Assembly (NCBI GenBank): GCA_035536375.1
Contig: DATLOH010000053.1
Coordinates: 1-59,909 of the forward strand
Reading direction: 5' to 3'
DNA length: 59,909 nt
Source of the DNA: Acidimicrobiales bacterium
Lineage (GTDB): Bacteria; Actinomycetota; Acidimicrobiia; Acidimicrobiales; JACCXE01
In this document: in pieces, positions 1 to 59,909 of the stretch
Layout of the letters: the number at the start of each line of letters is the position of its first letter
Numbering within the stretch: the first letter of the stretch is position 1
The notes under the pieces: generated by a model
Told to the model about the DNA's origin: nothing
The model's database searches: none
The model's input: only the letters and a program-made list of their open reading frames with translations
Translations under genes and position numbers: made by a program

Positions 1-31
1 AGCCGCGCCGCGACATAGCGTTTCGTTACAC

Positions 32-1906
32 ATGGTCGCGAACGATTTCAGAGCGTTGTTGACGCGGCGCCGCGACGGCACGCCGCGGCCGGTGTTCATG
101 GTCCTCCGCCACGCTCCTGCCGCGTCGCCGTGGCTGGCGGCACTCGTCGGCCTGCTGACAGTCGCGTCAGGACTCCTCCCCCACGCTTTCATCCTTGCGA
201 CGGGTTCCGTGGTGAGCGCAGTCGCGCGCGGCGCAGGCGACGGCCTCGATTCGCCTGCCGGGGACGATCTGGTCCGCGGCTTATTCGCAGTTGGGTTGCT
301 TTTCGTCGCCGAGCAGAGCCTCGGACCGTTTCGGGGGGCCGCCGCGGCCGCGCTCGCGCTGCGCTTCCGCGCTCGCATAAGCGAGCGCGTGATGCGCTCG
401 GTGCTCAACCGGCCCGGGATCGCGCACCTTGAGGATCCCGCGACGCTTGATCGCATCGCGCAGGCACAGGGCGTGGGCCCGGGCGGGATGGGGCCGAGCG
501 AAGCGCTCCGTGGTGTTGTGATGCTCGCCGAGCTTCGCTTCGCCGCGATCGTTTCAGCGTTGATCCTCGCCAGTTTCAGGTGGTGGCTCGCCGTCGCGCT
601 CGTCGTCTTCCGTCTCTGGATCCGCAAGACCGTCTGGCGGGAGATGGCGCGCGGCAGCGCAGTGGCGCTCGAGCGGACACAGCAGGCACGATTCTCCACG
701 TACCTGCGTGACCTCACGCTGCGTCCCGAGGCGGCCAAGGAGACGCGCCTCTTCGGCCTCGGTTTCTGGATCATCGATCGGTTCGTCTCGTCCTGGTCAT
801 CCACGCTCGAAGCAGTGTGGAAGGAACGCCGCCGTGGTGACCGCAAGGTGGTGCTCGGTGCGTTGTATGTGTTCGTCGCCGACCTCGCAGCGTTCGCGTT
901 GGTGGCACGGGCGGCGGCCTCAGGGGAGTTGAGCGCCGCGGAGGTGGCGGTGTACGTGCAGACGATCTTGTCGATCGCGACGATCGGCCAGATGCGCGCC
1001 GAGGACCAGCTCATTCAGTACGGGGCGGCCTCGCTGCCGGCAGCGCTCGACCTCGACGGCGCGTTGGCGCATTCGCCGGCCGCGGTTGCCAAGGCGGCGA
1101 GCGTCACACTCCCACGCGACGCGCCGACGCAATCACTGAGCTTCGAAGGTGTTTCGTTCGCGTATCCGGGCTCGACCCGTCCGGTATTGCGCGACCTGGA
1201 TCTCGCAATACCCGCGGGCCGCTCCCTTGCGATCGTCGGCGCCAACGGTGCGGGCAAGACGAGTCTGGTCAAGCTCATCTGCGGCCTGTACGAACCGACC
1301 GCCGGAGTCATCAGCGTGGACGGGCACGATCTATCGACAATCGACCCCGCTGACTGGCGTCGTCACCTGGCCGCCATCTTCCAGGACTTCGCTCGCTACG
1401 AGATGAGCATCCGGACGAACGTCGCGTTCGGCGCATGGAAGCACGGTTCAGACGATGACGCATTGCGGACGGCGGTTGCGAAGGCGGGGGCTGCCGACAT
1501 TGTCGACGGATTGCCACACGGATGGGACACCGTCTTGGCGCGTCAGTACGAGCGCGGCGCCGAGCTCTCGGGTGGACAGTGGCAGCGGGTCGCGATGGCG
1601 CGAGCGCTGTTCGCGGTGCACGGTGGAGCGCGGGTGTTGATCCTCGACGAACCCACTGCCAACCTCGACGTGCGGGCCGAGGTCGAGTTGTTCGACCGGT
1701 TCCTCGAGCTCACCGCCGGTCTCACGACGATTCTGGTGTCTCACCGGTTCTCGACCGTTCGCCGCGCCGACCGCATCGTTGTGCTCGAAGGCGGTCGCGT
1801 TGTCGAGTCCGGCTCGCATGACGAGCTTGTGGCCGCTGCCGGACGGTACGCCACGATGTTCGAGCTCCAAGCGGCGCGATTTCGTGACCCGGCCGGCGCG
1901 CCATGA
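32..1906 (+). CDS. ABC exporter, fused transmembrane/ATP-binding subunit (first of a pair)
   Basis: 624-aa ORF with a hydrophobic N-terminal half. C-terminal NBD has Walker A GANGAGKTS, signature LSGGQWQR and Walker B VLILDEPT. Stop overlaps the next start (ATGA at 1903-1906). Confidence 0.9.
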   Translation: MVANDFRALLTRRRDGTPRPVFMVLRHAPAASPWLAALVGLLTVASGLLPHAFILATGSVVSAVARGAGDGLDSPAGDDLVRGLFAVGLLFVAEQSLGPFRGAAAAALALRFRARISERVMRSVLNRPGIAHLEDPATLDRIAQAQGVGPGGMGPSEALRGVVMLAELRFAAIVSALILASFRWWLAVALVVFRLWIRKTVWREMARGSAVALERTQQARFSTYLRDLTLRPEAAKETRLFGLGFWIIDRFVSSWSSTLEAVWKERRRGDRKVVLGALYVFVADLAAFALVARAAASGELSAAEVAVYVQTILSIATIGQMRAEDQLIQYGAASLPAALDLDGALAHSPAAVAKAASVTLPRDAPTQSLSFEGVSFAYPGSTRPVLRDLDLAIPAGRSLAIVGANGAGKTSLVKLICGLYEPTAGVISVDGHDLSTIDPADWRRHLAAIFQDFARYEMSIRTNVAFGAWKHGSDDDALRTAVAKAGAADIVDGLPHGWDTVLARQYERGAELSGGQWQRVAMARALFAVHGGARVLILDEPTANLDVRAEVELFDRFLELTAGLTTILVSHRFSTVRRADRIVVLEGGRVVESGSHDELVAAAGRYATMFELQAARFRDPAGAP

Positions 1907-3696
1907 AACGCAACGGCGTGGTGTCGTCGCTTCGCGTGATGGTTGGCCTCGCCTTCCAGGCTCATCGCGCCGGGGCGCTCGCACAGATCCTGCTCAGCCT
2001 CCTGAACAGTTTTGGGTTCGTCGTTCAGGCCTACGGGCTAAAGCTGCTCGTCGACGCTGCTGTCGCTGGCAACGCCGGCAAGGCCGTTTGGGGTGCCGTC
2101 GCACTTGCGGGGCTCAGCGCTGTCGGTCGCACGGCGAACAACCTCGGGTTCCGGTATCTGGCGACCTTGCAGGAACGCGCAGACCTGCTCCTCGACGAGC
2201 GAATCATGGGGCTCGCCGCAGGCGTTCCGACCCTCGAGCACTATGAGCATGCCGAGTACGCCAACGAGATCAACCTGCTGCGGCAGGATCGCGCGGCGCT
2301 GTCGCAGGTTTTGCAGGCGCTGGTGGCGTTCCTCGGCGTTGTCTTCCGCGCCGTGTTCACACTTGGGCTCCTTGCCAGTCTTCATCCGGCGCTCCTGTTG
2401 CTCCCGCTGTTCGCCATTCCGTCGCTGTTCACCGCCGCACGCGGAACGCAGCTCGAAGTCGCGACTCAAGAAGCACTCGCCGAACCGTTTCGCCGCCTTC
2501 AACATCTATTCACAATCGGGACGACCGCGGCGCCGGGCAAGGAGCTCCGGGTCTTCGGACTCGAGTCTGAGCTCGTCACCCGGTATCGCAACGACTGGCA
2601 AGCGGTCGTCGCTCGAACATCTCGTACTGAGCTCCGCGTTGCCTTACTCGAGACACTCGGGTGGCTCACATTCGGCATCGGATTCTCCAGTGCCATCGCC
2701 ATCGTCGCACTTCGGGCTCTTTCCGGTTCGGGCACGCCCGGTGACGTCGCCCTGGCCTTCACGTTGGCCGGTCAGGTCAACAACCTGGCCGGGGGAGCGG
2801 CGGGGACCGTTGCCTACGTCGTGCGGATGGCTCGCGTCGCCGGACGGCTGGTGTGGCTGCAGGACTACGCCCGCGATCACGCGACGCGCATCGAGCGGCC
2901 CGCCGAGGTGCCACCCCGCCTCCAATCGGGCCTCGCCATCGAAGCGGTGTCATTCACCTATCCGGGCACTGACCGACCGGTACTCGAGAACATCTCGGTG
3001 TCGTTGCCCGCCGGCGCGGTTGTCGCGGTCGTCGGCGAGAACGGAGCAGGGAAGACCACGCTGGTGAAGCTGTTGTGCAAGCTGTACGAGCCAACGACCG
3101 GACGGATCACTGTCGACGGCGTCGACCTCGCGCGTATCGCGCATGACGAATGGCGCAGGCGTGCCGCCGGGGCGTTCCAGGACTTCGCGCGGTTCGAGTT
3201 CGTCGCCCGCGAAACCGTCGGGGTCGGCAACCTCGAAGACATCGACGATGAAGCCGCCATCGCCGAAGCGCTCGATCGTGCGTCCGCTACAGACGTTGTC
3301 GCTGGCCTCGACATCGGTCTCGCCACGCAGCTCGGCCGGTCCTACACCGAAGGCGCAGAGCTCTCCGGCGGGCAGTGGCAGAAGCTTGCGCTTGGCCGGT
3401 CGATGATGCGCGGCGACCCAGTGCTGCTCGTGCTCGACGAGCCCACTGCTGCGCTCGATGCCGAGGCCGAGCACGCGCTCTTCGAGAGATACGCCAGCGC
3501 AGCTCGACGGGCGGCGTCGACCACTGGCGGCATAACAGTGCTGGTGTCACACCGCTTCTCAACGGTTCGGATGGCCGACTTGATACTTGTGCTCGACAGT
3601 GGGTGTCTTATCGCCTCTGGCTCACACGCCGAGTTAATGCAGAGAGGTGGGCTGTACGCAGAGCTGTATGAGTTGCAGGCGCGGGCGTACCGCTAA
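1903..3696 (+). CDS. ABC exporter, fused transmembrane/ATP-binding subunit (second of a pair)
   Basis: 597-aa ORF with Walker A GENGAGKTT, signature LSGGQWQK and Walker B LLVLDEPT. Translationally coupled to the upstream paralogue, suggesting a heterodimeric exporter. Confidence 0.9.
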   Translation: MKRNGVVSSLRVMVGLAFQAHRAGALAQILLSLLNSFGFVVQAYGLKLLVDAAVAGNAGKAVWGAVALAGLSAVGRTANNLGFRYLATLQERADLLLDERIMGLAAGVPTLEHYEHAEYANEINLLRQDRAALSQVLQALVAFLGVVFRAVFTLGLLASLHPALLLLPLFAIPSLFTAARGTQLEVATQEALAEPFRRLQHLFTIGTTAAPGKELRVFGLESELVTRYRNDWQAVVARTSRTELRVALLETLGWLTFGIGFSSAIAIVALRALSGSGTPGDVALAFTLAGQVNNLAGGAAGTVAYVVRMARVAGRLVWLQDYARDHATRIERPAEVPPRLQSGLAIEAVSFTYPGTDRPVLENISVSLPAGAVVAVVGENGAGKTTLVKLLCKLYEPTTGRITVDGVDLARIAHDEWRRRAAGAFQDFARFEFVARETVGVGNLEDIDDEAAIAEALDRASATDVVAGLDIGLATQLGRSYTEGAELSGGQWQKLALGRSMMRGDPVLLVLDEPTAALDAEAEHALFERYASAARRAASTTGGITVLVSHRFSTVRMADLILVLDSGCLIASGSHAELMQRGGLYAELYELQARAYR

Positions 3697-3734
3697 CAGC
3701 AAAGTCAGTCGGCACAAATTCGCTTGTCCCCGCA

Positions 3735-4490
3735 ATGTTCGCAGAGTGGCATCAGGCGATGGACGGCTTTGACCCTGCCAGCAGCTTCGGGCCCGACGTG
3801 GCCGAGCGGTACGACGACGAGCTTCGTGGCGACGAGGACGACACGGTCGCGTTTCTCTCGCGCCTCGCTGGAGAAGGACCCGCGCTCGAACTAGCGATCG
3901 GCACGGGCCGTATCGCGCTCCCGCTCGCTGCAAATGGCCTACGGGTCGACGGCATCGAGTTGTCGGCCGCGATGGTCGACATACTTCGGACAAAGCCAGG
4001 TGGCGACAAGGTGCACGTCACGATCGGTGACTTTGCAGATGTCCCGATCGAGGGTCAGTACCGGTTGATCTTCGTCGTGTTCAACACATTGTTCAACTTG
4101 CTCACGCAGGACGACCAGGTGCGCTGTTTCCAGAACGTCGCCGCGCACCTCGACAGCGGAGGGCTGTTCGTCATCGAGGCGTTCACGCCGGGATACCTCC
4201 TCCGCCTTCGCGACAACCAGTATGTGGACGCCGAGAGGATCACCGTCGGCGAGGTCCGTCTCGACGTCGGTCGCCACGACGCTGTCGCGCAGACTCTCGA
4301 CGAGAGCCATGTGACGATCACGGCGCAAGGCATTCGGCTCGGTCCCATCGTCACCCGCTACGCATGGCCGAGCGAGCTCGACCTGATGGCTCGCCTCGCC
4401 GGCCTGCGGCTCGCGGGTCGATGGGCCGGGTGGAACAACGAACCCTTCACGTCAGACAGCCGCAGGCACGTGTCGGTGTACGAGCGCTGA
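3735..4490 (+). CDS. class I SAM-dependent methyltransferase
   Basis: 251-aa ORF. Motif I-like LELAIGTGRIALPLA, followed by the acidic loop VDGIELS and a post-I region typical of the Rossmann methyltransferase fold. Confidence 0.8.
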   Translation: MFAEWHQAMDGFDPASSFGPDVAERYDDELRGDEDDTVAFLSRLAGEGPALELAIGTGRIALPLAANGLRVDGIELSAAMVDILRTKPGGDKVHVTIGDFADVPIEGQYRLIFVVFNTLFNLLTQDDQVRCFQNVAAHLDSGGLFVIEAFTPGYLLRLRDNQYVDAERITVGEVRLDVGRHDAVAQTLDESHVTITAQGIRLGPIVTRYAWPSELDLMARLAGLRLAGRWAGWNNEPFTSDSRRHVSVYER

Positions 4491-4532
4491 CCGGACCAGT
4501 CCGGCGCACGAACTCGCATGAAAGGATGAAGC

Positions 4533-4940
4533 ATGCGCGAGCTCACGCCATTTCTGATGTTCTGTGGTCCGCAGCAGGGGAACGCGGAAGAGGCGATGCG
4601 GTTGTACTGCTCGGTCTTCGTCGAGTCGGAAGTCCTCGAGATCGACCTCTACGGCCCGGACGACGGGGATGCGGCTGGGACGGTGCGTTCGGCCACGTTC
4701 AGCCTTGGCGGACAGAAGGTGCGAGCAATCGACGGTGGCAGCGTCCACGCGTTCACGTTTACGCCGGCGTCATCGCTCTGGATTGAGTGCTCGTCGAGCG
4801 ACGAGCTCGACCAGGCTGCCCAGGCTCTTAGCGACGGTGGCGAATTTCTCATGCCGGTCGACAACTACGGCTTCAGCGAGCGGTTCTGCTGGGTGCAGGA
4901 CCGCTTCGGCGTGAGCTGGCAGCTCAACCTTCAGGGGTAA
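4533..4940 (+). CDS. VOC/glyoxalase-fold protein (PhnB / 3-demethylubiquinone methyltransferase-like domain)
   Basis: 135-aa ORF. N-terminus LTPFLMFCG...AEEAMRLYCSVF and C-terminus DRFGVSWQLN are characteristic of the PhnB-like family. AAAGGA lies upstream of the ATG. Confidence 0.7.
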   Translation: MRELTPFLMFCGPQQGNAEEAMRLYCSVFVESEVLEIDLYGPDDGDAAGTVRSATFSLGGQKVRAIDGGSVHAFTFTPASSLWIECSSSDELDQAAQALSDGGEFLMPVDNYGFSERFCWVQDRFGVSWQLNLQG

Positions 4941-4946
4941 CACCGC

Positions 4947-5810
4947 ATGAGCCACGACGAGCCGCAGGTGCCGTGGCCGAAGACGGAAACCAGCAATGCG
5001 CTTCCACGGCGGGTAGGCGCCGTCATTGTCAACTGGAACACGCGAGCGCTATTGGCGCGCACGCTGTTCGGACTCACGCGCGTTCTCGAGACAGGTCCTT
5101 TGCACGAGATCGTCGTCGTCGACAACGCGTCCGACGACGGCTCGGTTGAACTTGCGCACGCGCTTGCCGACGCGGGTGTCATCCGCCTGATTACTAACAG
5201 CGAGCAGCGCTACCACGGACCTGGCCTGACGCAGGGAGTCAACCTCTTGTCGACCTGCGAGGAGCGCGATCTCGTCGACCTCATCTGGGCGCTGGACTCG
5301 GACGTATTTGTGCTGCGCCCGGATGTGCTGCGTGTCGCCACCGCCACCATGACTGAGATGGGCGCGGTCTACGCGGGCGACCCCGAGGGCTACGAACCGG
5401 GCCCACCGCAGCTCACGACGCGCCAGGTGCTCATGCACTCGACGCTGTTCGATCCGCGTGTGGTGTGGCGGCCCCGGTACCGACCGTTCCTCGAGCACGG
5501 TGACCCGTCCGGCCACATGCAATCCGACCTCCGGGCTGAGGAGCACCGCATCCTCGCGTTCCCGTTCTGCTCCGATGGGTATCTCTTGCACCTCGGCCGC
5601 TCGACGCTCGCCGAAGTCGCGGCAAGGGCGGAGGCGTCCAACCGTTACTACGACTGGGCGAGCACCCATTTCGTGCCGCACTACGGACTACACCCGCGCG
5701 GCGCAGAGTTGCTCGCCGAGTTCGAAGAGCGCTACCGCGTCTCGGTGCCGGACGACGGCACGGATACCATCGTCGAAGCGCTCGTCGTGACCGACCCGGC
5801 GTCCTGTTAG
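4947..5810 (+). CDS. glycosyltransferase family 2-like protein
   Basis: 287-aa ORF. VIVNWNT...VVVDNASDDGS is the typical GT2 N-terminal nucleotide-sugar binding region. Confidence 0.7.
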   Translation: MSHDEPQVPWPKTETSNALPRRVGAVIVNWNTRALLARTLFGLTRVLETGPLHEIVVVDNASDDGSVELAHALADAGVIRLITNSEQRYHGPGLTQGVNLLSTCEERDLVDLIWALDSDVFVLRPDVLRVATATMTEMGAVYAGDPEGYEPGPPQLTTRQVLMHSTLFDPRVVWRPRYRPFLEHGDPSGHMQSDLRAEEHRILAFPFCSDGYLLHLGRSTLAEVAARAEASNRYYDWASTHFVPHYGLHPRGAELLAEFEERYRVSVPDDGTDTIVEALVVTDPASC

Positions 5811-6727
5811 TTCGCGGTCTGCTCCAGAATTGCGAGTGTGCGCGCCGCGATGCTCTGTTGATAATCCTCGCGCCCGGTGAAAACCGCGCCGCCAAGATGC
5901 TCGAGGCCAACATGCAACTCGTAGCAGCGAAGGCGGCGATCGAAGTCTGGCTCGTCGAGTCCGATCGTCTCGTAGTGAGTCCTTACCGCGGCGCCGATGT
6001 CGAGGGCGGCGAGTGCGGGGTACCACGGCGAGAAAAACGTGAGTAGAGCGAGCTCGTAGAGCTGGTCACCGACAATTGAGCATCCCCAGTCGAAGACCGC
6101 TTCGATCCTCTCGCCGTCGTGGGTGACGAGCACGTTGCGGTTGAGAAGGTCGCGATGCAGAACGCAGCGTGCTTCGGGCACGCAGTCGAGCAGCGACCGC
6201 ATCTCGCGCTCACCGCGTGCGAACAGATCCGCAAACGCAGACGACTGGATGGACGCGCGCCATCCGTGCATGCGGTTCCCCGGCTGATCGGCTAGCGAGC
6301 CCAGAAGCCAGCCACGCCAAGTCCACTCGTCGCTCGCCTCGCCAGGATCGACCGCGCGCAGAGCGTCGAGAGCGCGACACAGCGCCGGCAAGACACGCTG
6401 CCATCCGGCATGGTCGAGCGTTTCGAGGAACACGCCGAAGTGTCGTTCGGAGATGCAGTAGAACGCGCCGAGTGCTTCGCCGATCTCGAGCACCGCCGGG
6501 ACCGGGAGGTCGGGGCCGGCATAGGAAGTTGCTTGTTCGTCCGACTCGACGTCGTAGCGGTGCTGCCCGAAGCGCGCGACGAGATCGCGTCCATCGAGCC
6601 TGAACGCAAACGCCCGCGACCACGCCCCGGCACCGAGCTCGGCAACACCTTTGACACCCGAGCCATACCGCTCGTTCAGGAATCGGGCTGCCGCGGCGAC
6701 ATCGACCGGGCCTTCGACTGTTTCCAC
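5807..6727 (-). CDS. aminoglycoside/choline-kinase-type phosphotransferase (APH family)
   Basis: 306-aa ORF. Catalytic-loop motif HRDLLNRNVLV and the downstream VFDWG motif. GTG start lies 1 nt after the upstream stop. Confidence 0.75.
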   Translation of the reverse strand: METVEGPVDVAAAARFLNERYGSGVKGVAELGAGAWSRAFAFRLDGRDLVARFGQHRYDVESDEQATSYAGPDLPVPAVLEIGEALGAFYCISERHFGVFLETLDHAGWQRVLPALCRALDALRAVDPGEASDEWTWRGWLLGSLADQPGNRMHGWRASIQSSAFADLFARGEREMRSLLDCVPEARCVLHRDLLNRNVLVTHDGERIEAVFDWGCSIVGDQLYELALLTFFSPWYPALAALDIGAAVRTHYETIGLDEPDFDRRLRCYELHVGLEHLGGAVFTGREDYQQSIAARTLAILEQTAN

Positions 6728-6728
6728 G

Positions 6729-7263
6729 TCAGTCCGTTCTCACCCCGCCGCCGCCCGGCGTCGGTGTGAGCCGGAAGAGCCGGATCTGTCGGGGGCCAGC
6801 GGTGCGTTCGTACACCGAGTAGCCGCGGTTACCAGTCGACGGCGCGATCCCAGGCGCGGCGACGCTCGTCACCATCCAGCTCGTTGGCGTCGTAGTCGCG
6901 AGTCGTTCCGCGGAACGTGACGGTGCAGTGGGAATTCGCGCTGAGGTTGTAGACCCAGCTCGGATGATGCGCCCGCCCGTAGTTCGACCCGATGAGCAGC
7001 AGCGTGTCGTCATTCTCAGGGATGCACACCAGCGGCTGTGGGCGCGGAAGTCCACTCTTCGCCCCCGTGGTGGTGACCATGCCGACGAGGTCCTTGCCCG
7101 CGGAGCTCCACCGCCCTTCGGTTCGCGGGATCACGACGCGGTCGATCACCGGTGCGACGTGGAGCAGATACTGATAACCAACCCGTGACATCGCCGCCCG
7201 CTCCGCGAGATCCTCTAACCGCGTGATCTGCCGTCCCCGTGACTCGCTGTATCTGGGACTCAT
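6729..7263 (-). pseudogene. deazaflavin (F420)-dependent nitroreductase family (DDN/DUF385-like) gene with an apparent 1-nt frameshift near 6829-6834
   Basis: ORF 6829-7263 ends ...RRRAWDRAVDW*. The family-typical C-terminus (NRGYSVYERTAGPRQIRLFRLTP) continues in the adjacent frame to a TGA at 6729-6731. Confidence 0.6.
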
Positions 7264-7336
7264 CAGATCAACGTAGCTACAGGTCCAACACGATGGCGGG
7301 AAGCGGGCATGCTCACACCGGTCTGGAGGAGGCGCC

Positions 7337-8137
7337 GTGACCGATGATCTGCTCGATGTGCCGGGCGTCGACGAGCTCTACGAGCTGATGCCCTCAGAGT
7401 TCGTGGCGGCACGCGATGCGCTCGCGAAACGCGTCCGTAGCGAGGGCGATCGGGATGCCGCCGCAGCGATCAAGAGGCTGACGAAGCCGACCGTCGTCGC
7501 CCACGCGATCAACCAGGTCGCCCGGCGAGACCGCGACGGGATCGACCGCCTGCTCGCGGCGAGCGCCGAAGTGCGCGACGCGCAGGCGAAAGCGGTGCGG
7601 GGTGAGGACGCAGCTGCGCTGCGGAAAGCCTCGCGTGTGCGCCGAGAGATCGTGCAGCGACTCGCCGATGCAGCTGCGACGATCGCCGGGGCGACGAACC
7701 GGGATGAGGCCGCGACCACGTTTGAGGCAGCGAGCCTCGACGACGAAGCGGCCGTCAGCTTGCGAGCCGGTCGTCTTACGCGGACGCTCGCGCCGAGCTC
7801 GGGATTCGGTCTGGAAGGGATGCCCGAACCCACGCCGAGGCTGGCGCGTGATGATGCCTATGAGCCGGCATTGAATACCGCGCACGGCCCGGTACCAGCG
7901 CAACGCGACGACCAAGCGGTTGAGCGCGCCGAGCAGGCGTTGGGGTCTGCGAACGCCGCTCTCGAGAAGGCCGAAGCGGCCCTGGAGCGCGCCGTCGACC
8001 GGCGTCGCGGCGCGCAGGAGCGTCTCGAAGCCGCCGTCGACGCGCACCAGCGGGCCCTCCACGATCGAGACGCAGCTGCGGCAAAGCGGGATCAGGCTGC
8101 GGACGACGTGCGCGTCGCCCGCGGCGACTCAGCGTGA
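7337..8137 (+). CDS. hypothetical Ala/Arg/Asp-rich, probably helical protein
   Basis: 266-aa ORF with a GTG start preceded by GGAGGAGG. No recognisable catalytic motif. 3' end overlaps the convergent kinase gene by 9 nt. Confidence 0.5.
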   Translation: MTDDLLDVPGVDELYELMPSEFVAARDALAKRVRSEGDRDAAAAIKRLTKPTVVAHAINQVARRDRDGIDRLLAASAEVRDAQAKAVRGEDAAALRKASRVRREIVQRLADAAATIAGATNRDEAATTFEAASLDDEAAVSLRAGRLTRTLAPSSGFGLEGMPEPTPRLARDDAYEPALNTAHGPVPAQRDDQAVERAEQALGSANAALEKAEAALERAVDRRRGAQERLEAAVDAHQRALHDRDAAAAKRDQAADDVRVARGDSA

Positions 8138-10003
8138 CGCCGACCCGTTTGACGCTGCGAGCTTGTTCTCTGCGAAGGGTTTAAGCGTGAACGCGAAGGT
8201 CGTTCCTCCGCCGGGCGCGCTCTCGAAGTAGATCGTGCCGCCTTGGGCCTCGACGAACCGTTTCGTCAGCGCCAGCCCGAGGCCTGTCGACGCCTGGCCA
8301 CGCTGCGGGTCGTTCCCCTTTACCCGGTAGAAGGGCTCGAAGATGCGATCGCGCGCCTCCTCGGGAATTCCGATGCCGTGGTCACGCACCCGTACGACGA
8401 CCTCGCCATCTTCCGCCGCCGCCGACAGCTCGACCTTGCCTCCCGGTGGCGTGTACTTCACGGCGTTGTCGACGAGGTTCAAGACGATTTCGCGCAGTCG
8501 CCGCGCATCGGCCGACACCGTCGGCACGTCGCGGGCCACGTTGATCGACACTTTCAGCGCACCCGCCTGTGCCAGCCCTTCGATCGTGCGACGGAGATCC
8601 TTGACGACGTCCTTGAGCCGGACCTCGTCGAGGTCGACGTCGAGACGGCCGGCTTCGGCTTTCGAGAGTTCCAGCAAGTCGTTGATAAGTGAGAGGAGTT
8701 GCTCGCTCGAAGCCAGGATCGTCTTGGCGACCTCCTCCGGCGGCTGGTCGGCGAACTTCGGGTTGAGCATCATCATCGTCTGGCTGCGGATGACCGCCAG
8801 CGGCGTGCGGAGGTCGTGGCTCACGGCCGCAAAGAACTCCGTGCGCTCCTTGAGTAGTCGGTGGACCTCCTCGGTGCGTTGAGCGACGCGCAATTCGAGC
8901 GTCTCGTACAGCGCTTGGAGCTGATCGGCCATCTGGTTGACGCCGCGCGCGACCTCGCCGAGCTCGTCGTTGCTCACGACCGGAGCGCGCGCCGACAGAT
9001 CGCCATGACCGAGCGCGCGGTTGGTGGCGACGAGCGGTCGCAGCTGAGCGAGGATCGACCGCGACAGCAGCGCGCCGATACCGATCACTCCGAGCATCAC
9101 GAGGAGGGTGATCAATCCGAGGCGCTGTGCCGTGCTGCGCACCGATGCGTTGACGGTGTCGGCGGGCACGGTGGCCGCGAGGGTACCGACCCGTTCACCC
9201 TGAACCTCGAGCGGCCCGTACAGAGTGGCGACCTCGAGGTCGCCACTCCTTCCGAGCCGGCGGACCAACCGTCCATCGCCCGGCGCTGCGGGCGCGGTCG
9301 TGTCCGAAGCGAGGCCGGAACGAGCGAGCAACCGACCGTCGGCACCATAGATTGCAGCTCCGGCGCGGCTTCGGTCGCCGAGCCCGCTGTTGCCCGCCGC
9401 TTCGGCTGTGAGGCGGTCGATCGACAGACCGACGATCGCGACTCCACGCGCGCCGTCGTCACACCTCGCTGGATTCGGGCAGATAGGAGCGGCGATCGCG
9501 AGGAGGTGCTGGTCTGCCTCGTTCACGAAACCGGCGCGCCGAGCACCGCCAACGTCGCCAAGGGCGGTTTTGACGAACTCGTGCGTGTTCCAGCGACCGC
9601 CGTGGCGCGCCTCGGTCTGGCTCTTCGAGCTCACCCTCCGGAGCTCTGCGATTGCCACGCCCGCGGCATCGGTTGCGACGAGGAGTGTCACGTCGGTCTT
9701 CAGCGCGAGCACTGACCCGAGGAGTGTTTCGACGGCGCGCCGGTCTCGCCTCGCGATCGCGTCGCCCATTCCCTGGATGTTCGTCGCAAAGTTGGCGGAC
9801 TCGACCAGGTAAAGCTCGCGGTCGTGGGCCATCGACCGCGCCTCAAACGAGCGGCGAGCAAGGTCGCGGTCAAGTGCCTCCTGCGCGCTGACCGAGAGAT
9901 CGCGCACGATGAAGTAGGCCCCAAGCGACCCGAAGATCACGATCAGCGCGAGGAAGGGGAGCAGCAGCTTCCAGAACAGCGGTAGGTCGCGAACCCGACG
10001 CAC
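8129..10003 (-). CDS. sensor histidine kinase (two TM segments, large extracytoplasmic domain, HAMP, HisKA, HATPase_c)
   Basis: 624-aa ORF with H-box FFAAVSHDLRTPL, N-box LVDNAVKYT and G-boxes DHGIGIP / GLGLAL. GTG start lies 4 nt after the upstream stop, with AGGAGA overlapping that stop. Confidence 0.9.
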   Translation of the reverse strand: MRRVRDLPLFWKLLLPFLALIVIFGSLGAYFIVRDLSVSAQEALDRDLARRSFEARSMAHDRELYLVESANFATNIQGMGDAIARRDRRAVETLLGSVLALKTDVTLLVATDAAGVAIAELRRVSSKSQTEARHGGRWNTHEFVKTALGDVGGARRAGFVNEADQHLLAIAAPICPNPARCDDGARGVAIVGLSIDRLTAEAAGNSGLGDRSRAGAAIYGADGRLLARSGLASDTTAPAAPGDGRLVRRLGRSGDLEVATLYGPLEVQGERVGTLAATVPADTVNASVRSTAQRLGLITLLVMLGVIGIGALLSRSILAQLRPLVATNRALGHGDLSARAPVVSNDELGEVARGVNQMADQLQALYETLELRVAQRTEEVHRLLKERTEFFAAVSHDLRTPLAVIRSQTMMMLNPKFADQPPEEVAKTILASSEQLLSLINDLLELSKAEAGRLDVDLDEVRLKDVVKDLRRTIEGLAQAGALKVSINVARDVPTVSADARRLREIVLNLVDNAVKYTPPGGKVELSAAAEDGEVVVRVRDHGIGIPEEARDRIFEPFYRVKGNDPQRGQASTGLGLALTKRFVEAQGGTIYFESAPGGGTTFAFTLKPFAENKLAASNGSASR

Positions 10004-10007
10004 TCTC

Positions 10008-12176
10008 CTAGTGCCACCCGGTGAGGGGCTGACCGCCCGGGATCTCGCGTACGAACACGTCGTTGCTGTCGTTGGTGTCGCCGTCGACCAGGTTGTTCGC
10101 TGCGCTGTCGAATGCTACGAAACGGCCATCGCCCGAGATGGTCGGAGAGCCGGACGGACCTCCCGCGGCTTCGCTGCCCGACGTGTGCACCGACACCCTC
10201 GTCGTCGTTCCGGTGTCTATGTCATGGACAAACACGTCGGTGAATCTGTTGTTGTCGCCGGGCACGAGGTTCGTGCCGTCCGAGTTGAACACCACGAAGC
10301 GCCCGTCCCGCGTGGATGAGTACGAGAGTTCGCTGATCGTGACGTTGACGCCTCCGGAGATCAAGATGGGCGCGCCGTAGGTGAACGCAAGCCGCTTAGG
10401 ATCCGAAATCACGTCGTCGTTGGCTGGCTCACCGGTAGAGGAGACAGTGACGAGCGTGGTCACTCCCCGCCAAAGGTCGCGCCGGTACACGTTCTCGACG
10501 TCGGGGGCCGTGCTCGGAGTCACAAGGTTGGTCGCCGTCGAGTTGAAGAACACGTAGCGGCCGTCCGACGAGATCGTGTGGAGACCTAGACCAAGCACGC
10601 TTTTCGTCTCGCCGTTCGCCTGTCGGCCCTCAGACGAGACATTCACTCGCGTCGTCGTTCCCGCAACGCGATCGCGAACAAAGACATCGGCGGCGCGGTT
10701 CGTGTCGTTCCTGACAAGGTTCCACGAACTCGACTTGAAAACCACGTAGCGCCCGTCACCCGAGATCGAGAAAAGGTCGGCGCCCTCGTCGCCTGAGCTG
10801 CTCGGGTCACCGCTTGGTTCACCTAGCGCGCTTTGATCGGAGTCGGAGGCAACGCTGACGCGGGTCGTAACGCCGCGAGTCATGTCGCGCACGAAAACGT
10901 CGCGCGCACCGTTTGTGTCACCCGGGACCAAGTTGTCGGCCCACGACACGAACGCAACGAGATGCCCGTCATCGGACACCTCGGCGCGTCCGCTCGACGC
11001 GGTGGTGTCCTGTCCGCACCCGCGGCACGGAACCGAGACTTGCTCGACGTCTCCGTTCTCATTGTTGCGTCGGAAGACCTCGAAGCGATACGGCGACGAC
11101 GGCGACAGCCGGTCTTCACCCGGCGCATGGACCTCCACACTGGCCCAGAACACGGCGAAGCGCTCGTCGATCGAGATACCTCCTGGAAAGACGAGGCTGC
11201 CGATATCGGTGCCGGCGACGGCGACGCTTTGTTCGGGAAACTGGTTAGTAGTCCGGTGCAGGACGCGGTCGCGTGCGTAAGACCCGATCTTTCCGCACGG
11301 CGCTCCCATGCCGGTACGCACGCGCGGCGCGCACGTCCGGGATGGCCTGTGCGCGTCGAACGTGCTGGCGCCGGACGCCATCAGTGCCTGTCGCCCGCTG
11401 TACGAGAGGATCCCGAGAAACGATTCGCCGTCACCCTCCTCGCCGTTCGTGGCGACCGATGCACGGGTCGTCACGCCTTGCTCCTGCAGCGTAAAGCGCG
11501 TGCGTCCTCCGAGTGGTCCGTCGAGCTGGAAGTAGTACGTCGTGCGGGCCTTCGCCGCGAACGCCACCAGAGCGTTGCCCCGCGGGTCGCTCGAGCACTC
11601 GCCCTCCCGCTGCAGGTTCCGGAGCGATGGCCCCGTGTAGACGGACAGTGCCGTCGCAGAGTCGCTTCCGAACGTGTCGGCCAGCAGGCCAACGTCGGTC
11701 GTGGCCGTGTACGAATACCACGCCGTCTTCCCGCGGATTGCGCTGCAAGACGCCGGTTCGCCGCTCTCGCCGGTGGCCGTACGCGTGTTGGTCTCACCGG
11801 AGAACGGGACCGAAGGAATCGGATACGCGTTGGCGAAATGATCGTTGGTGAACGCGTGCGTCACGACCACGGGAGCGAGCCGGGCCGGGCGGGTGCCGCC
11901 GGCATCGCTATCGCGCGACGACAGCAATCCCTGGCGCAACGTTTGTGCGGACGTTTTGCCGTCATCCGAGGTGCCGAGGAGCTTCGCCACGAGACGGGCG
12001 TCGAGCGGCGCGAAGCCGCCGAGCGGTCCGGCCGAGTAGTCGAGGCGGCCAAGGTCGGGGAAGGGGCGGAGGAAACCGACGCCGGGCACACGCAGCCCGT
12101 AGCCGACCGCCGAAACGAGGAGCGCGACGGAGACACCGACGACGGGGATCGCTGCCTTCCCTCGGAGAACTCTCAT
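10008..12176 (-). CDS. secreted TolB/PD40-like beta-propeller repeat protein with N-terminal PPC-like domain
   Basis: 722-aa ORF with an N-terminal signal/TM segment. About 6 repeats of S.DGR(Y/F)V.F.S.A.NLV..DTN...DVFVRD. Confidence 0.8.
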   Translation of the reverse strand: MRVLRGKAAIPVVGVSVALLVSAVGYGLRVPGVGFLRPFPDLGRLDYSAGPLGGFAPLDARLVAKLLGTSDDGKTSAQTLRQGLLSSRDSDAGGTRPARLAPVVVTHAFTNDHFANAYPIPSVPFSGETNTRTATGESGEPASCSAIRGKTAWYSYTATTDVGLLADTFGSDSATALSVYTGPSLRNLQREGECSSDPRGNALVAFAAKARTTYYFQLDGPLGGRTRFTLQEQGVTTRASVATNGEEGDGESFLGILSYSGRQALMASGASTFDAHRPSRTCAPRVRTGMGAPCGKIGSYARDRVLHRTTNQFPEQSVAVAGTDIGSLVFPGGISIDERFAVFWASVEVHAPGEDRLSPSSPYRFEVFRRNNENGDVEQVSVPCRGCGQDTTASSGRAEVSDDGHLVAFVSWADNLVPGDTNGARDVFVRDMTRGVTTRVSVASDSDQSALGEPSGDPSSSGDEGADLFSISGDGRYVVFKSSSWNLVRNDTNRAADVFVRDRVAGTTTRVNVSSEGRQANGETKSVLGLGLHTISSDGRYVFFNSTATNLVTPSTAPDVENVYRRDLWRGVTTLVTVSSTGEPANDDVISDPKRLAFTYGAPILISGGVNVTISELSYSSTRDGRFVVFNSDGTNLVPGDNNRFTDVFVHDIDTGTTTRVSVHTSGSEAAGGPSGSPTISGDGRFVAFDSAANNLVDGDTNDSNDVFVREIPGGQPLTGWH

Positions 12177-12348
12177 CCCAATCCCTTACTTCGCTCTTCC
12201 CAGCGTTGCGGCCTTCTCGGCGCTTACTCAAGCCGTTAAGACCGATCCAACAACTGTTGGGTGTTCACAACCGCCTGCAAGCACGACGCAAACGAGCGCG
12301 AAGTGTCGCCAACGGTACGCTCATAGCTGGAGGAACTTGTGAGGCGGG

Positions 12349-14025
12349 ATGCCTGAAGATTCGAACATGTTCCTCGACGAGGGTGACTTCTGGACGATCC
12401 GTTATGCGTCGAAGTCCTTCCGGCTCAAGAGCTCGAAGGGGCTTCAGTACATCGCAACCCTGTTGCGCCATCCGGGCCAAGAGGTCCACGTGCTCGAACT
12501 CGTCGGTGCGGCCGGCGGGGCGGCAAGTCCCCGGGGCACGGGCCGCACGGGCGCAGACGTACGAAGTCTGGACTCCGAAGGGTTGCGTGTCGGCGGCCTC
12601 GGCGACGCCGGCGACATGCTGGATGCCAAGGCCAAGGCCGCGTACCGCCGGAGGCTAACCGAGCTCCAAGAAGACCTCTCCGAGGCCGAAGCGTTCAACG
12701 ACTCCGAACGCGCCGCCCGCGCGTATGAGGAAATCGATGCGCTTGAACAGCAGCTGTCGGCCGCATTTGGCCTCGGCGGTCGCGCCCGTAAGACGGGCTC
12801 TGCGGCCGAACGCGCGCGCGTCAACGTGCGTAACACGATCGCATCTGCGATGAAGGCCATAGCAGTGCACGGCCCGGAGCTCGCTGAGCACCTGAAGAAG
12901 TCGATTCGCACCGGGACGTTCTGCTGGTATGCGGGCGACGGCGTGAAGTGGGTGCTCGAACAACTCGATGGCGCAGCGGCCGCCGCAATTGCGCGCGCTC
13001 CTTTTGGCAGCGGTGACGACGAGCGTCTCGTGGCGACGTTCCTCTTCACCGACATCGTCGACTCAACGAAACGTGCCGCGGCGGGTGGAGACCGAGCATG
13101 GCGCAAGGCGATGGACCGCCACGACGCCGTCGCCTCCGAGCACCTCGCCGCGCACTGCGGGATTCAGGTTCGCTCGATGGGCGACGGGCTGCTCGCGGTC
13201 TTCGAGTCCCCGGCGGCGGCGATCTCGTGTGCGCTCTCTCTTCACGAGGCAATGGATGGTCTGGGGCTGCCGATCCGCGCCGGGATTCATACGGGCGAGT
13301 GCAGTCGACGCGCCGAAGACTTCAGCGGGATCGGCGTCAACATCGCGGCGCGCATCATGGCGGAGGCCGAAGGTGGTGAAACCCTGGTGTCGAGCACCGT
13401 CACCGAGATTGTCGCCGGTTCGGGTATCGAGTTCCGAGATCACGGGTTTCACACGCTCCGCGGCGTGCCGGGGTCGTGGCGCCTGTTTGCCGTCGCCGGC
13501 ACCACCACGGCGAGCAGTAAGCGTTCGAAACGCCCAACGCATCATCCGCTCTCGCTCATGGTCGTGGACGACCACCCGATGTGGCGACAGACCCTGCGCA
13601 CGGTGCTCGAATCCAGCGGGGTCGGGATCGTCGTCGCCGAAGCATCCGACGGCGAAGAGGTAGTGGAGCTCGCGCTTTCGGCGCGTCCCGAGGCGGTGAT
13701 CATGGACATGAACCTGCTGACGATCAGCGGTGTGGAAGCGACCCGGCGGCTCCTCGACGTAATGCCGGAGACGAAGGTCCTCATGTTGTCGTCGTCCGAC
13801 GAACGCCAAGACGTCGTCGAAGCGGTGAAGGCGGGTGCCAGCGGCTACTTGCTCAAAACCGCCGAGCCCGACGAGGTCGCTGACGCCGTCCAGCGGATCC
13901 GCGGCGGTGAGCTCGTGTTCCCGCCCGCGCTTGCGAAAGTCGTGCTCGACGAGTTCCGCCGAATCGGTCGCACCGACGCGCCTCGGGCGACAAAGTCCGC
14001 AGCAAAAAAGAAGCAGCGCGCGTAG
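12349..14025 (+). CDS. class III nucleotidyl cyclase fused to a C-terminal NarL-type receiver (REC) domain, no HTH
   Basis: 558-aa ORF. Cyclase core FLFTDIVDST...RSMGDGLLAVF...GVNIAARI is followed by a REC with VVDDHP, VIMDMNL, MLSSS and GYLLK. Confidence 0.85.
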   Translation: MPEDSNMFLDEGDFWTIRYASKSFRLKSSKGLQYIATLLRHPGQEVHVLELVGAAGGAASPRGTGRTGADVRSLDSEGLRVGGLGDAGDMLDAKAKAAYRRRLTELQEDLSEAEAFNDSERAARAYEEIDALEQQLSAAFGLGGRARKTGSAAERARVNVRNTIASAMKAIAVHGPELAEHLKKSIRTGTFCWYAGDGVKWVLEQLDGAAAAAIARAPFGSGDDERLVATFLFTDIVDSTKRAAAGGDRAWRKAMDRHDAVASEHLAAHCGIQVRSMGDGLLAVFESPAAAISCALSLHEAMDGLGLPIRAGIHTGECSRRAEDFSGIGVNIAARIMAEAEGGETLVSSTVTEIVAGSGIEFRDHGFHTLRGVPGSWRLFAVAGTTTASSKRSKRPTHHPLSLMVVDDHPMWRQTLRTVLESSGVGIVVAEASDGEEVVELALSARPEAVIMDMNLLTISGVEATRRLLDVMPETKVLMLSSSDERQDVVEAVKAGASGYLLKTAEPDEVADAVQRIRGGELVFPPALAKVVLDEFRRIGRTDAPRATKSAAKKKQRA

Positions 14026-14087
14026 CCAACAATCGTTGCGCCCCCTTTAACGCGGTGTCGATACATCGCCTACGGAAGGGTCGCCTC

Positions 14088-14645
14088 ATGACCAAGAACA
14101 TCAGACGTCTGCGAACGCTGGCCGTCGTCTTCCTCACCGCCGCGTGCACCCTCGTAACGGAGCCAGCGGACGCAACTGTCCCACGCACCGTCGAGATCTC
14201 GGCGGACTTCTACGATCCCGGCCAACCGGCGTTCACCTACTACGGGGCCGAGTGCGATCCCGTGCTGCCTGGCGTGTGCCGGGTGAAGTTCGGTGGGCGG
14301 GTCGAGTGGTTCGGGGGACTGAGCGGCACCTCGACGTACGACGCGATCGGGTACCAGGAAGGCACCGGACCGTCGACGTGGGAGGTCCGCGAGACCTTCA
14401 CCGGGACCGTCGCCGGTTGCGGCACCGGACAATTCGAGTGGTACGGCAAAGGCGAGATCGACTTCGCGGCGATCGATCTGGCAACCCAAGAGGTGCCGAT
14501 GGAAGGCGTGCTCGACTTCGTCGGACCCGGCGCGGGTGATCTCACGGGCATCGACGGAGCGCTGGAGGCGACTGCTCGACTCCGGCTTTTCCCGGCGTTC
14601 GGCGAGCAGCATGGCCACGTCACCGGCACCGTCACCTGCCACTGA
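14088..14645 (+). CDS. secreted hypothetical protein (possible DUF3224-like fold)
   Basis: I chose the ATG at 14088, preceded by GGAAGGG. Signal peptide MTKNIRRLRTLAVVFLTAACTLVTEPADA. Gly/Thr-rich beta-type sequence ending GTVTCH. Confidence 0.6.
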   Translation: MTKNIRRLRTLAVVFLTAACTLVTEPADATVPRTVEISADFYDPGQPAFTYYGAECDPVLPGVCRVKFGGRVEWFGGLSGTSTYDAIGYQEGTGPSTWEVRETFTGTVAGCGTGQFEWYGKGEIDFAAIDLATQEVPMEGVLDFVGPGAGDLTGIDGALEATARLRLFPAFGEQHGHVTGTVTCH

Positions 14646-14672
14646 GTGAAAACGTCGACGGAACACTGAAGA

Positions 14673-17561
14673 TCAGAGCGGTTGTTGCTCGTCCTTCGTC
14701 GCCGCCCACACCGCCAGCTGGCTGCGGTTGGACAGCCCCAACTTGGTGAGGATGTGCTGCACGTGGTTCTCGGCCGTCCGTTCCGCGATCACCAGGCGCT
14801 CGGCGACCTGTCGATTGGTAAGGCCCTCCGATACGAGCTTGGCCACTTCGTGCTCGCGCCGCGTCAGCGCACGCGTCGTGTCCACGACGTCCAGGCGTCG
14901 GCGTAGTGCGTCAACCTTCTCCTGTATCGGCCTCATCCCGAGGGCGACCGCTCTGACGCGGGCCTCCCCGAGTAACAGCCGGGCGCGTTCCGCGTCGCCG
15001 GGTTGATTGCGCGAGACGAGGGTGCGCGCCAACTCGTACTGAGATTCGACGCGAAAGGCCGAGGCTCCATTTTCGGCGCACGCGCGCTCCGCGTGTTCCA
15101 GATCGGCAATCGCGTCGTCGAAGCGGCCCAAGTGACTGGCGCCGATTCCGAGCCACAACTCGACGGGCCCGAAGTACACCATCGCGCTCGTGCCGCTCGC
15201 GACGTGGTGGCCCCGGTGCGGCGACAAGAGCTCGTACAGGACGGCGACGTCGTCGGAAGCGGAGAGGGCGGACGCGATGCCGAGGCCGAAGGCGTAGCCG
15301 CAGAGCACTACGTGTGGTGGCGGTGCCCAACTCCGCGGCGGGCCAAGGCGCTGGTACACGGCCGCGGCGTCCTCGTAGCGCTCGGCAGAGACGAGCGTGC
15401 GCGCTAAAGCAATTTGGCCGATGAAGCCGATCGCGTCGGCGTGGTCTGGTGGAGCACCGGCGTAGTCGAACGAGGCGATTGCGGTGTCGTCGCCCACGTG
15501 GTGCGCCACGTTCATTGAGAGCGCAGAGCGAAACGTGAAGCGCACGTCGTGATCGGTCGGGTCGAGAATCGCGAACGCTTCGGCTTCGAATCTCCGTGCG
15601 TCGTCGAATCGGCCGTGAGCTTGAGCGAGGACGGCCCGGCAGCGCGCTATCTCGAAGAGCGCGATCGGCCCCCGAACCTTATGAGCGGCGACGGCAAGCA
15701 TCTCGATGGAGTCGGCGACGACACCTAGGTCGCCCTCCTCGAGACCGGAGTCGATCCGCCACAGGTGCGCCCACATTTCGATTTGCGGATCGAGGGACTC
15801 ACGGCCCAGTGCCAGGGCGCGTTCGGCCAACTCGATCCGTTCCGACAATCCCTCGGGGGTGACGCATACCACTTGCCGGGCCCGCAAGGAAGCGGCGATC
15901 GCTCGATGATCGCCGCTTTGCTCGGCGAGCCGGATCGCCTGCTGACTGGTCTCCCTAACTCTGTCCGACTGACTTACGAAGGCATACGTCTCGACGAAGC
16001 GCGCCATGACGTGTGACCGGAGCGCCACGGCGTCGGCGGGCAGGGCCGCTAGCGCTTCCTCGCACAACTGACGCGTCACGAGCACCGACCGCATTGTGCC
16101 GACGACGGCCATGACGAGTGCGGCCTCTGCGATGAGCTCGGGCCGACCCAGCTCTCGGGCGATTGCCGCGGCGTCTACGCAAACCTCCAAGCTGTCGTCG
16201 AGATTGCCGGAGAGGTCGAGGCCACGGCCGGCGAGAAGCAGGATCCGACAACGTTCAACGGCGTCGAGGTCGGGGCCACCGACTCGCACCGCCTGACAAA
16301 ACAGCCGGGCTGCGTCCTCATAGGCGAGCTGTCGCATCGCCTCCTCTCCGGCACGAACGCTCCAACGTGCTGCGGTGGCGGCGTCGCCCGCTATCGAGGC
16401 TTCGACCCAATGGCTCGCAAGGTCGAAGAGACGCGGACCGAGTGCGTGGGCGTACCGTCTTTCAATCGACTCCGCCGCACGGCGGTGGAGGGCCAAGGAC
16501 TGGTCCGGCTCCAGTCGGGCGACGATCGCGTCGCGCACGAGTGCGTGCACAAACCTGTGGGAGTGGGATACGCCGTGCGGCTCGACCAGCCCGGCTTCGG
16601 TGGCTTCCGCGACGAACCCCAGCGCCTTGTCCGCAGACGCGCTTGTCACGTCGGCCACAGTTGTGAGCTCGAACTCCCGGCCCACGATGGCAGCGCCCTC
16701 CAAGAACGCGACGCAGCCCGGCGAGAGTCGCGCGAGGCGATCAGCGATCGCAGCTCGAACTGTCGGCGTGACCGCTATGAACCGCCGGCCGGATCGCGCG
16801 TCGGCCATGGCGCGTGCGACTTCGCCGACGAAGAAGGGGTTGCCCGCCGTCAGCGCCTGCACCTCTGTGACCGCCCCATCGTCCAGGTTTTCGCCCAGCA
16901 CGGACGCAAGCTGCCGACCCACGGCGACCGCCGGAAGCCCGTGTAGGTCGAGCGTTGTCGCCAGCGGCTCCTGCGCGAGGCGTCCGAGCGTGTCGCGGTG
17001 ACCCTGCTCGGTGACACGAGCGATCGCGACGATGAGAATCCGGTCGTCGATAAGCGATCGCGCGACGTGGTGCAGCAGTAGCAGCGCGGGTTTGTCCGAC
17101 CAATGCGCGTCGTCGATGACGACGAGAAGCGGTCGCACGCGCGCTACCTCGCGAAGCACTCGGGCCACGGCATCGAATTGACGGAACCGGTCGTCTGGCG
17201 ACGCCGCTCCGGCGTCTGGCGAACACGCGGATGAGAACACATCCGGTGCGATTCGGGCGAGGTCCGTCTCTACCTGCAGCTCGCGGGCGATCCGCTCGAC
17301 GTCGACCTCAGCCGCTACCGCTCGTAGGATCTGCCACCACTCCCAGTGCGGTGGAGTAGCGAAGGATTCGGTCGCGAGGCCCCACACGCACAGCGCGCCC
17401 GCAGCGGTCGCCTCTCGCGTGAACTCGTCGACGAGCCGCGTCTTGCCGATCCCGGGCTCGCCCTGGCACAACACCACACGTGGGCGCCCAGAGAGAGCGT
17501 CTTCGAAGCTCTCGGCGAGCACTCTTAACTCCGGTTCACGCCCTACGAGTTCACTACGCAC
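14673..17561 (-). CDS. LAL-type (large ATP-binding LuxR family) transcriptional regulator: AAA/STAND ATPase, TPR-like region, C-terminal LuxR HTH
   Basis: Walker [11 protein letters not shown], Walker [12 protein letters not shown]-terminal [36 protein letters not shown]. Start placed at GTG 17561 ([12 protein letters not shown]). The track ORF extends to 17756, probably non-coding. Confidence 0.85.
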
Positions 17562-17727
17562 AACTCGCCTCGTCTCGGGATGGACTGCGAGTCCAGCACA
17601 GCCGCACAGTGCGCGCCGGGCTGAACCAAGAAATGAGCACCAGGATGAGTACTTCCCCTCATGCGAGCGGCGCGCACGGTCCGTACCGTCAGCGATGCAC
17701 GGATCCCCTAGCGAAAGAAGCCGAAAA

Positions 17728-17994
17728 ATGCATGCCGTTGTCTTCCAAGTCGACATGAAGCCCGGATGGGAAGCAAAGGTCGAACAAGAACTCGATCAGC
17801 TCGTGACCATGATCAAGTCCGTCCCCGGGTTCGTCCGGGGTACGTGGACCACTGACGGTGCTCGCGGGCTCAGCTTCCTCTTGTTCGAGTCACAAGAGAG
17901 CGCGCAGGGCATCGCCGACAATGCATCGATGCCACCGGACGCGAGCGTGACCCTGCGCTCCGTGGATGTCTACGAAGTCGCACGCGACGTCTGA
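17728..17994 (+). CDS. small ABM/YdhR-like dimeric alpha-beta-barrel protein
   Basis: 88-aa ORF from ATG 17728 ([13 protein letters not shown]...). FVRGTW...[11 protein letters not shown] is the pattern typical of antibiotic-biosynthesis-monooxygenase-like domains. Confidence 0.6.
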
Positions 17995-17998
17995 GAGA

Positions 17999-18304
17999 AT
18001 GAAGATGAGAGTGCTACTGAAATGGCAGCTCGGGACACCGGAAGCGAGCGCAGCGATCCGTACTGGCCGCATGGCGGAGATCAATGAGCGGCTCGACGAG
18101 TTGACCAAGCCGGAAGCGCAGTACTTCTGCACCGAGGGTGGCGTCCGCACGGGCTATGTGTTCTTCGACCTGGCCGATCCATCCGACATCCCGGCGATCG
18201 CCGAACCGTTGTTCGCCGAGCTGAACGCCTCGGTCGAGTTCTTCCCGGTGATGGACGGTGCCGACCTGGGCGCAGGTTTAGGCAAGGCGGCCGCATCGCG
18301 CTGA
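17999..18304 (+). CDS. hypothetical small protein (possibly DUF3303-like alpha-beta barrel)
   Basis: 101-aa ORF from ATG 17999, 4 nt after the preceding stop. No catalytic motif recognised. Confidence 0.45.
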   Translation: MKMRVLLKWQLGTPEASAAIRTGRMAEINERLDELTKPEAQYFCTEGGVRTGYVFFDLADPSDIPAIAEPLFAELNASVEFFPVMDGADLGAGLGKAAASR

Positions 18305-18305
18305 C

Positions 18306-18938
18306 TCAGGCGAGATGCCTTCGCACAACTGAATACTGGTAGAAGAAATCGTCGTCGCCCCAGGTCTCGAACGCCTCGATCGTGCCGATGGTTGCGATCA
18401 GCGACTGCCACCGATCATCGGACCGACGGCTGAAGAGACGAGCTGGGAGTCCGCGGCCAGGGTTTTGGCTGCTGTGCTCTTCGACGTCGGGGCCGCCCCA
18501 TACCCCGATCGCAGCGAACCCGCCGGGCACCAACACCCGCGACACCTCTGCGAGCGCGGTCTTGATCGCACTGTTGGGGATGTGCATCAATGTGCTCATC
18601 GTCCACACGGCGTCGAACGACGCGGTCACGAACGGCAGCCGTCGCGCCGACGCCAGCGCGACGGCTGCTCCGGTTGCGCGGCACAGACGAGCGTGCCCGG
18701 CGGAGATGTCCACCGCGACGTAACGATGGCCGGCCGAGAGAAATGCCACGGCGTCGCGACCCGGACCCGAGCCGATCTCCAGCACGGAGTTGCGTCCTCT
18801 GGCCGGCAAGGCCGCCAAGAACTCGCCGCGGGCGGCTTCACGTCGCGGATCGATCGGCCGCGTCAATCGTTCGTCGCCCTCCTGGTCGTAGTACGCCGCC
18901 AGCGCGAGCTCGTTCTGGCCGGGATCGATGACCTCCAT
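18306..18938 (-). CDS. class I SAM-dependent methyltransferase
   Basis: Start chosen at ATG 18938 (MEVIDPG...). Motif I VLEIGSGPGRDA, acidic VAVDIS, post-II FDAVWTMSTLMHIP. Confidence 0.75.
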   Translation of the reverse strand: MEVIDPGQNELALAAYYDQEGDERLTRPIDPRREAARGEFLAALPARGRNSVLEIGSGPGRDAVAFLSAGHRYVAVDISAGHARLCRATGAAVALASARRLPFVTASFDAVWTMSTLMHIPNSAIKTALAEVSRVLVPGGFAAIGVWGGPDVEEHSSQNPGRGLPARLFSRRSDDRWQSLIATIGTIEAFETWGDDDFFYQYSVVRRHLA

Positions 18939-19075
18939 CGATGAGGAACTTAGGGCCACGCCGCTCCACGCCAGCCGCTCCGATCGCATCCAACAACTGC
19001 GCAACGAGAGGTCAACACCGGTTGCCTGCCGTTTCACGCCAACTCATAGACGGCAACTCAACCCAAGGAGCAACA

Positions 19076-19630
19076 GTGAAGAACCTTCACCGATTCACCG
19101 CCTGCGCAGCGCTCGCCTCGGCTGCGCTGCTGCTAGGCCCGGCACCCGGGGTGGACGCCCTGCGCAATCCGCTGGCCCCCCCGCAGAGCGCGTCCTCTTC
19201 AACCGGCACGACCACGACACAGGTAGCCGGTGGGTGGCAGGGCACGCCACCGGTCGTCCCGCTATCAGCCAACCCAGATGGAACCTTCACTGCTGTCGGC
19301 GACTACACACTGAACGGCACGCTCGTCGGAACCATGACCTTCGAGATGTCCGGTCGTTTCGATCCTGCGACTGGCAATTGGGACGCCAACTCGGTGGACG
19401 TCTTTCGCGGCGTGTACCTCGGCGATAACAGCCAGGGCACACTGACTTGGAAGGTGCACACCTGGGGCAACTTCATCACCGGCGCCAACTGGGCCGAGGT
19501 GGAGATCGTCGGCGGTTCCGGAGATCCGACGTTCCAATGCTCTAGCGGTCGCATCACGTGGGACGGCTTCGCCAACCCGGCGGCATCGTTCGGTGGGTAC
19601 TCGGGGACGTGGGTCCACGGCTGCCCGTAG
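19076..19630 (+). CDS. secreted hypothetical protein (possible distant paralogue of 14088-14645)
   Basis: GTG 19076 lies 5 nt downstream of AAGGAG. Signal peptide VKNLHRFTACAALASAALLLGPAPGVDA. Gly/Thr-rich, C-terminal GTWVHGCP. Confidence 0.6.
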   Translation: MKNLHRFTACAALASAALLLGPAPGVDALRNPLAPPQSASSSTGTTTTQVAGGWQGTPPVVPLSANPDGTFTAVGDYTLNGTLVGTMTFEMSGRFDPATGNWDANSVDVFRGVYLGDNSQGTLTWKVHTWGNFITGANWAEVEIVGGSGDPTFQCSSGRITWDGFANPAASFGGYSGTWVHGCP

Positions 19631-19648
19631 ATCCGACTCGCAAGACCG

Positions 19649-19678
19649 AGATGGGCCCGGGCGACGCCGGGCCCATCT
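19649..19678 (+). terminator. GC-rich hairpin (12-bp stem AGATGGGCCCGG / CCGGGCCCATCT, 6-nt loop) 19 nt after a stop codon
   Basis: Perfect inverted repeat read directly from the sequence. Located between convergent genes. No U-tract. Confidence 0.5.
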
Positions 19679-19701
19679 TCGCGACGAAGAGTCCGACGAC
19701 T

Positions 19702-19740
19702 GTGGACGGAAAGCGGCGCCCGGCGCCGCTTTGCGTCCAC
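19702..19740. repeat. 39-nt palindromic element, copy 1 (GTGGACGGAAAGCGGCGCC-C-GGCGCCGCTTTGCGTCCAC)
   Basis: 19-bp arms with 1 mismatch. The 17-nt core GGACGGAAAGCGGCGCC is identical to that at 42096-42112. Confidence 0.6.
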
Positions 19741-19753
19741 GGACAGCGGAGCT

Positions 19754-20737
19754 CTACGTCTCGCGCACGACGTCGGTTGGTGCCTTGTCCACCCGTATGC
19801 GGACGAATCGGGGGTGGCGCAGCTTGCCTTCGCTGGTCCACTCCATGAACGCGGCGTCGACCACGATCTCAGGCCGGACCCAGTGGGCTCCCTTCTTCGG
19901 TAACCCTGTGCCGGCAGTGAACGGTGGAGCGGCGACCTCGATCGACAGCAGGCGCTCGTGGAGATCGCGCAACAGTTGCGTGTTGAACCCGGTGCCGAGC
20001 CGCCCGGCGTAGACGAAGTCGGCGCCGTCGTAGTAGCCGATCAGCAGCGCGCCAAACCCGACCCGCGCGCCGCTCGGCTCGGTGAAGCCGGCTACGACGA
20101 ACTCCTGTGACGAGTCGCACTTCATCTTCAGCCATGCCTTTGATCGCTTGTGCTCGTAGACCGAATCCCGTCGCTTGGCCATCACCCCCTCCCAACCCTC
20201 GCGGCACGCACGCTCGTAGGCGACGATCCCGTTCTCTTTCAGCGGCTCCACCAGCGCGAGTGGCTCGACCCAGCCGAACTCGTCGCTCAGAATCTGCTGC
20301 CGCGAGTTCAGTGGAAGATTTGTGACGTCGTAGCCGTCGATCCGCAACACGTCGAACACCGCGTACTGCGTCCGGTCATCACCCCGACCGCGCGGCGCTC
20401 CCGGCCGCCGATTGCCTGACACCATCTCCCCGTCGACCACGAAGTCGCGCGACGACTGCGCAAGAAGCGTGGCTTCAACCGCGGGGTGACGATGCCGGAT
20501 CCGGTTGCGCGTGAGCAGGCGGGCCTCGCCGCCTGCGATGAAAGCCAAGTAGCGGATGCCGTCCAGTTTTCTCTCGAACACCCACTCCGAGTCGTCGAAC
20601 CGGGCGTCGGTCAACCTCGCCGCCATCGGCTCGAGCCACGACGGCGCGGGCGTGGCGTGCACTCGCGCCCGCAGGTCGTCATCGAGATCTGACAGCCAGT
20701 CCACGCCGCCATCTTCGCGGTCGCGCGACAAGTGCAA
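19754..20737 (-). CDS. ATP-dependent DNA ligase (LigC / LigD-ligase-domain type)
   Basis: 327-aa ORF. Adenylation motif I ERKLDGIR, plus EGVMAKR and WLKMK motifs. Exact start uncertain (TTG 20737 or GTG 20704). Confidence 0.85.
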   Translation of the reverse strand: MHLSRDREDGGVDWLSDLDDDLRARVHATPAPSWLEPMAARLTDARFDDSEWVFERKLDGIRYLAFIAGGEARLLTRNRIRHRHPAVEATLLAQSSRDFVVDGEMVSGNRRPGAPRGRGDDRTQYAVFDVLRIDGYDVTNLPLNSRQQILSDEFGWVEPLALVEPLKENGIVAYERACREGWEGVMAKRRDSVYEHKRSKAWLKMKCDSSQEFVVAGFTEPSGARVGFGALLIGYYDGADFVYAGRLGTGFNTQLLRDLHERLLSIEVAAPPFTAGTGLPKKGAHWVRPEIVVDAAFMEWTSEGKLRHPRFVRIRVDKAPTDVVRET

Positions 20738-20748
20738 GAGTCACGAGC

Positions 20749-21723
20749 ATGGATGCTGCAGTGGCCAACGAGATCATCGCTGCCGAAGTTGTCTCTGACG
20801 CGGTAGCAAAGGCGTACGGCCTCGTGCCCGACGAGGCGGCGCTCATTCGGCGTGGATTCAACGACACATACCGCCTCGACGCCAACGGGGAACGCCGGGT
20901 TGCCCGCGTGTACCTGGCGGGCAAGTACTACCTCCACGACAACGACGACATCCGCTTCGAGCTCGACATGCTGTCGCATCTCGGAACGCGCGGCGTTCCC
21001 GTATCGGTTCCGCTTCCGAGACGCGACGGCGAACTGCTTGGCACGGTGACCGACGCGTCCGGGGCGGCGCGCCCGTTCGCTTTGTTCACCTGGGCCGAGG
21101 GTGACACGGTGGAGGGTCACGTGCATCCCGAGACGCCGGTGAACTTCGGCCGGTCACTGGCGCAGGTCCACGTCGAGGCTGACACGTTCGATTCCCCGTA
21201 CTCGCGCTACCGGCTCGATGCGAGCTATCTCGTCGACCAGCCCGAGCGTCTCATGGCCGGGAAGTTCGCGGCGCAGGCCGACGAACGGTTCGAGTCATAC
21301 CGCGGTCTCTTCGCCGAGATGCGTGCCTTTCTCGCGACGCAGCCAAACGATTTGCCGGCGTTCGGATACCTGCACGGCGACCCCCACGGTCGCAACGCTC
21401 ACGCTGACAAGCAGGGCAGCGTCACGTTGTTCGACTTCGACCACGGCGGATTCGGGTGGCGCGCCTACGACGTGCTCACGGCGATGGCATCCGTGCCCGA
21501 GGATCGGCGGGGCGACTTCCTCGAGTCATACCGGTCGGTGCGCCCGTCGTTCACCGGCGACGAGGCAACGCTGTTGCGGTGGCTTCCGATCCGGATGGTG
21601 TGGGACATCGGCGACATGCTTGCGATGGCTCCCGTCATGGGCAACGACTTCAACCCGCCGCTCGACGAAGGTGTGCAGTTCCTCGATCGAGTCAAGGAGC
21701 GCTGGCAGAACGCCGGCCCGTAA
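20749..21723 (+). CDS. phosphotransferase enzyme family protein (APH / homoserine-kinase-II-like)
   Basis: 324-aa ORF with YLHGDPHGRNAH and LFDFDHGG motifs. Confidence 0.75.
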   Translation: MDAAVANEIIAAEVVSDAVAKAYGLVPDEAALIRRGFNDTYRLDANGERRVARVYLAGKYYLHDNDDIRFELDMLSHLGTRGVPVSVPLPRRDGELLGTVTDASGAARPFALFTWAEGDTVEGHVHPETPVNFGRSLAQVHVEADTFDSPYSRYRLDASYLVDQPERLMAGKFAAQADERFESYRGLFAEMRAFLATQPNDLPAFGYLHGDPHGRNAHADKQGSVTLFDFDHGGFGWRAYDVLTAMASVPEDRRGDFLESYRSVRPSFTGDEATLLRWLPIRMVWDIGDMLAMAPVMGNDFNPPLDEGVQFLDRVKERWQNAGP

Positions 21724-21736
21724 CGCAGGCGTAGCA

Positions 21737-22663
21737 CTAGCCGAGACGGCGAAGCGTGACGACAACCAAGTCCTCCACGCGGCTCGTCATGCTCTTGGTG
21801 TCGACGGGGATCTGGCCGTTTACTTGAACGGGAATGAAGGTTTGCCAGCCGTCGCTATAGCGCAGCAGGGCGACGAGGTTCCACCACGGGTCGACGTGCC
21901 GCCCGGCGATCGCCTCATAGAGCGTGCGGAATTGTTCAGCCCGTTCGGCGGAGTAGAGAACGGCGAGATTGAGGTGGCAGTGCCCCACGTCTAGGTCTGC
22001 CGAACCGATGCGCGGGAAGGTCCAGTCCACGACGCCGGTGAGGACGTTGCGCGACCAGAGCATGTTGAAATGCTGGAAGTCGCCGTGGCGGAAGACGGGC
22101 GGAGCGACCGGCGCCGGTGAACGGACTGCAGCCAGCGCGGCGTTCCACACATTTGGCCGACCGGAAGCGGGCGCGCTCCACTCGGAGAAGTCCGGTTTCA
22201 GGTTGGAGCGCGGCACGTCGGCGTCGATGTCATGAATGTGGGGGAGTAGCTCCGCTTGAGCGCGGAGCCAGAGCTCGACGTCGCGCGGGGCCAAATCGAC
22301 GCGGCCGGGTACCTTCGTCATCAACAGCGACGCGGGACCACCGGTGTCGGCGCCCGTGGGGTCCGCGGCGATGCACCGTGGAGCCGGCACGCCGGCGCGC
22401 TCCGCAGCCTCGAGAGCGCGCTGCTCGGCGAGAATGAAGTCCTGCGCCATCGCCGGTTCGCTCTCGATCCAATCACCCACCCACCTGCGGAGCACGACGG
22501 TGGATGACCTGCCGTCGAGGTGAGCGAGAGAGACTGCGTGAACCGATGAGCTGATGCCACCCATGAGCCGGCGCACGCGGGTGACCCTCGATCGGGGGTC
22601 GACCCGTCGCCGCACCCAGTCGAGTGTCGCCGGCGACGGTGACCTACGCGCAGGGTCGATCAC
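21737..22663 (-). CDS. phosphotransferase enzyme family protein (APH-like)
   Basis: MGGISSSVHAV nucleotide-binding-type N-terminus, then FRHGDFQHFNMLW and VVDWTF motifs. Start placed at GTG 22663. The track ORF to 22867 runs through a non-coding repeat array. Confidence 0.7.
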   Translation of the reverse strand: MIDPARRSPSPATLDWVRRRVDPRSRVTRVRRLMGGISSSVHAVSLAHLDGRSSTVVLRRWVGDWIESEPAMAQDFILAEQRALEAAERAGVPAPRCIAADPTGADTGGPASLLMTKVPGRVDLAPRDVELWLRAQAELLPHIHDIDADVPRSNLKPDFSEWSAPASGRPNVWNAALAAVRSPAPVAPPVFRHGDFQHFNMLWSRNVLTGVVDWTFPRIGSADLDVGHCHLNLAVLYSAERAEQFRTLYEAIAGRHVDPWWNLVALLRYSDGWQTFIPVQVNGQIPVDTKSMTSRVEDLVVVTLRRLG

Positions 22664-22744
22664 CCACCCAGTATGAGTCGGCGGCGACCTGCGACATAGG
22701 TCCGACCTCGCCATACGGCCGTTGGCGGGCCGGCCCAGGTCCGT

Positions 22745-22878
22745 TGTCGGTTCACGTGGGGGGACGGCGGGGGGTTGTCGGCTCATGTGGGTGTCCTGCA
22801 CCCACCTGCACCGACGACCCGTCCGATTACACCCACGTAGACCGACAACCCGTCCGGTTACCCCCACGTAGACCGACA
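22745..22878. repeat. dyad-symmetric array of four 21-bp sites TGTCGGYYYAYGTGGGKGKMM (two on each strand, 31-bp phasing)
   Basis: Sites lie at 22745-22765 and 22776-22796 on the + strand, and at 22827-22847 and 22858-22878 on the - strand. All are symmetric about 22811.5. Confidence 0.75.
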
Positions 22879-23015
22879 GCTCGGGAGAACACGCGTCGGC
22901 GCGGCGCGGTTGCGTTCCGGTCGAGGTTCTCAGCGCCTAGCGCGGAGAAAGCCGTCAGGTTCGGCGTCCGCCCGCCGCCTAGTGACGAAACCGACATGGC
23001 CCTTCGTCTTAGGCT

Positions 23016-23300
23016 TTGCGCAACGTGCGCGCTTGCCTTCTCAGTCGACGGCAGTGGTGGCTCGCGGCGATGGCGGCGGGCGGTGTGGCGGTAACGCACG
23101 CGCTGACTTACTGGCTCATCGAGCCTGAGGCGTCACACCGTGCGGAACTGCTGCACGAGACAGGTCACCACGCGTGGCCGCCGTTTGTCGTTCCGGCGAT
23201 GCTGGGCGCTCTAGTCCTCGGTCTTCCTCGCGCCGCAACCCGCAGGGTCGGCGCACCGCTTGCGCTGCGAGCCACAACTGCTCGGCTTGGAGCGCCGTGA
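23016..23300 (+). CDS. hypothetical small membrane protein, His-rich loop (HETGHHAW)
   Basis: 94-aa ORF with two hydrophobic segments. Stop overlaps the next start (GTGA at 23297-23300). Own start uncertain (TTG 23016, GTG 23025 or ATG 23070). Confidence 0.4.
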   Translation: MRNVRACLLSRRQWWLAAMAAGGVAVTHALTYWLIEPEASHRAELLHETGHHAWPPFVVPAMLGALVLGLPRAATRRVGAPLALRATTARLGAP

Positions 23301-23842
23301 GGCGCACCGCTCTCGCCTTGTTAGTTCTTGCGCTCGCCACACCCCAGGCCGCCGCCGCTCACGGCACCGGCGGTGGCAGCGGCGGAAGGGTCGGCGCGTC
23401 CTTCTTCCTACTGCTCGGCGGTATGGCGGTTGCCGGAGCCGGCTTGGTGAATCGACGCAGGCTGCCGAGAGTCGCAGTCGTCGCCGCAGTGATTGCCGGC
23501 GCCGCTTTGGGAATCAGCAGTTTGCTGGCAGCCGGTCCGAGCGAGCGGCCGGACGTGCACATCGCAGTGGTTGCGCCAACCGACGGCGCGACCGTTCCGG
23601 CAGGGAAGCCCGTCGCTGTGAGGGTCGAAGTTGACGCGCCGCTCGCCACGGGTCCGGCGGACAAGCAAGGCGGGCACCTTCAGCTTTCGGTGAACGGCAA
23701 GCTCAAGCAGATGCCCTACTCCGCAACCACAGAGGTGACGTTGGAACCGGGCCGCCACAGACTCACGGTCGAATACGTCGACAACAAGCACTTGGCGTAC
23801 GACCCGCCCGTCGCAGCGGACGTCGAAGTAACCGCCTCCTAG
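23297..23842 (+). CDS. hypothetical membrane-anchored protein with C-terminal Ig-like/DUF4399-like domain
   Basis: GTG 23297 begins a signal-like VRRTALALLVLALATPQAAAAHG, followed by two more TM segments and a beta-rich domain (GGHLQLSVNG...RHRLTVEYVD). Confidence 0.55.
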   Translation: MRRTALALLVLALATPQAAAAHGTGGGSGGRVGASFFLLLGGMAVAGAGLVNRRRLPRVAVVAAVIAGAALGISSLLAAGPSERPDVHIAVVAPTDGATVPAGKPVAVRVEVDAPLATGPADKQGGHLQLSVNGKLKQMPYSATTEVTLEPGRHRLTVEYVDNKHLAYDPPVAADVEVTAS

Positions 23843-23863
23843 CGGGCGCGGCCCGCGCTTCGG

Positions 23864-24325
23864 CTAGGACTCGACGTAGGCCGCGAGGTTCTCCAGTGAC
23901 GAAGCGAGTCCGGTCGCGTGGTCTTCGCGTGAGATGCCGTCGGGAACGTCCTCGGCGATGATGTCGACGCGCGTGCCGCCCTCGACGGTGGCCAACTCCC
24001 AGGTCATTGTCATGGTGCCGGCAAACGCCGGGTCGTCGGAGACGAAGTCGACCGACTGGACCACTCGCTGGTTCTCCACGATCTCTACGTAACGCGCCTC
24101 GACGACGTCGGCGTCGGCCGCGCTCTTCCCGCGAGCGTCAGTGGCCTCGCTGTAGGTCAAGACCAGCCGGTAAGAACCGCCCACTGTCGGATCGAATCGC
24201 TCGAATGTCGCCGTCATGCCGCGCGGCGCCAGCCATGACAGCAACGCGTCACGATCCAGCAGTGCGGTGAAAACGCGTTCAATCGGGGCGGTGACGACAC
24301 GGGATGCCCGGTCGGTGCGCGGCAT
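23864..24325 (-). CDS. SRPBCC family protein (AHSA1/START-like)
   Basis: 153-aa ORF. ASRVVTAPIERVFTALLD...GGSYRL pattern typical of the Aha1/BPI-fold SRPBCC family. Confidence 0.75.
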   Translation of the reverse strand: MPRTDRASRVVTAPIERVFTALLDRDALLSWLAPRGMTATFERFDPTVGGSYRLVLTYSEATDARGKSAADADVVEARYVEIVENQRVVQSVDFVSDDPAFAGTMTMTWELATVEGGTRVDIIAEDVPDGISREDHATGLASSLENLAAYVES

Positions 24326-24383
24326 GGTCCGGATGCTATGGCTGGTCGGCGCGCCAAGATGTCAGCCACTGCGAGGAGGTCTG

Positions 24384-25097
24384 ATGACGCCACCGTCTAA
24401 GACGAACGAGATCGACCCCATCGGGGCCGCCCCACCAGTTGTGGACCAAGCGACGTGGGAGAAGGCACTCGACGAGCTCCGGGCGCGCGAGAAGGCGGCC
24501 ACGCGCGAGCTGGACGCGATCGCTGCGGCCCGTCGTCGTCTACCGATGGTCGAGCTGCCCGACTACACGTTGGTCGGGCCCGATGGCCCGATCAGACTGC
24601 TCGACGTGTTCGACGGCAAGCGCCAGCTCATCATCTACAACCACATGTGGTTTCCCGGCGAAGAGTGGCAGTGCGCTGGATGCACCGGCTTCACGAGCCA
24701 GTTCACGCGTCCGGAGTTCATCGATGCGTACGACGCCCGCTTTGTGATCGTGACACAGGGTCCGATCGATGACGCTCTCGCGTACAAGGCTCGGGTTGGC
24801 AACAAGATGGACTGGTACTCGACAGCGGACAGTCCGTTCGGTGCGGATATGGGCGCGCCGTCCAACGGCGGTTTCCAGCTCAACGTCCTCCTCCGCGTTG
24901 GCGACAAGGCGTACCGCACGTACAACACGCAGGGCCGCGGCGTCGAGCAGCTCAGCCACACGTTCCCGCTCATCGACCTGCTGCCTTACGGACGCCAAGA
25001 AGAGTGGCAGGACTCGCCTGAGGGATGGCCCCAGTCGCCGACGTACTCGCGTTGGGCTCCTTCCGAGTACTACGCCCGCTATGCCGAATCCCTATAG
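24384..25097 (+). CDS. DUF899 thioredoxin-like family protein
   Basis: ATG 24384 after GAGGAGG. WEKALDELRAREKAATRELDAIAAARRRLPMVE...LIIYNHMW...CAGCT matches the DUF899 pattern. Confidence 0.8.
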   Translation: MTPPSKTNEIDPIGAAPPVVDQATWEKALDELRAREKAATRELDAIAAARRRLPMVELPDYTLVGPDGPIRLLDVFDGKRQLIIYNHMWFPGEEWQCAGCTGFTSQFTRPEFIDAYDARFVIVTQGPIDDALAYKARVGNKMDWYSTADSPFGADMGAPSNGGFQLNVLLRVGDKAYRTYNTQGRGVEQLSHTFPLIDLLPYGRQEEWQDSPEGWPQSPTYSRWAPSEYYARYAESL

Positions 25098-25115
25098 AGA
25101 AAGGCGAAGGCGCTG

Positions 25116-25925
25116 TTGCGGCGGGGGGTGAAGGCTGCACCGGTGAGTAGCGAAGCAGATAGACGACCGCGTCCTGTAGCGCTGGTGACGGGGGCGAGCC
25201 GCCGATCGGGAATCGGCGCCGCCATTGCCACGCGACTCGCAGTCGCCGGGTGGGACGTGGCCACCACCTACTGGACGGCGTACGACACCGCGGACGAATG
25301 GAGTCGCGCGGACGCGGATCCCGGCGCGGTCGTCAAGGCGATCGAAGCGACGGGCGCCCGCGCGTGTGCGATCGAAGTCGACCTGTCCGCGGTCGACGCG
25401 CCGGCAACGGTGTTCGACAAGGTCGCCGAGGCGCTCGGCTCAGTCACAACGCTCGTGCTCAATCATTGCGAGTGCGAAACGCTCGACCTTCTGAGTACGA
25501 CGGCAGCCGCGCTCGATCGTCACGTGGCCGTCAACGTCACTGCCAACTTGCTGCTCATCCAGGAGTTCGCGCGGCGATTCCCGGCGGACACCCCCGGGGC
25601 GATCGTCGCCCTGACGAGCGACCACACCGCAGGCAACGTCCCGTACGGAGTGACCAAGGGCGCACTCGAACGACTCATCACGGCCGCAGCGGTTGAGCTC
25701 GCGCCGCTGGGCGTACGGGCCAACGCGGTCAACCCGGGTGGAACTGACACCGGCTGGATGTCCGACGACATCCGCCACCAGACCGAATCGAACACTCCCC
25801 TCGGACGCGTCGGTACGCCCGATGACGCCGCTCGACTCGTCGAGTTTCTCTGTTCCGACGACGGCCGCTGGATCACCGGCCAGCTGCTCCACAGCAACGG
25901 TGGCCGCCGGATGACCACGCCCTGA
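25116..25925 (+). CDS. SDR family oxidoreductase
   Basis: VALVTGASRRSGIG cofactor motif and YGVTKGAL catalytic YxxxK. Start uncertain (TTG 25116 or GTG 25142). Confidence 0.8.
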   Translation: MRRGVKAAPVSSEADRRPRPVALVTGASRRSGIGAAIATRLAVAGWDVATTYWTAYDTADEWSRADADPGAVVKAIEATGARACAIEVDLSAVDAPATVFDKVAEALGSVTTLVLNHCECETLDLLSTTAAALDRHVAVNVTANLLLIQEFARRFPADTPGAIVALTSDHTAGNVPYGVTKGALERLITAAAVELAPLGVRANAVNPGGTDTGWMSDDIRHQTESNTPLGRVGTPDDAARLVEFLCSDDGRWITGQLLHSNGGRRMTTP

Positions 25926-25938
25926 CCGCGCGCCGCCG

Positions 25939-26907
25939 TCAGCGCTTGACGAGATCTCCGATACGGCCGAGCAGTTCGTCGTCGAACTGACCGAGCACGT
26001 CGAGCGCGCCCATGTTGTCGACGACTTGTTCGGGCGTGGTGGCACCGGTAATCACCGTTGAAACATGGGGATTGGCAGCGCACCACGCGATCGACAACTG
26101 CGCGAGCGTGCACCCCAGTTCGTCGGCAACTGTCGACAGCGACCGCACCTGCTCGTTGCGGGCCGGGTCGGTGAGGGCTGTACGCAACCACTCGTAACCG
26201 GGCAACGTGGCCCGGCTGCCCTCGGGGACGCCATCGAGGTACTTGCCAGTCAGCAGGCCCGACGCAAGCGGGCTCCACGTCGTGAGGCCGAGGCCGATGT
26301 CGTCGTAGAGCCGCGCGTACTCCCGCTCGACCTTGCGCCGGTTGAACAGGTTGTACTCCGGCTGCTCCATCACCGGCTTGTGCAGGTGATGACGCTCGGC
26401 GATCTCCCACGCGGCGCGGATCTCGTCAGCCGTCCACTCCGACGTGCCCCAGTACAAGGCTCGGCCGGAACTGATGATCTCCGACATCGCCCACACGGTC
26501 TCTTCGATCGGCGTGTTCGGATCGGCGCGGTGGCAGAAGATCAGATCGAGAAAGTCGAGCCCGAACCGCTCCAACGACTTGTCGACGGCGGCCATCAGGT
26601 ACTTCCGGTTCAGCGTGTTGCGGGTGTTCGGCCCATCCTTCAGCCCCCAGAAGAACTTCGACGACACCACGTAGTCGCCGCGGTCCCAACCCAGACCGGC
26701 AATCGCCTCGCCCATGATCCGTTCGGATTCACCGCCGGCATACGCCTCGGCGTTGTCGAAGAAGTTCACCCCCGCGTCCCACGCTGCGGCCAAACACTCG
26801 CGAGCGGCCCCCGTATCCATCTGCGTTCCGAACGAGACCCAGGAACCGAAGGACAGCACGCTGACCTTCAACCCGGATCGACCCAAGCGGCGGTAGATCA
26901 TCGACAT
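25939..26907 (-). CDS. aldo/keto reductase (Kv-beta-subunit-like)
   Basis: 322-aa [24 protein letters not shown]...[14 protein letters not shown]...VVSSK is the canonical AKR N-terminus and catalytic tetrad context. Confidence 0.9.
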
Positions 26908-27043
26908 CGCCGAGTTCTATCAGCGCCGCAGGATGGCTTCGAACCCGGGACCGGTTGGTTACACCGGCAGCAGCAACTCTGGATAGCTTGCGTGCGCGCC
27001 GTCGTGTCGAAGACTGAAAGGCGCCTTGTTTGGAGGGAGCCTG

Positions 27044-27943
27044 GTGACCGAACTCGTCGACCGCATGGAGGTAACCCGGATCATCCGGGCGTCGCCGGCG
27101 GAGATCTTCGCCGTGCTGTGCGACCCGCAGGGTCATGTCGCCATCGACAGCTCGGGGATGCTGCAAGGCGCCACCGGTGAGCGCGTCACGGCGGTCGGGG
27201 ACAGCTTTGTCGTACACATGGACCGCGAGGCCCTCAACGACTTCCCTCTCGGCGAGTACGACGTGACCGTCAGCATCCGCACGTTCGAGCCCAATCGCGA
27301 GATCGCGTGGGATGTACTCGGACGGATCCGCCCTCAGATCGGTCACTTCTATGGGTACCGGCTCGAGCCCGCGTCGGACGGCGACGGTACAGCCATCACC
27401 TCCTACTACGACTGGTCGCAGATCGACCCGACGTGGCGCGAGGCCGGCATCTTCCCCGTGATGTCCGAAGGCGCGCTGCGGGCGACGCTCGGGGTGCTCG
27501 CCCGGACAGTGGCCGCCGGCCGCGTAGCCCCCAGTAACGCTGGCGCTGACCAATCGCTGCGCGTCCGACGCGAAGCGGTGGTGCGCGAGCACATGGACGC
27601 CGAGAACCGATTGGAGTTCGACTCGGTGATGGCCACGTTCGCTCACCCGCGCTACGAGCTCATGGCGACCGGGCAAGTCTTCGACGGCGAATCGGAAGTG
27701 CGCGAGTACTTCCGGCGGTCGCGCGCGCTGTTCCCGGATCAGCACAACGAGAACGCCGTGCTTCGTAGCGCGGACGACGCCGTGGTGGCCGAGTTCGACC
27801 TCGTCGGAACCGATCCGGGCGGCGGCCGGTCGTTCCGTTCGCGGATGGTGGCCCTGTTTCTCTTCGACCCGGGCGCCGATCGAATTGTGTGTGAGCGCGT
27901 GTACTTCGACACGGCGTCGATCGCCGCGCAGCTCACCGAGTAG
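27044..27943 (+). CDS. fusion protein: N-terminal SRPBCC (polyketide-cyclase/START-like) domain plus C-terminal SnoaL/NTF2-like domain
   Basis: GTG 27044 lies 5 nt after GGAGGGA. The N-half has RIIRASPAEIFAVLCDPQGH. The C-half has VVREHMDAENRLEFDSVMATFA...RIVCERVYFD. Confidence 0.7.
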   Translation: MTELVDRMEVTRIIRASPAEIFAVLCDPQGHVAIDSSGMLQGATGERVTAVGDSFVVHMDREALNDFPLGEYDVTVSIRTFEPNREIAWDVLGRIRPQIGHFYGYRLEPASDGDGTAITSYYDWSQIDPTWREAGIFPVMSEGALRATLGVLARTVAAGRVAPSNAGADQSLRVRREAVVREHMDAENRLEFDSVMATFAHPRYELMATGQVFDGESEVREYFRRSRALFPDQHNENAVLRSADDAVVAEFDLVGTDPGGGRSFRSRMVALFLFDPGADRIVCERVYFDTASIAAQLTE

Positions 27944-27952
27944 ACGCCGCGC

Positions 27953-28882
27953 ATGGTTCACCTTCGGTTGATCGTTCCGTCGCACAAGACGGCTGCGATC
28001 TTCGAGTACCTCGCTTCGACGCCCGGCGTGGCCCACGTGGTCGAGCTTCAGGCCACGAGGACCACGCCGGCGGGAACCCTGGTGCTGTGCGACGTGGCAC
28101 GCGAGGCGGCCAACGAGGTCGTCGAGTGGCTTCAGCGCCAGGACATCCACCACGACGGCGCGATCACCGTCGAATCGCTCGAGGCTGTGGTGTCCGACGC
28201 CGCCGAACGCGCGTCGGCAGAAGCTCCGGGCCACGGTGCTGATGCGCTGATCTGGGAGGAAATCGAGGGACGGGCGCGCGCGGAGTCGATCGTGACGACG
28301 TCGTTCCTGGTGCTGATGGGCATCGCGGCGGTCATCGCCGGGATCGGCATCCTGCTCGACGCGCCGATCCTCATCGTCGGCGCCATGGTGGTCGGGCCGG
28401 AGTACGGGCCGCTGGCGGCACTGTGCGTCGCCGCTGTGCGGCGACGGTCACGCCCCGCTGTTGACGCGGGCATGACGTTGGCGGGGGGATTGCTGCTTGC
28501 GACATTCGCGGCGCTCGTGACGACATTGGCCTTTCGGTGGAGCGGGCTAGCGCCTGCTAGCTACGACGTCAGTGAGCGCGAATTGACTGCGTTCATCTCC
28601 CACCCAGACGGCATGGCCGCCGTGGTCGCAGTCCTCGCAGGGGTCGTCGGCATGCTCTCGCTTACCCAGGCACGCAGCGGCGCCCTGATCGGCGTACTCG
28701 TTTCGGTGACGACCATTCCTGCTGCAGCCAACATCGGTGTGGCCGCCGCCTACCGTGAATGGCCCGAAGTTCGCGGTGCCGCACTCCAACTCGGGCTCAA
28801 TCTCGCTGGCCTAGTGGCCGCAGGCATCGCCACACTTGCCGTGCAATCGCGCGCCACCGCTTCACGCCGGCCGAGGCCATAG
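27953..28882 (+). CDS. DUF389 domain membrane protein
   Basis: 309-aa ORF. A soluble N-terminal domain (MVHLRLIVPS...) is followed by about 6 hydrophobic segments, the pattern of the DUF389/TIGR00341 family. Confidence 0.8.
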   Translation: MVHLRLIVPSHKTAAIFEYLASTPGVAHVVELQATRTTPAGTLVLCDVAREAANEVVEWLQRQDIHHDGAITVESLEAVVSDAAERASAEAPGHGADALIWEEIEGRARAESIVTTSFLVLMGIAAVIAGIGILLDAPILIVGAMVVGPEYGPLAALCVAAVRRRSRPAVDAGMTLAGGLLLATFAALVTTLAFRWSGLAPASYDVSERELTAFISHPDGMAAVVAVLAGVVGMLSLTQARSGALIGVLVSVTTIPAAANIGVAAAYREWPEVRGAALQLGLNLAGLVAAGIATLAVQSRATASRRPRP

Positions 28883-28956
28883 CGGGGCGGTTCCTCGCGA
28901 GGCCGGCGTGGCAGAATGTTGCAAGAGGGCGACGAGGCCCGGTTGGGGGAGTGGAC

Positions 28957-30237
28957 GTGCATAACTTTGGTAAGCGAATGGCCATGGCCTTGGTGGCCTC
29001 GGCCTTGGTGGTAGGGCTCCACGTTTTCCCGCTCGGCGGCGGTGCGTCGCCTGCGCAGGCCGTGGCGCAGAACGATGCGCAGTCGGGCGGTGACGCCAGC
29101 AATCTGTTCGCCACTGCGACACCGGTTGCGAGCGGCAAGTTCTACTCAGCGCGCCTCGACCGATCCGCGGGTGACACCGTGGACTTCTTCAAGATCCCCG
29201 TTCGAGCGGGCGAGGCCTTTTCTGTGCTCGTGACGTTCAACACGCTCGGTTCTGAGCCCGTGACGCTTCTGGACCCGACCGGTCGTCCAGTCGACACGGG
29301 TACCGCGGTCGCCAACGTTGGCATGAGCGCCAGTAACGCCATGACGACGGAGAGCTCGGGGCTGCGGCTCGCCGAGCCCAAGGCCCTCGTAGGAGGTGAC
29401 TACCGGTTGCAGCTCACGGCGCAAACCCTCGACGTGCGCAGCTATTCGTTCTGCTTCATGAACTGCGAGACGCCGGTCAAGGCGCCGATCGACATGATCT
29501 TCGGCGGCTCACTGCCTACCGCGCACACGAAGGTGCTGCTCGTGCCGCCGACAACCGGCGACCTCGGCAACCCCGCGGGGCCGACGGCGCTCGACTATCT
29601 CGCCGCGACCCAGCGCGGCATCCACAAATGGGTCGCTGCGCTGCGCTCGTTCGCCACCGACTATCCGCAATACGGCTATCTCGCCAATATCGACGTTGCC
29701 ATCGAAGTGTTCGACGGGCTCCACCCGGTCGACCCGGTGGGCTATGACGTCGTCCTCGGCTACGTCGCAGCAGGTCCGGCGTTCCGCGGGATCGCCAGCC
29801 AGAACGACCCCTTCGAGGTCAGCGACACGTTGCGCAAAATGGGTCTCGAGGACACTGTGCGCTACACCGGGCGCGTCATCCTGCTGAGCTTGTACGGGTC
29901 GTCGCCGCGCGCCGGTCAAGTGGGGTGGGACTTTCCCGAGGTCACCGACCTCGAGACCGTCACCATGCACGAGTTCGCCCACACTTTCGGGCTCGGCCAC
30001 ACCCGCACGATCGACCCGGCGCTCGGGCCTGACCTGATGAACAGTCCGGCCACGTTCATCTATGGCGATGGGTTCAGCGCGGGCGACGGCGGCGAGCACA
30101 CCCCGCTCGGGTGCATCTCGAGCCTCGACCTGTACGGCATGGCCCAGCTGTACCGCTGGCTGCCGACGGGCAACTGGGCGCCGTCCTACAACTCGGTCAG
30201 CCTGCCGTCCTCGATCAAGTATCAGCTCTACTGCTGA
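28957..30237 (+). CDS. secreted zinc metalloprotease (metzincin-type HExxHxxGxxH) with N-terminal PPC-like domain
   Basis: Signal peptide ...MAMALVASALVVGLHVFPLGGGASPAQA. Zinc site HEFAHTFGLGH. Start placed at GTG 28957, 6 nt after GGGGGA. Confidence 0.75.
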   Translation: MHNFGKRMAMALVASALVVGLHVFPLGGGASPAQAVAQNDAQSGGDASNLFATATPVASGKFYSARLDRSAGDTVDFFKIPVRAGEAFSVLVTFNTLGSEPVTLLDPTGRPVDTGTAVANVGMSASNAMTTESSGLRLAEPKALVGGDYRLQLTAQTLDVRSYSFCFMNCETPVKAPIDMIFGGSLPTAHTKVLLVPPTTGDLGNPAGPTALDYLAATQRGIHKWVAALRSFATDYPQYGYLANIDVAIEVFDGLHPVDPVGYDVVLGYVAAGPAFRGIASQNDPFEVSDTLRKMGLEDTVRYTGRVILLSLYGSSPRAGQVGWDFPEVTDLETVTMHEFAHTFGLGHTRTIDPALGPDLMNSPATFIYGDGFSAGDGGEHTPLGCISSLDLYGMAQLYRWLPTGNWAPSYNSVSLPSSIKYQLYC

Positions 30238-30306
30238 GCTCGCGCAGGTTCGTAACAAGCCCGCTGTAGCCAGTCAGCTCCACTGATTGGGGTCAACCGC
30301 ATTGTG

Positions 30307-30378
30307 TGCGCCCCCTGGGATTCGAACCCAGAACCTGCGGATTAAGAGTCCGTTGCTCTGCCGTTGAGCTAGAGGCGC
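30307..30378 (-). tRNA. tRNA-Lys (anticodon CTT)
   Basis: 72-nt cloverleaf folded by hand: 7-bp acceptor stem, GCTC/GAGC D stem, anticodon loop CTCTTAA, T arm CTGGG-TTCGAAT-CCCAG, discriminator A. No encoded CCA. Confidence 0.9.
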
Positions 30379-30470
30379 GTGAGGTCGGGTCATCGTAGTA
30401 GTGCGGGTCGCGGGAGCCGACATGACCAGGGATGCTCAGGACGCGGCGCCAACGGCCGATGAATGGGGTG

Positions 30471-32840
30471 ATGACACGCGCCCGTACCCGTCGTGGTCTG
30501 CTGGCGGCCGTCCTGCTCGGCGCGGCTGTTGGGGGATGGATTGCTGGCGCGCGTCCGGCCAGCGCGGCGATCACGTCGGCAACTCCGTCGCCGACTTCGG
30601 TTCTTGCGGCGCCCGACTACGCCACTGCTACCTACGGTGACGCGTGGGACTACGCGAACGCCGAGGACTTCGACAGCGCGCTTAAAAGCTGGATGGTCGG
30701 CGCCAGCAACGTGACGTCGCAGAACGGAATGCTCTCGTTCGACATGACGCGGATGGGCCAGTTGCCGCTGGTGCGCGGCTTCGGCGATATCACCATCCCG
30801 TGGGGCCGCGATGCCAGCCTCAACCCGATCCCGGCGGCGACGTACACGCGATTGTCCTTCCGCATGAACGCGCAGATCAGCCAGCCGACGTCTGGTCAGG
30901 TTGTATGGATGAACTGCGGCAACTTCGTGCACGAGTGCCACGGCGGCCAACCGATCACCATTAACCCCGGCTGGCACACCTACGACATCGCACTCGCCAA
31001 CCAGTACAACGACCTACCCGCGGCGTGGGCGGGTCAGATTCACTCACTCGTCATCGTGCCCGTTGGCGCCAACCTCGCCTCCGGTCACATCGATCTCGAC
31101 TGGGCGCGTCTGTATCAAGCCGGCGCGCCGGTAGCGGTCGACCTCGCCGACTCCAACCCCGGCGGGCGTGTGACCGCTTCGTGGTCGGCCGCGCCCGGCG
31201 CCGACTACGCCGCGACCGCGAATCGCGCCGCGGTGTTCGCTTCGACGACGTCGTCGTCGACCACGAGAGTCAACTTCAACGCCCCCGCGTACCCGCCCGG
31301 CACGTACAGGTTCTACGGGACCGACACCGATGGAACCTCGTCGGCTCCCGGCCCGCCACTGACCATCGGCGCCCGCGTCAACACCTCGAAGCTGTTGCCT
31401 GAGGTGCCCAGCGGGGCCGACTACGCGTCGACCGTCCGCGGCGACGCGTGGGATTTCGCTCAGACGTCCGACGTCAAGTCGTCACTCAACGCTGCGCTGT
31501 CCTTCGACGGCCAGCTCCTGCACGGGCGCAACGCGGCGCCCTACCAGAACGACCCGTGGGTCGAGCTGCCGGTGGCGCCGCCCATCGACGGAAGCCGGTT
31601 CCACCGCCTCAGCATGCGGGTGCACTTCGACGGCGACTTCCGGCTCACCGACGACGCAGGGGGAGGCATGAACGCCCGCGTCTACTGGGGCACGACCAAT
31701 TCCGCCGAGGACCAGGTGAGCCAGGACATTCTCGTTTACCCCGGCTGGCAGACGATCACGTTCGACATGTCAGCACCCCAGCTCCACGACGAGGGTCAGC
31801 CGGGCACAACCCGGCAAGGTTGGGTCGGGCGCCAGATCAAGTGGTTCCGCATCGACCCCAATGAGGACCGCGGTGAGCGGACGTGGGCGATCGACTGGGT
31901 GCGACTCGGGGGTACGAGCCCGTTCGGCTCCTTCGACGCGGCGCAGCGCGTTGCTGGCGGCATCGCTGTCGGTGGGTGGGCGATCGACGCCGACACTGTG
32001 AACCCTATCCCGGTGCACGTTTACGTCGGCTCGAGCGCGCACGGCGTGCTCGCGAGCGACCGCCGGCCGGACGTGGCCGCGGTCTATCCGGCGTATGGAC
32101 AGGAGCACGGCTTCAATACGGTGGTACCCGCAGCGCCCGGTCGCCACCGCGTATGCGTTTACGGCATCAACCAAGGAGCGGGGGCCAACAGTGCCCTCGG
32201 CTGTCGTGACGTAACGGTCGACTCGCAACCGTTCGGTTCTTTCGACCGTGCGGCGCGGGTCGCGGGAGGGATCTCTGTCGGCGGTTGGGCGATCGACGCC
32301 GACACCGCAGCGTCGACCACCGTGCACGTCTACGTCGATCATGTGGGGCACGCCATCGACGCATCTGGCTTCCGTCCCGACGTCGGCGCCGCCTTCCCCT
32401 CATACGGCTTGGCACACGGCTTCGATGCGGTTGTCCCGGCGGCGCCGGGTGAGCACAACGTGTGTACGTACGCCATCAACGTCAGTTACGGATCGCATGT
32501 CGGGCTCGCGTGCCGAACAGTGACCGTCGACCCGATGCCGTTCGGCTCGCTCGACATCGTTTCGCGGACAAGCGACGGCATCCGAGTTGCGGGCTGGGCG
32601 ATCGATCCCGACACCGCCGCTCCAATCCCGGTGCACGTCTACGTCGACACCGCCGGGCACAACCTCGGCGACGCCGCGCTACCACGAGCGGATGTTGCCG
32701 CGGCGTTCCCGTCCTACGGAACAAATCACGGGTACGACACGGTCGTTCCCGCAGGCGCCGGACCGCGAACCGTGTGCGCGTACGGCATCAACCAGGGTGC
32801 GGGGGGCAACGTGAAGATCGGCTGTCGCCGCATCGAGTGA
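30471..32840 (+). CDS. large secreted repeat protein: two ~210-aa N-terminal modules plus three tandem 103-aa C-terminal modules
   Basis: Signal MTRARTRRGLLAAVLLGAAVGGWIAGARPASA. Repeated DYA(T/S)...GDAWD(Y/F)A modules. Three 309-bp in-frame repeats at 31920-32837. Start could be ATG 30459 or 30471. Confidence 0.7.
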   Translation: MTRARTRRGLLAAVLLGAAVGGWIAGARPASAAITSATPSPTSVLAAPDYATATYGDAWDYANAEDFDSALKSWMVGASNVTSQNGMLSFDMTRMGQLPLVRGFGDITIPWGRDASLNPIPAATYTRLSFRMNAQISQPTSGQVVWMNCGNFVHECHGGQPITINPGWHTYDIALANQYNDLPAAWAGQIHSLVIVPVGANLASGHIDLDWARLYQAGAPVAVDLADSNPGGRVTASWSAAPGADYAATANRAAVFASTTSSSTTRVNFNAPAYPPGTYRFYGTDTDGTSSAPGPPLTIGARVNTSKLLPEVPSGADYASTVRGDAWDFAQTSDVKSSLNAALSFDGQLLHGRNAAPYQNDPWVELPVAPPIDGSRFHRLSMRVHFDGDFRLTDDAGGGMNARVYWGTTNSAEDQVSQDILVYPGWQTITFDMSAPQLHDEGQPGTTRQGWVGRQIKWFRIDPNEDRGERTWAIDWVRLGGTSPFGSFDAAQRVAGGIAVGGWAIDADTVNPIPVHVYVGSSAHGVLASDRRPDVAAVYPAYGQEHGFNTVVPAAPGRHRVCVYGINQGAGANSALGCRDVTVDSQPFGSFDRAARVAGGISVGGWAIDADTAASTTVHVYVDHVGHAIDASGFRPDVGAAFPSYGLAHGFDAVVPAAPGEHNVCTYAINVSYGSHVGLACRTVTVDPMPFGSLDIVSRTSDGIRVAGWAIDPDTAAPIPVHVYVDTAGHNLGDAALPRADVAAAFPSYGTNHGYDTVVPAGAGPRTVCAYGINQGAGGNVKIGCRRIE

Positions 32841-32884
32841 GCCGGCCCGGTTCCGGGGCCGTCTGTGCGGGTAGACCGCCGGTC

Positions 32885-34399
32885 ATGGGAACTCTCTCGG
32901 AACGCAACCCGTCGCTATGGGTAGGCACGACCGACCCGGCGCCCTATGCGCCACTCGACGGCGACACCTCGGCTGACGTGGTCGTGATCGGTGCAGGCAT
33001 CGCCGGGCTCACCACTGCGAGGCTCCTCGCTGCCGAAGGAAGACGGGTCGCGGTGGTCGACGCCGGATCGGTCTGCGCCGGGGCAACGGGATACACCACC
33101 GCCAAAGTGACCTCACTGCACACGTTGATCTACGCGCAGCTCGAGAAGTCTTTCGACGCTGACACTGCAGCGATCTACGGGGCCGCCAACGAGGCGGCAA
33201 TCCATCGGATCGTGGAGCTGACGGCTAACGACGAGATCGACTGCGAGCTCGAACAGGCGGCGGCGTACACGTACACGCTCCAGGCGGAAAACCTTCCGGA
33301 CATAGAGGCGGAGGTGAACGCCGCGACGCGTGCCGGTCTCAGCGCGGCGTTCACGACAGAGACCGATCTGCCGTACGACGTGCTCGGCGCAGTCCGCGTC
33401 GACGGGCAGTACCAGTTCCACCCGCGCAAGTACTGCCTTGGTCTCGCACAGGCGATCGTGCGCGACGGAGGCTCGGTGCACGACCACACCCGTGCGCTGG
33501 AAGTCGACGAGGACACCCACACGGTGACTACCGATCGCGGCACCATCAGCGCGGGTGACGTGGTAATTGCTTCGCACCAGCCGTTTCCCTTGCACGGCGG
33601 GTACTTCGCACGCGCCGAGCCGTGGCGTTCCTACGTCCTCGCGCTCTCCGTCGATGGGCCCCGGCCGGAAGGGATGTACATCAGCTGCGACGAGCAGACC
33701 CGCTCGGTACGGTCGACTGCGGCTGGACATGTGCTCGTTGGTGGCGAGGGGCACAAGGTCGGTCACGACGACGACACCGAGGCCAACTACGCGCGCCTCG
33801 AGTCATGGGCGCGCGAGACGTTTCCGGTGACGTCCGTCGAGTATCGGTGGTCGGCGCAGGACTACAAGACTCCCGACGGCCTGCCTTACATCGGTCGCAT
33901 GACCCCAGGGTCAGACCATGTCTACGTGGCGACGGGATTTCGGAAGTGGGGGATGACGAACGGCACGGTGGCAGCGATGATCCTCGCCGACACCATCGCC
34001 GGACGCGAGAACCCGTGGTCATCGACATTCGATTCCCACCGGTCCTCGATAGCGCAAAGCATCAAGGGTCTGATCAGCGAGAACCTCGACGTCGCCAAAC
34101 GCTTTATCGGTGACCGCATCGCGTCGCTGCACCCAGCGTCGATTGACGACCTGTCGACCGGTCAGGGCGCCATCGTCGACCTCGACGGCGAGAAGGTGGC
34201 CGCGTTCCGCGACGACAACGGCACTGTGCACGCAGTCTCGGCCAACTGCACACACATGGGGTGCCGCGTGAACTTCAACCCGGCTGAGCGCAGTTGGGAC
34301 TGCCCGTGCCACGGCTCGCGCTTCGGCATCGACGGCAGCGTGCTCGAAGGCCCCGCAACCAAGGACCTCGCCCCCGCAACACCCGTCCGCCGCATGTGA
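32885..34399 (+). CDS. FAD-dependent oxidoreductase fused to a C-terminal Rieske [2Fe-2S] domain
   Basis: ATG 32885. Dinucleotide fold VVVIGAGIAGLTTA. Rieske motifs CTHMGC...CPCHGS. The track ORF start at 32462 lies inside the previous gene. Confidence 0.85.
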   Translation: MGTLSERNPSLWVGTTDPAPYAPLDGDTSADVVVIGAGIAGLTTARLLAAEGRRVAVVDAGSVCAGATGYTTAKVTSLHTLIYAQLEKSFDADTAAIYGAANEAAIHRIVELTANDEIDCELEQAAAYTYTLQAENLPDIEAEVNAATRAGLSAAFTTETDLPYDVLGAVRVDGQYQFHPRKYCLGLAQAIVRDGGSVHDHTRALEVDEDTHTVTTDRGTISAGDVVIASHQPFPLHGGYFARAEPWRSYVLALSVDGPRPEGMYISCDEQTRSVRSTAAGHVLVGGEGHKVGHDDDTEANYARLESWARETFPVTSVEYRWSAQDYKTPDGLPYIGRMTPGSDHVYVATGFRKWGMTNGTVAAMILADTIAGRENPWSSTFDSHRSSIAQSIKGLISENLDVAKRFIGDRIASLHPASIDDLSTGQGAIVDLDGEKVAAFRDDNGTVHAVSANCTHMGCRVNFNPAERSWDCPCHGSRFGIDGSVLEGPATKDLAPATPVRRM

Positions 34400-34418
34400 C
34401 GTCGTGACCCTTCCTTTG

Positions 34419-34438
34419 ATGTTAGGTGCACCTAACAT
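34419..34438. promoter_or_regulatory. perfect 20-nt palindrome ATGTTAGGTGCACCTAACAT, putative operator 12 nt upstream of the ATG
   Basis: Read directly from the sequence. A near-identical copy lies at 38128-38149. Contains the TAACAT -10-like hexamer. Confidence 0.6.
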
Positions 34439-34450
34439 TAGGATCGCTCG

Positions 34451-35497
34451 ATGCTCACAAGACGTGCTGCCATCCTCGTCGCCGCCGTCCTTTCGGCGAC
34501 GTTGGTCGGCTGCGGAGACGACAACAACGACACGGACGCGTCCCAGCGTGCGAAAGCGAAGACCGGAAGCCTGACGGTGTACTCCGGGCGCAACGAGAAC
34601 CTTATCCGGCCGTTGCTCGACAAATTCGAGAAGGACACCCGCATCGAGGTCGATGTGAAGTACGGCGACACGGCTGAGCTGCTCCCGACGGTTATCGAAG
34701 AGGGCGAGCGCTCGCCCGCCGACGTCTTCATCTCCCAGGACGCCGGATCGCTCGGTGAACTCGCCGAAAAGGGACTGCTTGCACCGCTCCCACTCGACGT
34801 CATAAACGACGTTGACGAGCGCTTCCGCGACGATCAGCGCCGTTGGGTCGGACTCTCCGGGCGCGCCCGCGTCGTGGTCGTCAACACCGATCGCGTTCCC
34901 GCGGCCGAGCGACCTTCGAAAATCGACGACGTACTCGCCCCGAAGTGGAAGGGCCGCATCGGGTTCGCCCCCACCAACGCGAGTTTCGTTGCGTTCGTGT
35001 CAGCGTTGCGCAACCAACGCGGCGAGCCTGCCGCTCGCAAGTTCCTCGAGGGTCTAAAGGCCAACGGAGCGCGCGCCTTCGACAGCAACCTCCTCGTCGT
35101 GCAGGCGGTGGCGCGCGGCGAGGTAGACCTTGGACTGGTCAACCACTACTACCTGTACTCGGTGAAGAAGGAAACTCCGAACGCCCCAATTGAGAACGTC
35201 TTCACCGATCAGGACGCGGCTGACCAAGGGATGTTCGTGAACGTCGCAGGTGTGGGCGTGCTGCGCACCGCAAAGCACGTTCCGGAGGCGACCCGCTTGG
35301 TGCGTTACCTGCTTTCGGAGTCGGCCCAAACGTATTTCCGCGACAAGACCAGCGAGTATCCGCTGGCTGCCGGCGTCACCGCCATTGCGGAGCTACCGCC
35401 GTTGAACTCGTTGCGGACGCCTCCTGTTCCCCTGGGTCGCCTCGGCGGCGGTCTCGACGCGAGCGTGACCTTGATCAAGGACCTCGGCCTGTCCTGA
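34451..35497 (+). CDS. Fe(III)-type ABC transporter substrate-binding lipoprotein (FbpA/AfuA-like)
   Basis: 348-aa ORF with lipobox LVGC. LTVYSGRNENLIRPLLDKFEKDTRIEV... is typical of ferric-binding SBPs. AGGA lies upstream. Confidence 0.85.
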   Translation: MLTRRAAILVAAVLSATLVGCGDDNNDTDASQRAKAKTGSLTVYSGRNENLIRPLLDKFEKDTRIEVDVKYGDTAELLPTVIEEGERSPADVFISQDAGSLGELAEKGLLAPLPLDVINDVDERFRDDQRRWVGLSGRARVVVVNTDRVPAAERPSKIDDVLAPKWKGRIGFAPTNASFVAFVSALRNQRGEPAARKFLEGLKANGARAFDSNLLVVQAVARGEVDLGLVNHYYLYSVKKETPNAPIENVFTDQDAADQGMFVNVAGVGVLRTAKHVPEATRLVRYLLSESAQTYFRDKTSEYPLAAGVTAIAELPPLNSLRTPPVPLGRLGGGLDASVTLIKDLGLS

Positions 35498-35619
35498 CCG
35501 AGCCGCACCCGTCCGACGCGCCACCGCTCGTCGCCACGTCCACACCGCGCCGATCGTTCGCGTCGAGCCGGCACGCACCGGCCGCGGTCTGGGTTCCCGC
35601 ATGTCTCGTCGGGCTCGCC

Positions 35620-37098
35620 ATGGTCGTGCCCCTCGGGTACCTGCTGTTGCGCAGCACCGAAGCGAGCGATCCTCTGGCGCTGCTGACGAGTGACCGCGTG
35701 CTCCGTTTCCTGTCGACGACCCTGCGCCTCGCAGGGGTTGTCACCGTCGTGTCGGTCGCATTGGGAGGAACGCTGGCGTGGCTCCTCGAGCGGACCGACC
35801 TGCCCGGTCGGCGGGTGCTCGCAGTGGTGGCCGTGCTGCCTCTCGTCGTACCGACCTACGTGCTCGCACTTGCGCTTGTGAGCGCTGTTGGTCCTGGCGG
35901 GCTCGTCGCGTCGTGGTCGTGGGTGCGCGGGTTCTGGGGGGCGACCGTGGCGCTTGTAGCGGCCACCATGCCAACGGTCGTGCTTCTCGGCCGAGCTGAA
36001 CTGGCCGGTACAGACGGTTCCTTTGACGATGCCGCCCGCGCACTCGGGGACAGCGCACTGACACGCTGGCGTCGTCTCGTGATTCCTCAGCTTCGGCCTG
36101 CACTCGGGGCCGGGGGCCTGCTCTGTTTCCTTTATGTGCTGTCGGACTTTGGGGCGGTCTCGATCCTTGGAGTCGACACGCTGAACCGGGGGATCTACTT
36201 CGAGTACCGGTCGCTGAGTTCGGACCGGTCGAGCGCCGCGGTTCTCGGCGTCCTGCTCGTCGCGCTCAGCATCGCCGTGATCGCCGTGGAGCGAGCGGTG
36301 CGCCGCCGCGGGGCGGCGCAGGCGATTCCGAGTGCGCCGGTGCCGTATCCAGTGACGCACCTAGGTCGGTGGCGCTGGCCGGCCGCGGCCGCAGTGGCGC
36401 TGGTGGGGCTTGCGGCCGCGGGTGGGCCCGTCGCAGTCCTGATCGTGTGGGCCTACCGGGGCACCAGCGGCCCGGATGCGATCGCAGAGTTGATTGACGC
36501 CGGCCGCACGTCGCTGTCGTGGTCGGCGGCCGCAGCGCTCCTTGCGGTAGCCGCCGCATTGCCGGTCGCGATCCTGGCGGTGCGATTCCGGTCGCGCGCC
36601 GCGCGCGTCATCGAAACCGCGGCTGTCGCCGGGTTCGCACTCCCGGGGCTCGTCGTGGCGCTCGCACTCGTCTTTATGACACTGCGGGTGGCGCCAGTCG
36701 TGTATCAAACAGGGCTTGTCGTGGTCGCCGCCTACGTCGTGCGTTTCCTGCCCGAAGCTCTGGGTGCCGTACGACCGGCAGTCGCGGCGGTCGATCCGGC
36801 GGTCGAGGACGCAGCGCGCGCGCTTGGCCGCGGTCGAGCTGCGGTGCTCGCCACTGTGACGCTGCCGCTCGTTCGAGGCGGCGCGCTTGCCGGCGGGTCG
36901 CTGGTGTTCCTCACTGCGATGAAGGAGCTACCGGCAACGTTGCTCCTCCAGCCGCCGGGTTCGGACACGCTCGCTGTGCGCGTGTGGACTGCGGCATCCG
37001 AGGGGTTCTATGCGCGCGCCGCGCTGCCCGCGCTCGCACTCGTCGTGCTGTCTGCCGCGCTGCTCGCGCCCCTACGGTTCGGAGGGCCGCGCCGATGA
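35620..37098 (+). CDS. iron ABC transporter permease (duplicated FbpB-type). True start possibly upstream at a non-canonical codon.
   Basis: 492-aa ORF with two permease halves (two EAA-type loops: DAARALGDS and EDAARALGRG). 122 nt upstream are open in-frame and encode the rest of TM1. Confidence 0.85.
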   Translation: MVVPLGYLLLRSTEASDPLALLTSDRVLRFLSTTLRLAGVVTVVSVALGGTLAWLLERTDLPGRRVLAVVAVLPLVVPTYVLALALVSAVGPGGLVASWSWVRGFWGATVALVAATMPTVVLLGRAELAGTDGSFDDAARALGDSALTRWRRLVIPQLRPALGAGGLLCFLYVLSDFGAVSILGVDTLNRGIYFEYRSLSSDRSSAAVLGVLLVALSIAVIAVERAVRRRGAAQAIPSAPVPYPVTHLGRWRWPAAAAVALVGLAAAGGPVAVLIVWAYRGTSGPDAIAELIDAGRTSLSWSAAAALLAVAAALPVAILAVRFRSRAARVIETAAVAGFALPGLVVALALVFMTLRVAPVVYQTGLVVVAAYVVRFLPEALGAVRPAVAAVDPAVEDAARALGRGRAAVLATVTLPLVRGGALAGGSLVFLTAMKELPATLLLQPPGSDTLAVRVWTAASEGFYARAALPALALVVLSAALLAPLRFGGPRR

Positions 37099-38111
37099 GC
37101 GTCGAGTTGCGAGGGGTCAGTCGGAGCTTCGGCGAGATAACGGCGGTGCGCGACGTTTCCCTCACCGTGCCGACCGGGTCGATCGTCGCGCTGCTCGGGC
37201 CGAGCGGATGCGGCAAGACGACAACTCTCCGCGTCGTCGCCGGCTTCGAAACGCCGGACGCGGGCACCGTGACGGTCGGCGGCCGCATCGTCGCCGGGCC
37301 GGGCGCGTGGGTCCCACCCGAACGCCGTCGCGTCGGCATGGTCTTCCAGCAGCTAGCGCTGTTCCCGCACATGAACGTCGGAGGCAACGTCGGCTACGGG
37401 CTGCGAGGGATGAGCCGGGCCGCCCGAGCCGACCGAGTCAAAGCGATGCTCGAACTCGTCGACCTGGCCGGTTATGAGCGGCGTCGCCCCGAACAGCTCT
37501 CAGGCGGCGAGGCGCAGCGTGTCGCCGTTGCGCGCGCGCTCGCCCCGGCGCCGGACGTCGTGCTGCTGGACGAGCCATTCTCGAGCCTTGATGTCGGTCT
37601 GCGCGTCGATGTGCGCGAACAGGTGGTGCGAATCCTGCGCGAGGCGGGTGCCACCGCGATTCTCGTGACGCACGACCAGGACGAGGCACTGTCGCTGGGC
37701 GACGAGGTGGTGGTGATGCTCGGCGGAGCAGTCGCGCAGGCCGGCGCTCCCGAGAGTGTCTACCGCCAACCCGCCTCGGCGGCAGTCGCCGAGTTCCTCG
37801 GCGATGCCAACTTGCTGGACGGCGAGGTCACTGGCGGACGCCTCGCCAGCGTGGTCGGGCCGCTCACGGTCGACGCGCGCGACGGACACGCCACGGCGCT
37901 GGTGCGGCCGGAGGATCTGGATCTCATCGAGGATGACGACGGGACCGCCGAGGTGAGAGAGGTCCAATACTTCGGGCACGATCAGCTGGTGACCCTGTCG
38001 GTGGGCGGGGCCACCGTGCGGGCCCGCCTCCACGCGCAGCGCCGGTTCTCGCTCGGCGCCCGCGTGCGCATCGTCGTCAGAGACGACCGGGCGGTCGCGT
38101 TCTCGCAATGA
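37095..38111 (+). CDS. ABC transporter ATP-binding protein (FbpC/PotA-like with C-terminal TOBE-type domain)
   Basis: ATG 37095 overlaps the permease stop (ATGA). Walker A GPSGCGKTT, signature LSGGEAQR, Walker B VVLLDEPFS. Confidence 0.9.
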   Translation: MSVELRGVSRSFGEITAVRDVSLTVPTGSIVALLGPSGCGKTTTLRVVAGFETPDAGTVTVGGRIVAGPGAWVPPERRRVGMVFQQLALFPHMNVGGNVGYGLRGMSRAARADRVKAMLELVDLAGYERRRPEQLSGGEAQRVAVARALAPAPDVVLLDEPFSSLDVGLRVDVREQVVRILREAGATAILVTHDQDEALSLGDEVVVMLGGAVAQAGAPESVYRQPASAAVAEFLGDANLLDGEVTGGRLASVVGPLTVDARDGHATALVRPEDLDLIEDDDGTAEVREVQYFGHDQLVTLSVGGATVRARLHAQRRFSLGARVRIVVRDDRAVAFSQ

Positions 38112-38127
38112 CCTCCGCGTTGCGCTG

Positions 38128-38149
38128 AATGTTAGGTGCGCCTAACATT
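38128..38149. promoter_or_regulatory. 22-nt palindrome AATGTTAGGTGCGCCTAACATT, second copy of the putative operator, core ends 11 nt upstream of the ATG
   Basis: Identical to the 34419 site except for one central base (GCAC to GCGC). Confidence 0.6.
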
Positions 38150-38159
38150 TGGTGAGCGC

Positions 38160-40664
38160 ATGTCGATCACCTCACTTCCGTCCACGCGCGTTCCGCTCGG
38201 CCCTCTCTTTGCCGCTGACCTGGCGCGCCATGGAGAGCGCGTCGCTCTCAGGACCACAGACGAGGCGATCACCTATGCCGCGCTCGACGGGCGTGTTCAG
38301 AGCGTCGCTGACCGGCTAGGCGTGGGGCGTCGGCTCGTGATGATCACCGCGACCAACACGATCGACTTCGTCGTCAATTACCTCGGTGCCCTGCGGGGTG
38401 GTCACGTCGTGCTTCTAGCTGCCGGCGACGTCGCGGTCACGGCATCGATTGCGGAGCGCTACGACCCTGACGTCGTGATCGGCCCGGATACGGCGTGGTG
38501 TATCGACGAGCAACGCGCTGCGACCGCGCACGATCCGCATCCCGACTTGGCGTTGCTCGTCTCGACGTCGGGGACGACGGGCTCGGCGAAACTCGTGCGG
38601 CTGTCGTCGGACAACCTTCAGGCCAACGCGGCCGCGATTGCGCAGTACCTCGAACTCACCCCTGACGATCGGGCGATGACGACGTTGCCGCTGCAGTACT
38701 GCTACGGCCTGTCGGTGCTCAACAGCCACATGCTCGCCGGCGCAAGCGTCGTACTGACGGAGCTGTCGGTGGTGGACCGCTGCTTCTGGGATTTGTTCGC
38801 GCAGACAAGCGCAACGAGCTTCGCGGGTGTACCCCATACCTTCGATTTGCTCGAACGGGTGGGCTTCGAGGCGATGTCGTTGCCGACGTTGCGCTACATC
38901 ACCCAGGCGGGTGGCCGCATGCATCCCGACAAGGTGAGGCGATTTGCACAGCTCGCCGAAGGCGGGGGGTGGCAGCTGTTCGTCATGTACGGCCAAACCG
39001 AGGCCACCGCTCGCATCGCCTATCTCCCGCCCGCCCTTGCCGCGTCGCGCCCAGGTGCCATCGGCGTCCCCGTGCCAGGCGGCTCGTTGACGATCGACTC
39101 TCCCGACGGGAGCGGCGTCGGAGAGCTCGTCTACCGCGGACCAAACGTGATGCTCGGCTATGCGGAGCATCAGGCCGATCTTGCGCTCGGCCGCGCAGTC
39201 ACGGAACTTCGCACGGGTGACATCGGGCGCGTCACCCCCGACGGTCTGTTCGAAATCGTCGGCCGGTCGAGTCGGTTCACCAAGCTGTACGGGCTGCGCA
39301 TCGATCTCGACCGCATGGAAGAGATCCTTGCTCGGCGCGGAGTGACGAGCATGTGCACAGCCGAGGACGAGCACAGCGTTGTCGCTGCAGTCACGTCGGC
39401 CGACGCAGCCGCTCTTGCGCAATCAATCGTTCCGGCGGAGATGAAAGTTCCGGCCTCGGCCGTGCGGGTAGTCGTGCTCGACGAGTTGCCCAGATTGGCG
39501 AACGGCAAGCCCGCTTACCTCGAGGTTCGGCGCCTCGCTGCCGAGCAGGCTGGTCACTGCGCGTCGAGGGAAGGCCCGCCGACCGTGAGCGGCGCCTTCG
39601 CCGAAGTTCTCGGGGTGACGCCGGGAGACGGTGATTCGTTTGTCAGTCTCGGCGGCGACTCGCTGTCGTATGTCGAGATGTCACTTCGCCTCGAAGCATC
39701 CGTTGGCGACCTGCCGCGCAACTGGCACTTGATGCCCGTGCGCGACCTCGTTGCGCGCGCGCCTGCCGCTCGTCATCGGTGGTTCGCCCGAACTGACTCC
39801 AGCGTCGTGCTGCGCGCCGTCGCCATCGTTCTGGTCGTCGGGACACACGCGAGGCTTTGGCACCTCCCGGGCGGGGCGCACACGTTGCTCGTCGTCGCCG
39901 GATACAACTTCGCCCGCTTCCAACTCGCGGCCCCCAGCATGGTCGCGAGCATCGCCCGCGTCGCAGTGCCGAGCATGTGCTGGATCGCAGTGGTCGCCGC
40001 TTTAAGTGGCAAGTACGGCTGGGAACACGCGTTGCTGATCAACGGTCATATCGGAGCGCCCGAGTCGCGCTCGGGCTATTGGTTCATCGAGGCGCTGGTG
40101 CAAATCCTTGTCCCCCTAGCGCTGTTGCTGAGCGTGCCGAGAGTGCGACGCGCGGAGCGCCGGCGGCCGTGGTTGTTTGCGTGCGCGGTGCTCGGGCTTG
40201 CGTTGGCCATTCGATTCGACCTGCTTCTCAATGGCGACGGCGCGGCCAACATCGCGCGCCCGCACGAAGTGCTCTGGCTCTTCGCTCTTGGTTGGGCGGC
40301 AAGCTGCGTGACCGGCACTCGCCCGGTGATTGCACGACTGGCGCTTTCTGCGGTCGGTTGGTTCGCCCTGTCGGGGTTTTTCAACAGCCCGTCGCGCGGC
40401 CTCATCGTCTTTGCCGGCTTACTCCTGGTTCTCTGGGTCCCGTCGCTGCCGGTACCGCGTGCTGCAACTCGCCTCGTGGGCGCAGTCGCGGCGGCCTCGC
40501 TGTACATCTACCTCAGTCACTGGCAACTGTTTCCGGTGCTCGAACGCGTTCAAGGGTCGGCGCTCGCCGTGGTCGGATCGGTCGTCGCAGGTATCGCGTT
40601 GTGGAGCGTGGCCCGGCGCCTCATTGCTCTGGCCGAAGCGCGCCTCGTCCCTCGCGCGCCGTAG
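38160..40664 (+). CDS. tri-domain protein: ANL adenylation domain, phosphopantetheine carrier (PCP) domain, acyltransferase-3-like integral membrane domain
   Basis: Adenylation motifs STSGTTGSAK, YGQTE, GDIGR, GRSSRFTKLYGLRI and NGKP. Carrier motif LGGDSLS. About 8-10 TM segments with LRAVAIVLVVGTH and SLYIYLSHW. Start placed at ATG 38160. Confidence 0.8.
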   Translation: MSITSLPSTRVPLGPLFAADLARHGERVALRTTDEAITYAALDGRVQSVADRLGVGRRLVMITATNTIDFVVNYLGALRGGHVVLLAAGDVAVTASIAERYDPDVVIGPDTAWCIDEQRAATAHDPHPDLALLVSTSGTTGSAKLVRLSSDNLQANAAAIAQYLELTPDDRAMTTLPLQYCYGLSVLNSHMLAGASVVLTELSVVDRCFWDLFAQTSATSFAGVPHTFDLLERVGFEAMSLPTLRYITQAGGRMHPDKVRRFAQLAEGGGWQLFVMYGQTEATARIAYLPPALAASRPGAIGVPVPGGSLTIDSPDGSGVGELVYRGPNVMLGYAEHQADLALGRAVTELRTGDIGRVTPDGLFEIVGRSSRFTKLYGLRIDLDRMEEILARRGVTSMCTAEDEHSVVAAVTSADAAALAQSIVPAEMKVPASAVRVVVLDELPRLANGKPAYLEVRRLAAEQAGHCASREGPPTVSGAFAEVLGVTPGDGDSFVSLGGDSLSYVEMSLRLEASVGDLPRNWHLMPVRDLVARAPAARHRWFARTDSSVVLRAVAIVLVVGTHARLWHLPGGAHTLLVVAGYNFARFQLAAPSMVASIARVAVPSMCWIAVVAALSGKYGWEHALLINGHIGAPESRSGYWFIEALVQILVPLALLLSVPRVRRAERRRPWLFACAVLGLALAIRFDLLLNGDGAANIARPHEVLWLFALGWAASCVTGTRPVIARLALSAVGWFALSGFFNSPSRGLIVFAGLLLVLWVPSLPVPRAATRLVGAVAAASLYIYLSHWQLFPVLERVQGSALAVVGSVVAGIALWSVARRLIALAEARLVPRAP

Positions 40665-40669
40665 CGACG

Positions 40670-41191
40670 CTACAAGCCGGTCACGCCGTCGATCTGCTCC
40701 CGCAGGATGTCGGCGTGGCCGTTGTGCCTTGCGGTCTCCTCGAGCATGTGCACCATGATCCAGCGCAGCGTCGGCCGGAACGGCGCTCCAGGCACGCGCC
40801 GGTTCACCACGTTGCCACGACCGGTGTCGCCGAGTTCGGCGGTGCCCACCACAACGCGCGAGCGCTCGCATGTGTCGAGGTAGACGTCGACGACGTCACC
40901 ACTTGTCTCGCCGGTCCGCGATACGAAGTCCTCCGCGCTGTTGGGCCTGGGCAGTACCGCCGCTGCTCCACCGAACACCTCGCCGAACCAGTAGTGCTCG
41001 GCGAACGCGAGGTGCTTCACGAGACCGAGCAGGCTCGTGCCCGACGCCACCATCGGTCGCCACGCGTCGTGCTCGGCGAGACCATCGACCTTCCGCAGGA
41101 TCGTGGCGCGGTGAAAGTCGAGCCAGCCGCAGAGCATCTCCTTCTCGGCCGCGTCGATCGACGGCTCGGTGCGTTCGAAGGGCGCGGGCAC
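40670..41191 (-). CDS. DinB/DUF664 family protein (mycothiol-transferase-like four-helix bundle)
   Basis: 173-aa ORF. LDFHRATILRKVDGL...LVKHLAFAEHYWF...HNGHADILRE is the typical DinB_2/DUF664 pattern. Confidence 0.75.
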   Translation of the reverse strand: MPAPFERTEPSIDAAEKEMLCGWLDFHRATILRKVDGLAEHDAWRPMVASGTSLLGLVKHLAFAEHYWFGEVFGGAAAVLPRPNSAEDFVSRTGETSGDVVDVYLDTCERSRVVVGTAELGDTGRGNVVNRRVPGAPFRPTLRWIMVHMLEETARHNGHADILREQIDGVTGL

Positions 41192-41207
41192 AGGCCGGAC
41201 GGTTCAG

Positions 41208-42083
41208 CTACGCGTTTCCGGTAAGGCGGTTCATCAGGTCGCCGCGGTCGCGGTGGACCGCGAGATAATTCGGCCCCCGGAAGTCTTCGTCTCCGGGGTG
41301 GTACCCCCGAAAGTCCACCCCTCGCGGAAAGAGCTTGCCGACGACGTAGTTCCGTTCTGAAAAGAACTCGTGGAAGTCGGCCAGCAAGAACCGGCTGTAG
41401 ATGTTCGCCCGGCCGTACTCGAACTGAACGACGTCAACGACACCGGAACGCAGCGCGGTCTCGAACCCCGCCAGCACGCGATGCTCGGCGCCCTCGGTGT
41501 CGATCTTCAGGAACGCCACGTGTTCGATGCCTTTCTCGGCGAGGTAGGCATCGCCGGTGGTGACCGGCTCGTCGGTCCAGTCGGCTGACTCGCGGTGCGG
41601 GTAGTCGTAGATCGATGTGTGCCCGTCCATTGACGCGTAGCGCTTCACGGGAACGGTGCCGGGTTCGCGGTCGAGCCCCGAGGGTGCAACCGTGACCTGG
41701 GCCAAATCACGCGTCGCGCCTTGGAGCAACTGCCGCGTCGCCGCGGAGATCTCGAAGCAGTGGATCTGAGCGGAGGCATTCATCTCCACGGCGAGCCGCG
41801 CCCAGTCACCGTGGTTTGCGCCCACGTCGAACACGATTGGTGCGTCGAGGCCGGACAACGCAATCGATACGGCGCGCAGTTCCCCGTTCGTGCGCTGGTC
41901 GTAGTCGACGTTGTGGAACGCGTCGACCGCCAGTGTTGCGAAGTGTGCGAACCGCCGCACCAACGGGTTGTCGCGACGAGAAGCGATCAAGCCACGGGCT
42001 CGGCGCGACACCAGTTCTTTCACCCGCCGCCGCCGTTCATCTGCAGCCCCCTTGTCGCACTGACTGATCGCCGATCCTCGCAC
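41208..42083 (-). CDS. FkbM family methyltransferase
   Basis: 291-aa ORF. VFDVGANHGDW...CFEISAAT...FLKIDTEGAE motifs. Confidence 0.75.
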   Translation of the reverse strand: MRGSAISQCDKGAADERRRRVKELVSRRARGLIASRRDNPLVRRFAHFATLAVDAFHNVDYDQRTNGELRAVSIALSGLDAPIVFDVGANHGDWARLAVEMNASAQIHCFEISAATRQLLQGATRDLAQVTVAPSGLDREPGTVPVKRYASMDGHTSIYDYPHRESADWTDEPVTTGDAYLAEKGIEHVAFLKIDTEGAEHRVLAGFETALRSGVVDVVQFEYGRANIYSRFLLADFHEFFSERNYVVGKLFPRGVDFRGYHPGDEDFRGPNYLAVHRDRGDLMNRLTGNA

Positions 42084-42093
42084 ACACCAGACC

Positions 42094-42132
42094 TTGGACG
42101 GAAAGCGGCGCCCAGCGCCGTTTTCCGTCCAA
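42094..42132. repeat. 39-nt palindromic element, copy 2 (TTGGACGGAAAGCGGCGCC...GCGCCGTTTTCCGTCCAA)
   Basis: Shares the 17-nt core GGACGGAAAGCGGCGCC with 19704-19720. Lies just downstream of the 3' end of the 42150-42599 gene. Confidence 0.6.
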
Positions 42133-42149
42133 GAAAGGCGGGTTGTGGG

Positions 42150-42599
42150 TCAGGTCGACGCAGGTGCCCGGGCAGGGGTGAACTCTGCGGCTTGGAGACG
42201 GCGAAACGCTGCCGCATCCTGAACGCCCTTCACCTGATTGTTCCGGCTGGCCGTCACCCGAAGCGCGACGCAGACACCGTGCGCCATGGGCCTGACGTAG
42301 TAACACTCGCCCGTGTTCGGACAGTAGATGCAAACGACGTCGATTTGACTCTTGTCGATGGCGCGAGAGTGGTAGCCGCTGCCGTCCGACCAGGTCGCTC
42401 TGAAGTTGACCTTGACTGTGCCGTGCCTAAGTGATCTGTACTTGACCTGAACTCGTACGAAGGTGCCGGTCTTGTAAGCCACGAGATCGAACGGGGCGTG
42501 CTCGGTCATCGGGAACAGAACGAGGTAGCCCTGCTCGATCAGGTCGGCGTGCGCCTTCGCGACGCCGAGATCGCCCTTGTCCTTGGTGTGGTGCCCCAT
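42150..42599 (-). CDS. stand-alone PD-(D/E)XK endonuclease-like protein (PDDEXK_5 / group-I-intron-endonuclease-like family)
   Basis: 149-aa ORF. KDKGDLGVAKAHADLIEQGYLVLFP...FDLVAY...VRVQVKY...IDVVCIYCP...LRVTASRNNQ resembles that family. AT-richer codon usage than the neighbours. Confidence 0.6.
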   Translation of the reverse strand: MGHHTKDKGDLGVAKAHADLIEQGYLVLFPMTEHAPFDLVAYKTGTFVRVQVKYRSLRHGTVKVNFRATWSDGSGYHSRAIDKSQIDVVCIYCPNTGECYYVRPMAHGVCVALRVTASRNNQVKGVQDAAAFRRLQAAEFTPARAPAST

Positions 42600-42642
42600 G
42601 CGCTCATCGTAAAGATGGGGTGTGGCATCCTCGACGCACCAC

Positions 42643-42716
42643 GCCCCCGTGGCCGAGAGGACTGAGGCAACGAACTTCTAATTCGTTTTACGCAGGTTCG
42701 AATCCTGCCGGGGGTG
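42643..42716 (+). tRNA. tRNA-Arg (anticodon TCT) with an atypical Ser-like D arm
   Basis: 74-nt cloverleaf folded by hand: acceptor GCCCCCG/CGGGGGT, anticodon stem ACGAA/TTCGT, loop CTTCTAA, 5-nt variable loop, T arm GCAGG-TTCGAAT-CCTGC. D arm is GCCGAGAGGACTGAGGC. Confidence 0.75.
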
Positions 42717-42731
42717 CTCTGCCGGGACGCG

Positions 42732-44126
42732 CTACTTCCAGCGGCGCATCACGGATGTGACGCGCATGCCGGGGCCGGGCGTGGTCACGATGTCGGCGTC
42801 GTGGTCTCCATCGAAGTCCCCGCCAGCTGCCGTCACGCCTCCGCGGAAGCTCGGGTCATAGGCCATGAAGCCAGCGAACTCGGTGACTGACCCTTGCGGG
42901 TTCGGAGATATAAGGAGGAGGCGGACGTGGGGACCGCCGCCCGGCCCCGCAGCAACAATCAGCGGATCGAAGTTGCTGCTCATCTCGCGCAGTCCCGAGA
43001 TGAACACACCGCCGCGAAAGTTCGGGTCGAAGGCCATGAACGACGAGAGCACGGGCGGGAAACAGCCCGCCTTGACATCGAAGACCTGCACGTGGGGGCC
43101 GCCGCCAGGGCCCGCGGCGGTGGCGAGATCCTTCACGCCGTCTCCGCTGACATCTACGGTCGCCACGCGCACGCCCCCGGTGAACCTCGGGTCATAGGCC
43201 ATGAAGCCGCAGCGCTCGGCGAAGTCAACGCCTCGCCGCGTGAACGCCCGGACGTGGGGTCCGCCGCCGGCGCCCGGCCCGACGATGATCTCGCCACGAG
43301 GCGGCTCTTGCGCGCTGGACACGCCGTCGACATCGCCGCCGGCTACATAGACCCCGGCGGTGAACGTCGGGTCATAGGCCATGAAGCCGCCGACCTCCGT
43401 CACGGTGCCGTCGTGGTTGACGTGCCAGGCGCGCACGTGGGGACCGCCGCCCGGCCCGGGCGCGGTTATGACCTCGTCGGTTCCATCGCCATCGAGGTCC
43501 GACGAGGCGACGCGAACACCGCCGCGGAAATCAGGCGCATAAGCCATCCAGCCAGCGGTCGGGGTCGTGGTGTGTGTCACGAAATCGACAGCGAACACGC
43601 GCACGTGCGGCCCGCCGCCGGGACCGGCTGCGGTGATGACCTCGTCGACTCCGTCGCCGTCAACGTCGCCGGCGGCGGTTTCAGCGCCTCCCTGGAAGTC
43701 GCCATACGCGTTCAGCTGCGCGATCTGCTCTGCCTTCTGTGCGACCCCCATGACTTCCGGCCCGACGTTCCCCACTCGATCGCGCGGCTTGACGTACACC
43801 TCATAGTTGCCGTTAGGCACGGTGGTGGTGAAGTTCAGCAAGAGGATGTTGCTGTTCTGCTGGTCGGAGTTCTGCGCCTCGCGCTGATACTGGGTGAATT
43901 CTGCGCCCTCGTGTATCACCCGCACCTCGGTATTGGCCGCGTCAGAGTTGGTGTCCTCGAGTTCGATCGTGACGCCGTTCAGCCGCTTCTCGCTCGGTCC
44001 GATGTAGGCCACGGTCGGGGCGGTGGTGTCGGAAGCCTGCGCGGGTGCCGACGGCAACAACACGAGAGCCGCGGCGGCGGCAGCGACAACGACCGCGCAA
44101 CGCGGCGAGCGAAAGACAGTCGGCAT
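42732..44126 (-). CDS. secreted FG-GAP/VCBS-repeat beta-propeller protein with N-terminal Ig-like domain
   Basis: Signal peptide ...LVLLPSAPAQA. About 7 repeats of GD(V/F)DGDG.DE(V/I)(I/V)TA.GPGGGPHVR.F...F(M)AYDP.F.GGV. Confidence 0.8.
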   Translation of the reverse strand: MPTVFRSPRCAVVVAAAAAALVLLPSAPAQASDTTAPTVAYIGPSEKRLNGVTIELEDTNSDAANTEVRVIHEGAEFTQYQREAQNSDQQNSNILLLNFTTTVPNGNYEVYVKPRDRVGNVGPEVMGVAQKAEQIAQLNAYGDFQGGAETAAGDVDGDGVDEVITAAGPGGGPHVRVFAVDFVTHTTTPTAGWMAYAPDFRGGVRVASSDLDGDGTDEVITAPGPGGGPHVRAWHVNHDGTVTEVGGFMAYDPTFTAGVYVAGGDVDGVSSAQEPPRGEIIVGPGAGGGPHVRAFTRRGVDFAERCGFMAYDPRFTGGVRVATVDVSGDGVKDLATAAGPGGGPHVQVFDVKAGCFPPVLSSFMAFDPNFRGGVFISGLREMSSNFDPLIVAAGPGGGPHVRLLLISPNPQGSVTEFAGFMAYDPSFRGGVTAAGGDFDGDHDADIVTTPGPGMRVTSVMRRWK

Positions 44127-44236
44127 GAGCCAAGTGTGACCCAGTGATTGGGCGATATCGGTTCGCGTCCGATGCGTCTCCGATGCCGGAAACAGACGAT
44201 ACGAACGATTTCACCGTGTCCACGTGAAGTTCTGAG

Positions 44237-44269
44237 CGGACTTTCTCGCGCTACGCGCGGAAAAGTCCG
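44237..44269 (-). terminator. imperfect hairpin (CGGACTTT...AAAAGTCCG) downstream of the 44339-44809 gene, preceded by an 18-nt GC palindrome at 44292-44309
   Basis: Inverted repeats read from the sequence in a 212-nt intergenic region. No U-tract, so function is uncertain. Confidence 0.3.
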
Positions 44270-44338
44270 ACAAGAACGAGGAGGGGCCGTGGGCGCGCCG
44301 CGGCGCGCCGCGGTCACATCAACCGAAGCGCCAAACGT

Positions 44339-44809
44339 CTACGCCCGCTCAACGATTCGTAGGCCGCGCTCTGGTGTCCAGAACTCGATCACAAGCTTCG
44401 TGGCCTCGGCGTTGAGTCGCGTGATGACCACCTCGGTGATGTCGGCCACATAGACGTCCGCGCTGGGTGGCTCATCCGTCTGGCCGCCTGTCCCCGAGTC
44501 GTCTGAAACCACCCGACCCGCGATCTTCGCCTCGCCGGGCCAGTCGCTCTCCTTTCCCTCCTCTGGGTGGAAGGTCGGGCCGTGCAACGCGAAGCGCGAA
44601 TCCTTCTTTAGGTCGGCCGCCTTGCGGGCGCCGGTCATCGAACCGAATCGAAGCTCGCCGTCTCTGAACTCGCATTCGATGCCCGAGATGCGAGGCGATC
44701 CATCGGCTCGCAGCGTGGCGATTGTCTTGTGGCGACCGGCATCGAACAGTCGGCGCACCCGCTCCGCTAGGTCTGGTTCAAGCTGCTCGATCTCGCTCCA
44801 TCTCGTCAC
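44339..44809 (-). CDS. pyridoxamine 5'-phosphate oxidase-like FMN/F420-binding split-barrel protein
   Basis: 156-aa ORF. HKTIATLRADGSPRISG...FGSM...DSRFALH pattern of the PNPOx-like family. Confidence 0.7.
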   Translation of the reverse strand: MTRWSEIEQLEPDLAERVRRLFDAGRHKTIATLRADGSPRISGIECEFRDGELRFGSMTGARKAADLKKDSRFALHGPTFHPEEGKESDWPGEAKIAGRVVSDDSGTGGQTDEPPSADVYVADITEVVITRLNAEATKLVIEFWTPERGLRIVERA

Positions 44810-44834
44810 GGGCGCGCAGCGTATGCGGGTTCGT

Positions 44835-45398
44835 TCAGCCGCGGGTCACCCGGCCGTCGCCTTCGATGTCAATGGGCGGACCGAGGTGGCGCGGCTCGCG
44901 GCCGATAGCGACTTCGCCCACGGCCTTCACTCGTGCGAACACTTCGCGCACCTTGGCGACCGCGCCGCGTTCGCCGTAGGTATGACGGTCGGCGGCAACA
45001 CCCTTCGCGTCGAGACCGGCCCGACGCGCCAGCCACACCGCGCGCGCGAGGTGGAAGCGCTGCGTGATGACGACGACCTTTGTCGCGCCGAACACCTTCC
45101 GCGCGCGCACGGCGCTCGACCACGTGTCGAACCCGGCGTGGTCGGTGAAGATGTCGGCGTCGGCAACACCAAGCTCGGCAAGCCGAAGGCGCATGGCGCG
45201 CACCTCGTCGTGCGCCACCGTGCCGTGGTCGCCCGAAGCGAGGATCTTCTCGACGCGGCCGTCGCGGTAAAGCGACGCAGCGACGTCTAGACGGTCGCGC
45301 AGCATCAGGCTCGGGTTGCCCTTCGGAGTAAGGCCGGCTCCGAGTACGAGTGCGACGGGAGCGTCGATCGGCCCGGTTGTACGACCGCCCCGCAGCAC
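44835..45398 (-). CDS. SanA/YdcF (DUF218) family envelope protein. N-terminal TM segment appears to lie upstream of the first canonical start.
   Basis: VALVLGAG...LASGDHG...DHAGFDTWSS...VVITQRFHLARA closely follows the E. coli SanA layout. The in-frame upstream stretch 45399-45482 encodes ILIFRWARRAAIGAVVCLALIVTANVI. Confidence 0.75.
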   Translation of the reverse strand: MLRGGRTTGPIDAPVALVLGAGLTPKGNPSLMLRDRLDVAASLYRDGRVEKILASGDHGTVAHDEVRAMRLRLAELGVADADIFTDHAGFDTWSSAVRARKVFGATKVVVITQRFHLARAVWLARRAGLDAKGVAADRHTYGERGAVAKVREVFARVKAVGEVAIGREPRHLGPPIDIEGDGRVTRG

Positions 45399-45483
45399 TA
45401 TGACGTTGGCGGTAACGATGAGCGCGAGACAGACGACAGCACCGATCGCGGCTCGGCGCGCCCAGCGAAAGATCAGGATGGCG

Positions 45484-45654
45484 CTATTCGATGATCATGC
45501 AGTCGCGGAGGCCGCTGGGCGACAGGCAGTGACAGTGCGTGTTGCGGATGAGCTCGCAGCCCCACGGGGGATCCTTTACCGCGTCAGCCGGAGTGGCGTT
45601 GAGGCCGAGCGGGATCAGGGCGATGAGAAAGGCTCGGAGGAGGAGTCGGCGCAT
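45484..45654 (-). CDS. small secreted Cys-rich peptide precursor (56 aa; predicted 31-aa mature peptide, 4 Cys), copy 1
   Basis: MRRLLLRAFLIALIPLGLNATPADA / VKDPPWGCELIRNTHCHCLSPSGLRDCMIIE. Paralogous to the next gene at both protein and DNA level. Confidence 0.6.
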   Translation of the reverse strand: MRRLLLRAFLIALIPLGLNATPADAVKDPPWGCELIRNTHCHCLSPSGLRDCMIIE

Positions 45655-45671
45655 GGCGCGCACAGTACCGC

Positions 45672-45842
45672 TCAGTCGATCAGTACGCAGCTGACCGTGC
45701 TGGTCGGAGACAGGCAATGGCAATAGACGTTGTTGACGATGTCGCACGGCTCCGGGATGTCCTTCGCCGCCTCAGTCGGAGTGGCGCTGAGGCCGAGCGG
45801 GATCAGAGCGATGAGCAGGGCTCGCAGCATGGTTCGGCGCAT
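45672..45842 (-). CDS. small secreted Cys-rich peptide precursor (56 aa), copy 2
   Basis: MRRTMLRALLIALIPLGLSATPTEA / AKDIPEPCDIVNNVYCHCLSPTSTVSCVLID. Same C-x7-CHC-x8-C spacing as copy 1. Confidence 0.6.
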   Translation of the reverse strand: MRRTMLRALLIALIPLGLSATPTEAAKDIPEPCDIVNNVYCHCLSPTSTVSCVLID

Positions 45843-45879
45843 GGCTGCACGATATCCGGCGCGCCTGCTGGCCGGCTGG

Positions 45880-46902
45880 CTACGCGCTTGGCGCTTCGAG
45901 AACAGCCGATCCGGTAGCAACCGCGACGGGCTTGCCGTCGGCATTCGTCACGGTGGCGTGCGCGATCGCCAAGGAACGCCCACGATGCGTGACGGTGCCG
46001 ACGGCGGTGAGCCTGCGCCCGTCGGGGAACACCGGTCGTAGGTAGTTCACTTTTACGTCGATCGGCCTGAACGAGTCGCCGCGCTCCATGTGAGTCTGGA
46101 TCGCGCACGCGAGCGCGGCGTCGGCGATCATCGCCGTGAAGCCACCCTGCACGGTCATGGCCGGTGTCGTCATCCACCCGCTCGTCGGCATCGTGAGCGT
46201 GGCGGACCCTTCCACTGCGTCCGTCACCCAAAGGCCGGTGAGCCGGCCGATCGGGGGTCGCGGGAGGTCGCCTTTCGCCTGAGCTTGTAGGACCTCCAAA
46301 CCAGACAGGCTCGACCAGACTTCGGGATCGAGCACGTCTCCGGCGGGCTGGCGTTCCCAAGGGTCCGGCGTGTCGTAGGTCGGACGTTCGATTGGGACGA
46401 TCGGATCAGGAATGGGCGGCAGATCGGGAAACGGTGGAAAGATCGACAGCCGGGACGTCCCCGCGGCGACGAGCTGACGATCGGCGTCGAATACCTGCAC
46501 GCCCGTGAGACCCATCTGCGGCGACGAATGAATGAGCGTGCCGCGAGCTTCGAGCTCGCCGTGCAGCGCCGGCTCACGCACACGTGTCAACGACAACTCC
46601 GCCGTGGTGAACCCGACGCCCGCCGGCAGCTGCTCGCCAAGCGCCATCCCGAACGCGAGATCGGCGACGATCGCCAGCGCGCCAAGCGGGACGCGGCCCT
46701 GTGGCGAAACCAGCCACGGGCTCACGGGCATCAGCGCAGTGGCCCAGCTACCGTCGCGCTCGATCGGTCGCACGCCGACGAAGTGTCCGATCGGTGGGTA
46801 CGGCGACACTTCGGCGAAGCGTTCGAAGCGGTCGGGCCCGGTGAGCGCCACCGTCCACGGCGGGGGATAACCACCGCGGACGGGCTCCTCCCATATCTCC
46901 AT
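45880..46902 (-). CDS. double hot-dog fold thioesterase (PaaI-like domains x2)
   Basis: 340-aa ORF. Two repeats of the ...P...G.v.GG..a.l.D.a.g.A... hot-dog pattern (LGALAIVADLAFGMAL and GGFTAMIADAALACAI). Confidence 0.7.
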   Translation of the reverse strand: MEIWEEPVRGGYPPPWTVALTGPDRFERFAEVSPYPPIGHFVGVRPIERDGSWATALMPVSPWLVSPQGRVPLGALAIVADLAFGMALGEQLPAGVGFTTAELSLTRVREPALHGELEARGTLIHSSPQMGLTGVQVFDADRQLVAAGTSRLSIFPPFPDLPPIPDPIVPIERPTYDTPDPWERQPAGDVLDPEVWSSLSGLEVLQAQAKGDLPRPPIGRLTGLWVTDAVEGSATLTMPTSGWMTTPAMTVQGGFTAMIADAALACAIQTHMERGDSFRPIDVKVNYLRPVFPDGRRLTAVGTVTHRGRSLAIAHATVTNADGKPVAVATGSAVLEAPSA

Positions 46903-46965
46903 CCCGTCTGGCTAGCGCAATCGCAGAGCTACTGCCACGCGAAGATGGGCACGCGAGGAGGGACG

Positions 46966-48342
46966 ATGCCGATCGCGACCATCAACCCGACGACGGGCGA
47001 GACGGTGCGCACGTTCGACGCGCTCAGTACCGAGGCGATCGAGCAGCGACTCGCCCGCGCCGCGCAGGCTGCTGCGGCGTACCGGGCGACCTCGTTCGCG
47101 CAGCGGATCCTGTGGATGCACCGCGCGGGTGAGATCCTCGCCGACGAGCGCGCCGCGGTGGCCGACATGGTCACTACCGAGATGGGAAAGACGCGAGTCG
47201 CAGCACTCGCCGAGGTCGACAAGTGCGCGGCCGCATGCCATTGGTTTGCGGACCACGCCGAGGCTCTTCTGGCCGACGAACCACTCGCCGACCCAGGCGC
47301 GGTCAACGCCAGCGGGGCGTTGGTGCGCTACGAACCGCTTGGCGTCGTGCTGGCGATCATGCCGTGGAACTTTCCGTTGTGGCAGGCGATGCGCTTCGCC
47401 GCGCCGGCGCTAATGGCTGGCAACGTCGGGCTGTTGAAGCACGCATCGAACGTGCCGATGACTGCGCTGTACTTCGAAGACCTGTTCGCACGGGCTGGCT
47501 TGCCGGACGGCGCGTTCCAGACGCTGCTCGTCGGGTCCGACGCTGTAGAGCGGATGTTGCGCGACGACCGGGTGGCTGCGGCGACCCTCACTGGGAGTGA
47601 ATCGGCAGGAGCGGCAGTTGCCGCGATCGCCGGCGAAGTGATCAAGCCGACGGTGCTCGAACTCGGTGGGAGCGATCCCTTCATCGTGATGCCGTCGGCC
47701 GATCTCGACGCCGCCGCTGCGGTGGCGACGACGTCCCGTTGCCAAAACAACGGGCAGAGCTGCATCGCTGCGAAGCGCTTCATCGTCCACGATGCGGTGT
47801 ACGACGCGTTCGCCGCAAGATTCGTCGCCGCAATGGATGCGTTGGTCGTCGGTGACCCTGTAAACGATGCGACCGACATCGGTCCTCTCGCAACCGAGCA
47901 GGGACGCGCCGATATCGAGGAGCTCGTAGCCGACGCAGTAGCCAAGGGTGCTCAGGTCCTCTGCGGTGGGCAGTGTCTCGATCGCGCTGGATGGTTCTAT
48001 CCACCGACGGTCCTCGCCGGCATCACCGAAGACATGCGCGTTTTCGGCGAGGAGGTCTTCGGACCCGTCGCCGTCCTTTACCGCGTCCATTCGATCGAAG
48101 ACGCGATCACTCTTGCCAATGCGACGAAGTTCGCTCTCGGCTCGAATGCTTGGACCACTGACACCGCTGAGCAAGATCGGTTCGTGACCGACATCACCGC
48201 TGGCGCCGTGTTCATAAACGGCATGACCACGTCGTACGTGCAGCTGCCCTTCGGGGGCACCAAGCGTTCTGGATACGGCCGTGAACTCGCGGGCCACGGC
48301 ATCAAAGCGTTCTGCAATGCGAAGACCATCTGGATTGCCTGA
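46966..48342 (+). CDS. NAD(P)+-dependent aldehyde dehydrogenase (succinate-semialdehyde dehydrogenase-like)
   Basis: ATG 46966 after GAGGAGGGA. MPIATINPTTGE..., catalytic ELGGSDP and NNGQSCIAAKRF motifs. The track ORF start at 46528 is upstream and non-coding. Confidence 0.9.
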   Translation: MPIATINPTTGETVRTFDALSTEAIEQRLARAAQAAAAYRATSFAQRILWMHRAGEILADERAAVADMVTTEMGKTRVAALAEVDKCAAACHWFADHAEALLADEPLADPGAVNASGALVRYEPLGVVLAIMPWNFPLWQAMRFAAPALMAGNVGLLKHASNVPMTALYFEDLFARAGLPDGAFQTLLVGSDAVERMLRDDRVAAATLTGSESAGAAVAAIAGEVIKPTVLELGGSDPFIVMPSADLDAAAAVATTSRCQNNGQSCIAAKRFIVHDAVYDAFAARFVAAMDALVVGDPVNDATDIGPLATEQGRADIEELVADAVAKGAQVLCGGQCLDRAGWFYPPTVLAGITEDMRVFGEEVFGPVAVLYRVHSIEDAITLANATKFALGSNAWTTDTAEQDRFVTDITAGAVFINGMTTSYVQLPFGGTKRSGYGRELAGHGIKAFCNAKTIWIA

Positions 48343-48380
48343 CCTCCGAGGCGCATGTGTGCCGGCGGTACGCTCCCGGC

Positions 48381-49277
48381 ATGACGGTCCCGGACCAGCG
48401 CGGCAAGGTCGTCGTCATCACCGGTGCGAACTCAGGCATCGGCAAGGAAACCGCAGTCATGCTCGCCGCCGCAGGCGCGAGTGTTCTGATAACGAGCAGG
48501 GATGCCGAGCGCGGGAAGGCGGCGATCGACGAGATCGTTCGGCGGTCGGGGAGCGACGCAATTGCTGCGGTCGACCTTGACCTCTCGTCATTCGAGTCGA
48601 TTCGATCGGCGGCCGAGAAGATCCTCGAGCGATGCGACAGCATCGACGTCCTGATCAACAATGCCGGCGGCATTCTCACGGAGTTGACGACGACCGTTGA
48701 AGGGTTCGAAGCCACGCTCGGCGGCAATCACGTCGGTCATTTCCTGCTCACCGATCTGCTGCTCGAGCGGCTGCGTGCCAGCGCGCCGTCGCGCGTCGTC
48801 ACGTTGTCGTCAATCGCGCACCGCGGCGCACGTGGAATCGGCGAGGACGACTTTTTCCCGCAAGCCGGATACAACGGCACCCGCGCGTACGCGAAGTCGA
48901 AGCTCGCCAACCTCCAGTTCGCGCGTGAGCTTGCCCGCCGCGAACGTGAGGCCGGCAGCGGCGTGACGTCGTTTGCCGTGCACCCCGGAGGCGTACGCAC
49001 CGGCTTCGGTGGTGACGGTGACACCGGCGGCATCGTCGGCCTCGGAATCAAGCTCATACGGGGGCTGTCGATCTCCGCGGAGTCCGGCGCCGCCGCATCT
49101 GTCCACACCGCAACGGCGCCAGGCATCGAGCCGAAATCCGGCGCGTATTACCAGCGCTCGGTCGCAGGCAACTACGGCCCGGTTGTCGAAGCCAAACCGA
49201 CCGCAGCCGCACGCGACGATGAGGCCTGCCGCGAGCTGTGGGTACTCACCGAGAAAGTGGTCGCCGCAGCTTCCTGA
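48381..49277 (+). CDS. SDR family oxidoreductase (retinol-dehydrogenase-like)
   Basis: KVVVITGANSGIGKETA cofactor motif, NNAG, YAKSKLAN catalytic YxxxK. Confidence 0.85.
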   Translation: MTVPDQRGKVVVITGANSGIGKETAVMLAAAGASVLITSRDAERGKAAIDEIVRRSGSDAIAAVDLDLSSFESIRSAAEKILERCDSIDVLINNAGGILTELTTTVEGFEATLGGNHVGHFLLTDLLLERLRASAPSRVVTLSSIAHRGARGIGEDDFFPQAGYNGTRAYAKSKLANLQFARELARREREAGSGVTSFAVHPGGVRTGFGGDGDTGGIVGLGIKLIRGLSISAESGAAASVHTATAPGIEPKSGAYYQRSVAGNYGPVVEAKPTAAARDDEACRELWVLTEKVVAAAS

Positions 49278-49302
49278 TGTGGCGGTGCCGCTCGGCGGAG
49301 CC

Positions 49303-49536
49303 CTAGAGGTGCTCGGATGCGGCGGCCTGAACCGCAGCCACGATGTCCTCCCACGGGGCATCGCCAGAGCGCGTCACGGTGACGAAGTCGTTGACCCCGA
49401 ACAGCGACGAAACGCCGGGCACACCTAGGACAGCCTGACCGAAAGCGCTCTGCTCGACGTCGTCGGGGACAGGCGCATCGAGGGAAAAGCGCAATGCGTT
49501 CGGGTTCGGCGTCGAGGACGGTGTCGCGGTAGCCAT
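49303..49536 (-). CDS. Nfu/NifU N-terminal-domain-like small protein
   Basis: 77-aa ORF. NPNALRFSLD...GVSSLFGVNDFVTVTR resembles the Nfu_N scaffold domain. Confidence 0.6.
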   Translation of the reverse strand: MATATPSSTPNPNALRFSLDAPVPDDVEQSAFGQAVLGVPGVSSLFGVNDFVTVTRSGDAPWEDIVAAVQAAASEHL

Positions 49537-49583
49537 GCCATCGTTTCTATCAGCGGATCCGGACCCACTCGCCTAGCCGCTCG

Positions 49584-49847
49584 TCAGAGCAGCGGCAGCT
49601 GTTCGATGCGGGCGGCGCGCTCGGCGAGCGGCTCCCATCGTGACGCGCCCCGGGGGCCCGACAAGCTCACCTCGATCGACGAAATAGGCAGGGATAACAC
49701 CGCGCCGCGACCGTCGGCCACGCGGATGCTGCCGTCGGCTTCGACGCCGAGCGTACGGGCGGTCGCCCACCGTTCCGTGGCCCGCCGACGAAATCGCACG
49801 GTCTCTCGAGGACGCAGCCCTAGCTGGGCAAGATCATGCTCGCTCAC
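49584..49847 (-). CDS. hypothetical small protein translationally coupled to WS/DGAT
   Basis: 87-aa ORF whose GTG overlaps the upstream TGA (GTGA at 49844-49847). No motif recognised. Confidence 0.45.
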   Translation of the reverse strand: MSEHDLAQLGLRPRETVRFRRRATERWATARTLGVEADGSIRVADGRGAVLSLPISSIEVSLSGPRGASRWEPLAERAARIEQLPLL

Positions 49848-51208
49848 GTGCGGGCCGCTTCGGCGAGCAGCGCCTCGAACTCGGCCGCCAGCAGGGCGGT
49901 GAGCTCGGCGGGGTCGTCGACCGCTGCTGGGTCCGTGACAAGACCGAGATCGAGCGAGCCCTCGTAGGACATGACAGTGGCGTTGGCGGCCGTGCCCCCC
50001 GTCGGGCCCATCGGGTGCGTGCTGAGCACTCGGGCGCCGGACACGTACAGAGGGAACGGCGCCCCGCGAACGTTCGAGCACGCGAAGTCGACGGTCTCGA
50101 TCTGTTGGCGGGCCAGCGTCACCAGCAGCGGAGAGGGCAACCCGGTGAGCAGGCCGGCGACCGCCCAACCGAGCCCCGACGAGCGCTGCGCCTTTACGTC
50201 GCCGAGTCGCGTGCCGATCTCACGGAAACGATCCACGCGCGTGCCGGTCGCCGGCAAGAGCACTCGCGCAGGCATGAAGTCGTTGCCTCCGGCCGAGCGA
50301 TCAGTTCGGGTGCTGAGGGGGATCGACACCCGGAAGGCGTCAACATCGACGCCTCGCGCCCCGTGGTATTCGACGGCTGCACCCACCACCGCAGCGACGA
50401 AGAGGTCGTTCACAGTCCCGCCGAGCGTCTTGGCTGCCGCCTTTACCTCAGCGAGGTCGACCCGGTGCACGTCAAGACGTCGGTCAGTCGATCGGTGCCC
50501 TCGCCACAGAGTCGAGTGGGCCCGATCGGTGACGACGAGCTGGCCGAGCGTGGCGCGAGCGACGCCGATCGGATTGCGGGCCGCGCTGGCCGCCTCCGAG
50601 AGCGCCACGCGCCCGAAGTCGATCGGGCGCCGAAGTGCGTCCGCCGCCGCATCGGCGAGATCGTTGACGAGGCCTCGGCTCGCCTCCGCTTCGGGCTCCG
50701 GATCGGCGAGGAGCTCGAGCGGCGCCTCCGCGTCAGGCGAGATGTCGAGAAACGATGCCGACAAGCGGACCCCGCCGACGCCGTCGGTGATGGTGTGGTG
50801 GAACTTCGCCAGCAGTACTGCTCGCTCGTCGCCGAGCCGCTCCACGATGCGCAGCTGCCAGAGCGGGCGCTCGGGATCGAACGGTTCCGCCAGGAACGCG
50901 CCGCCGACGTCGAGGAGCTGGCGCTCCGTTGCGTCCTTCGGCACGGCGAGCTTGGCGACGTGGTACGCGATGTCGAATTCCGGATCGTCACGCCAGACCG
51001 GCACGGGCGACAGCAGACCGCCAGGCTCGATCCGCTGCCGCATGCGGCGAACACCGACCACTGCCGCCGCAAGACGCCGGCGGAATCGATCGAGGTCCGG
51101 GGCCCGATCGAGGAACGTGACGCTCAGGAACGCCGAGCTAAGGCTTGGGTCGCGCTCGGCGGCCCACATGAGCGCCTCGGCATCGGAGAGCCGTCGCGCC
51201 GCGCGCAC
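49844..51208 (-). CDS. wax ester synthase / diacylglycerol O-acyltransferase (WS/DGAT)
   Basis: Active-site HHTITDGVGG (HHxxxDG). Family-typical N-terminus RLSDAEALMW. Start GTG 51208 lies 8 nt after the upstream stop; ATG 51262 is the alternative. Confidence 0.85.
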   Translation of the reverse strand: MRAARRLSDAEALMWAAERDPSLSSAFLSVTFLDRAPDLDRFRRRLAAAVVGVRRMRQRIEPGGLLSPVPVWRDDPEFDIAYHVAKLAVPKDATERQLLDVGGAFLAEPFDPERPLWQLRIVERLGDERAVLLAKFHHTITDGVGGVRLSASFLDISPDAEAPLELLADPEPEAEASRGLVNDLADAAADALRRPIDFGRVALSEAASAARNPIGVARATLGQLVVTDRAHSTLWRGHRSTDRRLDVHRVDLAEVKAAAKTLGGTVNDLFVAAVVGAAVEYHGARGVDVDAFRVSIPLSTRTDRSAGGNDFMPARVLLPATGTRVDRFREIGTRLGDVKAQRSSGLGWAVAGLLTGLPSPLLVTLARQQIETVDFACSNVRGAPFPLYVSGARVLSTHPMGPTGGTAANATVMSYEGSLDLGLVTDPAAVDDPAELTALLAAEFEALLAEAART

Positions 51209-51216
51209 GGGGCGCG

Positions 51217-51819
51217 CTAGCGGCGGATAGTCGTCCACTTGAACTCGTTCAGGTCGGGCCATGCGATCAGCTCGACGACACGCTCGACTGAACGGATCGC
51301 CTCGTCGCTGTCGCCGTTCGGCCGGTGTTGGAGGCGCACGAACACGGCTGCGTCACCGACGACGAATGTCGGAACGCCGAAGACGCGGTGGTCGCGCTCG
51401 GCGCTCTCGTGCAGCTCTCGGAACTGCGCGAGCACCTTGGGCTCGCCGGCCGCGTGCAGCACCTCGTCATCGAGGCCGACCGAGTTGACGACTGTCGCAA
51501 GCACGGCCGGATCCCGCAGATCCCGACCATCGTCGTGGCGCGCGGCGAAGAGTGCTTCGTGAAGATCGAGGAACTGTTCGGGTTGTTGGTCACGGACGAC
51601 GAGCGATACCAGCGCGGGAAGCAACGTCGGGCCCGCTGCCGGGTCCTCCCACACCGGCGGGGCACCCTCGGCGACATGCATCTGCCCGAGTGAGAACGGC
51701 ACGAACGTCACATCCCACGACGCGCCGGCGCGTAGCCCAGCGATCACGTGTTCGTGCGCGTTGCGCGCGAACGGACAGCGATAGTCGTACGTGACGGCGA
51801 ATGCGGGCGTGTGAGTCAT
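51217..51819 (-). CDS. DsbA-like thioredoxin-fold protein with a single-Cys CPFA motif
   Basis: 200-aa ORF. FAVTYDYRCPFARNAHEHV... resembles the DSBA/HCCA-isomerase-like family but has CPFA in place of CxxC. Confidence 0.65.
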   Translation of the reverse strand: MTHTPAFAVTYDYRCPFARNAHEHVIAGLRAGASWDVTFVPFSLGQMHVAEGAPPVWEDPAAGPTLLPALVSLVVRDQQPEQFLDLHEALFAARHDDGRDLRDPAVLATVVNSVGLDDEVLHAAGEPKVLAQFRELHESAERDHRVFGVPTFVVGDAAVFVRLQHRPNGDSDEAIRSVERVVELIAWPDLNEFKWTTIRR

Positions 51820-51826
51820 CTGATCC

Positions 51827-52363
51827 TCAGGGGAGTGGGACGAGGAGGCGCACGAGCACCCCGAATGCCAAGCCGATCACGGTGCCGCCGATGACGTCTG
51901 AGGCATGGTGGATCTTGACGTAGATCCGGCTGAACGCGACCACGGACGCGAGCACGAACAGCAACGGCCCGAACGCCGTGCCGTCGGCGAGCAGCACGGC
52001 GGCACAGAAGGCCGCCGACGCGTGGCCGCTCGGGAAGCTGCTGGTTCGGGGGACGCGGAAGCCGTGCGGGCGCAGTCCCTCATAGATCGGGCGTACCCGT
52101 CGGAACAGAGCTTTGATCCCAAGGTTGACGACCGCTGACTGCACGAGCTCGGCCACTGCGGCTCGGACGGCAGCGAACTGGGCGGCGTCGTCCCCGAGCC
52201 CGGCGCGGGCGGCGCACAGCACGAACCACAAGACCCCGTGGTCCGCCGCAGCACTTGCCGTGTAAAAAACTCGATCGGTGACGCGGTTGCCGCGCCAACG
52301 CTCGACGGCTGCGTCGACGCGTGCGTCGAAGGCGCTGACACGGGCGGGTAGGACCAGCGGCAC
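51827..52363 (-). CDS. PAP2 (type 2 phosphatidic acid phosphatase) family membrane phosphatase
   Basis: All three PAP2 motifs are present: KALFRRVRP, PSGH and SRIYVKIHHASD. Confidence 0.85.
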   Translation of the reverse strand: MPLVLPARVSAFDARVDAAVERWRGNRVTDRVFYTASAAADHGVLWFVLCAARAGLGDDAAQFAAVRAAVAELVQSAVVNLGIKALFRRVRPIYEGLRPHGFRVPRTSSFPSGHASAAFCAAVLLADGTAFGPLLFVLASVVAFSRIYVKIHHASDVIGGTVIGLAFGVLVRLLVPLP

Positions 52364-52372
52364 GCCCTCAAA

Positions 52373-53239
52373 CTACGAGACTGCTGCTGGCTCCAGTTCC
52401 TCGGCCCGGGGAGCGTCTGCGGGATCGCCGCCAAAGACGGGGCACCAGGCGCGAAACGAGCACCAGTCACACAGTGCGCTCGGGTTCGGCCGGAAGTCGT
52501 CGCGGTCGCATGCGCGCTCGATCGCGGCCCAAACGGCGCCGGCCCGCAATCGCAGGCCGCGCGCCGACTGGTCGGTCGGCACGGTGGTGATTGCTTCTGG
52601 CTCGCGCAGGTGCAGGAGCTGGATGCGGTCGGGCCGGCGACCGAGCGCCTCTTCACACAGGAAGGCATAGAAATGAACGCCGGCCAGCCGACGGCCTTCG
52701 AACTGGACGCGCGGAGCGGCGCCCGTCTTGTAATCGGTGACGACGAGCGCTCCGTCGTCAGCGATTTCGAGTCGGTCGATTACGCCGCGCAGCCGCGTTC
52801 CGCCAAGCTGGGCTTCGAGTCGCAGCTCGGTGCCGAGCATGCGCACCGCGTTGGGATCCTCGATGAGGAACAAGTTTGCGACGAGCTTGGCGGCGTCGTC
52901 CCAGAACTCCGTGGCCGCTTCGCCGACGAGGCCGAGATCGGCATAGTCCGGGTGGCCGGCAAATTCGATGCGGGTGCGGTCGAGCATTGCTTGGGCCACG
53001 GCGGGGGTTCGTTCGCCTCGGTCATACAGCCAGAACAGCAACTCGAGCGCCCGGTGCACGACCGTGCCCTTGGTCAGGTGAACCGACGGCGGCTCGGGGA
53101 CGCGGTCGATGGCCGAGAAGCGAAACGCCAGGCCGCAATGGGTGAAGCTCGCTACCTTCGAGGGCGACAGCGTGGTGGGAAGCGTCAAGCTCACAGCCCG
53201 CAGGGTACGCCGGGGGTGTGGCGGGCTTGCGGACCTCAA
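52373..53239 (-). CDS. RecB-family / Cas4-like PD-(D/E)XK nuclease with a Cys cluster
   Basis: N-terminal LSPSKVASFTHCGLAFRF. Core GVIDRLE...VVTDYKTG. C-terminal CDWCSFRAWC (CxxCx5C). TTG start overlaps the upstream stop. Confidence 0.75.
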   Translation of the reverse strand: MRSASPPHPRRTLRAVSLTLPTTLSPSKVASFTHCGLAFRFSAIDRVPEPPSVHLTKGTVVHRALELLFWLYDRGERTPAVAQAMLDRTRIEFAGHPDYADLGLVGEAATEFWDDAAKLVANLFLIEDPNAVRMLGTELRLEAQLGGTRLRGVIDRLEIADDGALVVTDYKTGAAPRVQFEGRRLAGVHFYAFLCEEALGRRPDRIQLLHLREPEAITTVPTDQSARGLRLRAGAVWAAIERACDRDDFRPNPSALCDWCSFRAWCPVFGGDPADAPRAEELEPAAVS

Positions 53240-53934
53240 AGAATTGCCCTGGTCACCGCCGCCAGCCCGCCGCCGGCCGCCATCGCCAACGTCGCCCGTC
53301 GGGCGTTGTCATCCGAGACTCGGCCGGCGAGCCGAGCGCCGACAGCCCACCCGACCACGGCAGCTGCGACCAACGCCGGGCGAATCGGAGGCAGCCCGAG
53401 AACGGCGATGCTGACGATGTTGAGGCCGAGGAAATAGGCCTGCAGCGTCGGGCGCAATTGGCGGTGCGGCCACCCGGCGTTGACGCCGTACATGGCGGCC
53501 GCCGGTCCACCCACTGCGGCAGTGACGTTCATCGCGCCGGACACCGCACCGGCGACGACGGCACCTGCTCGACCCCGAAGACGGGCGACTCGCAGCCCTG
53601 ACGCGAGCGCGACGACAGCCAGGATCGTGACGCTGCCGGTGACCACCGCGAGGGTGTCCGTGTCGAGGCGTCGCACGACGATGCCCACGACAGGGACGGC
53701 GACGGCGGCGGGTAAAAACAGCCGCAGAGCGTCGCGCCACCGCGACTCACCTCGCTCGGCTGCGAGCATCACGACGTTGAGTCCCAATGCGAGGAGGTTC
53801 GCGGTGCGTACCGCGAATACGGGTCCCACGAAAATCGTCAGGAACGGCACGGACACGAGCGAGAAACCGACACCGGTGATCGCCTGGCCGGCGGCGGCCA
53901 CGGCGACGGCGACTGCGGCCAAACCAGTCGACAA
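53236..53934 (-). CDS. TauE/SafE family anion-exporter-like membrane protein
   Basis: About 232 aa, Ala/Gly/Val-rich with 7-8 TM segments. TTG 53934 lies 4 nt after the upstream stop. The track ORF (to 54600) overlaps the hydrolase gene in another frame. Confidence 0.7.
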   Translation of the reverse strand: MSTGLAAVAVAVAAAGQAITGVGFSLVSVPFLTIFVGPVFAVRTANLLALGLNVVMLAAERGESRWRDALRLFLPAAVAVPVVGIVVRRLDTDTLAVVTGSVTILAVVALASGLRVARLRGRAGAVVAGAVSGAMNVTAAVGGPAAAMYGVNAGWPHRQLRPTLQAYFLGLNIVSIAVLGLPPIRPALVAAAVVGWAVGARLAGRVSDDNARRATLAMAAGGGLAAVTRAIL

Positions 53935-53938
53935 GCTG

Positions 53939-54790
53939 TCAGCCTGCGGCGAAAGACGCGGCGATCGACGCTGCGGCGCGTTCGGGGTCGACCAGTGGAC
54001 CGAAGTGGCCATGGTCGCGCCACACATCGGTCGTTGCCCTCGGGAGACGCTCGGCTTGGCGGTCGAGGAGCGATGGTGTGATCGCGTCGGTGTGCTCGCC
54101 GCACAGCAGCGCGACCGGACAGCGAACCCCGTCGAGATGGTCGTACGCGTCGTGTTGGCTGCCCATCTCGTACGTCCGGGCCTCGTCCTCGGGTTCACAC
54201 GCAAGGCGCACGCACCCCTCAGCGTCGACGAAGCCGTCGCGCACGTAGGCCGCCAGGACGTCTGGATGCAGCGCGTTGAGCGGCCGCTTGTTGCGGTAAT
54301 TGGCCAGTGCATCCTCCCGGGACGCGAACTCCGCGGTCCGCCGACGCGCGCGTGCGGCCAATGGATTGTTGCGACCGGGGGGAGTGGTGAACGGAAAGAC
54401 GATCGGTTCGAAGCACCACAGTGCTGCGAAGCTCGACGGGCGGTGCTGCTCGGCGAGCAGCAGCAGCGCGCCCCCGCAGGAATGCCCTGCGGCGAACGGC
54501 CGGTCGAGTTGAGCGGTCGCGAGCACGGCCAGCGCGTCGGACGCGAACCCGTGCCACTCGTAGTTGCCGCCGGGGGCGCGTCCGGACGCGCCGTGCCCAC
54601 GCTCGTCGAAGGTCACGACGCGAAAACGGTCGGTCAGGTGCCGGGCGATGGGCTCCCATACGGCTGCGCAGAACCCTGTGGCGTGCGCAAGGAGGAGATC
54701 CGGGCCGGAACCGCCCAAGTCGTGCCACGCGATGTCGACCCCGTCGTCCGTGTGTGCGGTCGGCATCCGAGGACCGTAATGCCGCCACAC
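53939..54790 (-). CDS. alpha/beta hydrolase
   Basis: 283-aa ORF. LLLAHATGF oxyanion region, nucleophile elbow GHSCGG, C-terminal HGHFGP. Confidence 0.8.
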   Translation of the reverse strand: MWRHYGPRMPTAHTDDGVDIAWHDLGGSGPDLLLAHATGFCAAVWEPIARHLTDRFRVVTFDERGHGASGRAPGGNYEWHGFASDALAVLATAQLDRPFAAGHSCGGALLLLAEQHRPSSFAALWCFEPIVFPFTTPPGRNNPLAARARRRTAEFASREDALANYRNKRPLNALHPDVLAAYVRDGFVDAEGCVRLACEPEDEARTYEMGSQHDAYDHLDGVRCPVALLCGEHTDAITPSLLDRQAERLPRATTDVWRDHGHFGPLVDPERAAASIAASFAAG

Positions 54791-54809
54791 GGGCGGACGT
54801 GAGGTCGCG

Positions 54810-55058
54810 TCAGATTGCGGATTCGGTGCTGGTGACTGTGACCGTGGCAGTTGCGACGGTTTCGTCGGCGAGCGCCGCGGTGGCGAGCGAACTCAACACA
54901 CCGATGCATCCGAGCACCACTATGGCGACGCCGACGGAGTCGATCGCCACGGGACCGAACCACGAACCGGTGGCGAAGCTGAGCAGCGTCCCGAACATCA
55001 CGAGGAGGAAACTGGCGCGCATCACGACTGCAATGTTCCCAGGCTGAGCGGCGTACAA
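54810..55058 (-). CDS. hypothetical small membrane protein
   Basis: 82-aa ORF with two hydrophobic segments. Start uncertain (ATG 55058 or the internal MRASFLL). Confidence 0.4.
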   Translation of the reverse strand: MYAAQPGNIAVVMRASFLLVMFGTLLSFATGSWFGPVAIDSVGVAIVVLGCIGVLSSLATAALADETVATATVTVTSTESAI

Positions 55059-55109
55059 ACGCGATACCCGCGCGCAGTGTGCTCATCGCGCGCTGTCCGT
55101 ATGGGCTAG

Positions 55110-56840
55110 TCAGTCGCGGGACTCGGCCTCGGCGGCAATCGTCAGCCATTCGTCCTCTTTGGCGGCTATCTCTCTGTCGACGTCGGCCAGCTCGCGGCCG
55201 ATGCGAGCGAGCTCCTCGTGGTTGCTGCCTGCGTTCGCAAGCGCGGTTGCCAAGCGCTCACGGACGCGCTGGCGCTCGGCGATCGCCTTCTCGGCGTCGC
55301 GCAACAACCGTCCGAGCGTGCTTGCCGAGCGCGGGCCGACGGCCTTCGGGGTGGACATCGCCGCACTGGGCGCTTTGTCCTTCCGCGACCGGTCGACGCG
55401 CTGCGTCGCCTCCCACGCCGCGTAACCGTCGTTGGCGCGCACTGCACCCCCGCGCCCGTCGAGGACGAGCGCTTCCTCGACCGTGCGCTCCATGAAGGCG
55501 CGGTCGTGGCTGACGACGATCAACGCGCCGGGCCAGTCCTCCAGAAAGTCCTCCAGCACCCGGAGCGTGTCCAGGTCGAGGTCGTTCGTCGGTTCGTCGA
55601 GCAGCAGCACATTCGGTTTGGCAGCGAGCACGAGCAAAAGCTGGAGGCGGCGGCGTTCGCCACCCGAGAGGGTCCCGATCGGGGCCCACTGGGCGTCACT
55701 GTCGAACCAGAAGCGCTCGAGCAGCGCGGCCTCCTGCCAGCCCGCAGTGTTGTGGGGGCCGGCGACGGCGTCTCGCACGCGAAGTGACGGATCGAGCTCG
55801 GTGCCGGTCTGGTCGTAGTAGCCGAGGCGGACCGTCTTGCCCCGCACGACTGCGCCGTCGGCAGGTGGAAGGCGCCCGGCGATGATGTCGAGCAGGGTCG
55901 ACTTGCCGCTCCCGTTCGCCCCGACGATGCCAAGGCGCTCGCGGGGATCGAGCAGGAGATCGACCCCTGAAAACAGCTGCGGGCCTCCGCCGTATCGGTG
56001 CCCGACGGCCCCCAGCTCGATAACCGTCTCACCGAGACGAGGCGTCCCCATATGCAGGTCGAGCTCGCCCGAACGAGCGGCAGCTTCGGCGCGACCTTCG
56101 ACGATCGCGGTCGCGGTCGTGATGCGCGCCTTCGACTTCCTGGTGCGGGCGGGCGCGCCGCGCCGAAGCCACGCAAGCTCGCGGCGCGCCAGTGTCCGCC
56201 GACTCCGCTCGCTGGCTACCGCCTGCTCCTCGCGAATCGCTTTGCCCTCGAGATATCCGGCGTAGCCGCCGTCGTGCACAAAGCCCTTTCCTCGATCGAG
56301 TTCGAGGACGCGTGTGGTGACGCGGTCGAGCACATGACGGTCGTGGGTGACGAGAACAAGTCCGCCGCGGTGGGCAGCGAGGCGGGCTTCTAACCATGCG
56401 ATCGCGCCGACGTCGAGGTGGTTCGTCGGCTCGTCGAGGATCAAAAGGTCGGACTCCGAGACGAGCAGTCGCGCGAGAGCGGTGCGTTTCGCCTGCCCAC
56501 CCGACAGCGACGACACGTCGGCATCGGCGAGGGTGCCCATGCCGAGTCGTTCGAGCACAGCGGCCGCTTCCCACCCCTCGCCAACCGCTGCCCGCACCGT
56601 GCCGGCGGGCAGCTCCGGGCGCTGATCGAGCATCCCTGTTCGGACGTCGCGGCCCCGCCGCACCACGCCCGACTCGGGCTCGACCTTGCCTGCGAGGACC
56701 CGTAGCAGTGTCGACTTCCCGGTCCCGTTCAATCCGACGATGCCCAGACGGTCACCCTCCGAGATCGTTACCGACAGCTCGGTGAACAGAGCGCGGCCGG
56801 GCCGGCTCATCGCCACGCCGGCGGCGTCGACCAAAATCAC
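55110..56840 (-). CDS. ABC-F family ATPase (two NBDs, no TMD)
   Basis: Walker A GLNGTGKST and GANGSGKST. Two signatures, LSGGQAKR and LSGGERRR. Charged coiled-coil C-terminus. Confidence 0.9.
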   Translation of the reverse strand: MILVDAAGVAMSRPGRALFTELSVTISEGDRLGIVGLNGTGKSTLLRVLAGKVEPESGVVRRGRDVRTGMLDQRPELPAGTVRAAVGEGWEAAAVLERLGMGTLADADVSSLSGGQAKRTALARLLVSESDLLILDEPTNHLDVGAIAWLEARLAAHRGGLVLVTHDRHVLDRVTTRVLELDRGKGFVHDGGYAGYLEGKAIREEQAVASERSRRTLARRELAWLRRGAPARTRKSKARITTATAIVEGRAEAAARSGELDLHMGTPRLGETVIELGAVGHRYGGGPQLFSGVDLLLDPRERLGIVGANGSGKSTLLDIIAGRLPPADGAVVRGKTVRLGYYDQTGTELDPSLRVRDAVAGPHNTAGWQEAALLERFWFDSDAQWAPIGTLSGGERRRLQLLLVLAAKPNVLLLDEPTNDLDLDTLRVLEDFLEDWPGALIVVSHDRAFMERTVEEALVLDGRGGAVRANDGYAAWEATQRVDRSRKDKAPSAAMSTPKAVGPRSASTLGRLLRDAEKAIAERQRVRERLATALANAGSNHEELARIGRELADVDREIAAKEDEWLTIAAEAESRD

Positions 56841-56880
56841 CCGGTCAGTGTCGCCGCTCGATGCGCCACCTCAGCGCGCG

Positions 56881-58746
56881 TTACCAACTGCCACCACCGC
56901 CACCTCCGCCGCCGCCGCCGGACGAGCCGCCGCTGAAGCCGCTGCTGCCAGATGACGCCGGCGTCGATGCGATCGTGCCCGACGTGTGCACGGCGAAGCT
57001 GTCCATCGAATTCGAGAAGCTCGACGCATTGAACGCGCTCCACGATCCGTAGGGGTGGTACCAGCCCATTCCCGCCGGCGCCTCCGCACCGCCGAGGCCC
57101 GCGAACGCTTTCGCCCACTTCTCGGTCTCGCCGAACACGATCGCGTACGGCAGGTACTTCGCGAAGATGTTCTCCTCTTCCGCGAACTGCATGCGATCGG
57201 CCTCAGCAGTCTCGATGAAGCGCCTGAAGCCACGCGCCTCGCGCAGCGCCGCGCTTCCCTTCGCGGTTCGCGCAGGAGTCCACCGGTGCCCGATCGCAAG
57301 CACAAGCGCCGCCAGCAGCACCGGGATCCCGATCAGAGCCGCATGCGTGAACACGGTCAGCAGCGCGAGCGCACCCGCAGCGAGCAGCACACCGACGACT
57401 CCGATCGTCAGATAGATGTTGCGTACCTGGTCCGGGCGCTTGGCGAACCATCCTTGTTGGACGCAGTCGCCGTAGAGCTTGGTCTGCACGGCTTTGAGGT
57501 CGCTGGCGAAAGTGTTCTTGAGCGACGACAGCGTCACCTCGCTACGGCCCTCGAAGAGACCTTTGACCAACCGCCGTTCGAACGGCAGCAGGTCGTCATC
57601 GGCCGGCTTGGCCTCAACGAGGTTCCAGTCGGTCTTGCCGAACCAGCCTTCCTTAGGAAGCTCGCGGATCTCGAGGTAGCCGCGCACCGCGAGGTCGACA
57701 ATCGTCGCAGTGACGTCGAGCGCATCGGCGCGCTCGTCGACAAGCACGCCGACTTGCGCAGGCCGGGCGTCGCCCGGAGGGCGGAACACGACAGGCGACT
57801 CGTCGTCTTCACCCAGCCCGCGACGATCATCGGGGCTCGTGCCGTCGATCTTGCGGTCCCGCCCAGTACGCCACAGCAGCCGGGCGACATAGCCGAACGC
57901 GAGCACTGCGGCCGCGAGGGCACCGGCGGTCGTCCCCGGGGTCACCGAGTAAGCGCGGGCTAGTGAGAACTTCTCGTCGAGGATCGGCTTCGTGCCCTCG
58001 GCGTCAATGGTCCCCTTGACCATGGCGACGACAACTGTGAGTGCCTGGCGATTCCCGATCGGGCCGTGGCGGAACGTGGCCTCCGTCGAGCTCACGACCT
58101 CGGCGCCTGCGCAGGGCAGTCCGCTGCCGCGCGGGCCGGCGAAGCAAGCCACGCGATTGACGCCGTCCGGTGCGCGCACCGTCACCGCCGCCGAACCGAT
58201 CGGGACGTCCCACTCGTCGCCAATGGCGTTCCAGTGCAACTCGTCGTGATCGGCGAACGCGTTCAGGCCGCCGCGCACTACGTAGCGGATGCGGTAGGTG
58301 TGGGCTCCGGAGATGGTCTTGTCGGCGTCGCCGACGCGGAGGAGCTTGCGCCCGTTCTCGTCGGTCTCCTCGACGTCGTCGGGAGTCCCTTCGGAACCGT
58401 CGACGCGAATGCCGGTGAGCTCGTAGATGCGCTCGAACTTGGGGTCGGGGTCGTACGGGAAGCGCACTGGGATGGTGCGGAAGATGCCGTGGCGCTCGAA
58501 CGGTCCGAAGTCGTAGGCGATGGTCTCGATCACCTCGTACGAGCCGTCACGTCGGATGTCGATCGTCACCTCGTAGCGCTCGATGCGCTCGGGCAGCGGC
58601 TGCGCCTCGGCGGGTGGCGCGACCGCCAAGAAGGTCACCATCACCGCCGCCATGAGCCCGAGACGCGCTCGACCACTACGCGACTTTGCGCGCGGAGGTG
58701 CAGCCCATCTGCACTTGTGCGCGAAAAGTTGCTTAAAGACGCGCAT
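56881..58746 (-). CDS. DUF2207 family membrane protein with a poly-Gly C-terminal tail
   Basis: 621-aa ORF with a signal/TM, a large extracytoplasmic domain, TM segments and a GFSGGSSGGGGGGGGGGSW tail typical of DUF2207. Start could be 58746 or ATG 58653. Confidence 0.8.
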   Translation of the reverse strand: MRVFKQLFAHKCRWAAPPRAKSRSGRARLGLMAAVMVTFLAVAPPAEAQPLPERIERYEVTIDIRRDGSYEVIETIAYDFGPFERHGIFRTIPVRFPYDPDPKFERIYELTGIRVDGSEGTPDDVEETDENGRKLLRVGDADKTISGAHTYRIRYVVRGGLNAFADHDELHWNAIGDEWDVPIGSAAVTVRAPDGVNRVACFAGPRGSGLPCAGAEVVSSTEATFRHGPIGNRQALTVVVAMVKGTIDAEGTKPILDEKFSLARAYSVTPGTTAGALAAAVLAFGYVARLLWRTGRDRKIDGTSPDDRRGLGEDDESPVVFRPPGDARPAQVGVLVDERADALDVTATIVDLAVRGYLEIRELPKEGWFGKTDWNLVEAKPADDDLLPFERRLVKGLFEGRSEVTLSSLKNTFASDLKAVQTKLYGDCVQQGWFAKRPDQVRNIYLTIGVVGVLLAAGALALLTVFTHAALIGIPVLLAALVLAIGHRWTPARTAKGSAALREARGFRRFIETAEADRMQFAEEENIFAKYLPYAIVFGETEKWAKAFAGLGGAEAPAGMGWYHPYGSWSAFNASSFSNSMDSFAVHTSGTIASTPASSGSSGFSGGSSGGGGGGGGGGSW

Positions 58747-59284
58747 TGGGCACCGACTTGGCGTCTAGGTCGGCTTGGAAGTACTCGGCCTCTCGGAAGC
58801 CGAGCGGCCGGGCGACGAGCACGATCGGGAACGTCTGTTGGGTGGTGTTGAATTTGCGCACGACAGCGTTGTAGTACCGCCGGGCGAACGAGATGTCCTC
58901 CTCGAGAGTGGCGAGGTCGGTCTGCAACTGCAGGAAGCTTTCGTCCGCCTTCAGATCGGGGTAGGCCTCCGAAACCGCCAGCAACGACGTGACTGACCCT
59001 TCGAGCACGCGCTCGGCCTCACCGGACTCCGCCGGCCCCTTCGCGGCCTGAGCGGCGGCCCGCGCCGCGGTGACGGCCTCGAGCGTCTCTCGCTCGTGCA
59101 CCTGGTAGCCCTTCACCACGGCAACGAGATTGGGGACGAGATCCGCGCGCCGCGTGAGCTGCACGTCGATTCCCGACCATGCGTCGGCGATCGCGTTGCG
59201 CTGCCCGACGAGCCGGTTGTAGAAGACGACGCCCCCAACAGCGGCGACAAGGGCCAATGCGAGAGCGACTACAAGTGCGGTCAC
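58733..59284 (-). CDS. lemA: LemA family protein
   Basis: 183-aa ORF with an N-terminal TM. YNRLVGQRNAIADAWSGIDVQLTRRADLVPNLV...ARRYYNAVVRKFN is the canonical LemA pattern. Confidence 0.9.
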   Translation of the reverse strand: MTALVVALALALVAAVGGVVFYNRLVGQRNAIADAWSGIDVQLTRRADLVPNLVAVVKGYQVHERETLEAVTAARAAAQAAKGPAESGEAERVLEGSVTSLLAVSEAYPDLKADESFLQLQTDLATLEEDISFARRYYNAVVRKFNTTQQTFPIVLVARPLGFREAEYFQADLDAKSVPNARL

Positions 59285-59853
59285 GTCGCGCGAAGGCGCA
59301 CGAGGTCGATGCTCGCCTTGCCCTTGGCGACATCGAGCACTGCGACTGAACCGAGGTCGGCGTCGTCGCCCTTGTCCGCCGGCAGCGTCGGGCTACCGGG
59401 ATTGAAGAAAACGATCCCGTCGTGGTCCTGGCGAAGCTGTCGATGAGTCCCGCCGAACGCGACGAGATCGACGGGCTGCTTGAACCGCCTGTTCATCAGC
59501 GCCTCGATCGGGCCATCCGGAAAAATGATCGCGTCGTCGCCCACCGTGATCTTCTTGTCTGGTTGCGCGAGGTTGAACGCGAGGCCGAGCTGCATGCCGC
59601 CCACGTCGACCACCTTCACCGCTGCCTCGTCGCTGCCGAACGCCTGGTACCCCTTGCGCTCGTCGTCGGGGACCCACACCGGTGCGAGCGTCTGGAGTCG
59701 CGAGATGAACGCCTTCTTGCCGACATCGCCCAAGTGGACGATCAGGTCGACACCGGCGAAGGCCCGGTCGACCTCCTCGGGCACGTCGCTGCCGTCGTTC
59801 TTCCGGCTGTGGGTGTCGGCGAGGAATCCCACCCGGCGGATCTGTGTGGCCAT
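59281..59853 (-). CDS. metallophosphoesterase (YfcE-like)
   Basis: 190-aa ORF. VGFLADTHS, VHLGDV and GGTH motifs. Stop overlaps the lemA start by 4 nt. Confidence 0.8.
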   Translation of the reverse strand: MATQIRRVGFLADTHSRKNDGSDVPEEVDRAFAGVDLIVHLGDVGKKAFISRLQTLAPVWVPDDERKGYQAFGSDEAAVKVVDVGGMQLGLAFNLAQPDKKITVGDDAIIFPDGPIEALMNRRFKQPVDLVAFGGTHRQLRQDHDGIVFFNPGSPTLPADKGDDADLGSVAVLDVAKGKASIDLVRLRAT

Positions 59854-59909
59854 CGCTGCAGGCTACGGCGCACGACCACCATGGTCTCGCTGACGCGACG
59901 CGGCGGCGT

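Follow-up and report, generated by a model that had tools for sequence, protein, structure and literature searches.

What controls two adjacent transcription units of an Acidimicrobiales bacterium that each begin just behind a copy of nearly the same palindrome, and why would an iron transporter and an acylating enzyme share it? In the window (the whole stretch of 59,909 nt that was analysed), the perfect 20-bp palindrome ATGTTAGGTGCACCTAACAT was located at 34419–34438, exactly where the original prediction had placed it. Both strands matched with 0 mismatches, and 12 nt separated its end from the fbpA start codon (ATG, 34451). We designated this site operator 1 (predicted; no strand assigned), with a 14-bp core, TTAGGTGCACCTAA, at 34422–34435. 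The second copy, expected to have one central base changed, was confirmed as ATGTTAGGTGCGCCTAACAT at 38129–38148, or AATGTTAGGTGCGCCTAACATT at 38128–38149. This predicted operator 2, likewise without strand, had its core, TTAGGTGCGCCTAA, at 38132–38145, lay within the 48-nt gap from fbpC to the A-PCP-AT3 gene, and ended 11 nt before the ATG of the latter (38160). At both sites, 10 of 10 core bases matched a pair of inverted pentamers, TTAGG and CCTAA, 4 bp apart. None of 100 dinucleotide-preserving shuffles matched the palindrome, and no copies were expected by chance. A relaxed search of the window with TGTTAGGNNNNCCTAACA (up to 3 mismatches) gave no third copy, as had been claimed, and scanning it for the 10 core bases (up to 2 mismatches) gave elsewhere only three poor matches with 2 mismatches.

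Operator 1 precedes three genes on the forward strand. The fbpA gene (34451..35497) encodes the lipoprotein that binds ferric iron for an FbpABC-type ABC transporter: an FbpA-type binding protein (Pfam SBP_bac_6/11/1/8) behind a lipoprotein-type signal peptide. Its product matched the ferric-iron-binding protein of PDB 7w3w with an E value of 7.9e-70 and retained the NHYY tyrosine pair; for Thermus FbpA (3wae/4elo) the E value was about 3e-55. The fbpB gene (35620..37098) encodes a two-domain permease (BPD_transp_1 in two stretches), and fbpC (37095..38111) an ATPase (ABC_tran and TOBE_2), whose candidate start ATG at 37095 overlaps the fbpB stop codon (ATGA). The three genes thus contain what identifies an FbpABC system: an FbpA/HitA/SfuA homologue with the iron-binding Tyr-Tyr pair, a two-domain permease and a TOBE-domain ATPase. 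The same gene order was found in the syntenic locus L001, where the fbpC orthologue encodes 338 aa.

Operator 2 precedes the A-PCP-AT3 gene (38160..40664, forward strand), whose 834-aa product combines adenylation, carrier and 10-TM-type acyltransferase_3 domains in one protein (Pfam AMP-binding, PP-binding and Acyl_transf_3). K450 of the A10 motif, GGDS with S501, and R552-X10-H563 were invariant in 24 orthologues. No NCBIfam model recognized the protein at its cut-off; the adenylation domain was best matched by acyl-CoA-ligase-type models, all far below their cut-offs. In D-alanylation by DltABCD, an adenylating enzyme, a carrier protein and a polytopic membrane acyltransferase work together. 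A-PCP-AT3 follows the same logic, in that a carrier-bound acyl group would move to an acceptor outside the cytoplasm; however, it fuses all three parts in one polypeptide, and its membrane part is an AT3 domain and not an MBOAT. The comparison concerns enzyme logic and implies no link of Dlt to iron control. A-PCP-AT3 is an uncharacterised enzyme and a conserved member of the predicted iron regulon described below.

The window core, TTAGG-N4-CCTAA, is the published single-dimer site of IdeR/DtxR. In the 19-bp iron box (TTAGGTTAGSCTAACCTAA), each IdeR dimer contacts CCTAA repeats 1 and 3 or 2 and 4, the contacted pentamers being 4 bp apart (PMC8464063). The original prediction had called the spacing in the window non-canonical relative to the iron box; this had to be corrected, since a 4-bp gap between pentamers is the normal spacing within one dimer. 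EMSA with Saccharopolyspora IdeR showed that the 14-bp site TTAGGNNNNCCTAA was bound by one dimer with a KD of 78–102 nM (PMC8464063), and TTAGGNNNNCCTAA was proposed as the redefined IdeR/DtxR consensus (Marcos-Torres et al. 2021, PMC8464063). The window sites share with the iron box the pentamers and the 4-bp gap of one dimer's two contacts, a position over the promoters of iron-uptake genes and, as the likely binder, an IdeR-like three-domain protein. They differ in lacking the second, overlapping dimer site and in a palindrome that extends to 18–20 bp (RTRTTAGG...CCTAAYAY). The full box, with four CCTAA repeats for two dimers, had no match at up to 4 mismatches in the window, and at the same threshold it was absent from L001, L002, L004, L165–168, L172 and L035; the sole exception among the Acidimicrobiia loci was one 4-mismatch overlap in L164. 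Whereas the one-dimer form alone was seen in the Acidimicrobiia loci examined, in Saccharopolyspora it is a rare exception, found at nuo, with its function unknown as reported in 2021 (PMC8464063).

The same 14-bp core occurs in an archaeon. The ChIP-seq motif of Haloferax volcanii TroR is TTTAGGC-NNN-CCTAAAA; through tandem copies spaced by about 30 bp, the iron uptake genes under TroR control are repressed in an iron-dependent manner (PMC10783522). Tandem boxes were likewise found in L002 and L164 (26 bp) and in L004 (29 bp). Unlike the boxes described here, the TroR motif is semi-palindromic, has A/T-rich flanks and belongs to TATA/BRE promoters, where it is found about 100 nt ahead of start codons.

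We then compared the surroundings of the box in other genomes. It precedes A-PCP-AT3 orthologues in 8 further Acidimicrobiales genomes (L001, L002/3, L004/5, L010, L164, L165, L166 with a symmetric variant core, and L167), even where no transporter is nearby. In L001, AATATTAGGCGCGCCTAATATT occupies the same position before fbpA, and boxes also precede fbpA homologues in L015, L027, L029, L035, L059 and L172. Across 190 kb of Acidimicrobiales A-PCP-AT3 loci there were 10 perfect cores and 2 with one mismatch, and each of the 12 was followed directly by fbpA or A-PCP-AT3; no perfect core occurred in the distant control loci (523 kb). Three more distant A-PCP-AT3 homologues have 19-bp-like iron boxes instead, exactly at their starts. 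The distance from box to start codon varies in some loci, being about 50 nt in L002 and L164 and 45–90 nt before some fbpA and siderophore-interacting protein (SIP) genes.

A scan of 185,579 species genomes (GTDB) for exact matches yielded 78 stretches, 20 of them in Actinomycetota; the pattern was built from the window sites, so the flanking and spacer positions of these matches are not independent evidence. All 20 Actinomycetota matches lie just upstream of genes: the FTR1 iron permease (12), FbpA (5), SIP (1), A-PCP-AT3 (1) and a glyoxalase (1). The gap from box to FTR1 start is 7–15 nt. In other phyla the box precedes FeoA/FeoB, FTR1 and multicopper oxidases. Like an iron box, it stands at the promoters of genes for acquiring or storing iron: FbpA in the window, and FTR1, FbpA, SIP, FeoAB and Peripla_BP_2/ABM genes elsewhere. 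Of the 20 Actinomycetota matches, 19 precede iron-related or A-PCP-AT3 genes.

The window itself encodes no cognate regulator, in agreement with the original prediction: tblastn found no DtxR-family gene in it, and Pfam found no regulator among about 39 of its ORFs. We assume that a DtxR/IdeR-family regulator is encoded elsewhere in the genome. DtxR-family genes were present in 7 of the 78 matched stretches and in 0 of 88 controls, and in L041 the box lies directly before such a gene. Acidimicrobiia share a 222-aa IdeR-like protein, 75–80% conserved, whose best PDB match is Mycobacterium tuberculosis IdeR (E 3e-40). Its gene adjoins the fbp operon in two loci, L035 and L172, and has Peripla_BP_2/ABM/SIP genes as neighbours in L168. 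The latter locus contains three boxes, and the regulator gene follows one of them at a distance of 66 nt. This protein is probably the binder of the boxes. It differs from IdeR in two primary-site metal ligands (M10 to E, C102 to G) and in base-contacting residues (Q43 to E, T40 to A); its metal and exact DNA specificity cannot be read from IdeR.

On this evidence, each palindrome is very probably a single-dimer operator of a DtxR/IdeR-family metalloregulator that places the two units under shared iron-responsive control. The core is kept before both gene types in other Acidimicrobiales, Actinomycetota boxes stand almost only before iron-uptake genes, and DtxR-family regulator genes co-localise with boxes; the shared metal-responsive operator of the original prediction, over the Fe ABC operon and the acylation gene, is therefore supported in silico. 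A DtxR-family operator could instead answer to manganese or another metal, through an MntR-like paralogue or the IdeR-like protein acting as a Mn sensor: the Acidimicrobiia regulator is acidic where Bacillus subtilis MntR has ligands (E at IdeR positions 10 and 13), it is without the sulphur ligands M10 and C102 of iron sensors, its automatic JGI name is 'DtxR family Mn-dependent transcriptional regulator', and several archaeal DtxR-family neighbours of boxes align better to MntR than to IdeR. However, the regulator sequence is far nearer to IdeR (E 3e-40) than to MntR (E 1e-6), and Haloferax TroR, despite its name, is an iron regulator using the same core (PMC10783522). Among the 25 most frequent families of 92 flanking ORFs, there was no NRAMP (MntH) or MntABC/ZnuA-type Mn transporter, and the commonest were iron-specific (FTR1, FbpA-type, FeoAB, SIP and the Peripla_BP_2/ABM cluster). 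We consider manganese or another metal improbable as the signal, and iron the likelier one.

Two further explanations dispense with a DNA-binding protein or with regulation altogether. Hairpins in the RNA, acting to terminate or stabilise transcripts from upstream, would suit the position of both sites 17–20 nt after a stop codon (that of a DAO-Rieske gene for site 1, that of fbpC for site 2), the predicted folds of −19.1 kcal/mol (z −3.0) and −27.0 kcal/mol (z −3.6), and a site 2 stem that runs a few pairs past the palindrome in the window and in L001. Yet no U-tract or T-run follows either site and a terminator scan found none; between genomes, the bases TTAGG/CCTAA themselves are retained and not merely their pairing. 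The box also has a divergent neighbour, and so lies downstream of nothing, in L011, L018, L053, L073, L002 and L164, and it keeps within a narrow range of distances from the start codon that follows. We regard the hairpins as very unlikely to be the explanation, and a dispersed repeat (REP/MITE-like) or chance duplication without regulatory role as slightly less credible still. The two copies are near-identical and palindromic, and the pattern recurs within single Porphyromonas genomes (L025/L032/L076; L007/L044), where it may be a repeat; but the window holds just two copies in 60 kb, both at gene starts, the DNA around the box differs between them, and all 20 Actinomycetota matches are promoter-proximal, with 19 before iron-related or A-PCP-AT3 genes.

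For the operator for a single dimer, the sequence around the start codons suggests how it might act. A candidate −10 hexamer, TAGGAT (TANNNT; 34439..34444, forward strand), lies 6 nt before the fbpA ATG, and L001 shares the string TAGGATCGCTCGATG unchanged with the window; with this −10, the fbpA transcript would be leaderless or nearly so. An alternative candidate is TAACAT inside operator 1 (34433–34438). Its use as a −10, part of the original prediction, fits the FTR1 genes, in most of which the box ends 7–10 nt before the start codon. A simple scan with the sigma-70 consensus found no promoter. One winged-helix domain would recognise TTAGG and another CCTAA; the 4 bp between these half-sites are the spacing of the two pentamers contacted by a single IdeR dimer. 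Each operator would overlap or abut the −10 region, with the transcription start on the start codon or only a few bases ahead of it, so that the metal-loaded repressor, most likely carrying Fe2+, would block RNA polymerase. We infer promoter occlusion as the mechanism. Under iron scarcity the repressor would release both promoters, and fbpABC for ferric-iron uptake and A-PCP-AT3, although separate units, would be derepressed together.

The switch itself is of an ordinary kind, here in an uncultured Acidimicrobiales bacterium. A bolder reading, which we offer tentatively and think rather more likely wrong than right, is that A-PCP-AT3 is a transmembrane acyltransferase induced by iron starvation and fed by a carrier protein, an analogue of the Dlt logic that is built on AT3 and contained in one polypeptide. 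In the same reading, the class-wide IdeR-like protein, without the M10 and C102 ligands, would sense iron via a different ligand set and act through single dimers only. The enzyme may activate a carboxylic acid in the cytoplasm and transfer it to an extracellular acceptor, possibly a polymer of the envelope or a chelator that is secreted or bound to the surface. If so, it would belong to a previously unrecognised iron-acquisition or envelope-remodelling response of Acidimicrobiia and some other Actinomycetota; the box gives a first physiological handle on the function of this widespread three-domain enzyme.

Our literature search found no paper describing iron regulation in Acidimicrobiia. We propose a testable rule for this class: genes whose start codon has TTAGG-N4-CCTAA only a few bases away are iron-repressed. 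With it, iron regulons could be annotated in metagenome-assembled genomes. If single-dimer sites are the default, this would also bear on how DtxR-family proteins repress without a two-dimer clamp. Acidimicrobiia, most of them uncultured, are abundant in soil, in freshwater and marine habitats and in wastewater.

Two near-identical palindromes precede adjacent genes in the window. Operator 1, tgATGTTAGGTGCACCTAACATtaggatcgctcgATG (34419-34438), is a perfect 20-bp palindrome between a DAO-Rieske flavoprotein gene (32885-34399) and fbpA (34451-35497) of the ferric-iron ABC transporter operon. Operator 2, tgaATGTTAGGTGCGCCTAACATttggtgagcgcATG (38129-38148), lies between fbpC (37095-38111) and the gene for an 834-aa protein with adenylation, carrier and acyltransferase_3 domains (A-PCP-AT3; 38160-40664); fbpB occupies 35620-37098. 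Genes were assigned with Pfam (AMP-binding, PP-binding and Acyl_transf_3 for A-PCP-AT3), and start codons were checked. Re-reading the sequences agreed with the original observation that the palindromes differ at one central base, and the distances to the start codons were again 12 nt (site 1) and 11 nt (site 2). No further copy had been seen in the window, and a search at up to three mismatches likewise returned these two sites only; 0 of 100 dinucleotide-preserving shuffles matched. Looser motif searches of the window gave no further credible copy, and a literature search for the exact palindrome sequence gave no relevant paper.

The window FbpA was similar to PDB 7w3w (E 7.9e-70) and Thermus FbpA (~3e-55) and kept the Tyr-Tyr pair; judged by these alignments, it is a true ferric-iron binding protein. 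An exact-sequence database look-up of this protein found no record. A DAO-family FAD oxidoreductase gene accompanies fbpA in the window and in three other loci (L001 3884-5395; L015 2047-3822, putative; L029 1-1083). It is a Rieske fusion in the window and L001, and the DAO domain alone was confirmed in L029. The gene is co-directional with fbpA in the window and L001, and divergent in L015 and L029, where the two genes share the boxed intergenic region. Further upstream in the window, an 802-aa ORF (30432-32840) has high third-position G+C and no match in Pfam or NCBIfam.

The conserved core of the window sites is TTAGG-N4-CCTAA, here called the box. Saccharopolyspora IdeR was crystallised on the 19-bp box, and in these structures each subunit reads one CCTAA repeat; a probe with one dimer's two repeats only bound one IdeR dimer (KD ~78 nM), and the authors proposed the 14-bp TTAGGNNNNCCTAA as a redefined IdeR consensus (PMC8464063). 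The window motif matches this single-dimer consensus exactly. It also shares its core with TTTAGGC-NNN-CCTAAAA, the motif that ChIP-seq gave for TroR, the iron regulator of Haloferax volcanii; this motif mediates iron-dependent repression and often occurs in tandem, ~30 bp apart (PMC10783522). The spacing had been described as non-canonical; because it matches the published one-dimer consensus and the TroR core, it is instead the ordinary spacing within one dimer. As operators, the window palindromes are an already-known kind of site. Unlike the 19-bp IdeR box, they lack the second, overlapping dimer site, and no 19-bp box was found at up to four mismatches in the window or most related Acidimicrobiia loci. 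That the Acidimicrobiia loci examined showed single-dimer boxes only is one of the more interesting points of this analysis.

The box was conserved with both genes. In the syntenic locus L001 (A-PCP-AT3 identity 71%), AATATTAGGCGCGCCTAATATT stands upstream of fbpA and A-PCP-AT3 alike, and the string TAGGATCGCTCGATG 3' of the first box is the same as in the window. Two boxes precede the A-PCP-AT3 gene in L002/L003 and L164 (60-61% identity; 26 bp apart) and in L004/L005 (61%; 29 bp apart), with the transporter absent nearby. One-mismatch boxes were found in L165 and L167 (59% and 53%), a symmetric variant, TTAAG-N4-CTTAA, 4 nt 5' of the ATG in L166 (58%), and a box 9 nt 5' of the gene in L010 (56%). 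These Acidimicrobiales loci (190 kb) contained ten perfect and two one-mismatch cores, all directly 5' of fbpA or A-PCP-AT3. A metagenome scan for A-PCP-AT3 relatives returned mainly distant homologues or A-domain-only matches, and the box was absent from most of them; outside Acidimicrobiales, box and gene are therefore not universally linked. The perfect core was found 0 times in 523 kb of these more distant loci. Just three iron boxes of the 19-bp-like form, with 3-4 mismatches, were present in the same 523 kb (L084, L088 and L092); each coincides with the beginning of the A-PCP-AT3 homologue, suggesting that iron-box control recurs in lineages with two-dimer boxes.

Two small features were observed beside these genes. 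In L004, an uncalled 65-codon ORF (9800-9997) starts within the second box and fills the space from there towards A-PCP-AT3. Its product includes CGADARCGNC, similar to the C-terminal half of a Bfd-type [2Fe-2S] motif. A convergent mycothiol-S-transferase/DinB gene lies just 3' of the A-PCP-AT3 gene in the window (40670-41191, minus strand), and the same neighbour is present in L001 (12485-13006), the closest relative of the window.

The best homologues of the window A-PCP-AT3 came from Acidimicrobiales MAGs (at most 71% identity). Invariant in 24 orthologues were the lysine of the A10 motif (K450), the carrier-domain serine of GGDS (S501) and, where the AT3 domain begins, an R-X10-H pair (R552 and H563), so all three modules look functional. 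Acyl-CoA-ligase-type models matched the adenylation domain best, every one far below cut-off. Its PDB and NCBIfam matches, which included oxalate, malonate and fatty-acid ligases as well as NRPS A domains, were too weak and mixed for a substrate prediction. By analogy, the architecture suggests that a carrier-bound acyl group is transferred across the membrane. This logic resembles that of the Dlt pathway, with an AT3 domain instead. A literature search for A-PCP-AT3 fusions gave no relevant match; the putative conserved iron-box control of this uncharacterised enzyme is another of the more interesting points.

To survey the box in other genomes, 185,579 species genomes were scanned once with TRTTAGGYGCRCCTAAYA, giving 78 stretches, 20 of them from Acidimicrobiia or unclassified Actinomycetota. 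Directly downstream of the box in these 20 loci were an FTR1/EfeU-type iron permease (12 loci, gap 7-15 nt), an FbpA homologue (five), and a siderophore-interacting protein, A-PCP-AT3 and a glyoxalase-family gene (one each). FeoA/FeoB or FTR1 followed the box in other phyla. In five of the six Eremiobacterota matches, the box directly adjoins the ATG of a gene for a secreted multicopper oxidase with a ZIP-like C-terminal region. The 18-bp box is 0-1 nt from the ATG in these five genomes (L016 4132-6021; L052, L062, L068, L081), and the C-terminal part of the ~625-aa secreted protein matches the ZIP transporter family weakly; the protein may be a ferroxidase-permease fusion controlled by a DtxR-type regulator.

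The remaining matches were considered noise: Clostridia, Bacteroides and Porphyromonas copies, and singletons in unrelated phyla. Five Clostridia sites (L030, L042, L047, L057, L066) lie within adenylate kinase genes and translate as LLGAPN, a coding coincidence showing that the 18-bp pattern by itself is no proof of an operator. The Bacteroides sites, from six species (L006, L014, L028, L033, L045, L071), represent one orthologous locus beside a NamZ_C-domain gene. In Porphyromonas the exact pattern is repeated within single genomes (L025, L032 and L076; L007 and L044 in another) and also occurs in L050 and L083; these copies may belong to a repeat element or to a local regulon. Boxed FTR1, fbpA or A-PCP-AT3 genes in several loci have an alpha/beta-hydrolase gene beside them or in divergent orientation (L011 6086-6994, L018, L053, L073, L167 8899-9894, L001 5436-6233). 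Their products share 30-42% identity over ~100 residues and therefore form no single clear orthologous group; they were not counted as a single regulon member.

Before most FTR1 genes, 7-10 nt separate the end of the box from the start codon, so that TAACAT/TAATAT (the right half-site plus one base) lies 6-9 nt 5' of the start. In actinobacterial promoters, that spacing is that of the TANNNT -10 hexamer of a leaderless or near-leaderless transcript. At site 1, TAGGAT (34439-34444) immediately follows the box, 6 nt 5' of the ATG, and is kept in L001; at site 2, TAACAT is 11 nt 5' of the ATG. A dimer bound at either window site would cover the -10 region. A sigma-70 promoter scan of the window (G+C ~66%) gave no matches, which is common in high-G+C Actinomycetota and uninformative. 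The palindromes might also act as RNA hairpins; this is unlikely, since no U-tract follows them, conservation is of the sequence and not of the pairing, and divergent intergenic regions carry the box as well.

In line with the original statement, no cognate regulator was detected in the window by Pfam (~39 ORFs) or by tblastn with DtxR-family proteins. Regulator genes elsewhere were sought with IdeR, MntR and Fur probes, and the IdeR alignment was re-checked against PDB 1fx7. DtxR-family genes were found within 7 of the 78 box-bearing stretches (574 kb) and in none of the 88 control loci, which total 713 kb. The box is directly 5' of a DtxR-family regulator gene in an Eisenbacteria contig, and the order in a Bathyarchaeota contig is box, FTR1, regulator. 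A Microthrix match led to a 222-aa IdeR-like protein with 75-80% identity across Acidimicrobiia (P0121-P0240, e.g. P0172; L035 841-1518; L168 5001-5669). Among solved structures, M. tuberculosis IdeR is the closest to it (1fx7, E 3e-40), with MntR far behind (E 1e-6). In both L035 (Microthrix) and L172 (an Acidimicrobiales genome of 4.5 Mb), its gene adjoins the boxed fbp operon.

The IdeR-like protein keeps S37, P39, H79, E83, H98, E105 and H106 of IdeR and carries M10→E, C102→G, T40→A, Q43→E, L12→C and R13→E. Neither its metal nor its fine DNA specificity can therefore be assumed to follow IdeR, and the changes at M10, C102, L12 and R13 imply a primary metal site built otherwise than in IdeR/DtxR. 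This altered ligand set, read from the alignment, is a further point of interest. That metal and DNA specificity need not follow IdeR is the main reason to keep the idea that the box-binding regulator senses manganese, which we consider improbable; the regulon content favours iron. The original reading of both palindromes as a shared DtxR/IdeR-type metal-responsive operator, probably for iron, is supported in silico by the box kept before the same genes, the iron-gene regulon and the DtxR-family genes nearby.

In marine Acidimicrobiia (L168-171), Peripla_BP_2, ABM monooxygenase and SIP genes lie downstream of the IdeR-like gene. This locus carries three boxes: one 66 nt 5' of the regulator gene, one immediately next to the start of the Peripla_BP_2 gene, and one 45 nt 5' of SIP. 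A Cys/His-rich ORF (CSACGH...WTCDACGCGHH) at L168 4690-4920 (minus strand) reaches beyond a called 170-aa gene, and its apparent ATG is supplied by the flank of the box 5' of the regulator gene.

Follow-up and report, generated by a model that had tools for sequence, protein, structure and literature searches.

A conserved adenylation-carrier-AT3 fusion protein of Actinomycetota, linked to predicted iron control and to FbpABC-type ferric-iron uptake

In the DltABCD system, an ANL enzyme loads a phosphopantetheinyl carrier, from which a polytopic membrane acyltransferase delivers the acyl group to the outside. A comparable series of functions is predicted within a single protein encoded in the window (the whole 59,909-nucleotide stretch of Acidimicrobiales DNA analyzed here, from GenBank assembly GCA_035536375.1, contig DATLOH010000053.1), but the resemblance is one of logic only. 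The Dlt components are separate proteins, their membrane component DltB is an MBOAT rather than an AT3 protein, DltD and DltX are needed as well, and the substrate is D-alanine, whereas the window protein lacks an Asp for an alpha-amino group. With an AT3 membrane domain and no conserved Dlt-like neighbors, the window system falls outside the Dlt pathway, for which we know of no tie to IdeR or to ferric-iron import.

Like the window protein, the AT3 O-acyltransferases (OafA/OafB, OatA, Oac, WecH, OpgC, SucT, and TmaT) belong to Pfam Acyl_transf_3 and have a core of 10 TM helices, with an R-X10-H motif in TM1 whose His lies at the outer face; they transfer acyl groups across the membrane, as the window protein is predicted to do. 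Acyl-CoA, not ACP, is taken to be the AT3 donor, and the known members are either AT3-only or carry C-terminal extracytoplasmic domains, such as SGNH or, in VanT, a racemase (PMC9558356). The fusion in the window protein differs in being N-terminal, cytoplasmic, and donor-supplying. OafB also differs: on the cytoplasmic side of TMH3 it has the highly conserved AT3 motif RXXR, among conserved pore-lining arginines, where the window protein has single arginines. Another likeness is to Aas (acyl-ACP synthetase/2-acyl-GPE acyltransferase), a membrane-associated single polypeptide that joins AMP-binding and acyltransferase functions and whose NCBIfam models hit the adenylation region of the window protein. 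In Aas, however, the acyltransferase is PlsC-type and cytoplasmic-facing, and the ACP carrier is supplied in trans; the enzyme uses long-chain fatty acids and serves in phospholipid repair.

Two iron systems also bear comparison. In mycobactin acylation, MbtM (FadD33)/MbtL/MbtK form an IdeR-repressed set of adenylating enzyme, carrier, and acyltransferase that serves actinobacterial iron acquisition; unlike the window protein, these are separate soluble proteins, with a GNAT acyltransferase and a cytoplasmic siderophore-intermediate acceptor. The operon adjacent to the window gene is a clear member of the FbpABC/HitABC/SfuABC importers (matches to FbpA structures up to 8e-70, Tyr-Tyr motif). 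Gram-negative FbpA obtains its iron from outer-membrane receptors, whereas actinobacteria lack iron receptors of that type; we know of no described route by which Fe3+ is delivered to actinobacterial FbpA-type binding proteins, or of any partner enzyme of the three-domain kind described for such importers. The features of the locus are collected in Table 1.

Table 1. Features of the locus and of the three-domain protein (nucleotide positions in the window unless residues are given)
Feature	Position	Strand	Detail
Operator 1 (putative)	34420..34437		perfect palindrome TGTTAGGTGCACCTAACA, TTAGG-N4-CCTAA core; 14 nt upstream of ferric-binding-protein gene
FbpA/HitA/SfuA-type ferric-iron binding lipoprotein	34451..35497	+	LVGC lipobox, HYY Tyr-Tyr iron-ligand motif; Pfam SBP_bac_6/11/1/8
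ABC importer permease, FbpB type	35620..37098	+	duplicated BPD_transp_1 domain
ABC ATPase, FbpC type	37095..38111	+	TOBE_2 domain; ATG overlaps permease stop (ATGA)
Operator 2 (putative)	38130..38147		TGTTAGGTGCGCCTAACA; 12 nt upstream of three-domain gene ATG
Three-domain adenylation/carrier/AT3 gene	38160..40664	+	834 codons plus stop
ANL adenylation domain	38160..39533	+	about residues 1-458; P-loop 135-144, TE 280-281, D354, R369, K450
Pfam AMP-binding	residues 19-334		148.5 bits vs cutoff 29.9, E 3e-43
Motif STSGTTGSAK	residues 135-144
Motif YGQTE	residues 277-281
R285	39012-39014	+	invariant; aligns to specificity-code position 331
Motif GDIGR	residues 353-357
Motif GRSSRFTKLYGLRI	residues 368-381
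Motif NGKP	residues 448-451
A10 lysine K450	39507-39509	+	invariant among homologs
PCP-type carrier domain	39573..39764	+	residues 472-535
Pfam PP-binding	residues 476-513		23.4 bits vs cutoff 20.8
Motif LGGDSLS	residues 497-503
Ser501, predicted phosphopantetheine site	39660-39662	+	starts helix 501-515 (AF2)
AT3 (Acyl_transf_3) domain	39792..40649	+	10 TM helices
Pfam Acyl_transf_3	residues 550-815		36.1 bits vs cutoff 31
Motif LRAVAIVLVVGTH	residues 551-563
R552	39813-39815	+	R-X10-H motif, TM1
H563	39846-39848	+	R-X10-H motif, TM1
Motif GYNFARF	residues 581-587
Motif SLYIYLSHW	residues 780-788

A sequence-only reading of this DNA had described three domains in one 834-aa ORF, and each of them scores above its curated Pfam cutoff; every motif quoted in that reading was located in the protein. 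All 32 aligned full-length homologs (51 to 71% identity) match the same three families, and the P-loop around K144, T280/E281, D354, R369, K450, S501, R552, and H563 are invariant in this alignment. The fusion, kept in every homolog with its catalytic residues invariant, is not a product of chance: the C-terminal region is AT3-like, and the carrier Ser and adenylation motifs, which were inspected for degeneracy, do not vary. An in-frame GTG at 38136 could extend the gene by 8 codons and falls within the palindrome just upstream, but the homolog starts align with the ATG and not with this GTG.

A scan of species genomes for phylogenetic distribution found at least 599 relatives, of which the best 80 are full length and all from Actinomycetota, among them Streptomyces, Mycobacterium, Arthrobacter, Rhodococcus, Micromonospora, Frankia, and Acidimicrobiia. 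The AT3 part alone as query returned 1392 representative clusters, whose top matches are 810 to 1000 aa long with the AT3 domain beginning at about residue 520 to 600; the short matches begin mid-domain and are therefore fragments. This AT3 clade occurs only fused to adenylation and carrier domains. Our literature search, AT3 reviews included, turned up no description of an adenylation- or carrier-fused AT3, which bears out the earlier remark that no member had been characterized, and nothing relevant on an iron-regulated ortholog. The consulted passages of the S. coelicolor DmdR1 regulon study list neither such a gene nor an FbpA operon (PMC12161575).

The architecture, catalytic-residue conservation, topology, constant AT3 fusion, iron-box association, and FbpABC linkage are all computed. 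The logic put forward in the sequence-only reading, in which the protein activates an acid, tethers it to its own carrier, and passes it to its own AT3 domain, is supported at the sequence level by the motifs, Ser501, R-X10-H, the topology, and the fusion; the chemical steps, like the substrate class, acceptor, and physiological role, are what we infer. We propose, with about even confidence, that the protein is a carrier-protein-fed transmembrane AT3 acyltransferase, expressed under iron starvation, that modifies an extracytoplasmic acceptor to aid ferric-iron uptake.

In such a protein the cytoplasmic ANL domain would act first. The core motifs A3, A5, A7, A8, and A10 Lys are all present and invariant across 32 sequences, and structurally the N-terminal half is most like the adenylation-PCP pairs EntE-EntB and PltF-PltL, along with MenE and MatB (Foldseek, E about 1e-21). 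The specificity pocket was checked by alignment. The A4 region reads LPLQYCYGLSV and holds no Asp, the position matching the PltF Asp (equivalent to GrsA D235) is C181 or G183, and R285 lies at position 331. With no Asp at the Asp235-equivalent position, an alpha-amino acid is an unlikely substrate, and the NRPS alpha-amino-acid adenylation model TIGR01733 scores 121.6 bits, below its cutoff of 317.4. Of the "carboxylic or amino acid" suggested earlier, then, the carboxylic half stands and the alpha-amino half becomes unlikely. The closest characterized ANL enzymes, homologs only 25 to 30% identical, act on oxalate, malonate, o-succinylbenzoate, or 2-oxoglutarate; judged from these and from one aligned residue, the acyl substrate would be small, non-amino, and probably anionic. 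An aryl acid (DHB or salicylate) was considered and rejected, as the salicylate ligase CahJ matches more weakly than the dicarboxylate ligases; the residues aligned to what we take to be the hydroxyl-binding positions of DhbE are Cys and Val, which we also counted against an aryl acid. The first step would thus be adenylation of a small, common carboxylic acid, non-alpha-amino and probably anionic or dicarboxylic.

The acyl group would next form a thioester on the phosphopantetheine arm of Ser501 in the adjoining domain. Residues 472 to 535 have the GGDSL Ser at the start of helix 2 and are a predicted phosphopantetheinyl carrier; the motif GGDSLSYVE around Ser501 is invariant among the aligned homologs, and PF00550 is matched by 32 of 32 family members (best E, 6e-11). 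This carrier is tethered about 10 residues ahead of TM1.

Exactly 10 residues separate R552 from H563, and both are invariant. In AT3 enzymes R-X10-H is absolutely conserved (R14/H25 in OafB); its His lies at the periplasmic face, and acyl-CoA is threaded through the pore (PMC9833829). Other invariant residues of the domain are NFARF 583-587, R600, N628, W641, FALGW 708-712, R746, and SLYIYL 780-785, and PF01757 is matched by 32 of 32 family members (best E, 1e-13). The score of the window's own protein against this family is modest. The RXXR motif of the cytoplasmic face of TMH3 is absent, and single invariant arginines remain at the cytoplasmic end of TM2 (R586) and the start of TM3 (R600). 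AlphaFold2 placed 10 TM helices between residues 547 and 828 (full-length model, pLDDT 82.7), in line with the 8 to 10 helices with AT3 motifs estimated earlier. A model of the carrier-AT3 half reached pLDDT 86.3 and pTM 0.86 and therefore indicates a defined arrangement of the carrier on the AT3 domain. Loops predicted to be cytoplasmic are enriched in Lys/Arg, which would put the N-terminal adenylation and carrier domains inside the cell; the predicted topology fits their placement on the cytoplasmic side of TM1. For the carrier-AT3 half, a PDB sequence search gave no match at E up to 10, and Foldseek of the model against the PDB gave a best E of 0.13 without retrieving HGSNAT or other TmAT structures. 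Foldseek against BFVD matched an unnamed 637-aa viral protein (E 5e-4, TM-score 0.52, 328 columns); 637 aa is a typical AT3-SGNH length.

With this topology, the acyl-pantetheine arm would enter the AT3 pore of the same protein from its cytoplasmic opening, replacing the acyl-CoA of other AT3 enzymes, and H563, at the outer terminus of TM1, would aid acyl transfer onto an extracytoplasmic acceptor, most likely a hydroxyl of an envelope glycan common to Actinomycetota, e.g., peptidoglycan. It is improbable that the acceptor is instead a lipid or lipid-linked molecule within the membrane or at its inner face, as proposed for TmaT and PglI, such that low iron remodels the membrane and not the wall. 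Acylation at the cytoplasmic face has been proposed for two AT3 systems (PMC9558356), and membrane lipids would qualify as an acceptor suited to very different actinobacterial envelopes; yet the catalytic His sits at the outer end of TM1, both in the model and in OafB, and a lipid acceptor leaves the tie to a ferric-iron binding lipoprotein unexplained.

That tie begins with the two palindromes. The pattern TGTTAGGTGC(A/G)CCTAACA occurs in the window just at 34420-34437 and 38130-38147, where 0.01 matches are expected by chance, so that the palindrome noted earlier as shared with the iron-uptake operon is indeed present in both places. What is new is its assignment as a putative DtxR/IdeR-type metal operator, made because of half-site similarity, orthologous position, and metagenomic neighbors. 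In metagenomes, the palindrome lies next to genes for FTR1 (8 loci), FbpA-type binding proteins (6), DtxR-family repressors (5), FeoB (3), and ZnuA (ZnuA/TroA binding proteins; 3). Its TTAGG-N4-CCTAA spacing is unlike the 19-bp IdeR box, and the metagenomic neighbors include Zn/Mn-type transporters. Equivalent palindromes or canonical IdeR boxes precede homologs in unrelated genomic contexts, and the window-type palindrome itself recurs upstream of Acidimicrobiia homologs whose contexts are unrelated.

Within 320 nt upstream of the three-domain gene, 49 of 80 loci (61%) have a box that departs from the IdeR consensus at no more than 5 of 19 positions, against a background of 23 in 3107 windows (0.74%), an enrichment of about 80-fold. 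In 16 further loci the box stands before a binding-protein gene, the first of an SBP-permease-ATPase-target operon, which brings the total to 65 of the 80 species loci; the other 15 have no detectable box. The 80 loci are phylogenetically related, so fewer of these observations are independent than the counts suggest. Having TTAGG/CCTAA half-sites in its promoter that are kept in orthologs, the gene is a predicted member of a DtxR/IdeR regulon. The palindrome is the main functional clue, and it supports viewing the family as predicted iron-starvation genes tied to FbpABC ferric-iron uptake. Scanning 34300-40800 for sigma-70 promoters gave no sites, a result that carries no information in an actinobacterium of high GC content. 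One further IdeR-like match, at 49425, is weak and flanked by an SDR gene and a WS/DGAT gene; it was attributed to chance.

The binding protein of the neighboring operon is of genuine FbpA type by its PDB sequence matches (7w3w, 8e-70; Thermus FbpA, 3e-55; Neisseria and Haemophilus FbpA, 1e-45 to 1e-48), and the permease belongs to a cluster (C2) conserved beside homologs of the three-domain gene. FbpA-type ABC importer genes adjoin that gene in 50 of 80 loci, in upstream same-strand, divergent, or downstream order, and are missing from the other 30. Loci without them share no biosynthetic partner and have unrelated housekeeping neighbors (Cys/Met PLP enzyme, racemase, CopC, PRPP synthetase, aldo-keto reductase), so the three-domain protein appears to be self-contained. 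The genes found downstream in mycobacteria (CoA-transferase III, HAD hydrolase) run convergently, are specific to that lineage, and were taken as local synteny, and a Streptomyces ORF cluster (C5) without a Pfam match probably reflects the antisense strand of the ABC ATPase gene.

One might read the 15 loci lacking a box and the 30 lacking an ABC neighbor as signs that the envelope modification is unrelated to iron, for example a Dlt-like change of surface charge, with operator and importer incidental. This is extremely unlikely given an enrichment of about 80-fold that extends over many genera, three gene orders, and stand-alone genes, and given that the palindrome's metagenomic neighbors are metal-uptake genes.

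Metallophore tailoring would keep the iron link: a secreted siderophore or small molecule would be acylated during export, as AT3 enzymes do for macrolides and chromomycin. Mycobactin acylation is a precedent for IdeR-controlled adenylation, ACP, and acyltransferase functions. AT3 enzymes can modify small glycosylated metabolites (PMC9558356). We nonetheless regard tailoring as very unlikely, as no conserved siderophore biosynthesis genes adjoin the gene, which stands alone in many genomes, the family spans lineages with quite different siderophores, and the Fe3+ binding protein that is its conserved partner works independently of siderophores.

The predicted boxes, the FbpA linkage, an adenylation domain nearest oxalate and malonate ligases, and the lack of any SGNH or other extracytoplasmic transferase partner, fused or conserved nearby, would also suit a group-translocating acid exporter. 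Here the thioester would be hydrolyzed at the outer face of the AT3 domain, with water as acceptor, and the secreted chelating acid (oxalate, malonate, citrate) would solubilize Fe3+ or serve as the synergistic anion of FbpA. Such a role seems quite improbable to us: it would cost ATP-to-AMP for each exported molecule where an ordinary carboxylate exporter would suffice, we know of no AT3 enzyme that is a hydrolase, and the invariant polar residues predicted at the outer face (H563, H574, N628, R746) suggest a specific acceptor site.

We therefore return to the carrier-fed acyltransferase. A DtxR/IdeR-family repressor would bind the palindrome at 38130-38147, which has its twin at 34420-34437, and the enzyme would work alongside the FbpABC-type importer encoded immediately upstream, its modification serving iron acquisition. 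A more specific form, tentative and on balance rather unlikely, is that a chelating (di)carboxylate, esterified to peptidoglycan or another envelope polymer under iron starvation, makes a wall-tethered, low-affinity Fe3+ trap that feeds the FbpA lipoprotein.

If the mechanism is correct, a tethered pantetheine arm, and not soluble acyl-CoA alone, can supply an AT3 pore, envelope acyl groups extend beyond CoA esters, and one protein suffices for transmembrane acyl transfer without a diffusible donor. If the Fe3+-trap reading holds, Gram-positive bacteria would have an undescribed way of acquiring ferric iron independently of siderophores, and this would be the first AT3 whose acyl group comes from a carrier protein instead of CoA. 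Genome-mining tools presumably label these genes as orphan NRPS-like loci; if so, the iron link would give such loci of this family a testable function. The family, which hundreds of species carry (Streptomyces, environmental mycobacteria, Rhodococcus, and Arthrobacter among them), is a genetically tractable candidate for the missing Fe3+-supply step.

The sequence-only reading placed an ANL adenylation domain, a carrier domain and an AT3 membrane domain in one 834-residue ORF, and this assignment holds: all nine motifs that it quoted occur in the translation (834 codons plus stop), and each domain exceeds its curated Pfam cut-off (AMP-binding, residues 19-334, 148.5 bits; PP-binding, residues 476-513, 23.4 bits against 20.8; Acyl_transf_3, residues 550-815, 36.1 bits against 31). 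An in-frame GTG lies upstream of the ATG; we retained the ATG because the GTG sits in a palindrome (see below) and because homologues start at the ATG position. No NCBIfam model matched the protein at its cut-off. The best match below cut-off was TIGR03098, an exosortase-A-associated acyl-CoA ligase; after it came Aas-type, malonyl-CoA, MenE and 2-oxoglutaryl-ACP ligase models.

Features of the window and of two related loci
Feature	Locus	Coordinates	Strand	Remark
Predicted secreted protein, 802 aa	window	30432-32840	+	no Pfam match
FAD-dependent oxidoreductase fused to Rieske [2Fe-2S] domain	window	32888-34399	+	ends just before operator 1
Operator 1 (palindrome)	window	34420-34437		14 nt before first ABC-operon gene
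FbpA-type binding protein	window	34451-35497	+	
FbpB-type permease	window	35620-37098	+	
ATGA overlap	window	37095-37098		ATPase start, permease stop
FbpC-type ATPase	window	37095-38111	+	
Operator 2 (palindrome)	window	38130-38147		12 nt before three-domain gene
In-frame GTG	window	38136		within operator 2
Three-domain gene	window	38160-40664	+	ATG start retained
Mycothiol-S-transferase/DinB-family gene	window	40670-41191	-	directly downstream, convergent
Weak IdeR-like match	window	49425-49443		5 of 19 mismatches; probably chance
Mycothiol-S-transferase/DinB-family gene	L001 (closest relative)	12485-13006	-	directly downstream, convergent
Three-domain paralogues	L054 (Micromonospora sp. NPDC004540)	~117-2261; 5968-8547		flank FbpABC operon

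The protein belongs to a widespread family of constant architecture. More than 120 full-length relatives with 51-71% identity were found by protein search; their sources call them nothing more than "AMP-binding protein," "acyl-CoA synthetase," or "non-ribosomal peptide synthetase." Invariant in an alignment of 32 relatives are the adenylation core motifs, the A10 lysine K450 and the carrier motif GGDS501L, which bears out the claim that the adenylation and carrier motifs are intact, together with the AT3 residues R552, H563, F584/F587, R600, N628, W641, F708-W712, R746, and S780-L785. The survey of architecture and distribution proposed earlier gave matches to all three Pfam families in 32/32 aligned relatives and, in a scan with each species represented by one genome, a relative in at least 599 of at least 600 candidate stretches. 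The best 80 of these are full length and come from Actinomycetota throughout (Streptomyces, Arthrobacter, Pseudarthrobacter, Mycobacterium, Mycolicibacterium, Rhodococcus, Nocardia, Micromonospora, Frankia relatives, Amycolatopsis, Agromyces, and Acidimicrobiia).

The AT3 domain alone (295 residues, against 1.84 billion representatives) matched just 1392 clusters, 277 of them at E <= 1e-30. Long matches (810-1000 aa) carry the AT3 domain from about residue 520-600, and short ones begin partway through an adenylation, carrier or TM segment, which marks them as truncated gene calls. This AT3 clade is therefore known solely as a fusion, and its sequence has diverged too far for single-sequence searching to connect it with classical AT3 enzymes. 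Four representatives of ~390-420 aa (P0123, P0147, P0211, and P0230) start with a Met 20-40 residues ahead of GGDS and could be either genuine carrier-AT3 two-domain variants with a separate adenylating enzyme or truncated gene calls.

In the full-length AF2 model (mean pLDDT 82.7), the large and small ANL subdomains are followed by a flexible linker (~455-475), then a small helical carrier domain, whose helix 501-515 has Ser501 at its N-terminus, and, after about 10 residues, ten TM helices (547 to 828), in line with the 8 to 10 anticipated for the C-terminal part. The carrier-AT3 part modelled alone (pLDDT 86.3, pTM 0.86) indicates that the carrier would have a defined position on the membrane domain. 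Lys and Arg cluster ahead of TM1, in the TM4-TM5 loop and at the C-terminal end, which gives a cytoplasmic N-terminus, a condition for both adenylation and phosphopantetheinylation. In structure searches, the N-terminal half matched the adenylation-PCP pairs EntE-EntB and PltF-PltL, plus MenE or MatB; the carrier-AT3 model had no significant PDB match and matched one unnamed 637-aa viral protein.

R552 and H563 form an exact R-X10-H motif, described as absolutely conserved in a modelling study of OafB, where the Arg lies within the pore and the His, on the periplasmic face, adjoins the thioester of an acetyl-CoA that spans the membrane (PMC9833829). The second AT3 motif, RXXR in TMH3, is not kept in the three-domain protein, which has the single invariant arginines R586 and R600 instead. 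We infer that this partial loss would fit a change of donor from CoA to a tethered pantetheine, since the latter lacks the CoA nucleotide.

The protein is an AT3 family member by Pfam score, TM count and R-X10-H, but it fits none of the described architectures (AT3-only, AT3-SGNH, and AT3-racemase), and its proposed donor differs from the accepted one, acyl-CoA (PMC9558356, PMC12423673, PMC9833829). Full-text literature searches found no description of an adenylation- or carrier-fused AT3, which agrees with the earlier statement that no characterised member was known. The suggestion of Dlt-like logic on an AT3 scaffold also stands, but the protein does not belong to the Dlt pathway: its membrane domain is AT3 by Pfam and not MBOAT, its parts are fused in one protein, and D-alanine is unlikely to be its substrate. 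More distant parallels are Aas and the MbtM/MbtL/MbtK system.

Among proteins of solved structure, the adenylation domain is closest to oxalate-CoA ligase (1e-24), malonyl-CoA synthetase, a prolyl-carrier ligase and MenE, with DltA and salicylate ligase as weaker matches. Alignment with PltF puts Cys181 or Gly183 in place of the NRPS Asp that binds the alpha-amino group, and the TIGR01733 score is far under cut-off, so an alpha-amino acid is unlikely. The "carboxylic or amino acid" of the sequence-only reading probably narrows to its first part. The invariant R285 aligns with a PltF Cys that we take to be GrsA specificity-code position 331; if it lines the pocket, this Arg might suit an anionic acid, such as a dicarboxylic one. 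The residues of the pocket region do not vary across the phylum, and no linked biosynthetic genes occur among the neighbours at the examined loci, so the acid is probably a common metabolite. Metallophore tailoring, as an alternative use for the activated acid, seems to us very unlikely.

We propose that the ANL domain would adenylate a small, non-amino, probably anionic acid, that the acyl thioester would form on the Ser501 pantetheine, that this arm, instead of acyl-CoA, would enter the AT3 pore, and that the acyl group would be transferred near H563, at the outer face, onto an extracytoplasmic acceptor. Such activation, tethering and passage to the protein's own AT3 domain, as first suggested, is supported as far as sequence goes. 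Because wall polymers differ greatly among the lineages in which the family occurs, the acceptor would be something common to all of them, most simply peptidoglycan. A membrane lipid or lipid-linked molecule could take that place, although we regard this as unlikely, and transfer to water, which would make the protein a group-translocating acid exporter, as slightly less likely still.

The main clue to function is the palindrome TGTTAGGTGC(A/G)CCTAACA, which occurs exactly twice in the window (chance expectation, 0.01), so its sharing by the iron-uptake operon and the three-domain gene is confirmed. TTAGG-N4-CCTAA palindromes also precede homologues in quite different gene contexts, and homologues in other orders of Actinobacteria have canonical 19-bp IdeR/DmdR boxes there instead. 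A box within 320 nt upstream (up to 5 of 19 mismatches to the IdeR consensus) precedes the gene in 49/80 species loci versus 23/3107 other windows, and most of these "background" boxes stand before the gene for the binding protein in the linked ABC operon. A further 16 boxes, at about -3700, head an SBP-permease-ATPase-target operon, giving 65/80 box-preceded loci in total. The weak match elsewhere in the window, between short-chain dehydrogenase and WS/DGAT wax-ester synthase genes, is probably due to chance.

In metagenomes, the exact pattern TGTTAGG-N4-CCTAACA neighbours genes for FTR1 iron permeases (8 loci), FbpA-type binding proteins (6 loci), DtxR-family repressors (5 loci), FeoB, ZnuA/TroA binding proteins and IlvD (3 loci each, IlvD divergent from a binding-protein gene), and ZIP transporters (2 loci), which predicts a DtxR-family metal operator, chiefly for iron. 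It looks like an operator class whose spacing is unlike that of the 19-bp IdeR/DtxR box. The pattern occurs widely, in contigs of 30-77% GC (metagenome loci L086-L205; e.g., L147:9818, L117:2839, L189:4897, and L170:6), and its position beside repressor genes suggests autoregulation.

The first ABC-operon product is a genuine ferric-iron binding lipoprotein of the FbpA type, which retains the Tyr-Tyr motif and has PDB matches to 8e-70, and the others are a double permease and a TOBE-type ATPase; the ATGA overlap suggests translational coupling within this Fe3+ importer operon. By neighbour-ORF clustering, FbpA-type ABC genes adjoin the family in 50/80 loci, with the three-domain gene following the operon on the same strand (mycobacteria, Lentzea, and the window), divergent from it across a region with two boxes (Streptomyces, Micromonospora, and Protofrankia), or preceding it (Rhodococcus and Parafrankia). 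That the link is kept across these rearrangements argues for functional coupling. At loci lacking adjacent ABC genes (Arthrobacter and others), the three-domain gene is solitary, with a box of its own, and its neighbours are unrelated housekeeping genes. A function unrelated to iron strikes us as highly improbable.

In several of nine mycobacterial loci (L034, L038-L040, L042, L050, L063, L068, and L073), the FbpA operon and a haemophore gene (Pfam MHB, Rv0203-like) run divergently from either side of the iron box; downstream, on the opposite strand, a CoA-transferase family III gene is conserved in 11 mycobacterial loci and a HAD hydrolase gene in 7. The mycothiol-S-transferase/DinB-family neighbour is not conserved among the loci beyond the window and its closest relative. 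The latter also has the FAD-Rieske gene upstream, with one hydrolase gene intervening. The 802-aa protein carries in its C-terminal part three ~90-aa tandem repeats (PFGSFD...GGWAIDADT...VHVYVD...AFPSYG...HGF...VP).

Carrier-fed AT3 acylation, DtxR/IdeR repression and a role in Fe3+ acquisition, taken as one package, seem to us evenly poised between right and wrong. Within it, there is good support for the architecture and the iron control; we infer the chemistry and the role. What goes beyond the sequence-only reading is the conserved iron control of the three-domain family and its linkage to FbpABC: an iron-loaded DtxR/IdeR-type regulator would repress expression, and the product would serve Fe3+ acquisition through FbpABC.
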